From Myxococcales bacterium (GTDB lineage: Bacteria; Myxococcota_A; Polyangia; Palsa-1104; SHYY01), in contig JAHFDT010000003.1 of the NCBI GenBank assembly GCA_023248875.1, positions 1 through 59,248 of the forward strand: a stretch of DNA of 59,248 nucleotides, written 5' to 3'. The position numbers and the translations under genes were made by a program. Under the pieces are notes generated by a model, which saw nothing but the letters and a program-made list of their open reading frames with translations, did no database searches and had not been told where the DNA came from. Position 1 is the first letter of the stretch; every line of letters begins with the position of its first letter. Positions 1 through 59,248 of this stretch are shown here, one piece after another.

Positions 1-3000
1 GGAGGCACACCCCTGTGGGGCATGTTGGGCCTGATCGCTCTGGGGCTGCGACGACGCTCGCTCCGCCGAGGCCTGCTTGCTCTCTTTGTTCTCGGTTCAG
101 TGGCGCAGGCTTCACCGAAGATCTTGATCTGCGCCGAAGACGATGGCGATGGCAGCGGCGCTGAGATCCAGGCCAAACTACAGGCCACCGGCTCTTTTTC
201 TGTCGTCGACCTGGTCGATTGCGGCGCGAGCACGCCCACGCTCGCCAAGCTCAAGGGCTATGACGGCGTTTTGGCGTTCAACTACGTTGGTTTCGCCGAC
301 CCTTCGACCTTGGGCGATCATCTCGCTGACTACGTCGATGGCGGCGGCGGCGTGGTCAACATGATGTTTGCCGTCGATCAGTGGGATGCACTCGCAGGTC
401 GCTGGCAAAGCGAGGAGTATGATTGCATCACTCCCGCCGGAGCGCTCTTCACCTCGTCGGCGCTCAAGCCGCAGGCCAATGCGCCGCAGAGCTCCGTGGT
501 CCAGGGGGTCGTGGGTCTGTCGACCAGCGAGCGGGCCGGAGGTGCACTCAACGCGAAGCGCGGTGCGATTTCGTTGTGGGACTACCAGGACGGCAAGGTG
601 GGCGTGTGCCAGATGACGGTGGGGCAGGCGGTGCGTGTCGACCTCAACTACTATCCCAACAAGGTCTACTACAAGGAGTCGCAGCCGGGCGACGGCATGA
701 AGCTGATCGCTAATGCGCTTCTGACGGTCACCAACGGACTCAGCCCCCTCAAAGCGGCACCGAGCCTGGTGACCTTCGTCGATACAGGAGTGGGCGGAAG
801 TTCGGCGGCGCAGACGGTTACCTTTACCAACAGCGCCGTGGCGGCGAAGAAAGTGAACCAGCTGCTCATCGCCGGTGTAAATGGTGGCGACTTCGCGATC
901 GTCAAGGCGCCGCAGCTGCCGCTTATGGTCGATGCTCAAAAGACGTTCACGGTGGAGGTGGTCTTCCAGCCCAGCAAGAGTGGTTCGCGCATCGCCTCGC
1001 TGCTCGCGGGTGTGAGCGGATTTCCCGGGCTGGCCAGTGTCGATCTCGTGGGCACTGGCCTGTCGTCGCAGGTGGTGGCGACGCCCACTGCGCTCGATGT
1101 GGGTCCCACCCAACTGGGCATAGCGATCACGAAGGACCTAACGATCAGCAACCTGGGGGGAGCGACGGTGACGGTCACAGGCGCCTCGGTGACGAGTGGC
1201 CAGGCCGACTACAGCCTGCTTGGATTGCCGGCTCTGCCCATTGCCCTAGGGCCGAGCGCCAGCTTTAAGGTGACGGTTCAGTACAAGCCCCAGAAGGGCG
1301 GTACTTCCGTCGGCAAGCTCACCCTCACCACCAACGACCCCAATACTCCCTCGTTCGACGTGGTGCTTTCGGGTTGTGCAGGGCCGGCAAAAATCAATCT
1401 GGATTCGTTGACGCTGCTATTTGGCAGCGTCAACGTGGGCGCCACCGCCAGCCAGACGCTCCTTCTCAGCAACGCCGGCTGTGCCGACCTCAGCGTCACG
1501 GGCTTGAAGATCACAGGGGCGGCCGACTATTCACTCGAACCGATCAATCCGCCCCTGGTGGTGACGCGCAAACAGAACCAGCCCCTGGTGGTGCTATTCA
1601 AACCGAAGGCCGCCGCTCAGAATCTCGCAGGGACGCTGACGGTCAGCTCCGACGACGCCAACACACCGACTCAGAATGTCAGTCTGATCGGCAGCGCCAC
1701 CAGCTCGATATTGGACACGACGCCGTCGAAGCTCAGCTTCGGCGACGTCCAGGTGAAGATGCCCTCGGCGCAGCAGGAGGTTACCGTCGCCAATTTTGGC
1801 ACCGGGTTGCTCAAGGTCATGGGAGTCACCTTCGATGTGGCTGGCTATGGCCTCAAGGGGCAGCTGCCGCCGCTATCGGTTTCGGGAGGCAATAGCACCA
1901 AGTTGGCGGTGGTCTGCACGCCGTCGACCCTCGGCGCGCTGCCGGGCAAGATGGCGATCGTCACCGATATCGCCACTCACCTGGTCGATCTCTCCTGCAA
2001 TGGGGTGGCTCCGAAGATCGCGGTGAGCCCCAACCCCATCGACCTCGGTACGACCCTCGTTGGCTTGGCTTCCGCCAAGGTCCCGGTGACCCTCAGCAAC
2101 AGCGGCAGCTACGATCTGCACATCACGGCGCTGGCGTTAGGGGGCGCGGATCAGAATGATTTCTCCTCCCCGAACGCTCCCTCGATGCTGACGCTGAAAC
2201 CCGCTGAAATGAAAACCTTCGACTTGGTTTTCACCGCATCTCGCAGTGCCAAAGAGTTGGCGGAAATCGACATTACCAGCGACGACCCGATGGTGCCCAA
2301 CCTGGCGGTTCCCATCACCGGTCTGGGCGTGCAACAGAGTTTTACGGTGACGCCACCAGTGGTCGATTGTGGCACTGTGGTTGTGGGGACGAGCAGCAAG
2401 CCGGCGGTCGTGACCATCACCAACACCGGCAATGTAGCGCTGCCTGTAAAGAGCGTTGCACTCGGAGGCACTGGTGCAGCGCTCTTTGGGATCGATATGG
2501 AGGGGCCGATTACGATCGACGTGGGCAAGAGCGCGATGGCCAACGTCACCTTTCGGCCGATTGCGATGGCGGCGGGACAAGCGGTACTGACCGTCAAGGC
2601 CGATGCGATCGCGCCAGTCACCGTGCAGATCAAGGGAGTAGGGATCCTGCCCACGCTCGGCAGCGTCATGCCGATGGCGCTCGACTTTGGCATGGTCGGC
2701 GTGGGAATCACCTCCGAGTCTCAGACGGTGACGCTCAAGAATGGTGCCGATGCGCTCGATATCGCCTCGATCGTTTCGAGCGAGGCCGACTTTGTGCTCG
2801 ACCTTGCGAAGACCACCTTGAACCTCGATCCCAATGCCACGACCACGTTCGCCGTGAGCTACCGCCCGTCGGTGGGCGTAGCCATCCATGGGGTCATCAG
2901 CCTGACCGTCAAGGGGGCGAATAGGCCGGCCATCCAGATCGCGGTCGCCGGAACTGGGGTCACGGCGCCGGCGGGCTGTTCTGTGGGCCGTCGTGCCGGT

Positions 3001-3063
3001 TCCCTCGCGCCGCTCCTGGCGCTTCTTCTGCTGGTCGTATTGCGCAGGGTGGCGCGTGGGTAG
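1..3063 (+). CDS. Large surface protein, 5'-partial: N-terminal alpha/beta domain, ~7 ASH/choice-of-anchor D Ig-like repeats, C-terminal MYXO-CTERM-type sorting tail
   Basis: Frame open from base 1 (GGTPLWG before the track's Met at 22). About seven ~105-aa repeats starting with P-x-x-L-x-F-G-like motifs and carrying T(L/I)xN.G; ends GCSVGRRAGSLAPLLALLLLVVLRR. Confidence 0.85.
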   Translation, partial: GGTPLWGMLGLIALGLRRRSLRRGLLALFVLGSVAQASPKILICAEDDGDGSGAEIQAKLQATGSFSVVDLVDCGASTPTLAKLKGYDGVLAFNYVGFADPSTLGDHLADYVDGGGGVVNMMFAVDQWDALAGRWQSEEYDCITPAGALFTSSALKPQANAPQSSVVQGVVGLSTSERAGGALNAKRGAISLWDYQDGKVGVCQMTVGQAVRVDLNYYPNKVYYKESQPGDGMKLIANALLTVTNGLSPLKAAPSLVTFVDTGVGGSSAAQTVTFTNSAVAAKKVNQLLIAGVNGGDFAIVKAPQLPLMVDAQKTFTVEVVFQPSKSGSRIASLLAGVSGFPGLASVDLVGTGLSSQVVATPTALDVGPTQLGIAITKDLTISNLGGATVTVTGASVTSGQADYSLLGLPALPIALGPSASFKVTVQYKPQKGGTSVGKLTLTTNDPNTPSFDVVLSGCAGPAKINLDSLTLLFGSVNVGATASQTLLLSNAGCADLSVTGLKITGAADYSLEPINPPLVVTRKQNQPLVVLFKPKAAAQNLAGTLTVSSDDANTPTQNVSLIGSATSSILDTTPSKLSFGDVQVKMPSAQQEVTVANFGTGLLKVMGVTFDVAGYGLKGQLPPLSVSGGNSTKLAVVCTPSTLGALPGKMAIVTDIATHLVDLSCNGVAPKIAVSPNPIDLGTTLVGLASAKVPVTLSNSGSYDLHITALALGGADQNDFSSPNAPSMLTLKPAEMKTFDLVFTASRSAKELAEIDITSDDPMVPNLAVPITGLGVQQSFTVTPPVVDCGTVVVGTSSKPAVVTITNTGNVALPVKSVALGGTGAALFGIDMEGPITIDVGKSAMANVTFRPIAMAAGQAVLTVKADAIAPVTVQIKGVGILPTLGSVMPMALDFGMVGVGITSESQTVTLKNGADALDIASIVSSEADFVLDLAKTTLNLDPNATTTFAVSYRPSVGVAIHGVISLTVKGANRPAIQIAVAGTGVTAPAGCSVGRRAGSLAPLLALLLLVVLRRVARG

Positions 3064-4504
3064 CAGTCGGTGTGCTCTTGCGCTCCTAGTTCTCGCGACC
3101 AGCTGCCGACCGAGTCCGCAGCCGCTCGCTCCGCTCCCTTTCGTCAAGCCGGCGATCCCTCCGATCGCGACTCTTGATGACCCCACATTCTTCGGCTATC
3201 TGCGCGTGCGCGATCCCCTCGGTCTCGCTCGACGATTCGGTGGCAAGCTCCCCGCGCTCGCGGCGAGCTCACTCGAAGCGCTTCCGGTCGATCGAGCCTC
3301 TGCCCTCTTCGCCTGGCGGCCGGAAAACGACCTACCCAAAGACCTTCCTCTGGTCGGCCTGGTCCCGCTGCCGGAGAGCTCGCAGCTGGTCGGGCTAGCC
3401 AAGCTTTTCGTTCCGACTGTGCAGACAGCGCCGCTCGGTCGTGACACCCTCGTTGCGCTCAACGCCGAGGGCTTGGCTCGGGCTCAGACGAGGGGCGACT
3501 GGCTGACCCGGGTCATCGAAACGGGGCCGGGCGACCTGCTGCTACAGGTTCAGCTGGACGCGCTGATCCAGAAGTATGGCGCCGCGCTTGCCAAGAGGCC
3601 GCGCGCGCTCCTCGAGCGGTGGCAGTCGCTGGTGTTGGGCCTCTCTGTAGAGCCGCAAACGATCGAGCTGTTCGCGATCACGCGCGGTCGGCGCCCCGCG
3701 ATGGCGCGGCCTGCGCTCCATCCCGAGTTGGGACGGTTTCTTCCTCCAGGTGACGTCCGCTTTCAGGCCGCCGCCGGGGCCTTCGCTGAGGTGCCACTCC
3801 CCGGCCTGGAGCCATGGCAGAAGCAGTGGGCTGAGACCGTCGGCGAGCGCGGCGAGTGGGCGCTGAGCGCCTCCTTCAATGCACAGCGAGGGCTGCGTAT
3901 TACACAGATCGTCTTCTCCGATCGAGCGGAGGAGCTGCTGCGCGTCTGGCGGCAGCTCCATACCGGCATCCGCGATGCGGCGTTTCGATCGAACTTTGAT
4001 CGGCAGGGGATTTTGAGCCAATACCGCGATGCCGGGGAGGTGCGAAAGATTCTCGGCTGGCCGGTCTATCGTGAAGAGCTTCCAGTGACGGTCAAAGAGC
4101 CCAGCAAGATGGGTGAGTGGGTGCTCCGCCTGTTTGGAGAACGCATCGAGATGGAGACGCTACGCATCGGCCCCTACTTGGTGTGGATGATGAACGGTAG
4201 CGCCGACGAACTCGAGTCTATCGCCCGCGCGCTTGCCCACGGTGAGCCGTCTCAGCCCGGATTGGTGGCACAGCGCGTCTGGCCGGGCGGCGGTCTCGTC
4301 TATGGGGATGTCGATGTGCAGCGGTTGTGGAACAGCTATGCGGTGCTGGTGCAGCCCACTCTGCCGAGGCCCCTGCCCCAGATCGATCGCGCCCTGCCGA
4401 TCGTGACGCTGGCCGGCTACGAGCGCGGGCCAGAGACCTACTACCGGCTAAAGGTTCCTGAAGTGGTGCTTGCGCAGGTACGGGAGATACTGAGCCATCG
4501 CTAA
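3056..4504 (+). CDS. Hypothetical lipoprotein
   Basis: In-frame GTG at 3056, 8-bp overlap with upstream gene; N-terminus ...CALALLVLATSC is lipobox-like. No family recognised. Confidence 0.65.
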   Translation: MGSSRCALALLVLATSCRPSPQPLAPLPFVKPAIPPIATLDDPTFFGYLRVRDPLGLARRFGGKLPALAASSLEALPVDRASALFAWRPENDLPKDLPLVGLVPLPESSQLVGLAKLFVPTVQTAPLGRDTLVALNAEGLARAQTRGDWLTRVIETGPGDLLLQVQLDALIQKYGAALAKRPRALLERWQSLVLGLSVEPQTIELFAITRGRRPAMARPALHPELGRFLPPGDVRFQAAAGAFAEVPLPGLEPWQKQWAETVGERGEWALSASFNAQRGLRITQIVFSDRAEELLRVWRQLHTGIRDAAFRSNFDRQGILSQYRDAGEVRKILGWPVYREELPVTVKEPSKMGEWVLRLFGERIEMETLRIGPYLVWMMNGSADELESIARALAHGEPSQPGLVAQRVWPGGGLVYGDVDVQRLWNSYAVLVQPTLPRPLPQIDRALPIVTLAGYERGPETYYRLKVPEVVLAQVREILSHR

Positions 4505-6003
4505 CGCGGCTTCTCGCTCTCCATCAGAGGCGAGAAGAAATTGTCTTTCTTGGTGTACTCATCGACCACGAAGGCAAACTTGTAGCTGGGTGCAGCGCGC
4601 TGGTTGCAGTCGGTGCGTTCGCAAAAGGCGCAGCTCGAACCGGTGGGGATCGCCATTTTTTGCGGATCGGTCAGCGGCACATCCTGGGCATAGGCGAGAT
4701 GGCGCGCCGCATCGGCGTGGGTCCCGAGACCGATCGAGTAGCTGGTACCGCGGATGATCGAGCCCTGCGCCGGCTGCACCATCACCTTGGCGAAGCAGAA
4801 GTAGGTGGTGCGGTCGGGCATCAGGCTGTATTGCCGGGTGATCGACGAGGGGTTGAGAAAGGCGGAGTGCACCGCCCATTTGGGACAAGAGCCCGACGCG
4901 ACCGGTACTTTCAGGCCGGTCGCCGAATAGACCTTCGAGATGTTACCGGCGATATCGCTGCGCAGAAAATGCATCGGGATGCCGGGACGGCGAGGGTCCG
5001 CGAGATTGCATACGCGGTGGGCGACCGCCTCGTAGGAGACCTCAAACAGATTCGAAAGCAGCTCGATGTCGTATCGGGTGCGCTCCACCTCGCGATGAAA
5101 ATCCTCGTAGGGCAGGAGCAGCGCGCCGCCGAAATAGTTGCCGAGGTGGATCTTGATGAGGCGCGAGGTCTCCGCATGGCGGGGCTTGAACTCGCGCGCA
5201 AGTCGCTCGTCGAGGGCGCTTTCGTCGAGAACGCGTAGGCCAATCGAGGTGGCCAGCTGAAATTTGAGCGGCTGTTCGAGCAGATTGGGTGAAAAAGTGA
5301 GCGTGTTGCGCTCGGAATCATAGTGGCGGACCACTGAACCGGCGCGCGGTGCGGCCCAGGCCACCTTGGTGCGAAACTCCTTCTTGAGCACTTCGATCAG
5401 ATTCTCGGAGAGCACGCGGCGCGGCAGCTTGTAGTCGCGTCGTAACCGTTCGGCGGCGGCTTCCAGCTCCGGAAAATAGTTCTTTTGCCGCTGGAGAAAA
5501 TCGGTCACCTCGTCGAAAGGCGAATAGCCGAGGCGCCGGGGGTTCTCATCGCTGCCGCTACCGCGCCGTCGCACGCTCGCCTTGGCCGTCGCCTGGCGGT
5601 GCATGCGCTCGAGCACGCTTTCAAGCTGTGTGCGGGTGTTCTTGTAAAGGTTAAACAGCGCCGCGATGGTTGCCGCCATTTTCGGTTCCGTGGAAAAATC
5701 AGCGAGGTCTTGCGAGGTGATATTCAGCGATTTGAGCAGCGGCTCATCGAGCAGGCGTGCCAGCCCCTCTTCCACACGCTGCTTGCCGAGCGATCCCATG
5801 AAGGTCTCGACCTCTACGTCGTACAGCGACAGCGCCTTCCAGAGCAGCGGTAGCTGGACGGTTCGCTTTCCCTTTTCGATCAGATTCATGTAGGCCGCTG
5901 AAATGCCCAGCTGACGGGCCACCTCCGCCTGCTCCCGGCCTCGTTCGAGTCGCAACTCACGGAGTCGGTGGCCAATGCTGGCATTGACCCGCTGGGTCTC
6001 CAT
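4501..6003 (-). CDS. ScfR/RamB/PccR-family short-chain fatty acyl-CoA regulator (XRE HTH, C-terminal Cys motif)
   Basis: N-terminal HTH (QAEVARQLGISAAYMNLIEKGKR), RSDIAGNISK, CPKW, and C-terminal CAFCERTDCNQRA motif typical of the family; divergent from acyl-CoA assimilation operon. Confidence 0.9.
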   Translation of the reverse strand: METQRVNASIGHRLRELRLERGREQAEVARQLGISAAYMNLIEKGKRTVQLPLLWKALSLYDVEVETFMGSLGKQRVEEGLARLLDEPLLKSLNITSQDLADFSTEPKMAATIAALFNLYKNTRTQLESVLERMHRQATAKASVRRRGSGSDENPRRLGYSPFDEVTDFLQRQKNYFPELEAAAERLRRDYKLPRRVLSENLIEVLKKEFRTKVAWAAPRAGSVVRHYDSERNTLTFSPNLLEQPLKFQLATSIGLRVLDESALDERLAREFKPRHAETSRLIKIHLGNYFGGALLLPYEDFHREVERTRYDIELLSNLFEVSYEAVAHRVCNLADPRRPGIPMHFLRSDIAGNISKVYSATGLKVPVASGSCPKWAVHSAFLNPSSITRQYSLMPDRTTYFCFAKVMVQPAQGSIIRGTSYSIGLGTHADAARHLAYAQDVPLTDPQKMAIPTGSSCAFCERTDCNQRAAPSYKFAFVVDEYTKKDNFFSPLMESEKPR

Positions 6004-6030
6004 ATTCGAATCCAAGGGAAGGGCCTCCTG

Positions 6031-6081
6031 TTTAATTTACAAGCAGTTTACTTGTAAACTGGATTGGTAATCCATTGTAAA
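6031..6081. promoter_or_regulatory. Putative ScfR operator region
   Basis: AT-rich; TTTACAA 6036-6042, TTGTAAA 6052-6058 and 6075-6081; palindrome CAGTTTAC-TT-GTAAACTG 6044-6061; resembles TTTGCAAA boxes known for RamB/PccR. Confidence 0.6.
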
Positions 6082-6114
6082 TCTCCAGTAAAGCGTAACC
6101 ATTGACTTTGTTTG

Positions 6115-6144
6115 TTGACACTTTATCCGCCTGCAGAGGAAGAT
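6115..6144 (+). promoter_or_regulatory. Possible sigma70 promoter of the ethylmalonyl-CoA operon
   Basis: Perfect TTGACA at 6115-6120; only a weak -10 (GAAGAT 6139-6144). Confidence 0.4.
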
Positions 6145-6184
6145 GGCATTAGCCTGTTAACTAGAAAATCTCTTGGAGGAGCTG

Positions 6185-7357
6185 GTGACCCAGAGTGAAG
6201 TCCAGGCCGCACACCACGAGATTCGCGCGTCGGTGCGGGAATTCGTCGAGCGGGAAGTCCTCCCCATTTGTGACGAGCTCGACAACCGCGATCAGGAGAT
6301 CCCGCTTTCGGTCATCGGCAAGATGGCCGAGCTCGGCTACTTTGGCCTCATCTTCCCGCCGGAATACGGCGGCATGGGGCTCGATACGGCAGCGATGGCG
6401 ATCGTGACCGAAGAGCTCTCACGTGGTTGGCTTTCGGTGGGCAGTGTGATGACGCGCATGCTGATCACGGGCTCGCTTATCATGGCTCACGGCACCGAGG
6501 AGCAGAAGCGGCGCTTTCTGCCCAAGATCTGCTCGGGTGAACTACTGACCGCGGCCGCCTTTACCGAGCCCGACGTGGGCAGCGATACCGCCGCCATGAA
6601 GCTGCGCGCCGAGCGTCACGGCGATCGCTACCTTCTCACCGGTGAGAAGACCTGGTGCACCTTTGCCAACCGCGCCCATGTGCTCACAGTGCTCGCGCGC
6701 ACTCACGCCGACGCCAAGCCGAAGCACAAGGGGCTGTCTATTCTGCTGGTGGAGAAGATCCCCGGCGACAGTTTTGCGCCACCCGAGCTGGGGGGATCGC
6801 CCATCCCGACCATCGGCTACAAGGGGATGCGCTCCTATTCTCTCCAGTTCGACGGCTACGCCTGCCCCGCCGAAAATCTGCTCGGCGGTGAGGAGGGCAA
6901 GGGCTTTTACCAGCTGATGGCTACCTACGAATACGCGCGCATTCAGACTGCCGCGCGCGCGGTCGGCGTCGCTCAGGCCGCCTACGAAGCGGCCCTTGAC
7001 TATTCACGCGAGCGTGTTCAGTTCGACCAGCCGATCGCCTCCTTTCAGGTGATCCGACACAAGCTCGCCCACGCGGCGACCGAGATCGAAGCCGCCAGGA
7101 GGCTCTGCTACTACGCCGCGGAGATGAAGGACACGGGGAGGCGGTGCGATCTCGAGGCCGGCATGGCCAAGGTGTTCGCGGCCGAGATGGCGGAACGGGT
7201 AACCTCCGAAATGCTCCAGGTTTTCGGCGGATACGGCTACTCGCGCGAATACCCGGCGCAGCGCTTCTGGCGGGATGCGCGGGTCTTTCGCATTTTCGAA
7301 GGCACCTCCGAAATTCAATATGAAGTGATCGCCAGGAGGCTGATCGGAGACAAATGA
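6185..7357 (+). CDS. mcd: Acyl-CoA dehydrogenase, probable (2S)-methylsuccinyl-CoA dehydrogenase
   Basis: ACAD motifs FTEPDVGSD, FGGYGY, IFEGTSEIQ; Mcd-like IGYKGM and ARIQTAARAVGVAQ; context with mch and ccr. GTG start chosen for GGAGGA RBS (track uses TTG 6173). Confidence 0.8.
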   Translation: MTQSEVQAAHHEIRASVREFVEREVLPICDELDNRDQEIPLSVIGKMAELGYFGLIFPPEYGGMGLDTAAMAIVTEELSRGWLSVGSVMTRMLITGSLIMAHGTEEQKRRFLPKICSGELLTAAAFTEPDVGSDTAAMKLRAERHGDRYLLTGEKTWCTFANRAHVLTVLARTHADAKPKHKGLSILLVEKIPGDSFAPPELGGSPIPTIGYKGMRSYSLQFDGYACPAENLLGGEEGKGFYQLMATYEYARIQTAARAVGVAQAAYEAALDYSRERVQFDQPIASFQVIRHKLAHAATEIEAARRLCYYAAEMKDTGRRCDLEAGMAKVFAAEMAERVTSEMLQVFGGYGYSREYPAQRFWRDARVFRIFEGTSEIQYEVIARRLIGDK

Positions 7358-7407
7358 AGGTAAACGTTCACGGGGTGAGAAATGGAACGTTGTGATTTTG
7401 GGCACTT

Positions 7408-7482
7408 CCGCGCGGTCCTCGCGCGGTGGGGGGGCGGCTCGACGAGCTTTGCTCGTCGAGGGGGGGACGGGAAAGTCCCCCC
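7408..7482. repeat. Three-hairpin intergenic element, copy 1
   Basis: CCGCGCG-N5-CGCGCGG (7408-7426), CTCGACGAGC-TTT-GCTCGTCGAG (7438-7460), GGGGGGAC-GGGAAA-GTCCCCCC (7461-7482); homologous to 45732-45803. Confidence 0.85.
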
Positions 7483-7505
7483 TGTGAACGGAGACAAATA
7501 AAACA

Positions 7506-8594
7506 ATGAGCGTGCTGACCCCTCGCTACGGGCGCCTGCTCGGCGATTTTACCGTTGGTGCCACCTATCAGCATCCCTGGGAGGTGACGATCGACGAGGG
7601 CATGGTGGCGCTGTTTGCGGCCTCGTTCCAGGACGCTATGCCGCTGTTCGCTTCGAACGCCTTTGCTCAGGCGATGAACTTTCCCTCGCGGCCGCTCCAT
7701 CCGCTCCTGTGCCTCAACCTGGCGCTGTCCTTCTCGGTGCACGATGTTTCCGAACAGGCCATCGCGCATCTCGCCTACCTCGATGTCCGTTTTCCCGATG
7801 CCGGCTTTGTCGGCGATACGGTCACCGCACGCTCTACCGTCATCGACGTCAGAACTGCATCGAGCGGTGACAAGGGCGTCGTGCATGTGCGCACGGCGCT
7901 CGAAGAGACGAATGGCCGTGTGCTCTGCATCTTCGAACGGAAGGCGCTCATTCGCGCCGGCCACAGTGAATCCTCCCTGCTCGTCGCCTCGGATGCGTAC
8001 GCCGTGCCGCCGCTCGTTGAGGTGCACGAACTGCCGGTGGAGTTCGCCCGGGTTACACCGCCGCACCGGCCCGCCCGTTTTGGCCGCTACTGGGAGGATT
8101 TTTCAGTCGGTCAGACGTTCGCCCATGGCATCGGCCACACCATCGGCGAGAGCGAGCACATGCAGCTGACCACGATCCTTCGCAACAGCCATCCGCTCCA
8201 CTTTGATCAGCTCTACTGTGCCGACCACTCCTTCACCAAAGAGCGCGTGGTCTACGGCGGGCTGGTGTTCGCCTGGACGGCCGCAGCGAGCTCTCGCGAT
8301 CTTGCCGGCCAGGCGGTATGGGATCTGCAGTATCGCCAAGGAGCCCATCCGGCATCGGTGGCGGCGGGCGATACAATTTATGCAGCGTCGCGCATCCTCG
8401 CTCTCACGGATCGTGGAATGCTGGGTGCTGTGACAACGACGCTGGTGGGCCTCAAGAACATCACGGCGCGTGCGGCCGTCGAGCGCTATGGCGAGGCGCT
8501 GTTCGCAGAGGAGCTGTTGAAAAAGGAGCACAAGATCGGTGAAAAGGTGTTCGAAATTCAACGCACGATGCTGGTGCAAAAGAGGCCCGCGTAA
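7506..8594 (+). CDS. mch: Double MaoC/hotdog hydratase, probable mesaconyl-CoA hydratase
   Basis: Two MaoC-like halves (GRLLGDFTVG; GRYWEDFSVG...NSHPLHFD...VYGG); ethylmalonyl-CoA pathway context. Confidence 0.8.
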   Translation: MSVLTPRYGRLLGDFTVGATYQHPWEVTIDEGMVALFAASFQDAMPLFASNAFAQAMNFPSRPLHPLLCLNLALSFSVHDVSEQAIAHLAYLDVRFPDAGFVGDTVTARSTVIDVRTASSGDKGVVHVRTALEETNGRVLCIFERKALIRAGHSESSLLVASDAYAVPPLVEVHELPVEFARVTPPHRPARFGRYWEDFSVGQTFAHGIGHTIGESEHMQLTTILRNSHPLHFDQLYCADHSFTKERVVYGGLVFAWTAAASSRDLAGQAVWDLQYRQGAHPASVAAGDTIYAASRILALTDRGMLGAVTTTLVGLKNITARAAVERYGEALFAEELLKKEHKIGEKVFEIQRTMLVQKRPA

Positions 8595-8597
8595 CGG

Positions 8598-10181
8598 ATG
8601 AGAGAGCCGCACACCACGCGTTCGGGGACGCCGATCAAGCCGATCTACGGGCCCGCCGATATCGCTCATCTCGATTCCGAGCGCGATTTGGGACAGCCGG
8701 GCCAGTTTCCCTTCGTGCGCGGCATCTACCCCGATATGTACCTCGGCAAACCCTGGACGATGCGTCAGTACGCCGGCTTTGGCACGCCGCGCGATACCAA
8801 CACGCGGTTCAGGTACCTGCTCGAGTCGGGGCAGACCGGCCTTTCGGTGGCGCTCGACTTGCCTACTCAACTTGGACTCGATTCGGATGCGGCCGAGGCG
8901 GCGGGCGAAGTGGGGCGCGTGGGCGTGGCGATCGATTCGCTCGCTGATATGGAGACCATTTTCGAGGGGATCGACCTCGGCAAGGTAACCACTTCCTTCA
9001 CCATCAATGCGACCGCGCCGATCCTGCTGGCGATGTATCAGGCGGTGGCGGTGAAGCGGGGCGTGCCTCGCGAGCGCATCGCCGGCACCGTGCAGAACGA
9101 TCTACTCAAAGAGTTTGGCGCCCGCGGCGCCTGGGTGTTTCCCATCGCACCCTCGATGCGGCTGTGCGTCGACGTGATCGAGTACTGCGCGGCGGAGCTA
9201 CCGCGGTTCAATCCGATTTCGATCGCCTCCCATTTTCGCGATGCGGGAGCGACTCCCGCCGAAGAGATGGCCTACACGCTCGCCGACGGTCTCGCCTACG
9301 TGCGCGCCACGCTGGACCGCGGCCTGGCGATCGACACCTTCGCGCCGCGGCTGAGCTTCTTCTTCTACACCTACGTCAATTTCTTCGAGGAGGTGGCCAA
9401 GTATCGCGCCGGGCGGCGCATTTGGGCTCGCCTCATGCGGGACAAGTTCGGGGCCCAACTACCCGATTCGCAGAAGCTCCGCGCCGCCTGCGTATGCGGC
9501 GGCCATTCGCTCACGCAGGCGGAGCCGCTCAACAACATCGCGCGCACAACCATCGAAACCATGGCGGTGGCCTGCGCGGGACTGCAGTCGGTGTTTACCG
9601 CGGCCTACGACGAGGCCTTTGCCATCCCGACGGAATTGGCGGCACGCACGGCGCTGCGCGTACAGCAGATCGTCGCGCTCGAATCGGATGTCGCGAAGAC
9701 CATCGATCCGTTGGCCGGCTCCTATTTTGTGGAAGCGCTGACCGATGAGATGGAGCGCACCATCACTGCGTTGATGAACGAGATCGAGGAGCGCGGCGGC
9801 ATGGTGCGCTGCCTCGAGGAGGGATGGATCCAGCGGCGCATCGCCCAGCGCGCGTTCGAATATCAGCGTGCGCTCGATGGTGGCAAGGTTCCTGTGGTCG
9901 GCGTCAATGTCCATCGGACGGAGGCGGATGCGGCGCCCGAGATCCACCGCGGCGATGCCAGCGCCGAACGGGAGAAGATCGACGAGCTCAACGCGCTGCG
10001 CGGCCGTCGCAGTGCGACAGCAGTCGCTCGTGCCCTCGATCGCCTCGAGGAGGCAGCGCGTAGCACCGAGAATCTCATGAAGCCCATCTACGAGGCGGTA
10101 GAGGCCTACGCCACGGTCGGTGAGATCGGCGATCGCTTGCGGCGGGTGTTTGGCACCTACACGCCACCGACGGGGTTTTGA
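8598..10181 (+). CDS. B12-dependent acyl-CoA mutase large (substrate-binding) subunit, methylmalonyl-CoA mutase family
   Basis: PGQFPFVRGIYP, WTMRQYAGF, GQTGLSVALDLPTQLG, GTVQNDLLKE, YDEA, DPLAGSYFVE; no B12 domain in this chain. Confidence 0.9.
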   Translation: MREPHTTRSGTPIKPIYGPADIAHLDSERDLGQPGQFPFVRGIYPDMYLGKPWTMRQYAGFGTPRDTNTRFRYLLESGQTGLSVALDLPTQLGLDSDAAEAAGEVGRVGVAIDSLADMETIFEGIDLGKVTTSFTINATAPILLAMYQAVAVKRGVPRERIAGTVQNDLLKEFGARGAWVFPIAPSMRLCVDVIEYCAAELPRFNPISIASHFRDAGATPAEEMAYTLADGLAYVRATLDRGLAIDTFAPRLSFFFYTYVNFFEEVAKYRAGRRIWARLMRDKFGAQLPDSQKLRAACVCGGHSLTQAEPLNNIARTTIETMAVACAGLQSVFTAAYDEAFAIPTELAARTALRVQQIVALESDVAKTIDPLAGSYFVEALTDEMERTITALMNEIEERGGMVRCLEEGWIQRRIAQRAFEYQRALDGGKVPVVGVNVHRTEADAAPEIHRGDASAEREKIDELNALRGRRSATAVARALDRLEEAARSTENLMKPIYEAVEAYATVGEIGDRLRRVFGTYTPPTGF

Positions 10182-10577
10182 TTGAGGCGCGTCCGCGTAC
10201 TGGTAGGAAAACCGGGACTCGATGGGCACGATCGCGGCGCGCGCGTGGTGGCGAGTGCGCTGCGCGACGCGGGCATGGAGGTGATCTATACGGGGCTGCG
10301 CGCCAGTCCGGAAGGGATCGTGAAGACTGCGATCGAAGAGGCGGTGGATGTGATTGGTCTTTCGGTGCTTTCGGGTGCGCACGAGCCGATCGCGGAGAAG
10401 GTGATCGCACTCTTGAAGAAGGAGGAGCTGAAGGTACCGATCGTCATGGGCGGGGTGATCCCGCCTGAGGATCGGGTGCGTTTGAAGGAGCTGGGCGTGG
10501 CGGCGGTGTTCGGGCAGGAGGCAAAGCTGGAGGAGATCGTGGCAGCGGTACGACAGTTGGCAAGCACGAGCACCTAA
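10182..10577 (+). CDS. Cobalamin-binding small subunit of the mutase
   Basis: KPGLDGHDRG (DxHxxG), GLSVLSGAH, MGGVIP; TTG start directly after upstream stop. Confidence 0.92.
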   Translation: MRRVRVLVGKPGLDGHDRGARVVASALRDAGMEVIYTGLRASPEGIVKTAIEEAVDVIGLSVLSGAHEPIAEKVIALLKKEELKVPIVMGGVIPPEDRVRLKELGVAAVFGQEAKLEEIVAAVRQLASTST

Positions 10578-10591
10578 CGAGGAGGCCACCT

Positions 10592-11515
10592 ATGAGCATT
10601 CAGAGCATTGCAGTAGTCGGTGCAGGGGCCATGGGGAAGGGGATCGCCGAAGTGGCAGCAGCGAGTGGGATCACCACGACGCTGGTCAAGGCGACGCCCG
10701 GATTGCTGGATGAGCCGCGGCGTGCGGTCGCCGCTTCGCTTGACCGTGCGGTCAAGCGCGGCAAACTCGATCCCGTACGCCGCGATGAAACGCTGGGCCG
10801 CATTGCCTTTACCCATGACCTCGAGGCCGTCGCCAGCGCTGATCTGGTGATCGAATCGGTGGTCGAAGAGCTTCCCATCAAACAGCAGCTGTTCGTAGAA
10901 CTCGAGCGGCTGGCGATGGCCGATGCGGTTCTGGCGACCAATACCTCATCGCTTCGTGTGGCCCAGATCGGTGAGCGGCTGGAGCGCAGCGGCCGACTTC
11001 TCGGGCTCCACTTTTTTTCCCCGGTTCCAGTGATGAAGTTGGTGGAGATCGCGCTGACCCGCGAGACTGCGCCCTTTGCCGTCGAACGCACCCACAAGTT
11101 TGTTCAGGCGATCGGGAAGACTCCCGTCCTGGTCGGCGATAGTTCGGGCTACATCGTCAACCGACTGCTCGTCCCCTACCTCCTCGATGGCATTGCCGCG
11201 CTCGAAGCGCGCGTGGCTTCGGCCGCCGATATCGATACCGCGATGAAGCTCGGCTGCGGCCATCCCATGGGACCGCTCGGGCTGGCCGACGCCATCGGCA
11301 TCGATATCGTCTATGCGATGGCGCGCACGCTCTACCGCGAATTCAACGATCCGCGCTATTCGCCGCCTGCCCTGCTGCGGCGCCTGGTGCTGGCCGGCCA
11401 CCTCGGAAAAAAGAGCGGGCTGGGGGTCTATGACTATTCGGCCGACCCTGCACTGGAGAACCCGGCTCTTCACGCCTTTCCGGTCGAGGAATCAGAGGAG
11501 GACTTTCGCTCGTGA
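10592..11515 (+). CDS. hbd: 3-hydroxybutyryl-CoA / 3-hydroxyacyl-CoA dehydrogenase
   Basis: GAGAMG Rossmann motif, TNTSSL, GLHFFSPVPVM, GHPMGPL. Confidence 0.9.
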   Translation: MSIQSIAVVGAGAMGKGIAEVAAASGITTTLVKATPGLLDEPRRAVAASLDRAVKRGKLDPVRRDETLGRIAFTHDLEAVASADLVIESVVEELPIKQQLFVELERLAMADAVLATNTSSLRVAQIGERLERSGRLLGLHFFSPVPVMKLVEIALTRETAPFAVERTHKFVQAIGKTPVLVGDSSGYIVNRLLVPYLLDGIAALEARVASAADIDTAMKLGCGHPMGPLGLADAIGIDIVYAMARTLYREFNDPRYSPPALLRRLVLAGHLGKKSGLGVYDYSADPALENPALHAFPVEESEEDFRS

Positions 11516-11943
11516 AGATTCTGGGCATCGACCACGTCGCGGTGTGTGTGCCTGATGTGGGCGACGCATCGGAGCTGTGGCGCAGCCTGCTGGGTCTCGC
11601 CGGCGGACCCCGTGAGGTGGTCGAAGCACAAAAGACCGAAGCCGCCTTCTTGCTCACGCCCGAAGAGGCGGGGGCCTGCGTGGAGCTGATCGCACCGGCG
11701 GGCGGTAACCCCGGCCTCGAGAAATTTCTCGAGCGGCGTGGCGGGCTGCACCATATTGCATTCACCGTCGAAGATCTGGCGGGCGCGCTGCATGAACTCG
11801 ATGAGCGGGGGGTGCAGCTCATCGACAGGGTCCCCCGGCCCGGCGCGCGGGGCCACACGGTTGGATTCCTGCATCCCTCGGCGTGCGGTGGCACACTCAT
11901 CGAATTGGTGGAACATGCCCAGGTTAGAGGATTGGAGAGATGA
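11512..11943 (+). CDS. mce: Methylmalonyl-/ethylmalonyl-CoA epimerase (VOC fold)
   Basis: IDHVAVCV, GGLHHIAF, FLHPSACGGTLIELVE. Confidence 0.88.
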   Translation: MKILGIDHVAVCVPDVGDASELWRSLLGLAGGPREVVEAQKTEAAFLLTPEEAGACVELIAPAGGNPGLEKFLERRGGLHHIAFTVEDLAGALHELDERGVQLIDRVPRPGARGHTVGFLHPSACGGTLIELVEHAQVRGLER

Positions 11944-13128
11944 ATGAATCGCATTGAGCTGGGAACGGTTCCTACCCCCCTCGGCGAGCTGCCGGAGAGC
12001 ATGTTGGCTTGCACGATTCGCAAAGAGCGGGAAGGCGAGCCGGCGAAATCGATGCAGATCGAGGAGGTGCCGATCCCTGAGATCGGTGCCAACGAAGCGC
12101 TCGTGCTGGTGATGGCGGCCGGGGTCAACTTCAATGGCGTGTGGGCCGCGCAGGGCAAACCGATTTCGGTCTTCCGTATGCACAAAGATCCGTTCCATAT
12201 CGCCGGCAGTGATGCGGCGGGGATCGTCTGGAAGGTGGGCAGCGATGTGCGGCGCTGGAAGCCGGGCGACGAGGTGGTGGTCCACTGCAACCAGTCGTGC
12301 GGCCAGTGCCCCGAGTGCAACGGGCTCGATCCGATGGCCTGCTCCGAGCAAAAGATCTGGGGCTACGAGACCAACTGGGGATCGTTTGCGCAGTTTACCA
12401 AGGTGCAGGCGCAGCAGCTCGTGCGCAAACCGAAGCAGCTTGGCTGGATCGAGTCAGCCAGCTATGGACTCACCTACTTTACCGCCTATCGCATGCTGGT
12501 CGACCGCGCGGAGGTGAAGCCGGGCGACCACGTGCTGGTGTGGGGAGCGGCGGGCGGTCTCGGCATTTTCGCGGTGCAGCTCTGCCGCCTGATGGGGGCG
12601 CATCCCGTTGCGGTAGTCTCCTCGGCGAGCAAAGCGGAGCTGGTGCGGAAACTGGGCGCCAACTTGGTGATCAATCGTCGCGAGTATGATTTCGTGCGGC
12701 GGCCTGACGATACTCCCGAGTTGGCCAAGCATCGCCAGGCCGAGCTCAAGCGCTTCGGCGGCGAGATCCGGCGGCTCACCCAGGGCAAAGATCCCGATAT
12801 CGTGTTCGAACATGTGGGGCGGGAGACCTTTTCCTCGTCGGTGTTTCTCGCCAAGCGCTTTGGCAAGATCGTGATCTGCGGTGCCACTTCCGGCTATGAG
12901 CTCGATTTCGACGTGCGCCATCTGTGGATGCGGCAGAAGTCGATCATCGGCTCCCATTTTGCCAACGCCTATCAGGCGGAGCGCGCCAACGAGCTCATTC
13001 TCGATGGGCGAATCAGACCGGTCCTCGATCAGGTGTTCGAGTTTCACGACACGCCGCAGGCGCACCAACTCATGAAAGAAAACCGCCACCAGGGCAAGCT
13101 AGCGATCCGGATCCAGGCGCCGAAGTAG
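11944..13128 (+). CDS. ccr: Crotonyl-CoA carboxylase/reductase
   Basis: VMAAGVNFNGVW, HIAGSD, IWGYETNWGSFAQF, LWMRQKSIIGSHFAN. Confidence 0.93.
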   Translation: MNRIELGTVPTPLGELPESMLACTIRKEREGEPAKSMQIEEVPIPEIGANEALVLVMAAGVNFNGVWAAQGKPISVFRMHKDPFHIAGSDAAGIVWKVGSDVRRWKPGDEVVVHCNQSCGQCPECNGLDPMACSEQKIWGYETNWGSFAQFTKVQAQQLVRKPKQLGWIESASYGLTYFTAYRMLVDRAEVKPGDHVLVWGAAGGLGIFAVQLCRLMGAHPVAVVSSASKAELVRKLGANLVINRREYDFVRRPDDTPELAKHRQAELKRFGGEIRRLTQGKDPDIVFEHVGRETFSSSVFLAKRFGKIVICGATSGYELDFDVRHLWMRQKSIIGSHFANAYQAERANELILDGRIRPVLDQVFEFHDTPQAHQLMKENRHQGKLAIRIQAPK

Positions 13129-13164
13129 TCGACGAACTCGGTGAAAGTAATGGTGCGCCTTTAA

Positions 13165-13195
13165 AATGTAGCTACTTCGACGTATAATGTAGCTA
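13165..13195 (+). promoter_or_regulatory. TA promoter/operator: TATAAT plus repeated AATGTAGCTA
   Basis: AATGTAGCTA at 13165-13174 and 13186-13195 (palindromic GTAGCTAC core in copy 1); TATAAT 13183-13188, 6 nt before the ATG. Confidence 0.7.
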
Positions 13196-13482
13196 TGTCG
13201 CGACGAACCAATACTCGCGCCGTTGGCGTGAAGGATCTGAAGAACCGGCTCAGCGAGGTGCTGCGCCGAGTGCGCAAGGGCGAGGCTGTCACCGTCACCG
13301 ATCGCAGTCGGCCTGTCGCCATCCTGGTGCCGCTACCTGCCGGCGATCGCAGCGACACGGTTCGCGAACTGGTGCGCGCAGGCCGGCTCGCCTGGGCGGG
13401 GAGTAAGCCGACCGGATCGGCTCATCCTTCTTCGCTCAGCGGCCCTTCCGTCTCTGACGCGGTGGTCGAGGATCGTCGGTGA
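13195..13482 (+). CDS. Phd/YefM-family antitoxin
   Basis: VGVKDLKNRLSEVLRRVRKGEAVTVTDRSRPVAILVP; overlaps PIN toxin start. Confidence 0.9.
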   Translation: MSRRTNTRAVGVKDLKNRLSEVLRRVRKGEAVTVTDRSRPVAILVPLPAGDRSDTVRELVRAGRLAWAGSKPTGSAHPSSLSGPSVSDAVVEDRR

Positions 13483-13901
13483 CGGTCTATTTCGACACCA
13501 GTGCACTCGTGAAGCTGTACGTGCGCGAAGTGGGTTCTCGAAGGGTCCGCGATTGGATGGGTCGAGCGACGATGGCGGCATCATCGCGGGGGGCCTACCC
13601 TGAGGCAAGGGCCGCGTTCGCTCGCCGTCACCGAGAAGGGGGCCTTTCTGTCGCCGGCTTGCGCAGGGCGGTCATAGACTTGGATCGGGATATGGGTTCG
13701 TTCGTTACCGTTGAGTTGGCGCACTCTGTCGCTCGCAGGGCAGGAGAGCTCGCCGAACGGCACGCGCTGCGCGGGTTCGATGCAATTCATCTTGCGAGCG
13801 CTCTCGAGCTAGGCCACCTACTGGGAGAGGGACCGACTTTTCTCGCGTTTGATGAGCGGCTTGTTAGGGCAGCAGCGGCAGAGGAGCTCAGGGTGGGGTG
13901 A
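13479..13901 (+). CDS. vapC: VapC/PIN-domain toxin
   Basis: YFDTSALVK, LRGFDAIHLASA, FDERL. Confidence 0.9.
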   Translation: MTVYFDTSALVKLYVREVGSRRVRDWMGRATMAASSRGAYPEARAAFARRHREGGLSVAGLRRAVIDLDRDMGSFVTVELAHSVARRAGELAERHALRGFDAIHLASALELGHLLGEGPTFLAFDERLVRAAAAEELRVG

Positions 13902-13942
13902 GCGGTGTCGGTCCGTCAGCATCAGTGGTATACTCGCTTGCC

Positions 13943-15091
13943 ATGCGGCGAGTTCTCGCTCAAATTGTCGGTTTACTGTTACTCGGGAGTGCTAGCGCCT
14001 ACGCGGGCGGCTCCTGTTTGCCATCGCGGCTGATGTTGGTGATCGACAAGTCGTCGAGCATGCTCGGCCTCATCAATGGCACCAATACCAGCAAATGGTC
14101 GGCGGCGCGCGATGCGGTCAAGATGCTCACTACGAAGTATGAGAATCAGATCGATCTCGGACTGATGATTTTTCCCCAGCCCGATAAGTGCGGCCCCGGC
14201 ACGGTGCTGGTGGAGATGGCCTCTGGCAACAGCGCTAAGATCGAAGCACAGATGAAGAGCGAACCGCCTTCCAAGGGCAACTACACGCCGATGTCGCAGT
14301 CGATCGACGCGGCCATCGAAGATCCGCTGCTGGGGGACTCGGCGCGCAAGCCTTCGATTCTTCTCGTGACCGATGGCTGGCAATGGTGCTCACCGTATGA
14401 TTCGTCCACTCGCTTCTGGCCGGTGGAGTCGGTGATGACTGCGCACGATCTCGGAATCAACGTCTATGTGGTGGGATTTGGTTCGGATGTCGATGTGCTG
14501 ACGCTCAACAAGATGGCGCATGTTTCGGGCACAGAGATCAAGGGCTGCGATCCCAAGGGATCGATGCTGAGCTCGCCCAACAAGTGCTACTACCAGGTCG
14601 ACGACCTGCCTTCGCTCACGACCGCTTTGGACCAGATTGGCCTCATGGTGTCGGCGGAAGTGTGCGACGGCGCGGATAACAACTGCGATGGCCAGGTGGA
14701 TGAGAATCTGCAACGCACGTGCGTCAGTGCCTGCGGTAGCGGGATGGAGACCTGCGACAAGGGTACCTGGCTGGGCTGTTCGGCGCTGCTGCCCACCATG
14801 GAGGTTTGCAACGGCAAGGACGACGATTGCAACAACATCGTCGACGATCCCACTTTGGTGAAGTGCCCCGAGGGACAGAAGTGTGAGGAGGGGCAGTGCG
14901 TACCCACGGTGAAGGCCGATCTCGGGGTGGAGCCCGATATGTCCATCAAGCATCTGGAGGCGCCGGTCGCCGATGTGCCGGCGGGCTGTGGCTGCGTGCT
15001 CGGAGGGCGAGGCGCGGGTCGGATGGGGACGCTGCTCCTCGGCGTGGGGCTCGCGCTTCTTCTGTCGCGGCGGCGCCTCCCGGTTGCGTGA
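13943..15091 (+). CDS. Secreted vWA-domain protein with Cys-rich EVCDG/EVCNG repeats and MYXO-CTERM-type tail
   Basis: Signal peptide; MIDAS DKSSSM, TP, TDG; EVCDGADNNCDGQVDE and EVCNGKDDDCNNIVDD; GCGC...LALLLSRRR. Confidence 0.85.
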   Translation: MRRVLAQIVGLLLLGSASAYAGGSCLPSRLMLVIDKSSSMLGLINGTNTSKWSAARDAVKMLTTKYENQIDLGLMIFPQPDKCGPGTVLVEMASGNSAKIEAQMKSEPPSKGNYTPMSQSIDAAIEDPLLGDSARKPSILLVTDGWQWCSPYDSSTRFWPVESVMTAHDLGINVYVVGFGSDVDVLTLNKMAHVSGTEIKGCDPKGSMLSSPNKCYYQVDDLPSLTTALDQIGLMVSAEVCDGADNNCDGQVDENLQRTCVSACGSGMETCDKGTWLGCSALLPTMEVCNGKDDDCNNIVDDPTLVKCPEGQKCEEGQCVPTVKADLGVEPDMSIKHLEAPVADVPAGCGCVLGGRGAGRMGTLLLGVGLALLLSRRRLPVA

Positions 15092-15118
15092 GGTCGGGAA
15101 TTCACCGATAGTCCGCGC

Positions 15119-16447
15119 ATGGCCGAAATCGCTCCGTTCCGCGGCATTCTCTACGCACCGTCGGCAGGCGATCCGTCACAGCTCTTGGCGCCGCCCTACG
15201 ATGTGATCTCTGACGAGGAGCGGCGGGCTTTGGAGGCACGCGATCCACACAATTGTGTTCGCCTGATACTGCCCCAGCCCGAGCCGGGGGAGGAGGACGA
15301 TTCCAAGTACTCGCGTGCGGCAACGACGCTCAAGAGCTGGATCGACGACAAGACGCTGCAGCGCGATGCGGAGCCGGCACTGTATCGCTACCACCAGGAG
15401 TTTTCAGTCGATAACGTTCCAGTGGTGCGCAAAGGCTTTATCGCGCGCATTCGGTTGGCTCGCTTCGACGAGGGCGTCGTGCTACCGCACGAGCGGACGC
15501 TATCGGGCCCCAAGGTGGACCGGCTCAAGCTCATGCGTGCGTCCCGTACACACTTTTCTCAGATCTTCGGGCTCTACTCCGATAAGGATCGCAAAACGGA
15601 CGAGCCGTTTGCGAGCCTGGAGAAGACTCCGCCGGCGCTGGTTGGCAGCACCAGCGATGGCGTGACGCATCGGCTGTGGCGTCTGACCGATCGGGCGGCC
15701 ATCGCAGAGGTGGCACGCTTTCTCCAGGGCGAAAAGGTCTACATCGCGGATGGCCACCACCGCTACGAAACGATGTTGGCGTTGCGGGAGGAGCTGCGGC
15801 CCGGCATAAGGCCCGAGGTCGGCGCTCGCTCAGCGGCCGAATATGGCGTGATGTTCTTCTGCAATCTCGATGATCCCGGACTGGTGGTATTCGCTACCCA
15901 TCGAGTTTTGTATGGGCTTCCCACGTTCGACCGTGCTTCATTCCTTCAGCGGTCGCGCGAGTTTTTTACGGTCACGGAAGGGCCGATGGCCGACCCGGCG
16001 GTGGTCAAGCGTGCCCTCGGGGGCTATGTCAAGCGCGGCCCCACGGTGGCGCTGGTCTGCCCAGGCCACGATCGCATCGCCTATCTGCGGGTGCGGGGCG
16101 ATCTGATTGTTTCCAGTGTCCCGGCGATGGCGGGACCGAAGGTGCTGGCCGAGCTAGATGTCGCGCTGCTCCATGGACTGGTGTTCGAAACGCTGCTCGG
16201 GATCGATCGCGCCGCCCAGGAAAAGCAGACTCACTTGCGCTACGTCAAGGATTGGCAGAAGGCCTTCGCAGAACTTTCTCAGCCGGGTGTGCAAGGGGTA
16301 TTCTTGATGAATCCCACGCCCGTGAAACAGGTAAAAGCCGTCGCCGACGCGGGCGAAGTGATGCCACAAAAGTCGACCTTCTTCTACCCCAAGATCGCCT
16401 CCGGCCTGGTGATCAATCCGATCGACCCCAACGAAATCGTGGAATGA
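15119..16447 (+). CDS. DUF1015 family protein
   Basis: APPYDVI, VLPHERT, IADGHHRYET, MPQKSTFFYPK. Confidence 0.9.
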   Translation: MAEIAPFRGILYAPSAGDPSQLLAPPYDVISDEERRALEARDPHNCVRLILPQPEPGEEDDSKYSRAATTLKSWIDDKTLQRDAEPALYRYHQEFSVDNVPVVRKGFIARIRLARFDEGVVLPHERTLSGPKVDRLKLMRASRTHFSQIFGLYSDKDRKTDEPFASLEKTPPALVGSTSDGVTHRLWRLTDRAAIAEVARFLQGEKVYIADGHHRYETMLALREELRPGIRPEVGARSAAEYGVMFFCNLDDPGLVVFATHRVLYGLPTFDRASFLQRSREFFTVTEGPMADPAVVKRALGGYVKRGPTVALVCPGHDRIAYLRVRGDLIVSSVPAMAGPKVLAELDVALLHGLVFETLLGIDRAAQEKQTHLRYVKDWQKAFAELSQPGVQGVFLMNPTPVKQVKAVADAGEVMPQKSTFFYPKIASGLVINPIDPNEIVE

Positions 16448-17184
16448 CTTCTGCCCAGGCGACGTGCGATGAGATTTTGCGCGGTCGCCTCCGGCTCTGG
16501 CAGCCGAGTCTCGGCTATCGCTTCAACGTCGATTCGCTACTCTTGGTGGACTTTGCCGCCCAGGGAACGCAGGTGGCGCGAGTCGTCGACCTCTGCGCGG
16601 GCGTGGGCGTGATCGGGCTGGCGCTGGCGGTACGCTGGCCCGAGGCGCGGGTGACTCTGGCTGAACTGCAGACGGAGATGGCCGGGCTGGCGCGCCGCAA
16701 TATCGAGGAGAATCGCCTCGCGGAACGGGCCGACCTCGTGCAAACCGATCTGGCGAACCGTGCGGCTGCCCGCGCTGCGCTCCCGGGTGCCTCGTTCGAC
16801 CTCGCGCTGGCCAGCCCGCCCTATTTTTCTCCCTCGGCGGGGCCGCCCGTGTCGCTCGAGGGGGAGGCGATCGCGCGCCATGAGCTTCGGATCGATATTG
16901 CTACACTGGCGCAGGAGATGCGACGGTTGCTCGTGCCCGGCGGCCGATCGCTCGTGGTTTTTCCCTCGGAGCGGCTGGTGGCGCTACTGGCGGCCTTCGC
17001 GGGGGCAAGGCTGCAACCGCTTCGGCTGCGCTTCGTCTACCCGCGGCCGGGCAGTACCGCGAGCCGAGTACTGGTCGAAGCTCAGAAGGGGAGCCGAGGC
17101 CCGCTCGTCGTGGAACCGCCGCTGCTGGTTCGCGATGAGAAGGGGCACTACACCGAGGAGGCGCGCCGCGCGCTGGGAGATTAG
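16444..17184 (+). CDS. tRNA1(Val) adenine(37)-N6-methyltransferase-like SAM methyltransferase
   Basis: GYRFNVDSLLL, DLCAGVG, SPPYF, IARHE; ATGA overlap with upstream gene. Confidence 0.85.
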   Translation: MTSAQATCDEILRGRLRLWQPSLGYRFNVDSLLLVDFAAQGTQVARVVDLCAGVGVIGLALAVRWPEARVTLAELQTEMAGLARRNIEENRLAERADLVQTDLANRAAARAALPGASFDLALASPPYFSPSAGPPVSLEGEAIARHELRIDIATLAQEMRRLLVPGGRSLVVFPSERLVALLAAFAGARLQPLRLRFVYPRPGSTASRVLVEAQKGSRGPLVVEPPLLVRDEKGHYTEEARRALGD

Positions 17185-17185
17185 G

Positions 17186-17935
17186 TTATGGCTGTATCAG
17201 CTCCTCTTGCTCCTGGGGATGCGTCCCACGTCCTCGCACGTTTCGGCGCGGTTCGGGCACGGGCTCCGGGGCCGTCGGCGCATAGTAGACCGGTGCAGTA
17301 TTGTAGCTGGGTGGTGGGGGCGCAGTGTAGACCGGGGCAGGCGGCGGGTTCGTATATGCGGGTGCGGAGGGTGCGGCGGCGGGGCGCTCATACACGACGC
17401 GCGGCGCACGTCCTCCGGTGGCCGCCAGGACGCTGATGGAGCGGTTGGCAACGGCGTTGAGGCTCGCCGCCGCGGTGGTGAGGGGACCCGGCTCATCGAG
17501 CAGATGGGTCAAGCTGCAGATCAGCGTGGCGAAGCCGCGGCCGGTGGTCGAATTGGCGCTGAGGGAGAGGTCGACTGCGGCCGAGTCGATTTCGAAACCG
17601 AGGTGGGTCAGACGGATCGTCGAATTGGTCACGGCCATCGACTCGCAGACGCCCTCGACATCCGACAGGCGCATGGCCACGCTGGGGATCGTTTGCGTCG
17701 CCCGTCCGACACTCGCCGTGAGCGGACCGCTCAGCGAGAGCTCGCCGTTTCGGACTTCGCTTTTGCGCAGGTGAAGCACGAAGGTACCGGAGTTGGCTCC
17801 GCCGATCTCGATCACTCCACTGATGGTCCCAGCGTCGCCACTCAGTACCACTTCCGATAGTGCCGCACGGGGCTCGGCTGCTGCCGGCGCGCACAGTGCG
17901 AAAACCAGTGCTGCGATTGAGACTGACCGTTCCAT
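17186..17935 (-). CDS. Secreted hypothetical protein with Pro/Tyr-rich tail
   Basis: Signal peptide MERSVSIAALVFALCAPAAA; two-Cys domain; repeated PxY(T/N)xP tail. Confidence 0.7.
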   Translation of the reverse strand: MERSVSIAALVFALCAPAAAEPRAALSEVVLSGDAGTISGVIEIGGANSGTFVLHLRKSEVRNGELSLSGPLTASVGRATQTIPSVAMRLSDVEGVCESMAVTNSTIRLTHLGFEIDSAAVDLSLSANSTTGRGFATLICSLTHLLDEPGPLTTAAASLNAVANRSISVLAATGGRAPRVVYERPAAAPSAPAYTNPPPAPVYTAPPPPSYNTAPVYYAPTAPEPVPEPRRNVRGRGTHPQEQEELIQP

Positions 17936-17974
17936 GGTCCTCCTTTGGCCCTTCCTCAAGTGGAAGTGCATGGG

Positions 17975-18346
17975 TCAATTGCCTTCGTTGTGGCGCTGGA
18001 CGCAGTGCTCGAATTGGGCGCTATCGCTATCCGGCCGATAGCTGACCGCAATGCCTCGTACGCTGACCGAACAGGTCGGTAGAAAGAACAGCAGCCAGCG
18101 CGCAGGCTCGACGCAGTCGCCCTCTTCATAAACATCGACCACCTGGTCGGCGCCGCAGGCGTGCGCGGTCTCCTGCGCCTCCTCGTGCGCGCGCCCGGCG
18201 GCGATCCCCGCGTTGTATCCGGTGCCGGTGCCCGAGACCGATCCGAGCCGGCGGATGCGTGCGTCGTTGGGAGCGATGGGTCCGCGGTAGAGCGGGCCGT
18301 AGCCACAGGCCCCCAAGAGCGCGCAGAATGCAACATACCGCTTCAT
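17975..18346 (-). CDS. Small hypothetical lipoprotein
   Basis: MKRYVAFCALLGAC lipobox; GGAGG RBS upstream. Confidence 0.7.
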   Translation of the reverse strand: MKRYVAFCALLGACGYGPLYRGPIAPNDARIRRLGSVSGTGTGYNAGIAAGRAHEEAQETAHACGADQVVDVYEEGDCVEPARWLLFFLPTCSVSVRGIAVSYRPDSDSAQFEHCVQRHNEGN

Positions 18347-18467
18347 CTGAGACTCCTCCTTCCTGGCCTCTTGACGGAGTGTCGAGGCGCTTCCCCAAGC
18401 GATATGCACTCGGCTTGCCGATCAGCTCTTGGTGAGCGATGGGGGTTGAGAAGGGAGCGAGCGTTTC

Positions 18468-19880
18468 CTAATACTCGAATGCGCCGATCGAGTAGCCGCT
18501 CTTGCCCGGCCGCGGACGGCCGTCGTGGTCGGCGAGCGGTGCGCTGGTGCCCTGTGAGCTCGGCACACCACGACCGACAAGCGTACAGTTCACAGAGTGA
18601 TTGACCAGATGGTAGTCGTCGCTGCTGGCGGCTTTGAACGTCATGTCTGCCATACAGCCGCTGAGATTGAGGTTGCCGTTTTGTGAAGCGCCGCTGTAGG
18701 CGCAATGGTCGAGCTGGCAGCTGCCACTGACCTCGGCGGCGGCTCCGCTATTCCCAAACCAAACTGAATTTGCGACCAGCGGCGCCTGCAGACAGTGGAG
18801 ACCCGATGCGGTGGCATTCGCCTTGGCCTGGTTGTAGGCCACCGTGTTGTTGAGTAGCACGGTAGCGCCGCTGCCGTGCGATGAAATGTAGAGGCCGCCG
18901 AAGGTCGCATCGCTACCCCCATTGCGCGCCACCAGGGTGTTGGTGATGACAAAATTGCTCGACTGCAAAAGCAGTCCCCCCTGCGCATTGCCGGGACCGA
19001 TGGTGTCCGCATCGAATTCGAGCTCGCACGAGTTGCTATCGACGCCGTGTTGAAGGTTCTTCCTCACCGTCGAGCGGATCAGTTTTATCCGCGTGGTCGC
19101 AGGATCGCCCAAGCTCTTGCACTGGATGCCATGGCCGTTGGCGCCGACGGCATTTTCGATCACGAAGCCGTCGAGGCTTAGTGAAATCTTGTGGCTCCCG
19201 TCGGAAGAGAGCAGGAGCACCGGCTGGTTGATGAGATTGGCGGTGAGCACTGGCTGCCCGAGGCCGACCAGGGTGACGATGAAGTCGCCCGCCGGATTCT
19301 GCACCTTGAGGTTTTCCATGTAGCTGCCAGTCGCCACCACGACAACCTTCTTCGTTGCGGCGCCCGCATCGAGGCCGCTCTGGAAGGTACAAAAGGGGGC
19401 GCCTACAGTTCCACTGCCGGGGCAATTCTTGGCCGCCGCGTTGACGTAGATCAGCTCCGCAGGGTCGCCGCAGAAACCCTGGCTGCAATAGCCGCTCGTG
19501 CATTCGCTGTGGGCACTGCAGGCGCCGCAATTGCCATCGCTCTGGCAGGCGAAGTGGCGGGCGGCGCAGTCGCTGGCGCTGAAGCACTCGAGGCAGGCAC
19601 CGCTCTGGGCGCATAGCGGGCGAGTAGGATGGCTCACCGCACAATCGTCGGTGCCACCATCGTTGTGGCCGCAGGAGACACATTTTCCACCGCTGCAGAT
19701 CGGCCGGCTGGGATCGAGGCACTGGCTGGCGCTCGTACATTGGACCCCGCCATCGCCTCGCGGCCGACAGGTGTGGGTGCGCAGATCACACAACTCCGTC
19801 GGATTCGCGCAGCTCGATGCGCAGTAGAGCGGATCGAGCTCGGTGCAGCCCCAGAGGAGAAGCAGCAGCGCGTACTTCAT
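18468..19880 (-). CDS. Lipoprotein with Cys-rich repeats and right-handed beta-helix domain
   Basis: MKYALLLLLWGC lipobox; C-x4-C repeats; GTVGAPFCTF, N..GG/ITNTLVARN/NNTVAYN rungs; ends SIGAFEY. Confidence 0.8.
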   Translation of the reverse strand: MKYALLLLLWGCTELDPLYCASSCANPTELCDLRTHTCRPRGDGGVQCTSASQCLDPSRPICSGGKCVSCGHNDGGTDDCAVSHPTRPLCAQSGACLECFSASDCAARHFACQSDGNCGACSAHSECTSGYCSQGFCGDPAELIYVNAAAKNCPGSGTVGAPFCTFQSGLDAGAATKKVVVVATGSYMENLKVQNPAGDFIVTLVGLGQPVLTANLINQPVLLLSSDGSHKISLSLDGFVIENAVGANGHGIQCKSLGDPATTRIKLIRSTVRKNLQHGVDSNSCELEFDADTIGPGNAQGGLLLQSSNFVITNTLVARNGGSDATFGGLYISSHGSGATVLLNNTVAYNQAKANATASGLHCLQAPLVANSVWFGNSGAAAEVSGSCQLDHCAYSGASQNGNLNLSGCMADMTFKAASSDDYHLVNHSVNCTLVGRGVPSSQGTSAPLADHDGRPRPGKSGYSIGAFEY

Positions 19881-19954
19881 GCCGACCCAATACCTTTGTG
19901 GGGAAACTGCTGCAAGTGCTATCGTCGCCGGCGCCATCATCACGGAGGAGAGCG

Positions 19955-22495
19955 ATGGAACGGGAGATGATCTGCAAGCGCTGTGCGGGTGGTGGCAGCG
20001 GCCCCTTCGTGCTGCCGGGCGCGCGCCCCTACTACGTGCCCGATCGCGTGTGCGATGTGCGCCACATCCGCGTCGAGGTCGAGCTCGATTTCGCCACTGG
20101 GCGAGTGGCGGGCCGCTGCACTCAGTTTGTGTCGCCGATCAACAGCGGCTCGACGCGGCTGGTGCTCGATGCCGTCGAAATGGGGGTCGAAGCAGTGACA
20201 GTGGCTTCCCACGAGTGGAAGTTCGACTACGATGGGAAGAAGCTGGTTCTCGATCTCGGCGATCGAAAGGCCGGCGAGGAGATCGAGCTGACCGTCCGCT
20301 ACGCCTGCACACCGCGACGCGGGCTCTACTTCATCCGTCCCGATCGCTACTACCCGAACCGCCCGACGCAGGTTTGGTCGCAGGGTCAGGACGAGGACAA
20401 CCGCGCCTGGTTCCCCTGCTTTGACCATCCGCACGAGAAGTCGACGTCGGAGGTAATTGCAACAGTGCCGGAAAAGATGACGGTGGTATCGAACGGCCGC
20501 CTCGTTGAAGTGCGGCCGGGAAATGGCACGCGTACGTTCCACTATCGCCATGAGGTGCCGCACTCGAGCTATCTCATCACGTTGGTCGCGGGCGAATATG
20601 TCGAGCTCAAAGGCGCCGCGGCCGGTGTCGAGCTCAAGTACCTCGTGCCGCGTGGCCGCGAGGAGGAGGCGCAGCGCTCGTTTGGTCGCACGGGGGAAAT
20701 GATCGAGCTCTTTTCGCGCCTCACCGGCCAGCCCTATCCCTACCCGAACTACACTCAGGTGGTGGTGGCGGAGTTCATCTTCGGCGGCATGGAGAATACC
20801 TCCGCGACCACGCTCACCGACAACACGCTGCACGATGCCCGCGCCCACCTCGATTTCTCATCGGAGCCGCTGGTTTCGCATGAGCTCGCCCATCAATGGT
20901 TCGGCGATCTTCTCACTTGTCGTGACTGGTCGCAGGGGTGGCTTAACGAAGGGTTTGCCACCTATTTTGAGATTCTCTGGAAGGAGCACAGCGAGGGGGG
21001 CGATGCGGCCGACTACGATCGGCTGCTCGATCAGGAGGCCTACCTCGAGGAGGATGGCGATCGCTACCGTCGCGCGATCGTCTCGAATCTGTTCCACGCG
21101 CCGATCGATGTGTTCGACCGCCACCTCTACGAAAAGGGCGGCACGGTGTTGCACATGCTGCGCCACCAGCTCGGCGACGAGCGCTTCTGGAAGGCGATCC
21201 GTCACTACGTCGCCAAGCATCGCGGCGGCTCGGTGGAGAGCCGCGATCTGGCTCGCGCGGTGGACGAAGCGACCGGCGTCAACGTCGACCGTTTCTTCGA
21301 ACAATGGGTGTTCAAGGCGGGTTATCCCGATCTTCATGCTGAGTATTCCTGGGATGACGAACACAAGTTGGCGCGAATCGTGGTCGAGCAGAAGCAGGAG
21401 GTGAAAGATCTCACGCCGCTGTTTGCGCTGCCCCTCACTGTGCACTTCGTCATCGATGGCCAGGAGCGCGACGTGAAGATCGATTTCGAAGAGGCCAAGA
21501 CCACGTTTCTGTTGCCGCTCGGCGCCAAGCCGACGCAGGTGGTGCTCGATCCGGGAAATCATTTCTTGAAGGCGCTCGATTTCAAGAAGCCGGAGGAGCT
21601 GTGGCACGCGGAACTTGCCGGCGCACGCTCGGCGATCGATCGAATTCGCGCCGCGCGGGCGCTCGGCAAAGCGGCCGATCCGTCGGCGATCGCGCCGCTC
21701 GAAAGGGCGCTGCAAAGCGATCCCTTTTGGGCCGTGCGCGGCGAAGCGGCGGCGGCGATCGGCGCCATTCGCACCGAGGCTGCCCGGGTGGCGCTCGGCG
21801 CCGCCGCACCGAAGGAGTCCCATCCCAAAGCGCGCCGGATGATCGTGCGCGCGCTCGGCGCGTTCCGCCACGATGAGCAGGCGGGAGCCGCGGCCGGCCA
21901 GCTGCTGGCAGGCGATGCCAGCTACTTCGTCGAGGCCGAGGCGGCGCTAGCACTGGCCAAAACGCGCAGCCCGAGCGCCTACGAGAAATTGCTGGAGGCG
22001 ATGGCGCGCCCCTCCTACCTCGAGGTGATCCGCTGCAATTGCCTCTCAGGTCTCGCCGAGCTGCGCGATGAGCGGGCCGTCGCAGTCGCGATCACGGAAG
22101 CGGCGCGCGGCAAACCGCCCACTTCACGCCGCGCGGCCATCAGTGCACTCGGACTGCTCGGTGACGAATTCCTTTCTGCCCGCCGGCCCGCGCTCGAGGC
22201 GCTCACCGAACATCTCGAGGATCCCGATTTTCGCGCCCGGATTGCCGCCGTCGAGGCCCTGAAAACCCTGGGCGACCGGCGCGCGATCGGTGCGCTCCAG
22301 CGGGCGGTCGAGTCCGACCTCGATGGGCGCGTCCGCCGGCGGGCGCGCGAGGTGGCACGCCTTTTGGCGGAGGGGCTGCGCGCGGAAGAGAAGAGCTCGC
22401 AGCTGCGCGAAGAGCTCGACAAGGTGCGCCAGGCGGGCGCCGAGCTGCGGGAGCGGCTGCTTAAGCTCGAGGCGATCAACGCGGTGCGTCAGTAG
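19955..22495 (+). CDS. M1 family aminopeptidase with C-terminal HEAT repeats
   Basis: WFPCFDHP, GGMEN, HELAHQWFG..NEGFA, YEKG; HEAT repeats and coiled-coil end. Confidence 0.93.
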   Translation: MEREMICKRCAGGGSGPFVLPGARPYYVPDRVCDVRHIRVEVELDFATGRVAGRCTQFVSPINSGSTRLVLDAVEMGVEAVTVASHEWKFDYDGKKLVLDLGDRKAGEEIELTVRYACTPRRGLYFIRPDRYYPNRPTQVWSQGQDEDNRAWFPCFDHPHEKSTSEVIATVPEKMTVVSNGRLVEVRPGNGTRTFHYRHEVPHSSYLITLVAGEYVELKGAAAGVELKYLVPRGREEEAQRSFGRTGEMIELFSRLTGQPYPYPNYTQVVVAEFIFGGMENTSATTLTDNTLHDARAHLDFSSEPLVSHELAHQWFGDLLTCRDWSQGWLNEGFATYFEILWKEHSEGGDAADYDRLLDQEAYLEEDGDRYRRAIVSNLFHAPIDVFDRHLYEKGGTVLHMLRHQLGDERFWKAIRHYVAKHRGGSVESRDLARAVDEATGVNVDRFFEQWVFKAGYPDLHAEYSWDDEHKLARIVVEQKQEVKDLTPLFALPLTVHFVIDGQERDVKIDFEEAKTTFLLPLGAKPTQVVLDPGNHFLKALDFKKPEELWHAELAGARSAIDRIRAARALGKAADPSAIAPLERALQSDPFWAVRGEAAAAIGAIRTEAARVALGAAAPKESHPKARRMIVRALGAFRHDEQAGAAAGQLLAGDASYFVEAEAALALAKTRSPSAYEKLLEAMARPSYLEVIRCNCLSGLAELRDERAVAVAITEAARGKPPTSRRAAISALGLLGDEFLSARRPALEALTEHLEDPDFRARIAAVEALKTLGDRRAIGALQRAVESDLDGRVRRRAREVARLLAEGLRAEEKSSQLREELDKVRQAGAELRERLLKLEAINAVRQ

Positions 22496-22549
22496 CCGCT
22501 TCTTGGCGACCTTCCCATTTACCAATAAGCCCTGTATGCTGAATTATAT

Positions 22550-22852
22550 ATGGGTTCTCTCGATCTGAGCTTTCGCAAGCAGGGCGATCCGGTGACGCGA
22601 ACGCTCGCGCAGGAGACACTGATTGTTCCGGTGGCGAGCAGCTACGTCGACCTCGATTCCGTCTACGTACTGGACGATGTGGGGGCGCTCCTCTGGGGGT
22701 TGGTCGATGGCACGACGACGGTGCGCGGCATGGTCGAGGCGGTGACGCGCGAATTCGAAGTGGCGGAGGAGCAAGCAGAAAGCGACATTCTGTCCTTTCT
22801 GGGTTCGCTCCAGCAGAGCGGACTCATCGAACCCTGTGAGCGCGCCGGATGA
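22550..22852 (+). CDS. PqqD-family RiPP recognition element
   Basis: 100 aa; LDDVGALLWGLVDG...EFEV...DILSFLGSL...GLI pattern; overlaps rSAM start. Confidence 0.9.
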   Translation: MGSLDLSFRKQGDPVTRTLAQETLIVPVASSYVDLDSVYVLDDVGALLWGLVDGTTTVRGMVEAVTREFEVAEEQAESDILSFLGSLQQSGLIEPCERAG

Positions 22853-24099
22853 TCGAGCGCTCCTACAGCGAGTTCAGCCTGGGCGTCACGCAACGGGCCC
22901 TCGGCGCGGGCCGCGTACCACTCAATGGAACCCTCGAGCTGACCCGCCGCTGTCCCCTCGAATGCACCCACTGTTATAACAATCTTCCCGTCGGTGACCG
23001 GTCGGCGATCGCAGGCGAACTCAGCTACGCCGAGCTGTGCCGGGTGATGGAGGAGATGGCCGAAGCCGGGACGTTATGGCTGCTCCTCACCGGCGGCGAG
23101 ATCCTAGCGCGCCCGGATTTTCTAGAAATTTATACCTATGCCAAAAAGAAGGGCTTTCTGATCACGCTCTTTACCAATGGCACGATGATCACCGCGGAGA
23201 TCGCCGACCATTGGGCGCGCTATCGCCCCTTCGCGATCGAGATCACGCTCTACGGCCACACGCGCGAGACTTACGAACGTCTCACCCGTGTGCCGGGATC
23301 GTTCGATCGCTGCCGGCGTGGGATCGAGCTCCTGCTCGAACGAAAATTGCCGCTCCGGCTCAAGACCGTGGGAGTGGCGACTACGCGCCACGAGATTCTC
23401 GAGATGAAACGCTTTGCCGAGGAGCTTGGGCTCGAGTTCAAGTTCGACTCGATGATCAACCCGCGCATCGATTGCTCGTTGAGCCCGCTGGAGGAGCGAA
23501 TGACCCCGCAGCAGATCGTCGAATTCGATCTCGACGATCCCAAGCGCACCGAGGGCTGGCTGCGCTTTGCCGAGGCCTACAACCACCCGATGCACGAAAC
23601 GACCGGCCAGCGCGACCAGCTCTATCATTGTGGTGGCGGCGTCAATGCCTTTGCGATCGATCCCTCCGGCCATCTGAGCATCTGCGTGCTCTCGCACAAC
23701 GATCGGTACGATCTCCGCCGCGGTAGCTTCCGCGAGGGCTGGCAAGAGTTTCTCGGCAAGGTGCGGGACCGGCGCACCACGCGCCCGACCCGCTGCGTCG
23801 AGTGCGGACTCAAGGCGATGTGCGGCATGTGTCCCGCCAACGGGGAGCTCGAGAATCGGGATCCCGAGGAGCCGGTGGACTTTTTGTGCCACGTGGCCCA
23901 TCTGCGCGCGGCCTCGCTCGATATTCCGGTGCGCCCGCACGGCGAATGTCCCTACTGCACGAGCGGCGTTCACCATGAGGCGCTCATGCAATCGTCGCGC
24001 GAGATCAAGAGTGGCATAAGAGATCGCCAACCGCGGACGCGGCTGCAGGTGGTGCGGGAGGCGGCGGGGGGCGGCTGCACGAGCTGTGGGGGTTCATGA
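22849..24099 (+). CDS. Radical SAM/SPASM peptide maturase
   Basis: CPLECTHCY (CxxxCxxC), TGGE, TNG; SPASM C..G....IDPSG...C and CVECGLKAMCGMC. Confidence 0.93.
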   Translation: MIERSYSEFSLGVTQRALGAGRVPLNGTLELTRRCPLECTHCYNNLPVGDRSAIAGELSYAELCRVMEEMAEAGTLWLLLTGGEILARPDFLEIYTYAKKKGFLITLFTNGTMITAEIADHWARYRPFAIEITLYGHTRETYERLTRVPGSFDRCRRGIELLLERKLPLRLKTVGVATTRHEILEMKRFAEELGLEFKFDSMINPRIDCSLSPLEERMTPQQIVEFDLDDPKRTEGWLRFAEAYNHPMHETTGQRDQLYHCGGGVNAFAIDPSGHLSICVLSHNDRYDLRRGSFREGWQEFLGKVRDRRTTRPTRCVECGLKAMCGMCPANGELENRDPEEPVDFLCHVAHLRAASLDIPVRPHGECPYCTSGVHHEALMQSSREIKSGIRDRQPRTRLQVVREAAGGGCTSCGGS

Positions 24100-24266
24100 G
24101 CGGAGCCGACCTGAGCAGGCGTAGGCCCTACCGGCGCCCCGAGCTGGTGCGGGTGCCGCTGCGTCCGGAAGAGGCGGTGCTCGGCAACTGCAAATCCTCA
24201 GCGACGACTGGGCCGATCCAGGCCTCCTGCACCGTGCCGGTGACCTGTTCGGGAACAGGATCCTAG
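24096..24266 (+). CDS. Putative RiPP precursor peptide, 56 aa (not in ORF track)
   Basis: MSGADLSRRRPYRRPELVRVPLRPEEAVLGNCKSSATTGPIQASCTVPVTCSGTGS; ATGA overlap with rSAM stop; YxxPxL leader motif; three Cys in a Ser/Thr/Gly-rich C-terminal half. Confidence 0.85.
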   Translation: MSGADLSRRRPYRRPELVRVPLRPEEAVLGNCKSSATTGPIQASCTVPVTCSGTGS

Positions 24267-24428
24267 TGTCCTGTCTCAGAAATTCGCGCCATATCTCGCC
24301 GGTCTCTTTCGTCCCTACCGTCGTTGCTCGTCGGTTAAATACCGCCAGTATTCACCCTCCTCGCGCCTCGGCAGGAACGAAACATCCTCGCCGATATATG
24401 GCGCGAATTTCTGAGACAGGACACTAGG
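24262..24428. mobile_element. MITE-like element with 33-bp perfect terminal inverted repeats
   Basis: CCTAGTGTCCTGTCTCAGAAATTCGCGCCATAT (24262-24294) and its exact reverse complement (24396-24428); CTAG at both ends; no transposase. Confidence 0.85.
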
Positions 24429-24436
24429 TCGGCGAG

Positions 24437-25330
24437 GTGATGGAACCCGAGCAGTTTCAACTCCGGATCGCCGGCCTTACTCTCCAAGTGAACCGCCAGC
24501 TGGATGGACCGCAGTTCATGCTGCCGATGCCGACGGCGCGGTTTGAGGTGGAGCCGACCTCTCCTCCCGATGCGGTCTTCGACGTGGCCTGGGCCGATCT
24601 GCCCTGCGAGGCCACGGGGCGCCCGGTGTTCGACTCGGGCGGCGTCTGGCGCCTGCACGAGCAGGGCGATGAGCTGGTTTTCTCCCTGCGCGCCAGCACT
24701 TTTGGTGAGCAGCCCTACCAGCTCTCTCGCTGTGCCCCCAATTTTCGCCACGGCACGGTGCTGCTCCACCGCGGCTGCCACAATGCAGCCCAGCCGCTCT
24801 ATCCGCTCGCCTATCCGCTCGATGAGCTGCTGATGGTCCACCTGTTTTCGCGCGGCTACGCCGTCGAGGTGCACGCCGCGGGGGTGGTCGATGCGAAGGG
24901 CATAGGGCAGCTCTTCCTCGGCGCCTCGGGAGCGGGCAAGAGCACCACCGCCAAGCTGTGGGAAAAGGAGCCGGGTGTGCGCCTCCTCTCCGACGACCGT
25001 ATCGTGCTGCGGGAGCAGGAGGGGGCGATCTGGATGCATGGCACCCCCTGGCATGGTGAAGCCGGTCTAGCGTCGCCCGATTTGGCGCCGCTCGGCAACC
25101 TTTTCTTCCTGCAACAGGCGCGCGAGAATCGGCTTGCACCCCTCGGAGGCGCCACCGCGGCCGCGCAGCTCTTGGCCTGCGCGTTTTTCCCCTTTCACGA
25201 ACGTTCCGGGATCGATTTTACGATCTCCCTCTGCCAGCGCATCACCCGCCGTGTTCCGTGCCACGAGCTTTCGTTTGTGCCCGACCGATCTGTCATCGAG
25301 CGGCTACGCAGCGAAGGCGTGGTGGCATGA
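24437..25330 (+). CDS. HPr kinase-related P-loop protein
   Basis: VHAAGV, GASGAGKST Walker A, LLSDDRIVL, GTPWHG. Confidence 0.8.
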   Translation: MMEPEQFQLRIAGLTLQVNRQLDGPQFMLPMPTARFEVEPTSPPDAVFDVAWADLPCEATGRPVFDSGGVWRLHEQGDELVFSLRASTFGEQPYQLSRCAPNFRHGTVLLHRGCHNAAQPLYPLAYPLDELLMVHLFSRGYAVEVHAAGVVDAKGIGQLFLGASGAGKSTTAKLWEKEPGVRLLSDDRIVLREQEGAIWMHGTPWHGEAGLASPDLAPLGNLFFLQQARENRLAPLGGATAAAQLLACAFFPFHERSGIDFTISLCQRITRRVPCHELSFVPDRSVIERLRSEGVVA

Positions 25331-25758
25331 TCGCAAAACAGCTGTTCCCGGATCTCCTTCGGGAGGCGTTGTCGCTGGGGCGCAGGGTTCGCTTTCATGC
25401 CATGGGCCGCAGCATGAATCCCACCATCGTGGATGGGGATGCCATCCGCTTGGCTTCCGTGATCCCCGCTGCGATCGAAGTGGGCGATGTGGTGCTGTTC
25501 CAGCTCCCGCGCGGTCTCGTGGCCCACCGGGTGGAGCGGATCGAAGTACGCCAAGACGATGCGCTGGAATTCCTGGTGAAGGGCGATGCTGCCGAGAGCA
25601 CTGGCGAGTGGGCGACCGCCCATGAGGTCGTCGCGCGGGTAGAGGCGGTGGAGCGCGATGGCCAGCTGATCTCGCTCGGAGGCATTGGAGAGAGATGGCG
25701 CCATTCCCTATGGGAGCTGTGCGCGGGCATCGTACAGCGGGTGAGGCGTATGCGATGA
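25327..25758 (+). CDS. S24/S26-family peptidase (Ser-His type, no obvious TM)
   Basis: GRSMNPTIVDGD, VGDVVLF, VAHRV, KGD. Confidence 0.82.
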   Translation: MIAKQLFPDLLREALSLGRRVRFHAMGRSMNPTIVDGDAIRLASVIPAAIEVGDVVLFQLPRGLVAHRVERIEVRQDDALEFLVKGDAAESTGEWATAHEVVARVEAVERDGQLISLGGIGERWRHSLWELCAGIVQRVRRMR

Positions 25759-27983
25759 GAACGCTGGCGATGACCCTGTTGGTGTCGACGATGGCGGCGG
25801 CGGCCGAGGTGCGAATTCGTATCGCCGTCCACCACGAGGGCTACTATCGCGTGACCCAGCCCGAGCTCGTGGCAGCGGGGCTCGATCCCACGGTCGACCC
25901 ACGCAAGCTGAGCCTCTTTGTCGACGGTGCCGAGCAGGCGATGCGGGTGTTGGGCGAAGCGGACGGCCGCCTCGACCCGGCCGACGCGGTGGAATTTTAT
26001 GGCACCGGCATCGATAGCCCCTTTAGTGATCGCCACATCTATTGGCTATCCATCAGTGACCCGCCCAGTCTGCGCATCGCCGAGCACTCCAACGATGGCT
26101 CAGGCGCTGCCATCACCAGCTTTTCCCACCGGATCGAGCGCCGCGTGCGCTCCTGGTATTTCGCCGGCCTTCTCAATGGCGAGGCATCCAATTTCTTTGA
26201 AGCTCCCACGGGAAAATGGCCCCTCGACGAGCCGATCGACATTTCCCATCTCGATGACAAGAGCGGCGCCTCGCTGCAGGTCATCCTGCAGGGCGTGACG
26301 ACCGCTCAGCACCATCTTTTGGTGAGTCTCAATGGGCTCGCCATCGCGGAAATGCACTTTGCCGGGCAGGCGCAGTCTACGCTCGACGTGGCGCTCACAG
26401 CGGGCAAGCTTCAAGAGGGCACCAATCTCGTGACCCTCACGCCGCTCGAGGATTCAAAGGCCATCCACGCGGCGGTGGAGCGCATTCGTATCGGCTATTC
26501 GCACACCCTGGCGGTCGATGGCGCGGTACAGCCACTTGGGGCCCCCGGGGGCGCGCAGGTGGCGCTGCATGGTTTTTCCAGCGATGCCATCCACGTGCTC
26601 GATGTCACCGATCCGAAGGCGCATACGGAGCTCGCGGCCCAGATCCTGGCCGAGGGCAAGAGTTTTGCAGCGACAGTGCAGCCGGGAGGCACCGGGATGC
26701 GCCGGCTGTTCGCTTACCAAGGGAAGGCGGTGAGCCACCCGCTCGAAGTGCGCGCGGTTCACTCCAGCGATTGGCTCCATACCGGGCGTGCCGAGCTGGT
26801 GATCATTACGCACCGCGATTTCTATACCGCCGCGGAGGCGCTAGCCAATCTGCGGCGCGGGCAAGGTTGGCAGGTGGCGCTCATCGACGTCGACGAGATC
26901 TTCAACGAGCTCAACGGCGGGCAGCGCGATCCGCTGGCGATCAAGCAGCTGCTGGAAACGGCCTGGAAGAGCTGGGCGGTGCGGCCGCGGTTTGCCCTTC
27001 TCATCGGCGATGCTAGCGTCGATCCGCGCAATTTCCTCGGCAAAGGATCGTTTGATTTCGTCCCGACCCAATTGCTTGATGCGCGCAGCTCCGGGGTGGC
27101 GATGGAGACTGCTTCGGACGACTGGTTCGGTGATTTCGATGGCGATGGGCTGGCCGAAGTGATGGTTGGACGCCTGCCCGTGCGCACCGCGACCGAGGCG
27201 GAGCACGTGCTCCAGAAGATCATCGGCTACGGCTGGGCGGGGGACGATGACTCGTGGCGCAAGCGGGCGCTCTTCATCGCCGATGAAAAGCTCGGCTACG
27301 ATTTCGAGGACCAGGCCCATCGCGCGGAGAAGCGTCTTCCCGCGGGCTTCGAGGCCCTGGAGGTGTTTGCTGGGCAGCAGGGCAAACTGCAGCGCGAGGC
27401 CATCGTCGCCGCGATCAATCAGGGCGCGCTGCTGGTCAACTACTCGGGCCATGGCGCTCAGGGGCAGTGGAGCGATTTTTTCAAGAACGCCGACATTATG
27501 GGGCTGACCAATGGCGCCCGCCTGCCGGTATTTTTCAACATGACGTGCCTCAACGGGATGTTTCACGACGCGCTTTTCGGCGATGTCCTCGCGGAGGCGC
27601 TGCTCAAGGCGCCCAGTGGCGGTGCGGTGGCGGTGATCGCCTCGTCCATGTTGCTCGATGCCGGCCCCCAAGATCAGTTGAACCAGGGGTTGGTCGAGCA
27701 GTTCGGCAAGGCGTCGCTCGGCGAAGTGCTGCGGTATGGCAAGAGCACGACCACCGATGGCGATACGCGAAATACCTACCTCCTGTTCGGCGATCCATCG
27801 CTGTTTGGCCAACCCCTCGCACCGCAGCCCCAACCTGACATGGGTTCGCCGATGCCCGATGGGGGAATGGGGGGCATGATGGGTGGATGCGGGGTGGGTT
27901 TGCATCGCCCTGCCGCAGCGGGGGGGCTAGCCATCGCCGGCCTGCTACTCCTCGCGCTGTGCCGACGTATGCTACTTTTCTAG
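25755..27983 (+). CDS. Secreted C25 (gingipain-like) cysteine peptidase with MYXO-CTERM-type tail
   Basis: Signal peptide; GYYRVT N-domain; LIGD, SDDWF, GRLP, NYSGHG (His), MTCLNG (Cys), LFGDP; GCGVG...LLLLALCRR. Confidence 0.87.
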   Translation: MRTLAMTLLVSTMAAAAEVRIRIAVHHEGYYRVTQPELVAAGLDPTVDPRKLSLFVDGAEQAMRVLGEADGRLDPADAVEFYGTGIDSPFSDRHIYWLSISDPPSLRIAEHSNDGSGAAITSFSHRIERRVRSWYFAGLLNGEASNFFEAPTGKWPLDEPIDISHLDDKSGASLQVILQGVTTAQHHLLVSLNGLAIAEMHFAGQAQSTLDVALTAGKLQEGTNLVTLTPLEDSKAIHAAVERIRIGYSHTLAVDGAVQPLGAPGGAQVALHGFSSDAIHVLDVTDPKAHTELAAQILAEGKSFAATVQPGGTGMRRLFAYQGKAVSHPLEVRAVHSSDWLHTGRAELVIITHRDFYTAAEALANLRRGQGWQVALIDVDEIFNELNGGQRDPLAIKQLLETAWKSWAVRPRFALLIGDASVDPRNFLGKGSFDFVPTQLLDARSSGVAMETASDDWFGDFDGDGLAEVMVGRLPVRTATEAEHVLQKIIGYGWAGDDDSWRKRALFIADEKLGYDFEDQAHRAEKRLPAGFEALEVFAGQQGKLQREAIVAAINQGALLVNYSGHGAQGQWSDFFKNADIMGLTNGARLPVFFNMTCLNGMFHDALFGDVLAEALLKAPSGGAVAVIASSMLLDAGPQDQLNQGLVEQFGKASLGEVLRYGKSTTTDGDTRNTYLLFGDPSLFGQPLAPQPQPDMGSPMPDGGMGGMMGGCGVGLHRPAAAGGLAIAGLLLLALCRRMLLF

Positions 27984-27986
27984 GAC

Positions 27987-28919
27987 ATGGCGATCCCCAC
28001 CTATTTAATGTCCTACCCGGCCGCGCAGTGGTCGATCCGTGGGGCGGCCAACTTTCGTTCGCAGGCGCGTAGCACCACCAGCCCCCGTCGCGCCTTTCGC
28101 GAATGGCTGACGCTCGCCGATGCCATCCTGCGCGCCGGCGGCCCCATTCTCGTGATGCCGCCGGCGGCGACTGAAACCCCGTTGACCGGGATGATCTACA
28201 CCGCCAACCTCGGCCACCTATTTCGCGACCAGTTTCTACTGTCCAACATGTCGGTCGCGCATCGCCGGGCCGAGCGCGACATCGTCCGCTCCTTTATGGA
28301 AAAGGCGGGTGTTTCGACTCGGGACGCCTCGGCCGAATGGGAGGGCCAGGCCGAACTGCAGTGGCTCGGCGGAAATCGTTTTGTGGCTACCTACGGGGTC
28401 CGCTCGGCACGCGAGAGTGTGGCCGAGCTGCGACCGCTCTTGCCGCCCAATACGAAGCTCCTCGAGCTCCAGATCCGTGACCCCTTCTTTCATGGCGATA
28501 CCTGCTTGAATCCGATCACCAACCGCGCAGGCGATCTCGTCCTGTTGGCGCACGGCAGTGCGTTCATCGGTGCGACGCTCGAAACGCTGCGCGACTTTCT
28601 TGGTTCGACGGGGGAGGTGGTGGCACTCGACGAAGGGGACACGCTGGCCTACGCCTGCAACGCGCTATGCGTGGGCGGTACGCTGCTCATGCCCTCGGGG
28701 GTCTCCGCCTCGCTCCGCGGGCAGCTGGTGCGCCGGGGTTTTGTGCTCGAAGAGCTGGAGCTCCCCGAGCTCTTCGGCAAGGGTGGTGGCGGACCACGCT
28801 GTCTGGTCAACGAGCTGCGCGGCCTCGTGCTAAACCCGGGTGCGCCCTCCTATGCGGAGCTGCGCGACGAGCTTTACAAACTGGTCGAAAGCTATCCGGA
28901 AGGGGCGCTAAACGCTTGA
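27987..28919 (+). CDS. Amidinotransferase / dimethylarginine dimethylaminohydrolase family protein
   Basis: MIYTAN, WEGQAE, FFHGDT, ACNAL, KGGGGPRCL. Confidence 0.8.
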   Translation: MAIPTYLMSYPAAQWSIRGAANFRSQARSTTSPRRAFREWLTLADAILRAGGPILVMPPAATETPLTGMIYTANLGHLFRDQFLLSNMSVAHRRAERDIVRSFMEKAGVSTRDASAEWEGQAELQWLGGNRFVATYGVRSARESVAELRPLLPPNTKLLELQIRDPFFHGDTCLNPITNRAGDLVLLAHGSAFIGATLETLRDFLGSTGEVVALDEGDTLAYACNALCVGGTLLMPSGVSASLRGQLVRRGFVLEELELPELFGKGGGGPRCLVNELRGLVLNPGAPSYAELRDELYKLVESYPEGALNA

Positions 28920-28943
28920 CACCCCATGAGCTTCCGATATAGT
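28916..28943 (+). promoter_or_regulatory. Sigma70-type promoter of the motor operon
   Basis: TTGACA 28916-28921, 16-bp spacer, TATAGT 28938-28943. Confidence 0.65.
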
Positions 28944-29012
28944 TGCTGCCTCAAAGTATCGCAGGCAAAAGTGACACAGACCTAGCGGCTCACCCCGCCG
29001 TGGAGGGAGGAC

Positions 29013-29663
29013 ATGCAGGGACTTGCCGAGTTTATCGAGAAGGGCGGGTTTTTTATGTACCTCAACTTGGTCTGCTCGGCGGCCACGTTGGCAATCATCG
29101 TCGAGCGGATCATCTTTTTCCTCGGGAAAGGCTCCGTGAATGCGCGGGCCTTCCTCGAGCAGATCCGCAAGCTGGTGATGGCCAATAACGTCGACCGCGC
29201 GGTCAAGCTCTGCTCAGCGACCGAAGCGCCGGTGGCGCGGGTGGCCAAAGCGGGGCTCTCCCGACTCTCGAAGGGGGAAGCGGCGGTAGCGACCGCGATC
29301 GAAGAGATGATGGTCGACGTGATGCCGGAGCTCAAGAAGCGGATCCAGGCGCTCTGGTCGGTCGCCAACATCGCGACGCTGCTCGGCCTGCTGGGGACGA
29401 TCACCGGTCTGATCCGATCGTTTGCCGCGGTCGGTTCGGCCAGTCCGGAGATGCGCTCGAAGATGCTCTCCGACGGCATCGCTGAGGCCATGCACAACAC
29501 CGCGATGGGTCTGGGCATCGCGGTATTGTGCATGATCGGGCACGTGTTCCTTTCTGCCGCGTCCAAGAAGCAGCAGAGCGAGCTCGAGGCTTTCTCCATG
29601 AAACTCGAGAACATGCTGGCCGACACTGCGCACGCGGCGCCCGGCCAGCTCCAGGCTCGGTAG
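29013..29663 (+). CDS. MotA/TolQ/ExbB proton channel (AglR-like)
   Basis: IIVER, ATLLGLLGTITGLI, GIAEAMHNTAMGL. Confidence 0.92.
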   Translation: MQGLAEFIEKGGFFMYLNLVCSAATLAIIVERIIFFLGKGSVNARAFLEQIRKLVMANNVDRAVKLCSATEAPVARVAKAGLSRLSKGEAAVATAIEEMMVDVMPELKKRIQALWSVANIATLLGLLGTITGLIRSFAAVGSASPEMRSKMLSDGIAEAMHNTAMGLGIAVLCMIGHVFLSAASKKQQSELEAFSMKLENMLADTAHAAPGQLQAR

Positions 29664-29675
29664 GCGGAGGCGCAG

Positions 29676-30254
29676 GTGACCGCCGGCAAGCTTCGCGCGA
29701 AAATGCGCAAGCTGCGCGAAGATTTCGAGGATGAGGAGATGGAGAACGGCGAGCTCAACCTCGTCCCCTATCTCGACATCGTCACCAACGTGATCATGTT
29801 CCTCATGATGACGACCTCCTTTGCGGCAGCGCTCGCCAATATCAATGTGAGCGCACCGACGACCAGTTCGGCTGCCGCGGTGGCGGCTAACACCGAACCG
29901 GAACAGAAGCACAACGACCTCAATCTCACCGTGCAGATTTCCGATAAGGGATTTACCGTGGCGGCCGCGGGCGGGGTGCTCCACCGCAACGCGGTCCCTG
30001 GACACGAGAAGGATCCGCCGACTCTGCCGACGATTCCGAAGACCGCGCCCGACTACAACTACGCGGAGCTGACCAAGCTCATGCGGGCGATCAAGGAGGA
30101 TCCTGCCAACGACGCGTCGAAGGAAACCAAGGTGATCATCAACGCCAACCCGGAGATCACCTACGAGATGATCGTCGCGGCGATGGACGCGATTCGCAAC
30201 GATGGGGGCAAAGTGCTGTTTCCGGGAGTACTTCTCTCGGCAGGTGTAAACTAG
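29676..30254 (+). CDS. ExbD/TolR protein (AglQ-like)
   Basis: ELNLVPYLDIVTN TM with conserved Asp; ITYEMIVAAMDAIR. Confidence 0.9.
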   Translation: MTAGKLRAKMRKLREDFEDEEMENGELNLVPYLDIVTNVIMFLMMTTSFAAALANINVSAPTTSSAAAVAANTEPEQKHNDLNLTVQISDKGFTVAAAGGVLHRNAVPGHEKDPPTLPTIPKTAPDYNYAELTKLMRAIKEDPANDASKETKVIINANPEITYEMIVAAMDAIRNDGGKVLFPGVLLSAGVN

Positions 30255-30811
30255 TGGCCAAGGATCTTTCGCGCAAAGAGGCGCGGCGCCAGCTCGACAA
30301 GTTCAAGACCAAGATCGGCGACGCGGGCGAAGTGGGCCACCTCAATATCACCGCGATGATGGATATGATGTCCATCTTGCTGGTGTTCATGCTCAAGCAG
30401 TTCGCCGTGGCTCAAGCGTCGATGAACCTAGACCAGGGCCAATTGCAGCTGCCCAAGTCGAGTGCCGATCTCAAGCCGCCCCCTTCGGTGAACGTGACGG
30501 TGACCACCTCGGCGATCATCGTCGAAGGCGATGCGGTGGCGCCCGTGCGCGCTGGCGCAGTCGATCCCAGTACCAAGCGCGATGGTGCCAGCGGCTACTA
30601 CATCACCCCGCTGGTCGAGACGCTGCAGAAGCACGCCAACCGCCTCAAGAAACTGGAAGTGCTCACCCATGGCGGGTCCAAGTTCGAAGGGACGATGCTG
30701 ATGCTCGTCGACCGCTCCATCCCCTATCGCCTCTTGACGGAAGTCCTCTACTCGGCCGGCCAGGCCGAGTTTCGCAACTACAAGTTGGTCGTTCTTAGCA
30801 AAGCCGAGTAA
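30254..30811 (+). CDS. ExbD/TolR protein (AglS-like)
   Basis: LNITAMMDMMSILLVF; DRSIPYRLLTEVLYSAGQAEF. Confidence 0.9.
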   Translation: MAKDLSRKEARRQLDKFKTKIGDAGEVGHLNITAMMDMMSILLVFMLKQFAVAQASMNLDQGQLQLPKSSADLKPPPSVNVTVTTSAIIVEGDAVAPVRAGAVDPSTKRDGASGYYITPLVETLQKHANRLKKLEVLTHGGSKFEGTMLMLVDRSIPYRLLTEVLYSAGQAEFRNYKLVVLSKAE

Positions 30812-30868
30812 AGAGGGTTGCATCACTGCGACGCTGTTTATGACGGTGCTCATTCGGATTGATAGGAA

Positions 30869-30985
30869 GCGGTGCTCGGGCACGTTCAGCGCGAGTGCCC
30901 CCGGACCGAGGCCGAGGAGCATACTTTTTGTATGTGACGAGGCCGAGGGAGGAGGTAAGCCGCGATCAACGTGCCCGAGCACCGC
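30869..30985. repeat. Palindromic MITE/REP-like element
   Basis: 18-bp perfect inverted repeat GCGGTGCTCGGGCACGTT (30869-30886) / 30968-30985; central CATAC-N5-GTATG hairpin. Confidence 0.75.
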
Positions 30986-31103
30986 GTAAGTCTCGTCTCC
31001 CCGCTTGACGTCGTGGAGCCGAGCATGTTACGAGGCTGCGCCCGGCGGCGACGAGGGTAGGCCGCTCCGCTTGAGGCATTCCTATCGAGGAGGACTTCTG
31101 AAG

Positions 31104-33560
31104 ATGGCGTCGAAGATTCGTAGGATCGCTAGCTGTTTGGCCCTGTTGCCGCTGTTTTCTGGCGTCGCGCGCGCCGCGGAAGAGAAGCTCAAGATGCCTC
31201 CCCAGTTTTACGATGGCTCGGTCCAGTTCATGGGCGTCGACGGCCGGATGCTGCTGATGGCGGGGCTCGGCGTGTGCGCGCTGGGGTTGGTTTTTGGTCT
31301 TGTGATTTTCAATCAGCTCAAGAACATGCCCGTTCACCGCTCGATGCGCGAAATCTCCGAACTGATCTACGAAACCTGCAAGACTTACCTCATCACCCAG
31401 GCCAAGTTCATTCTGGTGCTCGAGGCCTTCATCGGCACCATCATCGTCATCTACTTTTATTTTCTGCAGCACATGTCGCTTGGCACCGTGGGCCTCATCG
31501 TGCTGTTCAGCCTCGTCGGCATCGCCGGCTCGATGGGCGTCGCCTGGTTCGGCATCCGTGTCAATACCTTCGCCAATTCGCGCACCGCCTTCGCCAGCTT
31601 GAAGGGCAAGCCGTTTCCTACCTACGCGATCCCGCTCAAGGCCGGCATGAGCATCGGCATGCTGCTCATCTCCGTCGAGCTCGTCATGATGCTTGCCATC
31701 ATGCTCTTTCTCCCCGATGTTGCCGGCGTCTGCTTTCTCGGCTTTGCCATCGGAGAGTCGCTCGGCGCTTCGGCGCTGCGCATCGCCGGCGGCATCTTTA
31801 CCAAGATCGCCGATATTGGCTCGGACCTGATGAAGATCGTCTTCAATATCAAAGAGGACGACGCGCGTAACCCCGGAGTCATCGCCGACTGCACCGGTGA
31901 CAACGCGGGCGATTCGGTAGGTCCCAGCGCCGACGGCTTCGAGACCTACGGCGTGACTGGCGTCGCGCTTATCACCTTCATTCTGCTCGCGCCCGGCCTC
32001 GAGGCGGTCAACCAGGTCAAGCTCCTGGTCTGGATCTTCTCGATGCGTATCATGATGATCGTTGCCAGCGGTGTCTCCTACCTCATCAACGAGATGCTGG
32101 CCAAGGCCAAGTATGGCAACGCCGACAAGATGAACTTCGAGCATCCGCTCACCTTTCTGGTGTGGCTGACCTCGATCGTTTCGGTCGGCATGACCTTCGT
32201 GGTCTCCTACTTCCTCATTCACGACCTCGGCGATCTCTGGTGGCAGCTTTCGGCCATCATCACTTGCGGCACGCTGGCGGGTGCCATCATCCCCGAGTTG
32301 ATCAAGGTCTTCACCTCGACTGAATCGGCCCATGTGAATGAGGTGGTCACCGCCTCACGTGAGGGTGGCGCTTCGCTCAACGTCCTGTCGGGTCTCACCG
32401 CTGGCAATTTTTCTGCCTACTGGATGGGCATCGTCATCGTCATTCTGATGGGCACAGCCTACGGGATCAGCACCCTGGGCCTGCACGATCTCCTGGGCGC
32501 CACCGCCTCCATGACTGCGCCGGTTCTGGCCTTCGGACTAGTCGCCTTCGGCTTCCTTGGAATGGGACCGGTCACCATCGCGGTCGACTCCTATGGTCCC
32601 GTGACCGACAACGCCCAGTCGGTCTACGAACTGTCGACCATTGAGACGCTTCCCAACATCAAAGAGGAGATCAAGAAGGAGTTTGGCTTCGACGTGAACT
32701 TCGATAAAGCCAAGCACTTTCTCGAAGAGAACGACGGCGCCGGCAACACCTTTAAAGCGACAGCGAAGCCGGTCTTGATCGGTACGGCAGTGGTCGGTGC
32801 CACCACCATGATCTTTTCGATCGTGATGGCGCTCACCAACGGTCTCACCGGCGATCTCTCTGGATTGTCGATGCTACATCCACCGTTTTTGCTGGGTCTC
32901 ATCACCGGCGGCGCGGTGATTTACTGGTTCACCGGCGCCACCATACAGGCGGTGTCGACTGGCGCTTACCGCGCGGTCGAGTTCATCAAGGCCAACATCA
33001 AGCTCGAAGGGGCCGAGAAGGCTTCGATCAGCGACAGTAAGAAGGTGGTGGCCATCTGCACGCAGTATGCGCAGAAGGGCATGTTCAATATTTTCCTCAC
33101 GATTTTCTTCTCGACGCTGGCCTTCGCCTGTCTGGAGCCCTACTTCTTTGTCGGCTACCTCATCTCGATCGCTTTGTTCGGCCTTTACCAGGCGATTTTT
33201 ATGGCCAACGCCGGTGGCGCCTGGGACAACGCCAAGAAGGTGGTCGAGGTCGAGCTCAAGGAGAAGGGCTCGCCGCTCCACGCCGCCTGTGTGGTCGGCG
33301 ACACCGTGGGTGATCCCTTCAAGGACACCTCATCGGTGGCAATGAACCCGGTCATCAAGTTTACGACCCTGTTCGGCCTTCTTGCCGTCGAGCTCGCGCA
33401 CCAGCTGAGCGAACAGGGGCTCACCCACGTATCGCGCTCGATTTCAGCGGTGCTATTCCTCGTATCACTGGTGTTCGTGTGGCGCTCATTTTACGGCATG
33501 CGGATCCAGTCGGAGAGCGCCAAGGAGACGACGGCCATCGCTGCCAAAGCATCGACCTGA
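31104..33560 (+). CDS. hppA: Membrane ion-translocating pyrophosphatase, K+-independent signature
   Basis: GGIFTKIADIGSDL, EDDARNP, DNAGD, DSYGPVTDNA, GNTFKA, GGAWDNAKK, GDTVGDPFKDTS. Confidence 0.95.
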   Translation: MASKIRRIASCLALLPLFSGVARAAEEKLKMPPQFYDGSVQFMGVDGRMLLMAGLGVCALGLVFGLVIFNQLKNMPVHRSMREISELIYETCKTYLITQAKFILVLEAFIGTIIVIYFYFLQHMSLGTVGLIVLFSLVGIAGSMGVAWFGIRVNTFANSRTAFASLKGKPFPTYAIPLKAGMSIGMLLISVELVMMLAIMLFLPDVAGVCFLGFAIGESLGASALRIAGGIFTKIADIGSDLMKIVFNIKEDDARNPGVIADCTGDNAGDSVGPSADGFETYGVTGVALITFILLAPGLEAVNQVKLLVWIFSMRIMMIVASGVSYLINEMLAKAKYGNADKMNFEHPLTFLVWLTSIVSVGMTFVVSYFLIHDLGDLWWQLSAIITCGTLAGAIIPELIKVFTSTESAHVNEVVTASREGGASLNVLSGLTAGNFSAYWMGIVIVILMGTAYGISTLGLHDLLGATASMTAPVLAFGLVAFGFLGMGPVTIAVDSYGPVTDNAQSVYELSTIETLPNIKEEIKKEFGFDVNFDKAKHFLEENDGAGNTFKATAKPVLIGTAVVGATTMIFSIVMALTNGLTGDLSGLSMLHPPFLLGLITGGAVIYWFTGATIQAVSTGAYRAVEFIKANIKLEGAEKASISDSKKVVAICTQYAQKGMFNIFLTIFFSTLAFACLEPYFFVGYLISIALFGLYQAIFMANAGGAWDNAKKVVEVELKEKGSPLHAACVVGDTVGDPFKDTSSVAMNPVIKFTTLFGLLAVELAHQLSEQGLTHVSRSISAVLFLVSLVFVWRSFYGMRIQSESAKETTAIAAKAST

Positions 33561-33577
33561 CTTGCACTTTGTGGGTT

Positions 33578-34306
33578 CTATCTATCGGGTCTTAAATAGG
33601 CGAGAGCAGGGAGGATGAACGGGCACACGGCCGCAATCAGTAGGCCGCCCGAGAGGACCCCCAACGCTGGAAAATAGCCAGCGGCAGTCAAGGCGACCGT
33701 CATCGCACCGGTCGTGCCGAGCAGCACTACACCCCAGGTGCGGCCGCGCAGCACTCCGCTGAGCCCGAGCGCCGCCAGGCCCAGCAGTGCCGCGGTTTCG
33801 CCATCCGGTCGCGGCGCCAGTGCCCACATGATCATCGTCGGCAGTCCGCTCGCTGCACGCGTTACCGAGCGCTGCAGCTTGAGGGCGCCACGGTCGTCGA
33901 GCTTCCAGCGCTGGCGCCATTCGGTCCGTGCGTCATACTGCGCCGCCATTTTTTCGCCCAGCAGGCATAGCGCCACCAGCCCGTGCATGACGCCGAATAC
34001 CACCATGGGCGTGTGCAGCTCGTGCGTGGCGACGATGGACATCCCGGTGATCGTCAGCCCCGAATAGCCTAGACCGATCGCAAACCAGCGACCCCAGAAC
34101 CAGCCCGCCGCGACCGCAAAAAAGCCGATCCCGTAGCAGGCGCCGAGGCCGAAGAAGCAGGGCGCCCACTCCGGCAGCTGGATGCCGACGATGAGACCCA
34201 TCAACGTAAAAAGGGTGGCGTAGAAGCTGAGACACAGCAGTGCCACCGCCCGCCGCTCTCCGACTAGGTCAATTTTGGATAGTTGGGCGAGCTGTGGCAG
34301 GTTCAT
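33578..34306 (-). CDS. Hypothetical multi-pass membrane protein
   Basis: Several hydrophobic segments; GAGGAG RBS upstream of ATG. Confidence 0.75.
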   Translation of the reverse strand: MNLPQLAQLSKIDLVGERRAVALLCLSFYATLFTLMGLIVGIQLPEWAPCFFGLGACYGIGFFAVAAGWFWGRWFAIGLGYSGLTITGMSIVATHELHTPMVVFGVMHGLVALCLLGEKMAAQYDARTEWRQRWKLDDRGALKLQRSVTRAASGLPTMIMWALAPRPDGETAALLGLAALGLSGVLRGRTWGVVLLGTTGAMTVALTAAGYFPALGVLSGGLLIAAVCPFILPALAYLRPDR

Positions 34307-34398
34307 CGACGAACTCCTCAGTTGATTATACGCCGAAAACCACCGCGTCGCGCTCCGCTCGGTCGTGTCGAGTCAGGCCGTAAAAGGCCGTAAAAGGC

Positions 34399-34427
34399 TT
34401 GACACCGCCCCAGCCGCTCGGTAGATT
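34399..34427 (+). promoter_or_regulatory. Sigma70 promoter of rpsP operon
   Basis: TTGACA 34399-34404, 17-bp spacer, TAGATT 34422-34427. Confidence 0.7.
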
Positions 34428-34472
34428 CCCCGTCCTTCCGAGTATATCGACAGATTTGGAGGCATCAGCACC

Positions 34473-34730
34473 ATGGCGGTACATCTCAGACTCTCCCGGC
34501 TTGGCGGCAAGAAGACCCCGTTCTATCGTGTGGTTGCGGCTGATTCGCATTCGCCCCGCGACGGGCGTTTTATCGAGCACATCGGCGTCTACGATCCACG
34601 CACTACGCCCGTGCAGATCAAGTTCGATGAGCCGCGCCTCGGTCACTGGCTATCGGTGGGCGCCCAGCCGTCGGTGACGGTGAAGGAGCTCATCAAGGTG
34701 TCGCGCAAGGCCGCACCCGCTGCCAAGTAG
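34473..34730 (+). CDS. rpsP: 30S ribosomal protein S16
   Basis: [33 protein letters not shown]. Confidence 0.97.
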
Positions 34731-34734
34731 TTCC

Positions 34735-34989
34735 GTGAGCGCTCAAGACACCGCGGCCTTGAAGGAATTGGTTCGCTTCATGGCGACCCAGCTGGTCGAT
34801 CATCCCGATGACCTCGAGGTGACCGACGTCCAAGAGGGCGATACCACCGTCTTCGAACTCGATGTCGCCGACGATGACCTCGGCAAGGTGATCGGTAAGC
34901 AGGGCCGCACGGCTCGGGCGATGCGCACTTTGCTTTCGGCCGCAGCCTCGCGTACTCGCCGGCGCGTGTCGCTCGAAATCCTCGAATAG
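34735..34989 (+). CDS. khpA: KH-domain RNA-binding protein
   Basis: DLGKVIGKQGRTARAMR; between rpsP and rimM. Confidence 0.92.
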   Translation: MSAQDTAALKELVRFMATQLVDHPDDLEVTDVQEGDTTVFELDVADDDLGKVIGKQGRTARAMRTLLSAAASRTRRRVSLEILE

Positions 34990-34997
34990 CCGCACGC

Positions 34998-35486
34998 ATG
35001 GAGGTCGTGAAAGTGGGGTATGTGGTGCGTGCCCACGGCCTACGCGGCCAGCTCCGGGTGCACTCCGATTCGGTGCTCTTGCGCATCGCTCGACAGGTTT
35101 TCGTCGCCGAGCGGGAGTATGAGGTGGTGGCGGCCCAGCCCCTCGCAAAGGGCTACTTGCTGAAGCTGCAAGGCGTCGACGATCGCGACCAGGCCGCCCG
35201 GCTCCAGGGGACCACCGTCTCGCTACCGCGGGAGCAGCTTCCACCCCTCGAAAGTGGAGAGGTCTACGTAGCCGATCTCACCGGCTGCCAGCTCGTGGAT
35301 CTCGGCGGAATCGCGATCGGTGAGGTCCAGGGTACGCAGAACACCGGCGCGCAAGAGCTGCTGGTGGTGGCTCTGCCGTCAGGGCGCGAGGCGCTGGTGC
35401 CGCTGGTCGAGCCGATCGTTCAGTCGATCGATCTCGCCGCCCGGCGCATCGTGTGCGATCTCCCGGAAGGGCTACTCGAACTATGA
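34998..35486 (+). CDS. rimM: Ribosome maturation factor RimM
   Basis: AHGLRG, YVADLTG, TGAQELL, PEGLL. Confidence 0.93.
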
Positions 35487-36202
35487 CGCAGTTCGAGGTC
35501 ATCACGATTTTTCCCGAGATGTTTCCATCGCTGCTGGGCGCATCGCTACTCGGCAAGGCGATTGAAAAGCGACTCGTCGAGGTTCATCTCACCGATCCGC
35601 GCGATTTTGCGCTCGGCCGCCATCGCAGTGTCGATGATGCCCCCTACGGGGGGGGCAGTGGGATGGTGATGCGGCCCGAGCCCCTGGCGGCCGCCATCGA
35701 GCAGGCCGAAGCACTGCGTGGTTCGGCTCACCGGGTCCTACTCTGTCCCACGGGACGACCGCTCCGCCAGGGCGAGGTGGTGCGGCTCTCGGCCCACCCA
35801 CGGCTGCTCTTGGTTTGCGGGCGCTATGAAGGGATCGACGAGCGGGTCCATGCGCTGTGCCATGAAGAGATTTCGCTGGGCGACTATGTTCTCACAGGCG
35901 GTGAGCTCGGAGCCCTGGTCTTGATCGATGCCATTGCCCGCCGACTGCCCGGCGTGCTGGGCAACGCCGAATCGCCACTCGAGGAGTCGTTCGAGGCGGG
36001 GCTCTTGGAATATCCCCACTACACGCGGCCGCCCGAATTTCGCGGCCAGAGCGTCCCCGAAGTGCTGCTCTCCGGCGACCATGAGCGCATTCGCCGCTGG
36101 CGCTTGCGCCAAGCGCTGCGCCGCACTCGCGAGCGCCGGCCCGATCTATGGGCGCGACTGCCCCCGGAGCGGCAGCAGCTCGCCGACGAAGAGGAGCGAT
36201 GA
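35483..36202 (+). CDS. trmD: tRNA (guanine37-N1)-methyltransferase
   Basis: [39 protein letters not shown]. Confidence 0.96.
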
Positions 36203-36768
36203 CCCTCGCCGCCCGGACCTATGTCGCGCTCGTGCACTACCCGGTCTATGACCGCGACCGCCAGCTCATCACGACCGCGATCACTAATCTGGATATCCAT
36301 GATTTGGCAAGATCTTCAATGACTTATGGGATATCCGGCTACCACCTCATCACGCCGATTGCCGCCCAGCGCGAATTGGCCAGCCGGATCCTGCGCCACT
36401 GGACCCCGGGCCAAGGACCCGCCAGCAACGATTTCCGGCGCCAGGCGCTCGAGCGGGTCGAGGTGCTGCCCAGCATCGAGGACTCCATCGCTCGGATCAC
36501 CCAGATCGCGGGCGCACCGCTCGTGTGTGCCACCAGCGCGCGTTCCTCCGGCCGCGCCATCTCCTACGGCGGACTGCCGAAAGATCCGGCTCTTTCGGGG
36601 CGACCGCTCCTGCTTTTGTTTGGCACCGGATGGGGACTTGCGGAAGAGGTGGTAGATCGAGTAGATCGTGTGCTCGCCCCGATCCAGGGGGGCGCAGAAT
36701 ACAATCATTTATCGGTTCGTTCCGCCGCGGCGATCGTACTCGATCGGCTGTTTGGCGATCGAAATTGA
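36199..36768 (+). CDS. SPOUT-family RNA methyltransferase (trmD-associated)
   Basis: [35 protein letters not shown]. Confidence 0.88.
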
Positions 36769-36787
36769 AGGAGCGAGGAGCACAACC

Positions 36788-37144
36788 ATGAGCGATGTAT
36801 CCCCCACGATGGCAGCGATTGAAGCCCGACAACTGCGCAAGAAGCCGCTTCCCGATTTTCGCGTCGGTGACACGGTGAAGGTGTACGTCCTCATCAAAGA
36901 GGGCGAGAAGGAGCGCTCGCAGGTGTTCGAGGGCGTCGTGATGAAAAAGCACCACGCCGGCGTGCGCGCCTCCTTTGCAGTGCGCAAGGTATCGTACGGC
37001 GTGGGCGTCGAGCGCGTCTTTCCGCTGCACACGCCGCGCATCGATCGGATCGAGGTGGTTGCCAAGGGCCGTGTGCGTCGCGCTCGGCTCTACTACTTGC
37101 GCGATCTGGCCGGTAAGGCCGCCCGCATCCGTGAGCAAGAGTAG
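36788..37144 (+). CDS. rplS: 50S ribosomal protein L19
   Basis: [40 protein letters not shown]. Confidence 0.97.
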
Positions 37145-37162
37145 CAATCTGCCCGGTCGCAA

Positions 37163-37516
37163 ATGAATTTTAGTCGGGCCGATGGCGCCGCCGCCGAGCG
37201 GATCGCTGCCGAGTATCTCGCCCAGCAAGGCTACAAGATTCTCCACCGGAATTTTACCTGCCGGCTGGGCGAGATCGATCTGGTGTGCGAAGAGGGGCCG
37301 ATCCTCTGCTTTGTCGAAGTCCGGATGCGGCGGGTCGATCGCTATGGCGTAGCGCTCGAGACCATCACGCCCAAGAAGCTAGAGCGGATCGTGCGTACGG
37401 CGCGCTACTTTCTTATGAAGCACAACATGGAGGAGCGCGAGTGCCGGTTTGACGTGGTGACGATTCAGGGGGGAGAGGCGCCCGAGCTGGCCCGCAACGC
37501 TTTTCAGGCGGATTAG
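37163..37516 (+). CDS. yraN: YraN family endonuclease-like protein
   Basis: GEIDLV, FVEVR, CRFDVV. Confidence 0.9.
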   Translation: MNFSRADGAAAERIAAEYLAQQGYKILHRNFTCRLGEIDLVCEEGPILCFVEVRMRRVDRYGVALETITPKKLERIVRTARYFLMKHNMEERECRFDVVTIQGGEAPELARNAFQAD

Positions 37517-37941
37517 TTGCAAGACGGTGTCGGACTGGGGCTCGGGCACTGCGCCGGTGTGATTACGCCACCATCGGCGTCGGAGTTGTAACCGCACAGA
37601 AGATCCGACTTGCACACGCAGGCCTTCTTGCAGGCGAATGGACCCGCCACCGCAGCGACCGCACAGACGAAATTGGAATCGCACAGCCCATCGGCGGGCT
37701 TGCCGATGGTCGCAGGCTTGCAATCGTCATCGGTCTTGCATTCGGTGATGGTGCACACCGCACGCGGCGGATCGCCCATCGCCTTCGGCTGGTGGATGAG
37801 GCACAGGCGGGTCAAGCATTCGAGTGAGGGCGAGGCGATCTGGATGCCCGTACCACCATCGGTACCGACGCACTTGCGCCCGATCCCCTGGTCAGCACAG
37901 CCAGTAAACGCCACCAGCGCGAGGGCGCACATCCATTTCAT
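37513..37941 (-). CDS. Cys-rich lipoprotein, possibly CglC/GltK-like
   Basis: Lipobox FTGC; IGRKC...ECLTRLC...CT..EC pattern reminiscent of myxobacterial CglC (from memory, unverified). Confidence 0.55.
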   Translation of the reverse strand: MKWMCALALVAFTGCADQGIGRKCVGTDGGTGIQIASPSLECLTRLCLIHQPKAMGDPPRAVCTITECKTDDDCKPATIGKPADGLCDSNFVCAVAAVAGPFACKKACVCKSDLLCGYNSDADGGVITPAQCPSPSPTPSCN

Positions 37942-38012
37942 GAGCGTAACTCCATGGAAAAGGCTCGCTCATCCTACACGTCGAAGGGGGCAAGTCAAGC
38001 GCTTGTCCGGCG

Positions 38013-38728
38013 CTACTTCACCTGCTCGGCAGCGCCCCCGGCGGGTTCGGGGCCGAGCAGCGCATCATCGGTCATCTTGTTGAAATCCTCGAGGGTCGCC
38101 ACCGGAATGCCAATCGGTCCGACCCGTTCGTTACCCGCATGGATGAGGCGCGGCGCCAGCACCTCCGGCCCCTTGGCGCGACGGACGCCCATCGCGGTCG
38201 CGAGATTCTGCCCCGGGGCGAGCTCGGCATGCACCAGCCACCACATGCAGCCGCCGTGGACGACATTGGTGCCCGGCATTCGATATTTATGCTGCCCATC
38301 ATAGAGCACGGTTCCCTCGGGCACATATTGCTTAAGCATTCCGTCCCAGTGTTTGAACTCAGGCTCGTCCATCGCCAACGTGAGGTAGTGGCCGCCTTGG
38401 GATGATCTGCGACCGGTGTCTCCGGCCCCGAGTAGTGGTGCAGGGCTAGATGGGGGCGAACGCTGACCGCAGGGTGAACCGCATCGGTCCCGGAGGCACG
38501 CCACACGATGGCGCCATGGTCGAGTTGAAAGGTGGCGAGGAAGTCGTCGTGCGTCTTGGGCAGGACTGGCACGAAATGGCGCTCGATTTGACGGGTGCCA
38601 AGGTCGCGCTGCACCACGCGAACGGGCAGGCCATGTTTGTCGGCATAGGTTTTGGTGAGGGCCGCTAACTTGGGTGGAGCAGCCAGGGCTATGCTGCTCA
38701 GCAGCGATATGCAAAGAGCTCGCCTCAT
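38013..38728 (-). pseudogene. Array paralogue F, frameshifted by a 1-nt deletion near 38400
   Basis: N-half in ORF 38072..38728 (to ...PVADH), C-half in ORF 38013..38714 (QGGHYLTL...EQVK); one extra base at the GGG 38399-38401 would join them. Confidence 0.85.
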
Positions 38729-38817
38729 AGCTTCACCTGCTCCGCCGCGCCGCCGGCGGGTTCGGGGCCGAGCAGCTCATCGTCGGTCAGCTTCTTGAAG
38801 GCCGCGATGGAGGGCAC
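38693..38817. repeat. 125-bp exact direct repeat (second copy 40116-40240) spanning array gene junctions
   Basis: E/F junction identical to C/D junction, offset 1423 bp. Confidence 0.9.
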
Positions 38818-39447
38818 TGGGATGCCGATCGGGCCGACGAGCTCATTGCCGGCGTGGATGAGGCGGGGCGCCAGCACTTCGGGCCCCTTGGCACGACGCA
38901 CGCCCATCGCGGTTGCGAGGTTGAGCCCGTCGGCTAACTCGGCATGCACCAGCCACCACATGCAGCCGCCATGGACCACGTTGGTGCCCGGCATGCGATA
39001 GCGCTCTCGCCCCTCGAAGAGGTTACCGCTGTCGGGGGCCCACTTCTTGATGAAGTCACGCCAATGGGCGTACTGCTTCGGGTCGATGGCCAGGGTGAGG
39101 TAGTGGCCTCCCAGGTCGTGTCCGGGGGCCGACATGTTGGGCGGCGCCTGGAAATGCAGCGTTTCGCCGGGACGAATGCTGACCGCGGGGTGGATGGGAT
39201 CTCCAATGCTGGCGCGCCACACCACTGCACCCTTCTTGACGTTGAAGGTCGCCAAGAAATCGTCGTGGGTCTTCTCCAAGACGGGAACGAAGTGGCGCTC
39301 GATCTCGCGGGTTCCGAGGTCGCGCTGGACCACGCGCACGGGCAGACCGTTCTTCTCCGCATAGGCCTTGGCCAGCGCCGCGAGTGTGGGCGGGTCGGCC
39401 GCTGCAACGCGGCTCGCCACCACCCAGAGGATCAGCAACCGCCTCAT
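38725..39447 (-). CDS. Array paralogue E, secreted protein with H-x11-H and HGGCMWW motifs
   Basis: Signal peptide; shared constant N- and C-blocks; ATGA overlaps on both sides. Confidence 0.9.
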   Translation of the reverse strand: MRRLLILWVVASRVAAADPPTLAALAKAYAEKNGLPVRVVQRDLGTREIERHFVPVLEKTHDDFLATFNVKKGAVVWRASIGDPIHPAVSIRPGETLHFQAPPNMSAPGHDLGGHYLTLAIDPKQYAHWRDFIKKWAPDSGNLFEGRERYRMPGTNVVHGGCMWWLVHAELADGLNLATAMGVRRAKGPEVLAPRLIHAGNELVGPIGIPVPSIAAFKKLTDDELLGPEPAGGAAEQVKL

Positions 39448-40151
39448 GGCTTCACCTGCTCAGCAGCGCCGCCTGCGGGCTCGGGGCCGAGCAGCTCGTC
39501 GTCGGTCATCTTGTTGAAGGCCTCGAGGTTGGGCACGGGAATGCCGACCGGGCCCACGCGCTCGTTCCCCGCGTGGATCAGACGTGGTGCCAGCACTTCC
39601 GGCCCTTTGGCGCGGCGGACCCCCATCACCGTGGCGAGGTTTTGTCCTGGCGCCAGCTCGGCATGCACCAGCCACCACATGCAGCCGCCGTGGACCGTGG
39701 TCGTGCCGGGCATTCGGTACGTAGCATTCCCGGTATGGAGGACGCCCCCCTCGGGGACGTGCTGCCTGATCATCCCCTGCCAATGGTTGAACTCCGGCTC
39801 GTCGACCGCCAGGGTCAGGTAGTAGCCGGCGCCGTGCCCCGGGAACGCTTTGGCATAGAAGTCGAGGACCATGCCAGGACGAATGCCGATGGTCGGGTGC
39901 ACGTGATCGCCTGCGCTGCGCCACACGATCGCACCGCTGCCCACGTGAAAGGTGGCGAGGAAGTCGTCATGCGTGTTGGGAAGCACCGGAACGAAATGGC
40001 GCTCGATCTGGCGCGTGCCGAGGTCGCGCTGCACCACACGAACGGGCAGGCCATGCTTATCGGCGTAGGCCTTGGTAAGCGCGGCCAACTTGGGCGGCGG
40101 CGCGGCGAATGCCAAGCTGCTCAGCAGCGATATGCAAAGAGCTCGCCTCAT
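39444..40151 (-). CDS. Array paralogue D
   Basis: As above; H-x11-D variant. Confidence 0.9.
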   Translation of the reverse strand: MRRALCISLLSSLAFAAPPPKLAALTKAYADKHGLPVRVVQRDLGTRQIERHFVPVLPNTHDDFLATFHVGSGAIVWRSAGDHVHPTIGIRPGMVLDFYAKAFPGHGAGYYLTLAVDEPEFNHWQGMIRQHVPEGGVLHTGNATYRMPGTTTVHGGCMWWLVHAELAPGQNLATVMGVRRAKGPEVLAPRLIHAGNERVGPVGIPVPNLEAFNKMTDDELLGPEPAGGAAEQVKP

Positions 40152-40861
40152 AGCTTCACCTGCTCCGCCGCGCCGCCGGCGGGTTCGGGGCCGAGCAGCT
40201 CATCGTCGGTCAGCTTCTTGAAGGCCGCGATGGAGGGCACGGGAATGCCGATCGGGCCGACGAGCTCATTGCCGGCGTGGATGAGGCGCGGCGCGAGAAC
40301 CTCGGGCCCTTTAGCGCGCCGAACGCCCATCGCCGTGGCTAGGTTGAGCCCTTTGGCAATCTCCGCATGCACGAGCCACCACATGCAGCCGCCATGGACG
40401 ACCTTGGTACCCGGCATGGTGTAGTTGGTCACGTAGATCTGCCCTTCGTCGGGCGCCCACTTCTTGATGAAGCGATGCCAGTGGTCGAACTGCTTTTTAT
40501 CGACTGCCAAAGTGAGGTAGTAGCCACCTGCATCGTGCGCCGCGACTGGCGTTGCGGGAAGGTGCATGTAGTGCAGGGCCAAGTTGGGATGGATGCTGAC
40601 CGCTGGGTGGACCGGATCCTGGCCGAGTGCACGCCATACGATCGCGCCCTTGTCGATCTGAAAGGTGGCGAGGAAGTCGTCGTGCGTCTTGGGCAGGACC
40701 GGCACAAAGTGGCGCTCGATTTGGCGGGTGCCGAGGTCGCGCTGGACCACGCGCACCGGCAGTCCATGTTTCTTGGCGTAGGCTTGGGCCAGGGCCGCGA
40801 GCTTGGGCGGCGCGGCGAAGGCCAGGCTGCTCAGCAGCGATAAGCAGAGAGCGCGGATCAT
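40148..40861 (-). CDS. Array paralogue C
   Basis: As above. Confidence 0.9.
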   Translation of the reverse strand: MIRALCLSLLSSLAFAAPPKLAALAQAYAKKHGLPVRVVQRDLGTRQIERHFVPVLPKTHDDFLATFQIDKGAIVWRALGQDPVHPAVSIHPNLALHYMHLPATPVAAHDAGGYYLTLAVDKKQFDHWHRFIKKWAPDEGQIYVTNYTMPGTKVVHGGCMWWLVHAEIAKGLNLATAMGVRRAKGPEVLAPRLIHAGNELVGPIGIPVPSIAAFKKLTDDELLGPEPAGGAAEQVKL

Positions 40862-40922
40862 TGTTTCACCTGCTCGGCAGCGCCGCCCGCGGGCTCGGGG
40901 CCGAGCAGCTGGTCATCGGTCA
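40797..40922. repeat. 126-bp exact direct repeat (second copy 41516-41641) spanning array gene junctions
   Basis: B/C junction identical to A/B junction, offset 719 bp. Confidence 0.9.
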
Positions 40923-41580
40923 GTTTTTTGAACTCTTCGATGGTCGCCACGGGAATGCCGATCGGGCCGACGAGCTCATTGCCGGCGTGGATGAGGCGCG
41001 GCGCCAGCACCTCCGGCCCCTTGGCGCGCCGCACGCCCATCGCCGTGGCGAGGTTCAGGTTGGGCGCGATGTGGGCGTGGACGAACCACCACATGCAGCC
41101 GCCGTGGAGGGTGCCGCCATTCTCCTTCTGGAAGCTGGGGCCGCCGTTCCAGGGAGTCTGCCCCTGTGTGGCGGCGATGTGCTTATCGAGGAACTGCTCA
41201 TAGTGGGCAACCTGCTCTGGGGTGAGCGCCAGGGTAAGGTATTGGCCACCGATCGCATGGGGCATGACATCGGCTGACTTGCGTTTGAAATAGGAGATCG
41301 AATAGCCGGGTTGGATGGTCAGCTCGCCATGGACCTTGTCGTTGTTGGTCCGCCAGAGGATGGCCCCCTTGCCGGACTGAAACGTAGCGAGGAAATCGTC
41401 ATGGGTGGCGGGCAGCACGGGCACGAAGTGGCGCTCGATTTGGCGGGTGCCGAGATCGCGCTGCACCACGCGAACGGGCAGACCGTGCTTGTCGGCATAG
41501 ACCTTGGTGAGCGCGGCGAGCTTGGGCGGCGCGGCGAAGGCCAGGCTGCTCAGCAGCGATAAGCAGAGAGCGCGGATCAT
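40858..41580 (-). CDS. Array paralogue B (most divergent centre)
   Basis: As above; H-x11-S variant. Confidence 0.9.
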   Translation of the reverse strand: MIRALCLSLLSSLAFAAPPKLAALTKVYADKHGLPVRVVQRDLGTRQIERHFVPVLPATHDDFLATFQSGKGAILWRTNNDKVHGELTIQPGYSISYFKRKSADVMPHAIGGQYLTLALTPEQVAHYEQFLDKHIAATQGQTPWNGGPSFQKENGGTLHGGCMWWFVHAHIAPNLNLATAMGVRRAKGPEVLAPRLIHAGNELVGPIGIPVATIEEFKKLTDDQLLGPEPAGGAAEQVKQ

Positions 41581-42320
41581 TGTTTCACCTGCTCGGCAGC
41601 GCCGCCCGCGGGCTCGGGGCCGAGCAGCTGGTCATCGGTCATTTTGTTGAAATCCTCGATCGTCGCCACCGGGATGCCAATCGGACCGACGCGCTCGTTG
41701 CCCGCATGGATGAGGCGGGGCGCCAGCACCTCCGGCCCCTTGGCACGGCGAACGCCCATCGCGGTAGCAAGGTTGAGATTGGGGGCGAGCTCGGCGTGGA
41801 CCAGCCACCACATGCAGCCGCCGTGGATGATGTTGGTCCCCGGCATTTTGTAAGTCAGGCCCCCCATGGAGAGCGTCTTGTCTCCACCCACATGCGGCTT
41901 GAGCATCCCCTCCCAGTGTTTGACCTCCGGTTCGTCGACCGCCAGGGTCAGGTAATGGCCGCCCTGTAGGTGGGGGAAGACGGCCTGGGCGGCAGCCGGC
42001 GATCGGGCTGGCGAATAGTAATGGAGTGCTTGGCCGGGGCTGAGGCTGATCACGGGGTGAACCGCGTCGCGGCTCGCCCGCCAGACGATCGCTCCCTGGC
42101 CGATTTGGAAAGTATTCAGGAAATCGTCATGGGTGGCGGGCAGCACCGGTACGAAATGGCGCTCGATCTGGCGCGTGCCGAGATCGCGCTGGACTACCCG
42201 CACCGGCAGCCCGTGCTTGTCGGCATAGACCTTGGTGAGCGCGGCGAGCTTGGGCGGCGCGGCGAGGGCCGCGCTGCTGGCGAGAGAGAGCAGGACCAGA
42301 AGCGAGCGCCTCATGGCCAT
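41577..42320 (-). CDS. Array paralogue A
   Basis: As above; AAGGAG RBS, 5 bp downstream of the CoA-transferase homologue. Confidence 0.9.
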   Translation of the reverse strand: MAMRRSLLVLLSLASSAALAAPPKLAALTKVYADKHGLPVRVVQRDLGTRQIERHFVPVLPATHDDFLNTFQIGQGAIVWRASRDAVHPVISLSPGQALHYYSPARSPAAAQAVFPHLQGGHYLTLAVDEPEVKHWEGMLKPHVGGDKTLSMGGLTYKMPGTNIIHGGCMWWLVHAELAPNLNLATAMGVRRAKGPEVLAPRLIHAGNERVGPIGIPVATIEDFNKMTDDQLLGPEPAGGAAEQVKQ

Positions 42321-42325
42321 CTCCT

Positions 42326-43846
42326 TTATTGAGCGGCGGGAGGCGCTGCCACCACCGGCAGCCCCTCGATAAGCTTGGCGTGCTGCTCGGCTGTGACCAG
42401 CTGTCGCTTGAGTGCCTCGTCCGCCACGTCGCGGCGCATTTCAGCGGGTGCCAGCCGGATCGAGTGGTAGACGCTGCGGACCAATTTATCGAACTGTGCC
42501 TGCTGGAGGAGGCCGGCCTTCAGCGGCGCGGCGGCCAGCTCGGCACGCAGCACCGGATGCGCCACTCTCAACATTTCGTAGGTTCGCTGCGCATCCGAGA
42601 GCCCGCGCAGTTTACGCGTTGCGCCCCACTCGGTGACGATGTGGTCGACGTGCTCCTTCGGGGTGGTGACCACGTCCCCGTTGAGCTTGGGAACGATCGT
42701 CGAGCCGCCGTCCTTGTTGCGCGAGCGCAGCGCGAGAATGGCGAGCCCTTTCTTCGACAACGAGGCGCCCTCCATGAAGTCGGGCTGGCCGCCGGGGAAG
42801 CTGATGATCCGATCGCCGATCCGCTCAGCGTTGACATTGCCGGTGAAGTCGACCTCGAGCGCGGTGTTGATGGCGCGCATGCGCGGCTGGGCAGCGATAT
42901 TGGCTGGGTCGTTGACTTCGCCAGTGGTCGCCATGCGGATCTTCGGGTTGTTGCCGGCCAGGCCGTAGAGTGCGTTCGTGCCATGGAGGAAGCTGAAGAC
43001 CGCCTCCTTGACCGCCGGCTTGTCGCCCACCATGAGCTCGCGTACCCAGTCGGAGCCCATTTCGCTCCAGATGCGCATCTTCCGCTTCTGCTGGAGCGCC
43101 GCGCCAACGCCATTGAGCGAGTTGCCGATGCCGACCTGGATGGTGGTGCGCAGGCGGTTCGGCACGAGACGCGCAATGTGGCTGGCGATCGCCTTTTCGG
43201 GCGCGCCCGGCTGGATGCCGTTGTGCTCCGAGAGGATGCCGCCGCCGTCGATCACCGCAGTGAGCTCGTCATATTTGATGCGGTTGCCGTAGGTGTGGGC
43301 GACGTTGGGGTTCACTTCCGCGATGATGCGGCCGCCGCGCGCCTGCGCCGCGCGCAGGGCCATCAGCGTCAGATCGCCCGCCGAACCGAGGCTAACGTAG
43401 CCATCTTTATCGGGCGGGCTCACGCGGACCACCACGGTATCGATCGGCATTTCGCCCGACTGGATCTTCTTGCCCAAATTGAACAGCGAGGCGCGGTGCA
43501 GCGTGGCCGTGCCATCTTTGGCGGCCTGGCGGTTTTGCGGCGAAACGAATAGCAGATTGGGGTGCCACTTGTCCGCCACCTTGGCATCGAAGTTCTGCGA
43601 CGTAGCAAAGGTCGACATGTAGTAGACGTTGGTGCGGTGGGGTCGCGCGAGCGCGGTGGCTCGCATCGCCGGGACCAGATTGGAGGGCATGGCCGAGCCG
43701 GTGGCGAAGAAGACATGGTTGCCCATCTCTTTGGCGGCATCCCCGATCGAAAGCTTCTTCGGTGCGGCGGAGGCTCGTGGCAAAAGAGCCAGTGCGGAGA
43801 GCACCAAAAGGAGCGGGCGGAGGCGTCGGTTAGCGGAAAGGGACAT
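42326..43846 (-). CDS. Acetyl-CoA hydrolase/transferase family protein (4-hydroxybutyrate CoA-transferase-like) with predicted signal peptide
   Basis: VSPPDKDGYVSLG, IAEVNPN, TIQVGIG, WSEM (catalytic Glu position), AINTALEVDFTG, GGQPDF, IVTEWG; N-terminus MSLSANRRLRPLLLVLSALALLPRASA-APKK. Confidence 0.88.
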   Translation of the reverse strand: MSLSANRRLRPLLLVLSALALLPRASAAPKKLSIGDAAKEMGNHVFFATGSAMPSNLVPAMRATALARPHRTNVYYMSTFATSQNFDAKVADKWHPNLLFVSPQNRQAAKDGTATLHRASLFNLGKKIQSGEMPIDTVVVRVSPPDKDGYVSLGSAGDLTLMALRAAQARGGRIIAEVNPNVAHTYGNRIKYDELTAVIDGGGILSEHNGIQPGAPEKAIASHIARLVPNRLRTTIQVGIGNSLNGVGAALQQKRKMRIWSEMGSDWVRELMVGDKPAVKEAVFSFLHGTNALYGLAGNNPKIRMATTGEVNDPANIAAQPRMRAINTALEVDFTGNVNAERIGDRIISFPGGQPDFMEGASLSKKGLAILALRSRNKDGGSTIVPKLNGDVVTTPKEHVDHIVTEWGATRKLRGLSDAQRTYEMLRVAHPVLRAELAAAPLKAGLLQQAQFDKLVRSVYHSIRLAPAEMRRDVADEALKRQLVTAEQHAKLIEGLPVVAAPPAAQ

Positions 43847-43888
43847 GGGTACCCTCGGCCGCATACCATTCGCGGCGCCTCTCCTCTA

Positions 43889-43905
43889 CGCAATGGCCAT
43901 GCCAA
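43889..43905 (-). promoter_or_regulatory. Putative sigma54 -24/-12 promoter
   Basis: Minus strand TTGGCATGGCCATTGCG fits TGGCAY-N5-TTGC, ~43 bp upstream of the ATG at 43846. Confidence 0.6.
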
Positions 43906-43991
43906 GGGAAAGGGCTGCAAAGAGCCGGTTTTTCCGTTCCTGGCCTGGCCAGTCGAGCTGCCATGGCCGGCGGGAATGGCTGCTATTTTCC

Positions 43992-44020
43992 TTGAACCCC
44001 TCTCGCCCAACAATTATGCT
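43992..44020 (+). promoter_or_regulatory. Possible sigma70 promoter of glt operon
   Basis: TTGAAC, 17-bp spacer, TATGCT. Confidence 0.5.
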
Positions 44021-44055
44021 TCCGCTTCCTCGGGAATCCGACCGAAAGGGAGACC

Positions 44056-45705
44056 ATGGACCTTCGTCGACTGGGCGGAATGGCTGTCATTTTTGCACTG
44101 CTTCTTCCTGCGCTCGCGGATGCAAAAAAGAAGACCAAGCCGGAGGAGGGGGGCGAAACCATGACCTTCACGCCCGAGGAGACGGGCGCGGCCAAAGCCA
44201 AGCGGGCGGCGGTGATCGATGAGAAGGCGGCCGCGGGAACCGCTTCGAAGGTGCTCGATAGCGCCCTCAAGCTGTACGAGAAAGAGGACTACTATTCGGC
44301 CACCATCGGGTTGAACAAGGTGATGGAGGGTCAGACCACCGACGATGAGATCAATCGTCAGCGCGCCGAATTCTTTATGGGCAAGGCGCTCTTCAATATG
44401 GGCTACTACTCGGCGTCGCTCTCCTATTTCGACCGCATCGTCCAGCGGGGGGGCGAGCACCACTACTACGCCAAAACGCTGCAGTGGCTGGCATCGCTGT
44501 CGCAAAAGCTGCCCGAGTCGGCGGGCGTGCTCGATAAGATCGGCAAGTACACGCGCGAGGATCTCGACCAGCCGGCGCTCGAATCGGTGCGGGACCAGCT
44601 CTTTTTTCTACTGGGCCGCTACCACTACACGAAGGGCAATTTCAAAGAGGCGGTGGGGCTGTTTCAGGCGCTGCCCGAGGCGAGCGAATTCTACGCCCGC
44701 GCCAAGTTTTTCGAAGGCATCACCTACGTGCGCCAGTACCAGGCGCAGCCCGCTGCCGAGGCCTTCAAGGCGATCTTGCGCAAAGCCAAGGAGCACCCCG
44801 ATAAGGCCACCCAGGAGTTCGAGGAGCTGGCCAACATTTCCTTGGCGCGCACCTTTTATTCCCTATCGCAGTTCGACAAGGCGGTGAAGTATTTCGACCG
44901 TGTGCCGACCGAATCGGCCGACTGGTTGGCGTCGCTGTTCGAGTCGGCCTGGGCGCAGTTCCAGATCGACGGCGACTCGAAGGCGCTCGGCAATATCCAT
45001 TCGATCAACGCGCCATTTTTCGAGAACGAATTCTATCCCGAGTCGCTGATTTTGAAGGCGGTCATCTACTTCCAACGCTGCAACTACGAGCTGGCGATGG
45101 CGGCGGTGGCGGAGTTCAACGAGACCTATCCGGGGCTGAAGAAGGACATCGAAAAGGTAATCAACAAGTACCCGGACAACGCGGCTTTTTACAAGTATGT
45201 GCTCCGGATCCGCCGCGGCGAATCGGGGCTACCCGACCGTGTGCAGCGCGCGGCCGAGGGGGCGCTGTCGGACAAGACGCTGGTCAAGACGCTCGACTAT
45301 GTCGCCGAGCTCGACCGCGAGCTGCACCAGGTGGAGAAATCAGACCCGGCCTGGAAGTCGACGGCCATCGCTGGCAACATCTTGCAGGATCTGACGCTAC
45401 AGCAGTCCCTGGCGCAGAACGATGCCGGCACCATGGCACGTGATCGCCTCAAGCGGCTCTCGACGGAGATCCAGGAGCTGGTGAAGCAGGCGCTCAAGAT
45501 CGAGTACGAAACGCTGAATGCGCAAAAGGGCGTGCTGGAGGCGTCGCTGCGGAGCGAGCAGTCGGTCGCGAGCGGCACCGCGCGCAAGAATGCCGAGGTG
45601 GTCGCCGATGATGAGCACGAGAAGTGGCCCTTCGACGGCGAGTATTGGCAGGACGAGCTCGGGTACTATAAGTCCCGCATCGTCAACAAGTGCTCGGCCA
45701 AGTGA
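44056..45705 (+). CDS. gltC: Adventurous gliding motility TPR protein GltC-like
   Basis: Signal peptide, TPRs, C-terminal DDEHEKWPFDGEYWQDELGYY motif. Confidence 0.8.
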   Translation: MDLRRLGGMAVIFALLLPALADAKKKTKPEEGGETMTFTPEETGAAKAKRAAVIDEKAAAGTASKVLDSALKLYEKEDYYSATIGLNKVMEGQTTDDEINRQRAEFFMGKALFNMGYYSASLSYFDRIVQRGGEHHYYAKTLQWLASLSQKLPESAGVLDKIGKYTREDLDQPALESVRDQLFFLLGRYHYTKGNFKEAVGLFQALPEASEFYARAKFFEGITYVRQYQAQPAAEAFKAILRKAKEHPDKATQEFEELANISLARTFYSLSQFDKAVKYFDRVPTESADWLASLFESAWAQFQIDGDSKALGNIHSINAPFFENEFYPESLILKAVIYFQRCNYELAMAAVAEFNETYPGLKKDIEKVINKYPDNAAFYKYVLRIRRGESGLPDRVQRAAEGALSDKTLVKTLDYVAELDRELHQVEKSDPAWKSTAIAGNILQDLTLQQSLAQNDAGTMARDRLKRLSTEIQELVKQALKIEYETLNAQKGVLEASLRSEQSVASGTARKNAEVVADDEHEKWPFDGEYWQDELGYYKSRIVNKCSAK

Positions 45706-45731
45706 GGGCGCAGATGAAACTAGCGAAAACA

Positions 45732-45803
45732 CCGCGCGGGGAGCGCGCGGCAGGGGGAGGCTCGAGCGAGCTTGGATCGCTGGAGGGGGACGGGAAGGTC
45801 CCC
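45732..45803. repeat. Three-hairpin intergenic element, copy 2
   Basis: CCGCGCG-N5-CGCGCGG (45732-45750), imperfect CTCGAGCGA/TCGCTGGAG stem, GGGGAC-GGGAAG-GTCCCC (45786-45803). Confidence 0.85.
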
Positions 45804-45812
45804 GAGTATGCC

Positions 45813-45863
45813 GAGCTTGGGTACTACAAATCGCGCATCGTCAACAAGTGCTCGGCCAAGTGA
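45813..45863 (+). repeat. 51-bp duplicate of gltC 3' end (45655-45705)
   Basis: Encodes the same ELGYYKSRIVNKCSAK-stop; 47/51 identical, four third-position synonymous differences. Confidence 0.95.
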
Positions 45864-45877
45864 GAGGTTAGGTTCCG

Positions 45878-48800
45878 ATGAATCGAGTTGCCTTCGGGAG
45901 CACCCTTTTGTGGGTAGCCGTCGCCACCGCTGTTCCTCCTAAATACACCAAAAAAGAGGCGTCGGTGACGTCGCAGCAGACCGCGCTCACCAAGCCGGCG
46001 CAGCGGGCCAAAGAGGAAAAACAGCGGCCCACCATCGATGCTTCCGATGTATTCGGCGGCGTGGGTGAGCAGCTCAAAGCGGTCACAGATCAGCAGATCA
46101 AAGTGATGCAGCGCCTCATCGAGAACACCGGTGACGACGATCCGGAAAAGCCCGACTATCATTTCCGCATCGCGGAGCTCTACGCGCAGCAGGAGCACTA
46201 CTACAGCTTCCGCGCCCGCGAGCTCGACCAAAAGATCTTCGAAGCGGTGCAGGCGAACAAGGCGGCGGTGGCCGAGCAGTTCAAGAAGCAGCAGACCGAT
46301 TACGAAAACCGCGAGAAAACTTGGCTCAAGGCCGCGGTCAAGGAGTACCTGAAGGTCACCGAGAATCCCAAGTTCAATGGCTACAAGCGCATGGACGAGG
46401 TGCTGTTCTACCTCGCCTTTCTTTTGACGCAGCAGAAGCGCGAAGATCTGGCGCGACCGATCTTCAAGCGCCTCATCAAGGACTATCCCGATTCGAAGTA
46501 CATCCCCGATGCACTGCTCTCCTTCGGGGAGTACTACTTCGAGCAGAAGGACATCGAGAATGCGCTGCGTTTTTACGACAAGGTGCTGCAGTATCCGCAA
46601 TCGCGCGTCTTTGGCTACGCGCTCTATAAGAAGGGTTGGTGCTACCTCAACCTGCAGGACTTCAAATCGGCCCTGCAGATTTTCGAGAGGGTGATCCTCG
46701 AAACCAAAGTCGACAAGAAGGACACCAACAAGCTATCGCTTTTGAAAGAGGCGAAGAAGGATTCGGTGCGCGCCTACTCGCAGATTTCGTCGGCGCCGCC
46801 CGACAAGGCGTGGCCCTATTTTCAGCGCATCGGCGGCGATTTTGCGCCGACCATGCTCGAGCAGCTGGGGGAGCTCTACAACGCGCAGGGCAAATTCCCC
46901 GAGAGCATCGTGATCTATCGGCAGCTCATCAAGCTCAACCCCACTTCGCCCAAGCTCTGTTCGTGGCAGGAGGAGATCCTGCGCAACACACTGTCGAAGA
47001 CCGGTTCGCGCGCTACCCCCGAGGCGGTGCAGGAGCTCGAGCGCCTATCGGCGGTGCTGGAAAAGTTCAAGACCATGGCGGGCGTGAAGAGGGAGGCGGT
47101 CGAGGAGTGCCGCGATAACACCGCTGGCTCGCTGCGCGAGCTCGCGACGACCTGGCACAAAGAGGCGCAGAAGACCAACGTCAAGGAGACCTACGCGCTC
47201 GCCCAGTCGCTCTACAAGGAGTACATCACGAAGTTTCCCGAGGAGAAGGATGTCTACCCGATGACCTTCTACTACGGCGAACTCCTGTTCAAGTTGGAGA
47301 AGTTCTGCGATTCGGCGCCGGTCTATACCAACGTTGTCACGATGAACGGGGGCAACGACGCGCGCTATCGCAACGAGTCGGCCTACGCGGCGGTCATTTC
47401 GTGGAAGAACTGCCTCGCGGTTGACGACCAGGAGCATGTCGACGAGAGCCAGCGCAAGGGGGTGGTGAAGGACGTTCGCGACCAAAAGAAGGGCAAGGGC
47501 AAGGAGAAGGACCCGGAGAAGAGCCGGGCCGAGGAGCTGGCGAAGTTCAAGCCGCTCGAGATCCCGGAGAAGTGGCACAAGATGCTCGACGCCTTCGACA
47601 CCTACATCAAGTACGTGCCGAATTCTCCCGAGCTTCCGACCATCCGCTACCGTAAAGCGCGCGTTTTCTACGAATACAACCACTTCGAAGATGCGGCGAA
47701 GTTTTTCCGCGAGGTGGTCGAAAACCATCGCGATTCGGAGCTCGCGCCGGTAGCGGCCAACCTGCTTTTCGATTGCGATAACATTCTGCGGCAGGCGCAA
47801 AGCGGCACCTTTGAGCAGCTGCGCGGCGATACCAAGAAGTACTGCAGCTGGCCCGATCTCATCAAGGATGGCGACTTCGTCAAGCAGTGCGACACCATCA
47901 CGGCGAATCTGACCCGCATGGAGATCGAGGACTTCGAGCACAAGGGGGAAAAGGACATCAAGTACTATCGCAAGGCCGCCGATATGTACTGCAAGCTGGC
48001 GGAGGAGCACCCTGAAGACCCGAAGGTGGACGAGGTCTGGTACAACTGCGCGATCGATTACGAGCGCGCCAAGCAGCTTGGCAAGGCGATCGAAACGCGC
48101 ATCAAATTGATCAAGTTGAAGCCTGTCAGCATACTCGCGCAAAAGTCGGTCTTTTTCCTGGGGCGCGCCTACCGCGACATCGCCGCCTACGACAAGGCGG
48201 CGGAGCAGTTCGAGACCTTTGCCGTCAAGTATCCGGGGGAGAAGGCCAAGCCGGGCGACCGCAGTGCGCCCGACGCTGCGACCGCGCTCTATTCCGCGTC
48301 GATCTATCGGCGCGGCCTCGGCGAGGTGGAAAAGGCGGTCGAGGATGCTAAGAAGTTCGTCGATCTTTACGGCAATCGCGGTAAGGAGAACGAAGACAAG
48401 GCGGCGGGCGTCTTCTTTGGTCTGGCGCAGATCTATGAGCAGCAGAAGGATCGCGTGAAGCTGGCGAAGCATCTGAACGACTATCTGAAGGCCTGGGGGC
48501 AAAAGGGTGGCGCGGATCGACAGATCATCGCCAATGTGAAGCTGGGCGAGCTCGCCTGGGCCGATAGCTGCCCGGTGGCGGGGGTCAACGGCGCCTGCAT
48601 CGAGGTGACCCGCGTGCGTGCTTCGTCGGCGACGCGCGTGGCAGAAAGAGCGAGCAAGGGCAAGAAGGGCAAGAAGCTGAAGAAGAAGGGCGCGGTGCTG
48701 CCGGCGCAGTGCGGGCCGGAGACCAAATCGAAGATCACGCTGCATGAGCGCAAGCCGGCGCTGATCAAGCAGGCGCAGGACTACTTTGCTGCAGCGATGA

Positions 48801-49516
48801 AGGAGTATGCGAACGGCGCGGCAGTGAAGAAGATCCCCGGCAAAGACGAGGCGGAGCGGGCGGCGCGGGCCGATTCGATGATGTACTACGTGGCCGAGGC
48901 GCGCTCGATGGAGGGCAATCGGGAGTATGAGAAGCTGATTGGAATGAAGATCCCGGACAAGCTCGACTTTACGCCCGTCGATGTCAGCGCGTCGAAGGCC
49001 AAGCAGGCCAAGGACAAGAAGCGGCTCGACGACAACAGCAAGAAGTTTAAGACCTGGTACGAGACCAAGATCAAGCAGGTCGATACGGCGCAGAAGATCT
49101 ACCAGCAGGTGATTCTGTTCAAGCAGGCCCACTGGGCGATCGCAGCGGCGGCACGAATCGGTCAGATCTTCCAGGACTTCTCGGGTCAGCTCTACACTGC
49201 ACCGGTGCCGAAGGCAGGCAAGGCGCCGGAGGGGATGTCGCAGGAGGAGTTCGACCAACTCTTCCATGACTCCTACTGCGACCAGATGACCGATACCGCC
49301 GAGCCGCTCGAGACCAAGGCGGTTGAGGGGCTTTCGACCTGTCTCAAGAAGTCGACCGACCTGCAGTGGTTCAACGAGTGGTCGGCGCTGTGCGAGGCGG
49401 AGCTCAACCAGATCAAGCCGCAGGAGTACCCGCTCGCGTCGGAGATCCGCGGCGTGCCTGGCTACTTCGATAAACGGCCCGATTCGGCGTCCTTGATTAC
49501 GGAGCTCAAACAATGA
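45878..49516 (+). CDS. gltD: Large periplasmic TPR gliding protein GltD/AgmU-like
   Basis: 1212 aa, signal peptide, many TPRs, C-terminal WAIAAAARIG...EPLE.KA...FNEWS; upstream of gltE/F/G-like genes. Confidence 0.8.
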   Translation: MNRVAFGSTLLWVAVATAVPPKYTKKEASVTSQQTALTKPAQRAKEEKQRPTIDASDVFGGVGEQLKAVTDQQIKVMQRLIENTGDDDPEKPDYHFRIAELYAQQEHYYSFRARELDQKIFEAVQANKAAVAEQFKKQQTDYENREKTWLKAAVKEYLKVTENPKFNGYKRMDEVLFYLAFLLTQQKREDLARPIFKRLIKDYPDSKYIPDALLSFGEYYFEQKDIENALRFYDKVLQYPQSRVFGYALYKKGWCYLNLQDFKSALQIFERVILETKVDKKDTNKLSLLKEAKKDSVRAYSQISSAPPDKAWPYFQRIGGDFAPTMLEQLGELYNAQGKFPESIVIYRQLIKLNPTSPKLCSWQEEILRNTLSKTGSRATPEAVQELERLSAVLEKFKTMAGVKREAVEECRDNTAGSLRELATTWHKEAQKTNVKETYALAQSLYKEYITKFPEEKDVYPMTFYYGELLFKLEKFCDSAPVYTNVVTMNGGNDARYRNESAYAAVISWKNCLAVDDQEHVDESQRKGVVKDVRDQKKGKGKEKDPEKSRAEELAKFKPLEIPEKWHKMLDAFDTYIKYVPNSPELPTIRYRKARVFYEYNHFEDAAKFFREVVENHRDSELAPVAANLLFDCDNILRQAQSGTFEQLRGDTKKYCSWPDLIKDGDFVKQCDTITANLTRMEIEDFEHKGEKDIKYYRKAADMYCKLAEEHPEDPKVDEVWYNCAIDYERAKQLGKAIETRIKLIKLKPVSILAQKSVFFLGRAYRDIAAYDKAAEQFETFAVKYPGEKAKPGDRSAPDAATALYSASIYRRGLGEVEKAVEDAKKFVDLYGNRGKENEDKAAGVFFGLAQIYEQQKDRVKLAKHLNDYLKAWGQKGGADRQIIANVKLGELAWADSCPVAGVNGACIEVTRVRASSATRVAERASKGKKGKKLKKKGAVLPAQCGPETKSKITLHERKPALIKQAQDYFAAAMKEYANGAAVKKIPGKDEAERAARADSMMYYVAEARSMEGNREYEKLIGMKIPDKLDFTPVDVSASKAKQAKDKKRLDDNSKKFKTWYETKIKQVDTAQKIYQQVILFKQAHWAIAAAARIGQIFQDFSGQLYTAPVPKAGKAPEGMSQEEFDQLFHDSYCDQMTDTAEPLETKAVEGLSTCLKKSTDLQWFNEWSALCEAELNQIKPQEYPLASEIRGVPGYFDKRPDSASLITELKQ

Positions 49517-50799
49517 CCCGCGCTATCCTGATCACTCTTTTCATGGCAGGTGTGGCGAGTGCCAAGAGTGAGCCCAAGTCGGTGGCCCCGGACTTTGCCA
49601 AGCTGGTAGTGAAGGTGGCGGAGGCGCGCAAGGCGGTGCCAGGGGGCAAGCTCACCGCCGATCTGAGCGTGCGCTTCGCCAGCGATTTCATGTCGCTAGG
49701 AAAGGAGGGCGCTTCGGCCGAGTCCTACTTTAACGCCGGGGTGCTGTCGGCCCAGGCGGGGGATACCGCGGCCGCGGAACGCGCCTATCGCGCGGCGATC
49801 GATGCCAACACCAACTTTGCGCCGGCCCACGCCAATCTCGGGGAGCTCGCCTACAAGGCGGGCAAGATCGACCTGGCGCAGCAGGAGTTTGAGACGGCGC
49901 TCAAGCTCGATCCCAAGAATGTGGCGGCCTACAACGGCAGCGCCCTCTTGCTGTTCGAAAAGGCGGCGGCGACCAACAACGCGGTGCTGCTCAAGGAGGC
50001 GGTCGGCAAGTTGCGGCGCGCACTGGCGGTCGACGCCGAATCGATGCCCGCCTATTCGCTGCTCGCCCTCATCTATTATGCGCTGGCCGAGGCCGACCCG
50101 TCGAAGCTCGATCTGGCCAAGCTCGTGTGCGAGCAGGGGCTCGAGGTCGATAAGGAGCATCCGCAGATCTACAACACGCTTGGGCTCATCTACCTCGAGC
50201 GCAAGAACGTGACGCTCGCGCTCCAGCAGTTTCGTAACGCGGTGAAGTACGATCCCAAGTACGTGGAGGCCCAGCTCAACATCGGCGCAATCACGCTTAA
50301 TGCGCGTGGGTATCAGGAGGCGGAGGCGGCGTTTAAAGCGGTGCTTGAGGCCAAACCAACGCTTGAGCAGCAGTTCGATGCCACGGTCGGGATGGGGGTG
50401 GCGCTGCGGGGGCAGCGGCGCGTCGATGAGGCGGAGCAGTGGTATGCCAAGGCCAAGGCACTTTCGCCGGGAGCCTGCGCGCTGTCCTACAACTTGGGGG
50501 TGCTCTACCAGGACTACAAGTCGGGGAACGAGGCCGATCAGACCAAGGCCAAGGGGCTGTTTCAGGAGTTTCTCAAGTGCGGCCAGGCGGATCCCGACAA
50601 GCTCAAGGATGGCGCTCGCCGGATCAAGGACATCGACGACTACTTCAAGGCACTGGTCGAGCAGAAGAAGCTGGAAGAGGAGAATCGCAAGCTGCAGGAA
50701 GAGGCGGAGAAGATGATGAAGCAGCAGCAGGAGCAGGAGCGGCTGCAGCAGCAACAGGCTTCGCCACCGCCCGCTCCGGGGCCGCCGGTCAAGAAATAG
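49513..50799 (+). CDS. gltE: TPR gliding protein GltE/AglT-like
   Basis: Signal peptide, TPRs, GVALRGQ, YNLGVLY, Gln/Glu coiled-coil and Pro-rich tail. Confidence 0.75.
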   Translation: MTRAILITLFMAGVASAKSEPKSVAPDFAKLVVKVAEARKAVPGGKLTADLSVRFASDFMSLGKEGASAESYFNAGVLSAQAGDTAAAERAYRAAIDANTNFAPAHANLGELAYKAGKIDLAQQEFETALKLDPKNVAAYNGSALLLFEKAAATNNAVLLKEAVGKLRRALAVDAESMPAYSLLALIYYALAEADPSKLDLAKLVCEQGLEVDKEHPQIYNTLGLIYLERKNVTLALQQFRNAVKYDPKYVEAQLNIGAITLNARGYQEAEAAFKAVLEAKPTLEQQFDATVGMGVALRGQRRVDEAEQWYAKAKALSPGACALSYNLGVLYQDYKSGNEADQTKAKGLFQEFLKCGQADPDKLKDGARRIKDIDDYFKALVEQKKLEEENRKLQEEAEKMMKQQQEQERLQQQQASPPPAPGPPVKK

Positions 50800-50845
50800 T
50801 GGGAACCCTTGGGTTGCACGGTTGTCAAAGGCTAGGAGGATCCAG

Positions 50846-51112
50846 ATGAAGCGCGCGATTTTCGCCTCTTGGGTATTGCTTTCAGCTCCCCTGGGGGCGC
50901 AAAAGCCGGCCGCGACGCCGGCGCCAGCAGCCGCTGGGGTCAGCTACAAGCAGAAGACCGTCTACGACTTCGACGATGATGTGGTCGAGGGCGATCTGGT
51001 GCGACCCGACGGTGATTTTGTCGACACCCGCAAGGCGGCGAAGCACTCGTCGCTCATCAAGATGCGCGCGAACTTCATCCCTGAGATGCTCAAGTCGGCT
51101 GAAGATATCTAG
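50846..51112 (+). CDS. gltF: Gliding protein GltF/CglF-like
   Basis: YKQKTVYDFDDDVVEGDLVRPDG...HSSLIKMRANF. Confidence 0.85.
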   Translation: MKRAIFASWVLLSAPLGAQKPAATPAPAAAGVSYKQKTVYDFDDDVVEGDLVRPDGDFVDTRKAAKHSSLIKMRANFIPEMLKSAEDI

Positions 51113-51123
51113 GAGCCTTTCCG

Positions 51124-53265
51124 ATGCCCAATGGCGTGACGATCCCTCTCCAGTTTGAGATCTACAAAGGGGGCGAACTGGTTCGTACCGAGACCCTGAC
51201 CCAAGATGTCATCAAGGTCGGCAAGCTCTCCTCCTCGCATCTGCGGATCGAAGACGAGAATGTTTCGCGGATGCATGCGGTGATCGAAATCACCAGCCCG
51301 ACGGAGATTTCGATCATTGATCTGGGTTCATCCAAGGGAACGATCGTCAATGGGCAGAAGGTCAACAAGGGCCGCCTCAAATCGGGGGATGAGATTCTCC
51401 TCGGCAATACGCGTCTGGTGCTGACCGTCGGAGAGCCGGTGGCGGCTGCGGCGCAGGCGACGATCGTTTCGGCGCCGGCCCCGGTGCCCTCGCCCCTCCC
51501 AGCGCCGGTCGTCCCTCCTCCCCAGTATGCCCCCCCTCTATTGGCACCGCTCTCCCTGGAAGCGGTCGAAGTGCGCGATGGCTCGCAGGCCATCGAAGTG
51601 GTGGCGCTGTTCGAAAACGCCATCCTCGATACGCGCCACTACACCAACCCGGCCGCGGGCGATGTGCAGGGCAGCACCAAAGGGATCCTGGCCGGCGCTG
51701 CGGGTTCGCTGTTTGGCGCCTTCGTGTTGTTCGTGGTCGCCTGGTTTCAGGTCGATCGGCTCCAGCAGGTGCGCGAGGCGTGGGAGAAGGCCAATCCTGG
51801 CAAGGGCACCAATGAGTTTCCCATGCCCCACGAGGGGCCGTGGATGGATATCGTCGTGGCGGTGCTGCTGGTGTCGGGCCTTTCGCTTTTGATCTGGGGC
51901 CTGCTGCGCCTCTTCGAAGAGCGCCAGCCGCGCCACTTTACGATCGGCCCGGCCGCGGATGCACTGGTCAACGTCCCGGCGAATCTTGTGCCCACAGCAA
52001 ACTTTCCGCTGGTCCGCTCGACCGGCAGCGCCTATGAGCTGCTCTTTACCCCGGCGATGCAGGGCGATGTTACCCTCGCAGCGCGCGTGCATACGCTGCA
52101 GGAGCTGGTGGCCCAGGGGCGCGCCCCGGCTTCGAGTGCGGTGGCGGGCGCCCATGCGTTTGCCATCCCCGAGGGCGCACGCGCGCGTGTCGACCTCGAC
52201 CAGGCGACCTTTCTGGTCAATTCGGTGGCGCCGCCGCGCCGCCATCCGGTGCCATTCAAACTCGATTGGGATCTTTTGGCGCCGCTGGTCGGCTGCTTCG
52301 TCGGTGGCGCCCTGTTCCTCGGGATGATTTTTTCAATTCCGCCCGATCCCAAATCACTGTCGCTCGATGCCTTTTTGAACGACCAGCGCTTCGCCAAATT
52401 CGTCATCAAGCCGCCCGAGGAGAAGGAGGAGCAGATCCCCGAGTGGCTCAAGAAGAAGGGGCCCGATGAGGCGGGTGGCAAGGGCAAGCGCCACAAGGGC
52501 GAAGAGGGCAAGATGGGCAAGAAGACCTCCAAAAACAAGGCGGGTCTCTATGCGCTCAAGGGGCCGAAAGACAACACCGACCCGCATCTGGCCAAGCAGC
52601 TGGCCACCGAGGCGGCGCAAAAGGCGGGCGTACTCGGGATCTTGAAGGCCAACGAGGGATCGCACCTGGCCTCGATCTTTGGGCGCGACTCGGCGCTCGG
52701 TAACGATGCGGAGAATGTGCTCGGCGGGCTGGTCGGAACGCAGGTGGGCGAGGCGTATGGCGTCGGCGGCCTGGGGCTCGTCGGATCGGGGCGCGGTGGA
52801 GGCGGCACGGGCGAAGGGACGATCGGTCTTGGCAATCTCGGAACCATCGGCAAAGGCGGCGGCGGTGGCTCGGGTTCAGGCTATGGCCGCGGAGCCGGCG
52901 GGCTCGGTGGGCGGCGCGCGCACGCCCCCGATGTGGTGCCCGGCACGGCGCAGGTGCGCGGCTCGCTGGATAAAGAGATCATCCGCCGCATCATCCGCCG
53001 CCATATCAACGAGGTGAAGTTCTGCTACGAGAAGGAGCTGACGAAAAACCAGAATCTTTACGGGCGCGTGATCATTCAGTTCACGATCGCCGGCACCGGA
53101 CAGGTGGTGGCCTCCCTGGTGCAGCAGTCGACCATGAACAACCCGCCGGTCGAGCAGTGCATCGCGGGTGCGCTGCGGCGTTGGGAGTTCCCGAAGCCGA
53201 ATGGCGGCGGCATCGTCATCGTCTCCTATCCCTTCGTTCTCAAGTCCGCCGGCGGGGAGGAATAG
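51124..53265 (+). CDS. gltG: GltG/PglI-like FHA + TM + Gly-rich linker + TonB-C protein
   Basis: FHA (IKVGK..VSRMHA..DLGSSKGT.VNG), TM segments, Gly-rich linker, GSLDKEIIRRII...CYE...WEFPKP..GG..IVSYPF. Confidence 0.85.
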   Translation: MPNGVTIPLQFEIYKGGELVRTETLTQDVIKVGKLSSSHLRIEDENVSRMHAVIEITSPTEISIIDLGSSKGTIVNGQKVNKGRLKSGDEILLGNTRLVLTVGEPVAAAAQATIVSAPAPVPSPLPAPVVPPPQYAPPLLAPLSLEAVEVRDGSQAIEVVALFENAILDTRHYTNPAAGDVQGSTKGILAGAAGSLFGAFVLFVVAWFQVDRLQQVREAWEKANPGKGTNEFPMPHEGPWMDIVVAVLLVSGLSLLIWGLLRLFEERQPRHFTIGPAADALVNVPANLVPTANFPLVRSTGSAYELLFTPAMQGDVTLAARVHTLQELVAQGRAPASSAVAGAHAFAIPEGARARVDLDQATFLVNSVAPPRRHPVPFKLDWDLLAPLVGCFVGGALFLGMIFSIPPDPKSLSLDAFLNDQRFAKFVIKPPEEKEEQIPEWLKKKGPDEAGGKGKRHKGEEGKMGKKTSKNKAGLYALKGPKDNTDPHLAKQLATEAAQKAGVLGILKANEGSHLASIFGRDSALGNDAENVLGGLVGTQVGEAYGVGGLGLVGSGRGGGGTGEGTIGLGNLGTIGKGGGGGSGSGYGRGAGGLGGRRAHAPDVVPGTAQVRGSLDKEIIRRIIRRHINEVKFCYEKELTKNQNLYGRVIIQFTIAGTGQVVASLVQQSTMNNPPVEQCIAGALRRWEFPKPNGGGIVIVSYPFVLKSAGGEE

Positions 53266-53266
53266 G

Positions 53267-54097
53267 ATGCGTTGTTTCTGTCTCTTGGTGCTGCTGACCG
53301 GCTGCTTCGAGCAGCGCAATCGATCGATTACATTGATGAACAGTGGCGTGGAGGCGGGGCGTCAGAAGCTCTACGATACCGCCGTTCGCGACCTCAAGCA
53401 GGCGGCTCAAGTCGATCCTTCGAACCATCTTGCCTGGTACAACCTGGGTGTTATCTACAAGGACCAGAAGAAGTGGGGCGACGCCGCCGGGGCGTTTAAC
53501 GAAGCCGTCAAGGTGCAGGGCGATAATCCGAGCTACCACTACGAGTTGGCCAACGCCTACCAGGAAAATGGCCAACTCGATCTGGCGCGCAGCGAGTACG
53601 AGAGCTGCATCAAGACCGACGGCAAGCTCTACAAGGCGCACTATCGCCTCGGCACGGTGCTGGAAAAACAGGACAAGCTGCGCGAGGCGGACGCCGAGTA
53701 CCGCAAGGCGATCGAAACCAACCCGCGGTTTACGGCCGCCTTTATCAAGCTGGGCTATCTTTACTACGACCATGACTATGACAAAGAGGCGGTTCTGGTG
53801 TTCCAGAACGCCATTTTGGGCAACGATTCCGATGGCGAGGCCCACCTCGGGCTGGGGTTGGCGCTGCAGAAGACCAAGCAGTACGAGCCGTCGGTGGACG
53901 AGTTCAAGAAGGCCTATCAGCTGAATCCGGAGCTGTTTCTGGCGGTCTACAACCTCGGCATCACCTACAAGGCGATGGACGACAAGAAGAACGCCCGCGA
54001 GTGGCTAAAGAAGTTCGTCGACGGCGCCGGTTCGAAGGGCGGCCCAGAGCTGGTCAAGGCGGCTTCGGATTCGCTGTATCAGCTCGACGCACCCTAG
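53267..54097 (+). CDS. TPR lipoprotein
   Basis: MRCFCLLVLLTGC lipobox; tandem TPR repeats. Confidence 0.85.
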   Translation: MRCFCLLVLLTGCFEQRNRSITLMNSGVEAGRQKLYDTAVRDLKQAAQVDPSNHLAWYNLGVIYKDQKKWGDAAGAFNEAVKVQGDNPSYHYELANAYQENGQLDLARSEYESCIKTDGKLYKAHYRLGTVLEKQDKLREADAEYRKAIETNPRFTAAFIKLGYLYYDHDYDKEAVLVFQNAILGNDSDGEAHLGLGLALQKTKQYEPSVDEFKKAYQLNPELFLAVYNLGITYKAMDDKKNAREWLKKFVDGAGSKGGPELVKAASDSLYQLDAP

Positions 54098-54130
54098 TAT
54101 TCTCCGACGGGAAAAGGGTTCAGTTGGCGG

Positions 54131-54159
54131 TTGATCAAGCCCTCACCGGATGTTATAAA
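54131..54159 (+). promoter_or_regulatory. Possible sigma70 promoter of the giant TPR gene
   Basis: TTGATC, 17-bp spacer, TG-N-TATAAA. Confidence 0.55.
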
Positions 54160-54191
54160 AACACTCCCCCACATCCGGTCTAGAGGTACTG

Positions 54192-57100
54192 ATGGATCCT
54201 CGCACCCAGCTTATAAGCCGCCTGCGCAGTGCGCGCAGCTGGAGCAAACTACCCCAAGTATTGGAGGAGCTTGAGCGGGGTCTGGCAGAGCTGGACAAGG
54301 AGGCGCGCACAGCGGGGCTGGTAGAGCTCGGCCTGCAGTGCGAGGAGCTCCTCTTGCAGTCCGATCGCGCACTTGGCTACTACCGCGCCGCACTGGCGCT
54401 GGACGCGCGAAACAAGAGGGCCCGCGAGGGTATCGAACGGATCGGCTGGGAGCTGGGCGACCTCGGGCTGGTGGCGGAGATGCTCGGCCAGGCACTTTCA
54501 GCCGCACGCAGCCAGAAGGCCAAAGCGGCGCTGCAGGGGCGGCTCGGCTGTTTGCAGCTCGATCTCGGACAGCTCGACGAGGCGCGCACCAATCTCGAGG
54601 TTGCGCGGGAGGCGAAGCTCGAAGCTGTGGACGCGAAGCCGTGCCAAGAGGCGCTGGCGGCGCTCGACCACGATCGCAAGGAATGGCTCGACGAGGCCGA
54701 GGCGCTGATCAAGCAGGCGGAGGGAGCCGAGCCGGGGGCGGCTGCGCAGCTCTATCTGCGGGTCGCGCGGATCTATCGGATCGAGATGCCGGGCGACCCG
54801 GCGATCATCGATGTGTTGCAGCGTGCCATGGCCAGCGATCCGGACCTGGAAGAGGCGGCGCTGCTGCTCGAACGGGTGCTGGTGGCGGCCGAGGCGTGGG
54901 ACGATCTCATGGGGGTGCACGAGGGACGTGCGCGCTTCCTCGCCGACCCGACCGCGCGGCTCGCCCTCTTGCGTCGTATGGGAACGCGCTGGGCGGTGCA
55001 GTTCAAGGATCCTGAAAGGGCTGTCTTTTTCTATCGCAAGGCGCTCGAGCAGCACTACTTGCCACGCAAGCAGGGGGAGGCGGATGGCTTTGCCGGCCAC
55101 CTGGCGGCGTTTCGGCAGGTTTGCGAGGTGCTCGGCGCGCACGGCGAATGGGGGGAGCTTCTGCAGCTGGTCGATCTCGGGCTGCAGGGGCAACGGAAAG
55201 GCGACGAGCGTGTGGTGCTCGCTGGCGCAGCCGGAGAGATCGCCTGGCAGGCGATGAAGGATCGCGAACGGGCGCAGCGCTACTTTTCCGTGGTGCGCGA
55301 GCTCGATCCGCACAGTGAGGAGCTGCGCGATTTCATGGGCCACGTCGGCGAGATCGTTCAGGAGGTGGCGGATACCTCGGACACCGCCAAGGTGGCGATG
55401 GCGGCAGGTGGGGTGGTGGAGGCGGCCCCTGCACCGAACGAGGAGCTGCCGCCTGACGCGGTGGCGACGGCACGTGCAGCGGAAGCGAGCAGCGTCGACA
55501 AGGGGATCGAGGCCTGGCGCAAGTTGGCGGCAGCCCACCCGACGGCACACGCGCCGAGGATCGAGCTCGGACGGATCTACCGCAAGGCTGAACGCTGGAG
55601 TGCGCTGGCGGAGCTTCTGCGCGAGCAGGCCGAGAAGCACTCGGTGGGCGACGAAAAGATCGCGACCTATTTCGATTTGGCGGAGCTCTATAAGGAGAAG
55701 CTGCGCAACGACGGGCTGGTGGTCACCGCGCTCAACACGGTGCTCGGCCTTGCGCCGCACCATCCTCGTGCGCTCGACGCACTGCTCGGGCAGTACGAGC
55801 ACATGAAGCGCTGGCCCGATCTCGCCGGAGTGCTGCAGAAGAAGGCTGCCGCTGCCACCAGCGATGGGGAGAAGATCGAGCTCTACGGCCGCCTGGCGCA
55901 GCTCTACCAGGAGCGCTTCTCCAACGTGGCGGAGGCGATCAAGGCCTACGAAAAGGTGCTGGAGATCGATCCGCGCCATTCGGCGGCCATCGCCTTTCTC
56001 AAGGCCAACTACGAAAAGCGGCGCGATTGGGAGAAGTTGATCGCGGTCGAGCTGCGTGAGATTGCCGAGCTGCCGGCAGCTGAGCAGCCCGCCCGTTTCG
56101 TGGCGGTGGCGAAGGTGGCGTCAGAGAAGTTGAAGAAACCGCTGGTGTGCATCGATTTGTGGGAAAAAGTGCTCGCCGCGGAACCGGGCCATGGCGAAGC
56201 GCTGGGCGAGCTCGAGAAGCTCTATGAGCGGGAGAAGCAGTGGGACAGGCTGGCGGCAGTGTGTCAGCAGCAGGCGGAGGCGACCACTGATCCGGCGCGA
56301 CGTTCGGCAGCGCTCCAGAAGCTGGGGCTGCTGTTCACCGAGAAGGTGGTCGATGGCGATCGGGCGCTGGCCGCGTGGCGTGCACTCTTGGCGATCGAGC
56401 CGGAGAATCGGCGCGCTCAGGAGGCGCTCAAGAAGGTTTATCTGCAGCAGCGGAATTTTGCCGAGCTCGAGGCCTTTTTCGCGGCCCAGAATAAGCTCGA
56501 CGAATATGCTCGCGTGCTCGAGCGCCAAGCGGAGAGCGAGGACGATCCGACCAAGATCCAGCTCCATCTGCGGATTGCCGAACTCTACCGCGACCGACTC
56601 GGCAAGGCGGATCGGGCGCTGCGCGCCTACGAGCGCGTGCTGACGCTCGACGCCCAGCACCTCGGTGCTGCGGAAGCGCTCATTCCGCTTTACGAAGCGA
56701 CGCGCGAGCCGCGCAAGCTGGCGGCGGTGCTCGAGGTCCAGCTTCATGCGACCCAGGAGGCGGGTGTGCGGCGCCAGCGGATGCAACATCTGGCCGAGCT
56801 CTGCGAGGGCATGCTGCGCGACAAGGCGGCCGCCTACGGTTGGTGCCTGCGTGGTTTTGCCGAAGAGAACGATTCGACTTGGGCGCGCAGTGGCGTGGAG
56901 CGTCTCGCCAAGGAGACGGGCGGCTTCGCGGAGCTGGTGGCGGCCTATGAGAAGGCGGCTGAGGCACTTCTCGCCGCACGGTCGCCGGCCCTGGCGCTGT
57001 CACTGTTGGCGATGGTAGCGCAGGTGTATGAAACGGAACTCGGCGATACCGATCGAACCTTGGCGGTCAATCGCCAGATCCTTGCGCTGGATGAGCACCA

Positions 57101-59248
57101 CGCGGGCGCGCTGGCGGCGCTCGAACGGCTCTACATTGCCACCCAGAGGTTTTCCGAGCTGCTCGAGATCTACGAGCGCAAGTTGGCGGTTGAGACCGAC
57201 CCAGCGGTGCAGCGTGACCTTCGCTATCGCATGGCCCACCTCTTCGAAGAGGAGCTGCGCGATCGCAAGCGGGCGGCGGAGGTCTATCGGACGATCTTGG
57301 CGGAGGGCGATGTCCTTCCGGCGCTGCGGTCGCTCGATCGGCTGATGGTCGCCGAGGGACAGTGGAAGGAGATCGGGAATCTGATCGAGCGGCAACTCTT
57401 GCTGGTCGACACCGATGACGCGCGTGCGCAGCTCAAGTTCCGCTTTGCCGAACTGCACGAGCAGCACCTCGACGACGTGGAGGGCGCGATCGCCTGCTAT
57501 CGCGAACTCCTCGAGCTCGCTCCCGAGCATGCCGGCGCGCGGGCCGCGCTCGAGCGCCGGCTTTCGGACCGGACGCACCAGCTGGCGGCAGCGGAGCTCC
57601 TGGAGCCGATCTATCAGCGCAGCGAGTCTTGGCGCGAGCTCATCGATCTGCACGATGTGCAGCTCGGGCGCGAGACGGAGGGGGTGCGCCGCGGGGAGCT
57701 CTTGGCTGCGATCGGCGAGCTGTGGGCCCACCGACTGGGCGATGGTGACAAAGCGTTCGAGGCCTACAGTCGCTGCTTTCAGGAGCAGCCGGCGAGCCCG
57801 GTGCGGGGCGAGCTCGAACGCCTCGCGGCCCATCTCGACGAATGGAAACGGCTGGTGCGGCTCTACGAAGGAGTGCTGGAGAAGAACTCGCTCGAGCGGG
57901 GCGATCCGGGGCTGCTCCGCGAACTATTGCACAAGGTCGCCGAGGTCTATTCCGAAAAACTGGGGGATGCTCCCAAGGCGGTCGAAGTGTATCGGCGCGC
58001 GCTCAGCGCGGATCCGGACGATCTCGGCGCGCTCGAAGCGCTTGAGCGGCTCTACACGAAACAGGAGAAGTGGCCCGAGCTGCTCGAGGTCTACCGGCGG
58101 CAGATCGAGTTGCTCCCTCTGGCGCGCGAGGCGGCACGCGAGGCGCTCTATTTCCGCGTGGCCTATCTCTGGGACGAGGTGCTGCAGAATCCCGATGAGG
58201 CGATCGCCGCCTACCGAGAGATCCTCGGCTTTTCGGGCGGCCAGGCGAAGGCGCTCACAGCGCTCGATCGGCTCTATCAAGGAAAACGAGCCTGGCACGA
58301 ACTTGCGGACAACCTCGGGCAGCAGCTCAGCCTGACGGCGGAGCAGGGCGATCGGGCTGAATTGCTGGCGCGGCTGGCTGCGCTGCGAGAGCGCCAACTC
58401 GGTGAGGTAGCGGCAGCGATCGATACCTATCGGCAGGTGCTCGAACTTGCACCCGATCATGAAGTGTCGCGAACAGCGCTCGATCGGCTGATCAAGGTGC
58501 CCGAACATGAGCTTCAGGTGGCACAGATCTTGGAGCCGATCTATCGCACCGGCGGCGAGTCGACCCAATTGGTCGAGGTGTACGAGGTGATGGCCCGCCA
58601 CACGTTCGATCCGGCGCGCAAGATCGAGCTCTTCGAGCAGATCGGCGAGCTACATGAGCTCGGCGGCGATGATCCAGGCAAGGCCTTTTCCGCCTACGAC
58701 CGGTCTCTGCGCGAAGATCCGGCGCGCTTGGCCACCCACGATCGGTTGCAACGGCTCTCGCGCGCCATCGGGCGTTTTGGCGAGCTGGTGCAACTGTATC
58801 GTGAGATTGCTGAGAAGACGACCGACACCGAACTCCGGGCAGAGATGTGGCAGCGCGTGGCACAGCTCTCGGCGAGCGAGCTCAACGACATCCACGGTGC
58901 TGCTGAGGCCTATGGCCAGGTGCTCGAGGCCGATCCCAAGAACCTCGACGCGGCCGATGCGCTGGAAGCGATCTATTTGAGCGCTGCCGACTTCACCCAC
59001 TTGGTCGAAGTGGTCTTGCGAAAAGTCGAGATGGTCGAGGAGCTCACCACCAAGAAGGAGCTGTGCTTCAAGGCGGCCAAGCTGTTCGAAGAGGTGCTCG
59101 AAAGCGGTCCACGGGCGATCGAGGCCTATCGGCTGGTGCTGTCACTCGACGAGAGTGACGTGCAAGCGCTCGACGCACTGGAGCGCCTGTGCATCCAACA
59201 CGAGCGGTGGAGCGACCTCAAGGAGATCTACGCCAAGAAGGCGGCGAT
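54192..59248 (+). CDS. Giant TPR protein, GltI/AgmK-like, 3'-truncated by window (absent from ORF track)
   Basis: ATG 54192 (MDPRTQLISRLRS...) after GAGG; same frame still reads KEIYAKKAA at the window end; recurring AL.ALERLY...W..L helical repeats. Confidence 0.85.
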   Translation, partial: MDPRTQLISRLRSARSWSKLPQVLEELERGLAELDKEARTAGLVELGLQCEELLLQSDRALGYYRAALALDARNKRAREGIERIGWELGDLGLVAEMLGQALSAARSQKAKAALQGRLGCLQLDLGQLDEARTNLEVAREAKLEAVDAKPCQEALAALDHDRKEWLDEAEALIKQAEGAEPGAAAQLYLRVARIYRIEMPGDPAIIDVLQRAMASDPDLEEAALLLERVLVAAEAWDDLMGVHEGRARFLADPTARLALLRRMGTRWAVQFKDPERAVFFYRKALEQHYLPRKQGEADGFAGHLAAFRQVCEVLGAHGEWGELLQLVDLGLQGQRKGDERVVLAGAAGEIAWQAMKDRERAQRYFSVVRELDPHSEELRDFMGHVGEIVQEVADTSDTAKVAMAAGGVVEAAPAPNEELPPDAVATARAAEASSVDKGIEAWRKLAAAHPTAHAPRIELGRIYRKAERWSALAELLREQAEKHSVGDEKIATYFDLAELYKEKLRNDGLVVTALNTVLGLAPHHPRALDALLGQYEHMKRWPDLAGVLQKKAAAATSDGEKIELYGRLAQLYQERFSNVAEAIKAYEKVLEIDPRHSAAIAFLKANYEKRRDWEKLIAVELREIAELPAAEQPARFVAVAKVASEKLKKPLVCIDLWEKVLAAEPGHGEALGELEKLYEREKQWDRLAAVCQQQAEATTDPARRSAALQKLGLLFTEKVVDGDRALAAWRALLAIEPENRRAQEALKKVYLQQRNFAELEAFFAAQNKLDEYARVLERQAESEDDPTKIQLHLRIAELYRDRLGKADRALRAYERVLTLDAQHLGAAEALIPLYEATREPRKLAAVLEVQLHATQEAGVRRQRMQHLAELCEGMLRDKAAAYGWCLRGFAEENDSTWARSGVERLAKETGGFAELVAAYEKAAEALLAARSPALALSLLAMVAQVYETELGDTDRTLAVNRQILALDEHHAGALAALERLYIATQRFSELLEIYERKLAVETDPAVQRDLRYRMAHLFEEELRDRKRAAEVYRTILAEGDVLPALRSLDRLMVAEGQWKEIGNLIERQLLLVDTDDARAQLKFRFAELHEQHLDDVEGAIACYRELLELAPEHAGARAALERRLSDRTHQLAAAELLEPIYQRSESWRELIDLHDVQLGRETEGVRRGELLAAIGELWAHRLGDGDKAFEAYSRCFQEQPASPVRGELERLAAHLDEWKRLVRLYEGVLEKNSLERGDPGLLRELLHKVAEVYSEKLGDAPKAVEVYRRALSADPDDLGALEALERLYTKQEKWPELLEVYRRQIELLPLAREAAREALYFRVAYLWDEVLQNPDEAIAAYREILGFSGGQAKALTALDRLYQGKRAWHELADNLGQQLSLTAEQGDRAELLARLAALRERQLGEVAAAIDTYRQVLELAPDHEVSRTALDRLIKVPEHELQVAQILEPIYRTGGESTQLVEVYEVMARHTFDPARKIELFEQIGELHELGGDDPGKAFSAYDRSLREDPARLATHDRLQRLSRAIGRFGELVQLYREIAEKTTDTELRAEMWQRVAQLSASELNDIHGAAEAYGQVLEADPKNLDAADALEAIYLSAADFTHLVEVVLRKVEMVEELTTKKELCFKAAKLFEEVLESGPRAIEAYRLVLSLDESDVQALDALERLCIQHERWSDLKEIYAKKAA

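Follow-up and report, generated by a model that had tools for sequence, protein, structure and literature searches.

Class I CoA-Transferases and Related Enzymes

That class I CoA-transferases work in the cytoplasm is textbook knowledge, since coenzyme A, their co-substrate, is restricted to that compartment. The closest known relatives of the protein described here are the 4-hydroxybutyrate CoA-transferases (AbfT of Clostridium aminobutyricum, 3gk7/3qdq; the Shewanella enzyme, 2oas; and 9vag) and the butyryl-CoA transferase RipA (3qli). The fold is shared by the alpha subunit of citrate lyase, a citrate:acetyl-ACP transferase that works on a thioester borne by a partner protein. MdcA of malonate decarboxylase likewise exchanges carboxylates on a partner-protein-borne thioester and not on free CoA, and in its proposed mechanism the malonate carboxylate attacks acetyl-MdcC directly (PMC5534430). 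According to PMC3180442 and PMC4876117, the catalytic, acyl-glutamyl-forming Glu is Glu249 in RipA and Glu294 in AarC, respectively; both sources assign a role to a mobile loop (G-V-G/Val270), and the latter describes AarC Asn347 as the internal oxyanion-hole carboxamide and Gly388 as acting in the external oxyanion hole. In full-text literature searches, none of the papers listed dealt with a CoA-transferase that is exported.

The window, that is, the whole 59,248-nt stretch of DNA analysed here, comes from an uncultured groundwater MAG; among relatives with the gene, the closest bears the label Polyangia. Four sequencing runs with the locus were found, all from one groundwater study, with no RNA run among them. 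The features discussed below are collected in Table 1.

Table 1. Positions of the CoA-transferase homologue, its sequence features and the array genes in the window
Feature	Residues	Position	Strand	Basis or remark
CoA-transferase homologue gene, predicted exported		42326..43864	(-)	stop codon 42326-42328; ORF and Pfam/PDB matches
Signal-peptide-like extension	1-33	43766..43864	(-)	predicted cleavage between ASA and AP; sequence, model, alignment
QVGIG loop	243-247	43124..43138	(-)	putative counterpart of mobile G-V-G/Val270 loop of RipA and AarC, by motif
SEMG motif, catalytic-type Glu268 (codon 43061-43063)	267-270	43055..43066	(-)	alignment to 3gk7
Asn333 in AINTALEVD, candidate internal oxyanion-hole carboxamide	333	42866..42868	(-)	equivalence by motif
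GGQ motif, putative external oxyanion-hole glycine	358-360	42785..42793	(-)	alignment, motif
Repeat unit 1, PLKAGLLQQAQFDKLV	447-462	42479-42526	(-)	overlaps canonical last helix
C-terminal extension	461-512	42329..42484	(-)	missing from solved homologues; model, structural alignments
Repeat unit 2, ALKRQLVTAEQHAKLI	484-499	42368-42415	(-)	inside C-terminal extension
Array gene 1		41577..42320	(-)	247 aa; annotated P0122, 245 aa; secreted-type, one cysteine
Array gene 2		40858..41580	(-)	240 aa; 4-nt overlap with neighbour
Array gene 3		40148..40861	(-)	237 aa
Array gene 4		39444..40151	(-)	235 aa
Array gene 5		38725..39447	(-)	240 aa
Array gene 6		38013..38728	(-)	frameshift-split in window sequence; two partial matches

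The Gene, Its Start and Its Fold

The open frame of 519 aa has an in-frame stop seven codons above the first Met (M1, nt 43,864), from which the product is 512 aa long. A second in-frame ATG (M7, nt 43,846), which the sequence-only reading had given as the upper coordinate of this minus-strand gene, gives a protein of 506 aa (P0002). Each start has a purine-rich stretch upstream, and the hydrophobic N-terminus is kept with either; the next Met, M47, lies 13 residues inside the conserved fold.

The product has the two-domain class I CoA-transferase fold. Pfam PF13336 is matched with 151.9 bits (cut-off 23.7), while the acyl-pocket half, PF02550, reaches only 26.9 bits (cut-off 24) compared to 49-105 bits in other family members. 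In the PDB, its sequence is best matched by 4-hydroxybutyrate CoA-transferases (E 6.4e-51), and residues 34-457 of the AF2 model (pLDDT 92) superpose on chain residues 2-428 of 2oas (VIA-align with 2oas_A, Z 48.8, rmsd 2.0 Å, 412 residues). Across the group of 4-hydroxybutyrate CoA-transferases and RipA, the values are Z 44-49, rmsd 2.0-2.5 Å over 402-419 residues, 30-32% identity and sequence E-values of 1e-36 to 6e-51, and the Glu in an (S/T)EM motif and the GGQ and QxGxG loops are held in common. Unlike these enzymes, the homologue has an N-terminal domain that Pfam barely recognises, a 33-residue signal-like extension, a helical C-terminal extension of 52 residues, no cysteines of its own and an obligatory secreted partner with one cysteine. 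AarC belongs to the same superfamily (Z 32-35) but is cytoplasmic and 22% identical, and the citrate lyase alpha subunit (1xr4, Z 26.2; 2hj0) and MdcA (5vit, Z 23.9; 6mpr), with Z 23-26, are also cytoplasmic and only 13-16% identical. It is strongly supported that, within class I, the protein belongs to the 4-hydroxybutyrate-CoA-transferase branch. Scores against the NCBIfam equivalogs for butyryl-CoA:acetate CoA-transferase (TIGR03948, NF053666), succinate CoA-transferase (TIGR03458) and ScpC (NF053853) were far under their cut-offs, at 121 bits against 674.8, 50.5 against 740, 51.5 against 658.7 and 44.6 against 500, and so none of those enzyme names fits.

In the tree, clade A and the fusion clade B each have an SH-aLRT support of 100 and lie together on one side of a branch with support 99, and all exported types fall on one side of a branch at 82. 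The nearest non-exported relatives (28-35% identity), on the cytoplasm-type side, are fusions of 610-640 aa in which a CoA-transferase is joined to a GNAT domain (PF13336, PF02550 and PF00583). Like the exported system they pair the enzyme with a second domain of acyl-transfer type, but they have cysteines, no signal peptide, and a GNAT partner at the C-terminus.

Solved homologues superpose only up to model residues 453-460. The 52 residues that follow are predicted to be helical, with pLDDT 94-98 to about residue 500 (AF2). As the sequence-only reading had noticed, there are two similar helical units in this part of the protein: they are identical at 6/16 residues, and only 2/2000 shuffles matched their BLOSUM62 score. 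The repeat is a family feature, since its score is matched by 20/2000 shuffles or fewer in 28 of the 31 ungapped rows of alignment A2.

Catalytic Residues

The same reading had reported the Glu of an SEM motif and a GGQ motif as retained, and both align with those of 3gk7. Glu268 pairs with the Glu of IHSEMISDG (chain residue 238), the catalytic Glu of AbfT, and GGQ pairs with GVGGQVDF. By this alignment, Glu268 is the counterpart of the residue that forms the acyl-glutamyl anhydride and the glutamyl-CoA thioester. By motif and aligned region, Asn333 and GGQ would correspond to Asn347 and Gly388 of AarC, and Glu268 and the QVGIG loop to its Glu294 and Val270 loop (PMC4876117). Clade A (34 sequences), clade B (16 sequences) and P0070 all share Glu268, the QxGxG residues (Q243, G245, G247), Asn333, G358-G359-Q360 and T411-E412-G414, each with 100% conservation, and across all groups position 333 is Asn in 99-100%. 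On the strength of this conservation, an apparently complete acyl-glutamyl-anhydride machinery (Glu268, QxGxG loop, Asn333 and GGQ) is strongly supported. The exported set comprises 51 sequences with just 17-77% overall identity, and Gly occupies the Glu position in 25% of the cytoplasm-type comparison set.

Other positions have changed. Unlike the 4-hydroxybutyrate CoA-transferases and RipA, the exported protein lacks G264, K281, R365 and R403, and Trp stands for His two residues before Glu268. In the exported clades as a whole, G264, H266, K281, R365 and R403 are lost or replaced though conserved in the cytoplasm-type enzymes (H266 in 97%, K281 in 93%, R365 in 70% and R403 in 85%). A literature source tying H266, K281, R365 and R403 to CoA contact was not found.

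Evidence for Export

The first 33 residues, MRPRVPMSLSANRRLRPLLLVLSALALLPRASA, are followed by APKK. They comprise a basic n-region (RR..R), an uncharged hydrophobic core (LLLVLSALALL; top 8-mer Kyte-Doolittle value 3.02) and ASA at -3/-1, with no Cys. In the AF2 model, residues 1-30 have a pLDDT of 43-54, and the fold begins behind them, as model residues 30-34 onward pair with residues 1-2 of solved full-length enzymes. These features and the lack of a lipobox cysteine are those of a predicted Sec-type (signal peptidase I) signal. A Tat motif with a preceding S/T ([ST]RRxFL-type) occurs in 0/34 clade A members, RR is present in 10/34, and RRx followed by two hydrophobic residues in 1/34.

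An export signal had been proposed from the sequence, and a survey of signal-bearing homologues suggested as a check. Among the homologues is a rare clade, A, in which all 34 full-length members score positive in our own crude signal-peptide heuristic, which also flags 10 of the 74 other homologues found in the same search. It is also positive for 14/16 of the fused or other exported types and 37/40 array proteins. The extension is present in 34/34 orthologues, conserved in kind and not in sequence, and in the fused forms the sole signal stands ahead of the partner domain. The fold is also depleted in cysteine, being free of it in 33/34 clade A members, in P0070 and in 15/16 of clade B; among relatives of cytoplasm type the median is five Cys in the fold, and only 1/89 has none, and the cytoplasmic enzymes encoded in the window have 1-17.

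A start downstream of the hydrophobic stretch was also looked for, and M1 and M7 were both found to precede the core. Basic residues N-terminal of a hydrophobic core place an enzyme on the outside according to the positive-inside rule, and this would apply here. Sec-type export of the CoA-transferase homologue is therefore well supported by comparison, and on these heuristic and comparative grounds the protein probably departs from the usual cytoplasmic location of its family.

Operon Structure and Fusions

The gene heads an operon in which a gap of 5 nt separates it from the first of six paralogous genes (the array genes), followed by five 4-nt overlaps. Related loci were found using an alignment as query, a single-protein query having given no relative. 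Three array genes lie directly downstream of the CoA-transferase gene in locus L010, one lies upstream in L011, L093 and L095, the two are fused in L091, and divergent array copies lie downstream in L012 and L096. Altogether, the two are adjacent or fused in 8/12 clade A loci; the other four are contigs of 1.7-3.0 kb that end at or near the 5' end of the gene. Next to the operon lie GltC-like and TPR gliding-type genes, but a functional connection with them is not supported: L010, a locus with 73% identity, is flanked by genes of other kinds.

Fusions of array domain and CoA-transferase in a single polypeptide (P0007, P0020, P0023, P0042, P0055, P0066, P0069, P0072 and P0175-P0186) have arisen repeatedly, in three sequence types and many metagenomic proteins; the profile behind the further fusions also spanned CoA-transferase columns (712 positions), and mostly CoA-transferases were matched by it. 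P0177, P0178 and P0179 also have alpha/beta-hydrolase domains fused to them, in L012 such domains are encoded within the operon, and the multi-domain polypeptides that join partner, CoA-transferase and alpha/beta-hydrolase domains are 1316-1450 aa long. The suggestion, made from the sequence of the window, that the enzyme is linked to the array proteins is strongly supported by the overlapping operon, the paired loci and the many fusions. The same holds for the view that the pairing is ancient and so nearly obligatory that it is met again and again, both as adjacent genes and as one fused polypeptide.

The Array Proteins

Stand-alone members of the array domain number at least 53, in addition to the many fusions, and six-copy arrays are found on other contigs as well. 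The sixth gene, which is split in the window, is intact as P0123 (238 aa) in the protein collection, and one public contig of run X1 has an extra G behind nt 38,398. The six paralogues are conserved in their N- and C-terminal thirds and vary between residues 81 and 163 or so. Of 49 mature array proteins, 36 contain a single Cys and 12 contain two. In the AF2 model of array protein 1 (pLDDT 89.9), Cys167 opens the helix 166-172, and the conservation of C167, H203 and N206 stays at 90% or above when distant fusions are counted in.

In searches of Pfam, NCBIfam, PHROGs and PADLOC, neither the array protein nor the small ORF P0318 nor the third gene of L057 could be assigned to a family. Foldseek gave no match of the array model to the PDB at E<=0.001, and a second look gave a top Z of 3.5, to unrelated ribosome-silencing and nucleotidyltransferase chains. 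In a search independent of Foldseek, no chain among 48,161 reached Z 5. Its top three rows were the permuted papain-like/NlpC-P60 thiol enzymes YiiX (2if6), a B. cereus cysteine peptidase (3kw0) and the type VI effector hydrolase TseH (6v98, Z 4.1), all under the usual noise level (Z 4.0-4.5, rmsd 3.7-4.5 Å); the best was 3kw0 (Z 4.5, rmsd 4.5 Å, 132 residues), and 5xn7, the RID acyltransferase domain of MARTX, also matched weakly (Z 3.2). The partner has in common with the thiol enzymes a Cys at the N-terminus of a helix and conserved His and Asn, but matches them neither in Foldseek nor in sequence families. Since the similarity is at noise level, the case for a catalytic role of Cys167 comes from its conservation, which suggests such a role.

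The ESM Atlas offered no usable feature match and a poor model of its own (pLDDT 0.32), and a word-index search for longer proteins with the array domain found none, a weak result given that fusions do exist. Between residues 24 and 85 the A3 profile matched SUMO2/3 chains, with E 2e-4 against a tandem SUMO2 construct and 0.0075 against SUMO2 alone, which we treat as no more than a lead. Matches to ubiquitin-type Pfam families were found in 0/29 array members, and in a comparison of the N-terminal 60 residues with the beta-grasp fold the predicted secondary structure fits only the helix and the next two strands. We also considered the C-terminal carboxylate or 'GG' tail as a general substrate of the transferase, and rejected it because the GP.P.GG motif is internal in the fusions P0007, P0020 and P0023 and the next Glu is not kept in the fusions. 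That the array domain constitutes a new domain family, with no assigned family or convincing match to a solved fold in these searches, is strongly supported.

Possible Functions of the Pair

From the sequence alone, the enzyme had been proposed to act on CoA esters derived from prey or lysate, or on a non-CoA thioester linked to the array proteins; both proposals live on, as our favoured reading and its main rival. The reading we favour, at a probability of about 0.45, is an exported two-part system for thioester or acyl exchange in which a cysteine of the partner stands in for CoA. The CoA-transferase and the array protein would act jointly outside the cytoplasm. Cys167, at the N-terminus of its helix and accompanied by the conserved His203 and Asn206, would bear the thioester that CoA bears in the cytoplasmic enzymes, and Glu268 would take the acyl group from this protein-bound thiol or exchange carboxylates on it. 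The changed or missing residues that cytoplasm-type enzymes conserve, and the low PF02550 score of the acyl-pocket half, would fit this reading. MdcA of malonate decarboxylase and the alpha subunit of citrate lyase provide an analogy, as the same fold works there on carrier-protein thioesters; in both, however, the carrier thiol belongs to a CoA-like prosthetic group borne by a small ACP and not to a cysteine of a 240-aa protein, and unlike in the direct attack proposed for MdcA (PMC5534430), Glu is invariant in the exported clade. The six paralogues, differing in their middle parts, could each bring in another acyl donor or acceptor, or another target. That alpha/beta-hydrolases recur as partners would point to ester substrates of lipid type as an ATP-free source of acyl groups; a thioester outside the cell needs an energy source, which speaks against the model, and an ester as donor is speculation. 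The complete form of this proposal, a CoA-free and ATP-free extracytoplasmic relay in which the new-fold partner is the thiol carrier and the six paralogues, joined in other organisms by fused lipase-like hydrolases, feed or direct acyl groups to targets in the envelope or in foreign cells, is possible but doubtful.

The fully kept catalytic set fits a true CoA-dependent enzyme equally well, and its strict conservation is also what would be expected of a secreted effector that drains or rewires the acyl-CoA pool inside another cell, whether prey or competitor. Such an enzyme, by itself or together with the partner domain, would leave by the Sec route and then travel further; the one-cysteine proteins would be co-effectors (e.g. 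acyltransferases using acyl-CoA) or modules for targeting or delivery, and the hydrolase domains further effector modules. There are well-known exotoxins that leave the producer by the Sec route and use NAD+, a cofactor found in the target cell. The tandem amplification of the partner and its variable middle are a pattern typical of arms-race genes, the long polypeptides that join partner, CoA-transferase and hydrolase domains would suit this function, the GNAT fusions couple a CoA-transferase to a user of acyl-CoA, and 6v98 and 5xn7 are among the weak fold matches of the partner. These two matches are at noise level, however, and the locus has no linked translocation or delivery machinery, its neighbours being housekeeping and TPR/GltC-like genes that are not conserved in L010. 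An immunity-like cytoplasmic gene is likewise missing from the operon, and His266 and the basic residues of the cytoplasm-type enzymes are lost. We consider an effector unlikely, though it is the main rival of the favoured reading.

A stand-alone exported hydrolase or transferase could instead scavenge free thioesters or CoA esters from lysates, with the array proteins as co-expressed cargo. The combination of a signal peptide with intact catalytic residues would fit this, as would the acyl-CoA hydrolases among the members of the family (Pfam name). Extracellular CoA esters are scarce and labile, however, the acyl-pocket half of the enzyme is strongly diverged, and translational coupling and the repeated two-domain fusion in three sequence types argue for a joint function, which makes mere scavenging improbable. 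There is a slighter chance that the CoA-transferase fold is a catalytically silent scaffold that binds or chaperones the secreted array proteins. Some conserved residues of the cytoplasmic enzymes are indeed lost, and the clade-specific helical C-terminal extension with its repeat could be a docking element, but a dead site would not be expected to keep Glu268, Asn333, GGQ and QxGxG invariant across 51 such diverged sequences when a quarter of the cytoplasm-type set has Gly for Glu. An ordinary cytoplasmic CoA-transferase, with its start called too far upstream or with an anchor on the cytoplasmic face of the membrane, is very improbable, given a hydrophobic core that follows both candidate starts and basic residues before it, an extension in every orthologue, a next Met inside the fold, the near-universal lack of Cys and, in fusions, a signal that precedes the partner domain.

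Significance

The findings give a coherent picture of a subfamily that is, judged by comparison of its sequences, exported, cysteine-free and catalytically intact, and that is tied by operon and fusion to a secreted one-cysteine domain; some of its members carry lipase-like domains as well. If the relay is true, thioester exchange would have been moved outside the cell by means of a protein thiol, which would add a new principle to the biochemistry of the ATP-free periplasm. If instead the proteins are secreted effectors, they would form a new class directed against the acyl-CoA pools of other cells. With either reading, the locus provides a directly testable protein pair and a newly defined domain family.

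The transferase gene and its product

The sequence-only reading had described a CoA-transferase homologue with an export-signal N-terminus, retained SEM glutamate and GGQ motifs and a C-terminal extension with two similar helical units, and this observation is confirmed in all parts. Both candidate start codons (Met1 and Met7) are preceded by purine-rich stretches, the frame is open for 519 aa from an in-frame stop seven codons upstream of Met1, and the next in-frame methionine beyond Met7 is Met47. Residues 1–33 (MRPRVPMSLSANRRLRPLLLVLSALALLPRASA, then APKK) show the anatomy of a Sec signal peptide. The motifs are found as SEMG (residues 267–270) and GGQ (358–360), and the C-terminal units (447–462 and 484–499) are identical at 6 of 16 residues, with a score reached by 2 of 2000 shuffles. 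The repeat is a family feature: for 28 of the 31 family rows that align without gaps, no more than 20 of 2000 shuffles score as high. Proline-rich low-complexity tails, e.g., repeated LPPLD or PPPPPPINFG, end several clade members (P0008, P0012, P0015), and the window protein itself ends in PVVAAPPAAQ.

A signal heuristic (a basic residue, then at least 10 uncharged residues with an 8-mer Kyte-Doolittle value of at least 2.0, within the first 30 residues) was positive for all 34 full-length members of clade A, the close relatives of the window transferase, for 14 of the 16 sequences that are fused or otherwise exported and for 37 of 40 array proteins; in the false-positive control, 10 of the 74 remaining homologues were positive. 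The Tat motif ([ST]RRx plus two hydrophobic residues) occurred in 0 of 34 clade A sequences and, as twin-arginine motifs are not conserved, the Sec route is more likely than Tat. Cysteine content is an independent, compositional signature of export. The CoA-transferase fold has no cysteine in 33/34 clade A members, in 15/16 of the fusion clade (clade B) and in P0070, a third exported type, while the 89 cytoplasm-type relatives have a median of five (range 0–12) and only one of them is cysteine-free. Cytoplasmic enzymes encoded in the window carry 1–17 cysteines.

Clade A is rare. A word-index search returned 125 homologues, about 40 of them at 45–77% identity (P0003–P0041) and the others at 39% or less. 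No further genome among 400 sampled in the same phylum matched the transferase at E ≤ 1e-60, and 185,579 species genomes gave only three loci at 48–73% identity; the two MAGs that carry them are labelled Polyangia and Polyangiaceae. The transferase is the single family member found in the window's own genome, a 4.0-Mb MAG that is 88% complete, and the locus is present in four groundwater metagenome runs, all from one study.

Fold and active site

Pfam matched the acetyl-CoA hydrolase/transferase family strongly in its C-terminal domain (PF13336, 151.9 bits) and barely in its N-terminal domain (PF02550), at 26.9 bits against a cut-off of 24; the latter is the more diverged half, scoring 49–105 bits in other members. 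In RipA the N-terminal domain forms the acyl pocket (PMC3180442). The closest solved proteins by sequence are 4-hydroxybutyrate CoA-transferases (9vag, E 6.4e-51; 3gk7, E 1.7e-47), followed by RipA (E about 1e-36) and, distantly, succinyl-CoA:acetate transferases of the AarC type (E about 1e-4). Four NCBIfam equivalogs were touched, all far below cut-off (e.g., 121 bits vs 674.8), and by so wide a margin that no specific enzyme name should be given. The transferase belongs to no curated equivalog, and is distinguished by its location, cysteine content, C-terminal extension, altered residues around the glutamate and obligatory partner.

An AlphaFold2 model built from 34 family sequences (pLDDT 92, pTM 0.88) superimposes on 2oas_A (Z 48.8, rmsd 2.0 Å over 412 residues; model 34–457 on chain 2–428) and 3gk7_A (Z 47.2; 30–460 on 1–441). 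The canonical enzyme starts right at the end of the predicted signal peptide, which makes residues 1–33 an add-on outside the fold. Residues 461–512 have no counterpart in solved structures; helices are predicted at 455–471, 474–486 and 492–498 (pLDDT 94–98), followed by a disordered Pro/Ala tail.

The active site was compared across 34 clade A sequences, 16 of clade B plus P0070, and 89 cytoplasm-type enzymes. Glu268, Gln243/Gly245/Gly247, Asn333, Gly358-Gly359-Gln360 and Thr411-Glu412-Gly414 are 100% conserved in all exported sequences and correspond, by motif only, to elements of RipA and AarC that PMC3180442 and PMC4876117 describe: a nucleophilic Glu, a mobile G-V-G/Val270 loop, an internal oxyanion-hole Asn and an external oxyanion-hole Gly. 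Other positions are conserved in cytoplasm-type enzymes and have been substituted or deleted in the exported clades: Gly264 (89%), Gln343 (92%), Arg365 (70%) and Arg403 (85%). His266 (97%) is lost, with Trp in 91% of clade A, as is Lys281 (93%), and loop 279–286 is deleted in clade B and P0070. No literature source was found for CoA contact by Gly264, His266, Lys281, Gln343, Arg365 or Arg403, and their loss is treated as a lead.

The array proteins

Six paralogous genes of 235–247 codons start 5 nt past the transferase stop codon, each sharing a 4-nt overlap with the next. The frameshift that splits array gene 6 is probably an assembly error or strain variant, since a public contig of metagenome run X1 has an additional G behind 38398 and the protein collection includes an unbroken 238-aa form (P0123). 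A seventh, solitary paralogue (P0133) lies away from the transferase on another contig, preceded by two paralogous secreted proteins of ~175 aa and followed by a convergent gene with CxxCH motifs. The word-index search gave 53 family members, all unnamed, without Pfam domains and often six per contig.

Every array protein has its own predicted signal peptide. The N-terminal third (about 21–80) and C-terminal third (about 164–245) are conserved and the middle is variable. Exactly one cysteine is present in 36 of 49 mature proteins, and Cys167, His203, Asn206, Arg52, Gly187 and Pro235 are kept even when the distant fused versions are included. In the AlphaFold2 model (pLDDT 89.9, pTM 0.86) Cys167 sits at the N-terminus of helix 166–172. 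Foldseek returned no match at E ≤ 0.001, a second look being no better, and exhaustive VIA-align against 48,161 chains gave no Z of 5 or above. Its top three were permuted-papain/NlpC-P60 thiol hydrolases (3kw0, Z 4.5; 6v98, 4.1; 2if6, 4.0), scores that count as noise on the tool's own scale. Pfam, NCBIfam, PHROGs and PADLOC gave no family for the partner domain. The family profile matched SUMO2/3 chains (E 0.0075 for single SUMO2, 2e-4 for a tandem construct) from helix alpha-1 through the next strands to the FQxxxG(G/A) position, and 0 of 29 members matched ubiquitin-type Pfam models; the similarity may be a partial beta-grasp or chance.

Pairing of transferase and partner

The pairing of transferase and partner is conserved, and the two have been fused repeatedly. 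Of 12 loci encoding a clade A type transferase (window, L010–L012, L090–L096, L112), eight have the partner domain next to it or fused with it; the other four are contigs of 1.7–3.0 kb ending at or near the transferase 5' end, so that the upstream side is not visible. The L011 partner lies immediately upstream of an exported CoA-transferase with 54% identity. It carries a Gln/Ala-rich, coiled-coil-like repeat of ~700 residues between the domain's last strand and the terminal 25 residues; these retain the conserved GP.P.GGAAE tail and end ...LMGPPPGGGAAEAVRQ. Signal-partner-transferase fusions are P0007, P0020 and P0023 in clade A and all of clade B, the more distant of the two (P0042, P0055, P0066, P0069, P0072, P0175–P0186). 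The partner's C-terminal carboxylate was rejected as a candidate transferase substrate, since fusions have the tail motif inside the polypeptide.

P0177, P0178 and P0179 (1316–1450 aa) have one or two added alpha/beta-hydrolase domains behind the transferase, and in L012 a hydrolase gene follows the partner gene with stop and start overlapping. A second, very divergent cysteine domain with an NCYNFG motif is found at the C-termini of P0177 and P0180, and one with HNCATW at that of P0186. In a third locus type, L057 from a Myxococcales MAG, the signal-bearing transferase stands between a 367-aa protein that has a CTNW cysteine motif and a secreted 246-aa protein that shows a His...Cys pattern. 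Any relation of these two to the array family is at best very distant (hhalign gives probabilities of 15% and under 1%). Upstream matches of comparable weakness were seen in L050, L074, L105, L115 and L116.

A maximum-likelihood tree of 74 sequences recovered clades A and B, each with SH-aLRT 100, and a branch at 99 sets the two jointly apart from the rest; the branch that groups every exported type has a value of 82, so that this grouping is neither shown nor rejected. Rows were hand-picked (20/34 clade A, 14/16 clade B, a random draw of 28/89 cytoplasm-type, and 11 GNAT fusions), and P0187, a row classed as cytoplasm-type, is a fusion fragment that fell inside clade B.

Features of the window and of related loci
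Position	Strand	Feature	Remarks
42326..43864	-	Exported transferase	512 aa
43846	-	Second in-frame ATG, Met7	End coordinate in the sequence-only reading; start of 506-aa form P0002 in the protein collection
42329-42364		Transferase C-terminus	
38013-38728	-	Array gene 6	Split by frameshift
42066-42251	-	Example of SUMO2/3 match	Array residues 24-85
37513-37941	-	P0318, 142-aa ORF	72 nt downstream of array
44056-53265	+	TPR/FHA genes	Divergent from operon
4501-13128		Short-chain acyl-CoA cluster	Cytoplasmic
Window		Six partner copies	Downstream of transferase
L010		Three partner copies	Downstream
L011, L093, L095		One partner copy each	Upstream
L011:4-2856	+	Partner-domain protein	At least 950 aa
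L091		Partner fused to transferase	
L012		Divergent partner copy	Downstream; hhalign E 1.9e-4, Cys and GNERV motifs match
L096		Divergent partner copy	Downstream; E 4.5e-4
P0177, P0178, P0179; L012:2297-3313; L097:4891-8886		Alpha/beta-hydrolase recurring with the pair	Abhydrolase_1/6, Hydrolase_4
L057:101-3640		P0070-type signal-bearing CoA-transferase	Lys/Ala-rich linker
L007:1384-2268		P0133, solitary array paralogue	G000 (the window's own genome) contig C275

Genomic neighbourhood

P0318, on the same strand as the array, has a lipobox-like N-terminus (..AFTGC) and many cysteines, and no family in Pfam, PHROGs or PADLOC. The divergent genes specify a GltC-like TPR protein (NF033756 at 349 bits, below the cut-off of 450), a 1212-aa TPR protein, a further TPR protein and an FHA-domain protein. 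Together they form a gliding-motility-type neighbourhood, suggestive of a myxobacterial-type organism and not conserved beside the L010 orthologue. The acyl-CoA cluster comprises an ScfR-type regulator, acyl-CoA dehydrogenase, MaoC hydratase, methylmalonyl-CoA-mutase-family protein, 3-hydroxyacyl-CoA dehydrogenase and zinc alcohol dehydrogenase, and is without a CoA-transferase gene.

Discussion

The results strongly support export of an enzyme whose class I active site is intact, together with a secreted, obligatory partner bearing a single conserved thiol. The reading tentatively preferred here, at a probability of roughly 45%, is a relay in which the thiol role of CoA would be taken over by the partner's cysteine, and Glu268 would make and resolve acyl-glutamyl anhydrides with the partner-bound thioester. 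Such a division of labour would suit an oxidising compartment in which an enzyme without cysteines meets a partner that has one, and the alpha/beta-hydrolase partners suggest esters as a possible ATP-free acyl source. The class I CoA-transferase fold is known to act on thioesters carried by proteins. Structural matches of the transferase model include citrate lyase alpha and MdcA (Z 23–26), but their carriers hold a CoA-like prosthetic group, unlike the proposed partner cysteine, which counts against the relay. So does the pantetheine amide of CoA itself, which contributes to the oxyanion hole of class I enzymes (PMC4876117). The noise-level similarity of the modelled partner to thiol-enzyme folds also tells against the relay, as does the conserved active site, which a true CoA enzyme would equally retain.

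These points make the main rival a secreted effector using the acyl-CoA pool of another cell, with the variable, amplified partners and lipase-like domains as co-effectors or targeting modules. Such an enzyme would keep just this active site, but no delivery system or immunity gene is linked to the locus and the flanking genes are not conserved, and an effector is considered unlikely. A scavenging hydrolase that stands alone is improbable beside the conserved pairing, and a dead scaffold somewhat more so beside the invariant catalytic residues. Least probable is a mis-called cytoplasmic enzyme.

No papers on exported, periplasmic or secreted CoA-transferases were found among the matches listed, in a search of literature outside subscription journals. 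A CoA-free relay, if confirmed, would make the system categorically new.

Follow-up and report, generated by a model that had tools for sequence, protein, structure and literature searches.

A three-hairpin repeat element of myxobacteria is at many loci flanked by locus-specific duplications of gene ends whose differences are mostly silent

In the DNA of a Myxococcales bacterium, the 3′ end of a GltC-like gene is present twice on one strand: once as the end of the working gene, and once as an orphan fragment on the far side of a small insert. The two copies of this gene end differ from each other at silent positions only. How did the end of a gene come to be duplicated around such an insert, and how has the copy that no longer ends a gene kept the appearance of a coding sequence? 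The initial annotation of this DNA proposed that the insert had arrived together with a replacement gene end from another allele, as integrative elements do at att sites. The reading put forward here is that the repeat is the target duplication of a non-autonomous element of about 105 nt, and that one of the two copies has since been exchanged with a coding allele. This reading is held with middling confidence, i.e., it may well be right and may equally well be wrong. The features of the window (the whole stretch of DNA that was analysed, 59,248 nucleotides) that bear on these questions are collected in Table 1.

Table 1. Positions of the two element copies, their flanking repeats and the neighbouring reading frames in the window
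Feature	Position	Strand	Remarks
Upstream ORF at the second locus (‘mcd’ in the initial annotation)	6173..7357	+	ORF
mcd repeat copy 1	7345..7358	+	last codons, TGA stop, 1 extra base
Second element copy	7359..7488	+	longer left arm; partial inverted repeat at ends
mcd repeat copy 2	7489..7502	+	TAA stop 7499-7501; 4 nt before next ATG at 7506
GltC-like TPR gene	44056..45705	+	ORF, predicted start; last 17 codons and stop inside copy 1
gltC repeat copy 1	45654..45706	+	working gltC 3′ end, TGA stop, 1 extra base
57-codon predicted ORF	45690..45863	+	crosses element in copy-2 frame, ends at copy-2 stop
Element left arm	45707..45731	+	ends in the family's A-rich stretch before hairpin 1
Hairpin 1	45732..45750	+	7-bp CG-rich stem; 99.4% of cells paired in 76 copies
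Hairpin 2	45761..45785	+	sequence variable between copies, structure kept; compensatory changes
Hairpin 3	45786..45803	+	most conserved 18-mer; pattern for the collection scan
Element tail	45804..45811	+	diverged from family consensus ending GATCGA
gltC repeat copy 2	45812..45864	+	orphan gltC end, joined to native 14-nt spacer and next gene start
Next operon gene, 1212-aa TPR protein	45878..49516	+	TPR/YbgF-type matches only

The ORF that ends in copy 1 of the longer repeat matches the NCBIfam model NF033756 (gliding_GltC) with an E value of 5e-104 and 349 bits, which is under the curated cut-off of 450, and its protein has 943 homologues at E ≤ 1e-20, the nearest of which is 77% identical. 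When read in the frame that the GC3 of the flank indicates, each copy of the repeat encodes the peptide ELGYYKSRIVNKCSAK followed by a stop. The motif EYW.DELGYY and the NKC end recur among the best 40 of the 943 homologues, which identifies this peptide as the native, conserved C-terminus of family members. The initial annotation had pointed to 17 gltC codons repeated 158 bp downstream, and this is indeed what is found: a direct repeat of 53 nt with 49 identical positions and four mismatches, the starts of the two copies being 158 nt apart. It is the sole long close-range repeat in the whole window, with a score of 43 as compared with a maximum of 20.5 in about 300 mismatched pairs of upstream and downstream flanks from other loci. 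The reading frame of gltC is completed by copy 1, and the native spacer and the ATG of the next gene adjoin copy 2. The product of this next gene may be GltD/AgmU, which its position would fit.

The four differences between copy 1 and copy 2 of the gltC end (CTC/CTT, TAT/TAC, AAG/AAA and TCC/TCG, respectively) are all at third positions and synonymous in the GltC frame, as had been claimed. Four silent differences out of four have P ~0.002 for unconstrained sequence (with a per-site synonymous probability of 0.22), and P ~0.02 for one copy that is purified and another that is neutral.

The insert between the two copies of the gltC end (45707–45811, 105 nt) folds into three hairpins, and its left arm bears no relation to what comes after copy 2. 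Rfam gave no matches in the whole window at gathering thresholds and, at permissive thresholds, chance-level matches only (E ≥ 1.7) in the region 45600–45900; blastn against a plasmid collection gave no match to the element. A covariance model built from the family (R1) finds just two copies in the window, with 70.7 and 54.2 bits. The higher score (E 1e-12, 7404–7492) belongs to the second copy at the mcd locus, which the initial annotation had put forward as a parallel case. The parallel exists and points to the same kind of cause, with a repeat much shorter than that at gltC: it is 14 nt long, and the sole difference between its copies is in the stop codon (TGA versus TAA).

These two copies belong to a larger family. 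An exact hairpin-3 pattern, scanned against a collection with one genome per species, gave at least 125 matches in at least 117 loci in addition to the two matches in the window. Among the 127 matches listed (two of which are those in the window), 85 are accompanied by the hairpin-1 motif where it would be expected; matches from other phyla are not part of a full element and resemble chance occurrences; and the element-bearing loci among them are all in MAGs labelled as Kofleriaceae, Haliangiales, Polyangia, Myxococcales or ‘Deltaproteobacteria’. The element family is a set of dispersed, structured repeats that is widespread in one myxobacterial group (Polyangia/Haliangiales-type). No description of it was found in full-text searches of the open literature.

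The matches listed include 76 distinct copies of the element, which were aligned. Hairpins 1 and 3 are conserved in sequence across the 76 copies, the invariance of hairpin 3 in this alignment being due to the copies having been found by means of the hairpin-3 pattern. Hairpin 2 has compensatory double changes in six of its seven pairs, with 163 compensatory cells as compared with 61 ± 5 after shuffling (0 of 500 shuffles were as high), and slid controls for this covariation had far lower scores. The element has two subtypes, and both copies in the window are of the ‘GGGAGG’ subtype. At L069, L067, L027 and L105 the element is arrayed in tandem, with a period of about 84 nt.

Flanks of 2 kb were examined around the loci (300 nt only for L081–L117). 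In the 30 units for which both flanks were called, the neighbouring genes are convergent in 13, co-directional in 17 and divergent in none. When the 514 ORFs in the flanks were clustered in search of a linked mobilising gene, no recurrent family was found save one that is present in four loci, and no transposase, reverse transcriptase or recombinase linked to the element emerged from this clustering. The absence of an integrase beside the element, which the initial annotation had remarked upon, was thereby confirmed among the flank ORFs of the fetched loci. General terminal inverted repeats were sought by comparing the reverse complement of the tail with the 160 nt upstream, and the matches were no better than those in mismatched-pair controls (best 12 of 16 positions; 99th percentile of the null, 12). 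A partial inverted repeat is listed only for the mcd copy in the window and for L052, and L057 was added by eye from its left arm. The consensus of the tail fades after about 10 nt, which leaves unsupported the idea that the tail shares microhomology with the beginning of the repeat.

There are also ORFs that cross the element and end at the stop of copy 2 (45690–45863 and 7382–7501 in the window, and one in L057). A coding insert with a fixed frame was considered and rejected, as the reading phases relative to hairpin 3 are 8, 4 and 1. The element is nearly free of stop codons in any frame, and so the ORFs that run through it may be incidental. The spacing of the two repeat copies is a multiple of three in 4 of 17 cases.

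Repeats flanking the element were sought at the other loci by comparing the 120 nt upstream of hairpin 1 with the 120 nt downstream of hairpin 3. Of 68 testable units, 20 have flanking repeats that score above the 99th percentile of mismatched-pair controls (from these, L020, L027 and the second L093 pair were set aside as chance or element-internal matches), and a restricted search gave 22 of the 68 at a score that is reached by 3% of control pairs. A detectable flanking repeat is absent from 48 of the 68 units. When wider flanks are taken, the repeats are between 13 and 104 nt long. In nine loci the repeats are perfect: L077 (104 nt), L060 (101 nt), L014 (85 nt), L036 (51 nt), L022 (42 nt), L093 (40 nt), L007 (24 nt), L083 (21 nt) and L066 (17 nt). 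The perfect duplications in L060, L077 and L083 are presumably recent. The idea that the left arm of the element is a continuation of the duplication was tried as well, and holds only for L063 and L014, plus 7 nt in L036; at the other loci the left arm has nothing in common with the sequence beyond copy 2.

The DNA that is repeated is a different local sequence at each locus. As the repeats are locus-specific and identical in nine loci, it follows that they were copied from the recipient's local target at the time of insertion and were not imported, which contradicts the proposal that the element brought a replacement gene end with it. According to that proposal, a site-specific integration would have introduced the gene end of the donor, as e14 does at icd, and the layout is indeed similar, with a working gene end, an element and an orphan C-terminal fragment with silent differences. 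However, identical, locus-specific flanking repeats and the lack of any recombinase among the flank ORFs led to the rejection of an att-type import; in addition, an element of 105 nt is too small to carry the ends of many genes, there is no integrase among the flank ORFs, and the length of the repeat varies from 13 to 104 nt. Such an import is therefore very improbable.

Where does the repeat end in relation to the neighbouring genes? In all 15 same-strand cases, inspected by eye, it ends between −7 and +6 nt from the stop codon of the left gene, and at four loci (L038, L115, L036 and L014) the 5′ end of an opposite-strand gene lies inside the repeat. The repeats of L077 and L083, perfect in other respects, break off within the stop codon, which bases of the left arm then complete to a stop other than the native one (TGA versus TAG in L077; TAA versus TAG in L083). 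In L008, as at mcd, the stop codon differs between the copies (TGA versus TAA), and at two loci, L057 and L085, the working copy is longer or shorter by one codon than the native end. The repeat nearly always reaches the end of the left-hand ORF, and therefore the left gene stays whole; the right-hand gene keeps its native leader and upstream context by way of copy 2. The position of the repeat boundary at the gene end may be a consequence of the mechanism, or may merely reflect the survival of those insertions that do no harm. Selection alone would not obviously bar repeats from extending further to the right, and this weighs against the main reading: the stop at the ORF boundary, which is seen even in L060, L077 and L083, is not readily explained by selection alone.

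The initial annotation had recommended a search for further gene-end duplications with silent variants beside the element, and had suggested that both versions of the gltC end had been under coding selection. Among the repeats described above there are nine diverged pairs, in which 19 of 21 differences are synonymous in the frame of the flanking gene (frames based on GC3). These are (silent/total) the gltC end in the window (4/4), L104 (2/2), L085 (4/4, including an AGA/CGC arginine pair), L038 (5/6), L051 (1/1), L008 (1/1), L057 (1/1), L088 (1/1) and L063 (0/1). Left out of the 19 of 21 are stop-codon differences, mcd, L052 (the frame of which is unclear) and three spurious pairs; L020, if it were a real pair, would add four non-silent differences. 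With the inclusion of L115 (three silent differences, frame set by eye) and L010 (one non-silent difference), 22 of 25 are silent, and the three that are non-silent are Q/P in L038, E/D at the edge of the repeat in L063, and K/E in the orphan copy of L010. In simulations, 19 of 21 silent differences has a probability below 1 in 200,000 without any constraint, and at least 19 of 21 has P ~5e-6 under purifying selection on the working copy with free drift of the orphan. The silent pattern thus recurs at other copies of the element and is no fluke, and both copies of the gene end bear the mark of coding selection.

With such an excess, the differences can hardly stem from neutral decay of a duplicated end, or from targeted mutagenesis such as that carried out by diversity-generating retroelements (DGRs). 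Some divergence after insertion is to be expected, and the orphan copy in L010 does have one non-silent change, but the probability just given for a drifting orphan speaks against decay. As for DGR-type mutagenesis, the bases of copy 2 that differ at gltC are T, C, A and G, i.e., the differences are not specific for adenines, and no reverse transcriptase family is recurrent among the flank ORFs of the fetched loci (in the window, the three ORFs scanned near the gltC repeat are GltC-like, TPR and CoA-transferase-like); it was rejected on these two grounds.

The mismatches are crowded towards one end of the repeat. At gltC, all four are within the first 22 of 53 nt (positions 6–21); in L038, all six are within the last 31 of 103 nt (positions 72–90); and in L104, both are within the last 19 of 63 nt (positions 44 and 53). 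The clustering in these three loci, combined by Fisher's method, has P ~0.002.

For the long repeats, including that of gltC, recombination with a diverged coding allele is the preferred reading, and from the observations above we infer an insertion step and a recombination step as follows. An activity provided in trans would insert the element and, in so doing, duplicate local target DNA over a considerable and variable length (13–104 nt as seen in the flanking repeats). The copies that survive would be those in which the duplication spans from inside the left gene to the boundary of that gene, such that the left gene would be complete through copy 1 and the native upstream context of the right gene would be kept through copy 2. 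The two copies would be identical at the start, and the four silent differences at gltC would arise later, when, through homologous recombination, a diverged allele that is still coding would take the place of the element-distal portion of one copy. This allele could be donated by relatives that are free of the element, or the exchange could accompany a transfer of the element, together with its flanks, from one lineage to another. As homology stops at the element, recombination tracts would end inside the repeat, and the part that is replaced would be the element-distal one. It is hard for this reading that in the short repeats of L008 (18 nt), L115 (18 nt) and mcd (14 nt) the silent differences lie a few bases from the element, i.e., that a recombination tract would have to end so near to it. 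Further points against the main reading are the lack of a linked transposase, reverse transcriptase or recombinase among the flank ORFs, the general absence of terminal inverted repeats, the 48 of 68 units with no flanking repeat, the three non-silent differences, and the origin of all examples in metagenome assemblies.

Silent excess is present even in short repeats beside the element, which favours a doubtful but distinct explanation, namely that the orphan is subject to indirect coding selection. Conversion or deletion between the repeats would feed the sequence of copy 2 into the working gene end; non-silent changes in the orphan would then be a fitness load, and very large populations would keep copy 2 ‘coding’. 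In the account of e14 in PMC13626634, excision fuses icd and the orphan icdC fragment into a working gene. Also in favour are the orthologous junctions L010 and L066 (with flanks that are about 71% identical), both of which carry the element: the 65-nt copies in L010 are identical to each other at 64 of 65 positions and have many differences from L066, which fits concerted evolution, although L010 and L066 may be independent insertions. Against indirect selection, the clustering of mismatches at one end of the repeat is not predicted by it, and repeats of 14–18 nt are too short for efficient RecA-type conversion.

Every example of a repeat flanking the element comes from a metagenome assembly, and a strain-chimeric assembly has therefore to be considered. 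In this case the copies in the true strain would be identical, the left flank and the first 22 nt of copy 1 would be derived from a diverged strain, and the ‘silent differences’ at gltC would be ordinary polymorphisms between strains. With its 59,248 bases the window spans one contig from end to end and is probably metagenomic, and the other examples are all in MAGs. The last 31 nt of copy 1, which lie beside the element, equal copy 2, and it is there that a small-k graph or bubble popping could switch haplotype; the same layout, on the copy-2 side, is found in L104, L038 and, marginally, L085. However, in L008, L115, L057, L088, L051 and mcd there are variant sites less than 21 nt from both junctions, which k-mer chimerism cannot produce and which have the same silent bias. 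Furthermore, four differences in 22 nt would imply strains that are too diverged for assemblers to merge often, and the pattern recurs across contigs whose names suggest several different assemblers. At gltC itself, chimerism may still be the source of the differences, though this is unlikely.

A broader reading, which is offered tentatively and is probably not correct, is that this is a previously undescribed small mobile element, the insertion of which is anchored at an ORF boundary and copies a long, variable stretch of the adjoining gene. The copying would proceed, for instance, by break-induced template switching or by target-primed synthesis, without a classical transposase. If this were true, the insertions would be ‘scarless’ for both neighbours and precisely reversible, and recombination with the working copy would preserve the coding state of the orphan fragment.

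What would the duplication of gene ends mean for the genomes concerned? A long target duplication restores the end of the gene that was interrupted and preserves the native leader of the next gene, and a small repeat can in this manner spread through tightly packed operons without breaking genes, those hit here being a gliding-motility cluster and a metabolic operon. The orphan ends with silent differences only are a natural test of whether recombination can keep non-functional copies ‘coding’. In practical terms, orphan gene ends should alert users of MAG assemblies to possible strain chimerism, and also call for caution with gene callers, by which small ORFs that cross the element may be annotated wrongly. 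Rfam does not contain the family, the addition of which would improve the annotation of Polyangia and Haliangiales genomes.

Several known kinds of element were compared with the one described here, and three can be set aside. It is not a classical DDE-type MITE, as there are no terminal inverted repeats and no fixed length of duplication (13–104 nt). An integrative element that replaces a gene end at an att site is rejected on account of the locus-specific repeats and the lack of a nearby recombinase, and a DGR with its TR/VR pair is rejected because the differences involve T, C, A and G and no reverse transcriptase family is recurrent. MIRUs, too, are small and lie between the genes of operons, and they contain short ORFs that overlap the neighbouring genes at their stop and start codons. 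The ORFs that cross the element here and end at the stop of copy 2 are reminiscent of this, but there is no fixed reading phase, it is the hairpins and not a peptide that are conserved, and the sequences are unrelated.

A further comparison is with the REP, BIME and REPIN elements of proteobacteria, which are described in PMC2817692 and PMC3116915 as short, structured, extragenic palindromic repeats in many copies; they are placed behind genes or within operons, can form tandem arrays and code for no enzyme. REP-type elements may have a RAYT (Y1 transposase) gene flanked by the repeats as a partner, whereas no protein family is generally recurrent in the 2-kb flanks of the element described here. 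This element is likewise short, structured, extragenic and present in many copies, is located after gene ends or in operons, is sometimes in tandem, and has no enzyme of its own; extragenic palindromes downstream of genes were found as 76 distinct three-hairpin copies among the matches listed. The sequences are unrelated, there is no match to any Rfam family, and 13–104 nt of the target are duplicated here, whereas we know of no target duplications created by elements of the REP type.

Long direct repeats of the target with variable length, as found here, have their closest precedent in IS1549 and IS1634, which generate direct repeats of 8–514 bp on insertion, for which, according to PMC2266710, no model has been proposed. 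These insertion sequences are 1.5–2 kb long and have a DDE transposase and terminal inverted repeats, whereas the element described here is about 105 nt long, with no general inverted terminal repeats and no linked transposase in the flank ORFs. It is thus a second and very different setting for these unexplained duplications. The layout of working gene end, element and orphan C-terminal fragment is that of e14 at icd/icdC in E. coli K-12, where, in the description given in PMC13626634, most of the changes between the copies are conservative or silent, and excision results in a functional chimera. However, e14, a prophage of 15 kb, encodes a site-specific recombinase, uses a fixed att site and brings along the replacement end, whereas the repeat of the element described here is copied from each local target. 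This element is a repeat of the small non-autonomous kind, which shares features with several of the families compared and falls within the full definition of none of them.

Promoter-side intergenic regions are avoided by the element. Orientation was counted for 68 element units (those of the collected loci together with those in the window), in 30 of which both flanking genes could be called; the element lay between co-directional genes in 17 and between convergent genes in 13, and between divergent genes in none of the 30. There are hints that the strand which folds is the given strand, as RNA or as single-stranded DNA: hairpin 1 contains U-G and G-U pairs on that strand at columns 5/24 and 7/22 of A2, the alignment of 76 distinct copies (24/76 and 4/76 copies), and these would be C-A mismatches on the complementary strand. 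On the minus strand at the gltC locus, a short run rich in T comes after hairpin 1, and the site has a terminator-like score in a simple scan, which found 2 sites against 0.4 expected.

At both loci in the window, a small open reading frame (ORF) starts inside or just past copy 1 of the flanking repeat, reads through the entire element and terminates at the copy 2 stop codon, which lies a few bases upstream of the start of the next gene. At L057, a locus elsewhere, such an ORF overlaps the next gene by ATGA. These ORFs might keep translational coupling, or may be a mere consequence of an element without stop codons.

The left arm of the mcd-locus element is extended, and the start of this arm forms a partial inverted repeat with the tail that follows hairpin 3. 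The same ends were found in L052, by comparing the reverse complement of the tail with the upstream sequence, and, by eye in the printed left arm, in L057; they are missing from most copies. At L036, 60 nt of left arm separate copy 1 from hairpin 1, and a short piece of this arm, judged by eye only, is similar to the DNA immediately upstream of copy 1 and looks like templated filler.

At one further place in the window, the element model matches weakly over its full length (12.6 bits, E 0.44), probably by chance.

Features by position
Feature	Sequence	Position	Strand
mcd-locus element	window	7359-7488	
Start of its left arm	window	~7364-7376	
Its post-hairpin-3 tail	window	~7477-7489	
ORF, 39 codons	window	7382-7501	
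ORF, 57 codons	window	45690-45863	
Terminator-like site	window	45730-45752	minus
Weak model match	window	24303-24410	minus
Element array	L069	8-193	
Element array	L067	2001-2102	
Element array	L027	2001-2103	
Element arrays	L105, L111, L093		

In contigs of Kofleriaceae-type MAGs, the element occurs in head-to-tail arrays that repeat every ~84 nt. Two pairs of loci from different species, L010 with L066 and L001 with L064, have the element at an orthologous gene junction, with flanks that are ~71% and ~83% identical, respectively. The lengths of the flanking repeats at orthologous junctions are unequal (65 nt at L010 vs 17 nt at L066), and the hairpin 2 sequences of these elements are separated by compensatory changes. 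Either these insertions are ancient and have undergone concerted evolution, or the same junction has been hit repeatedly.
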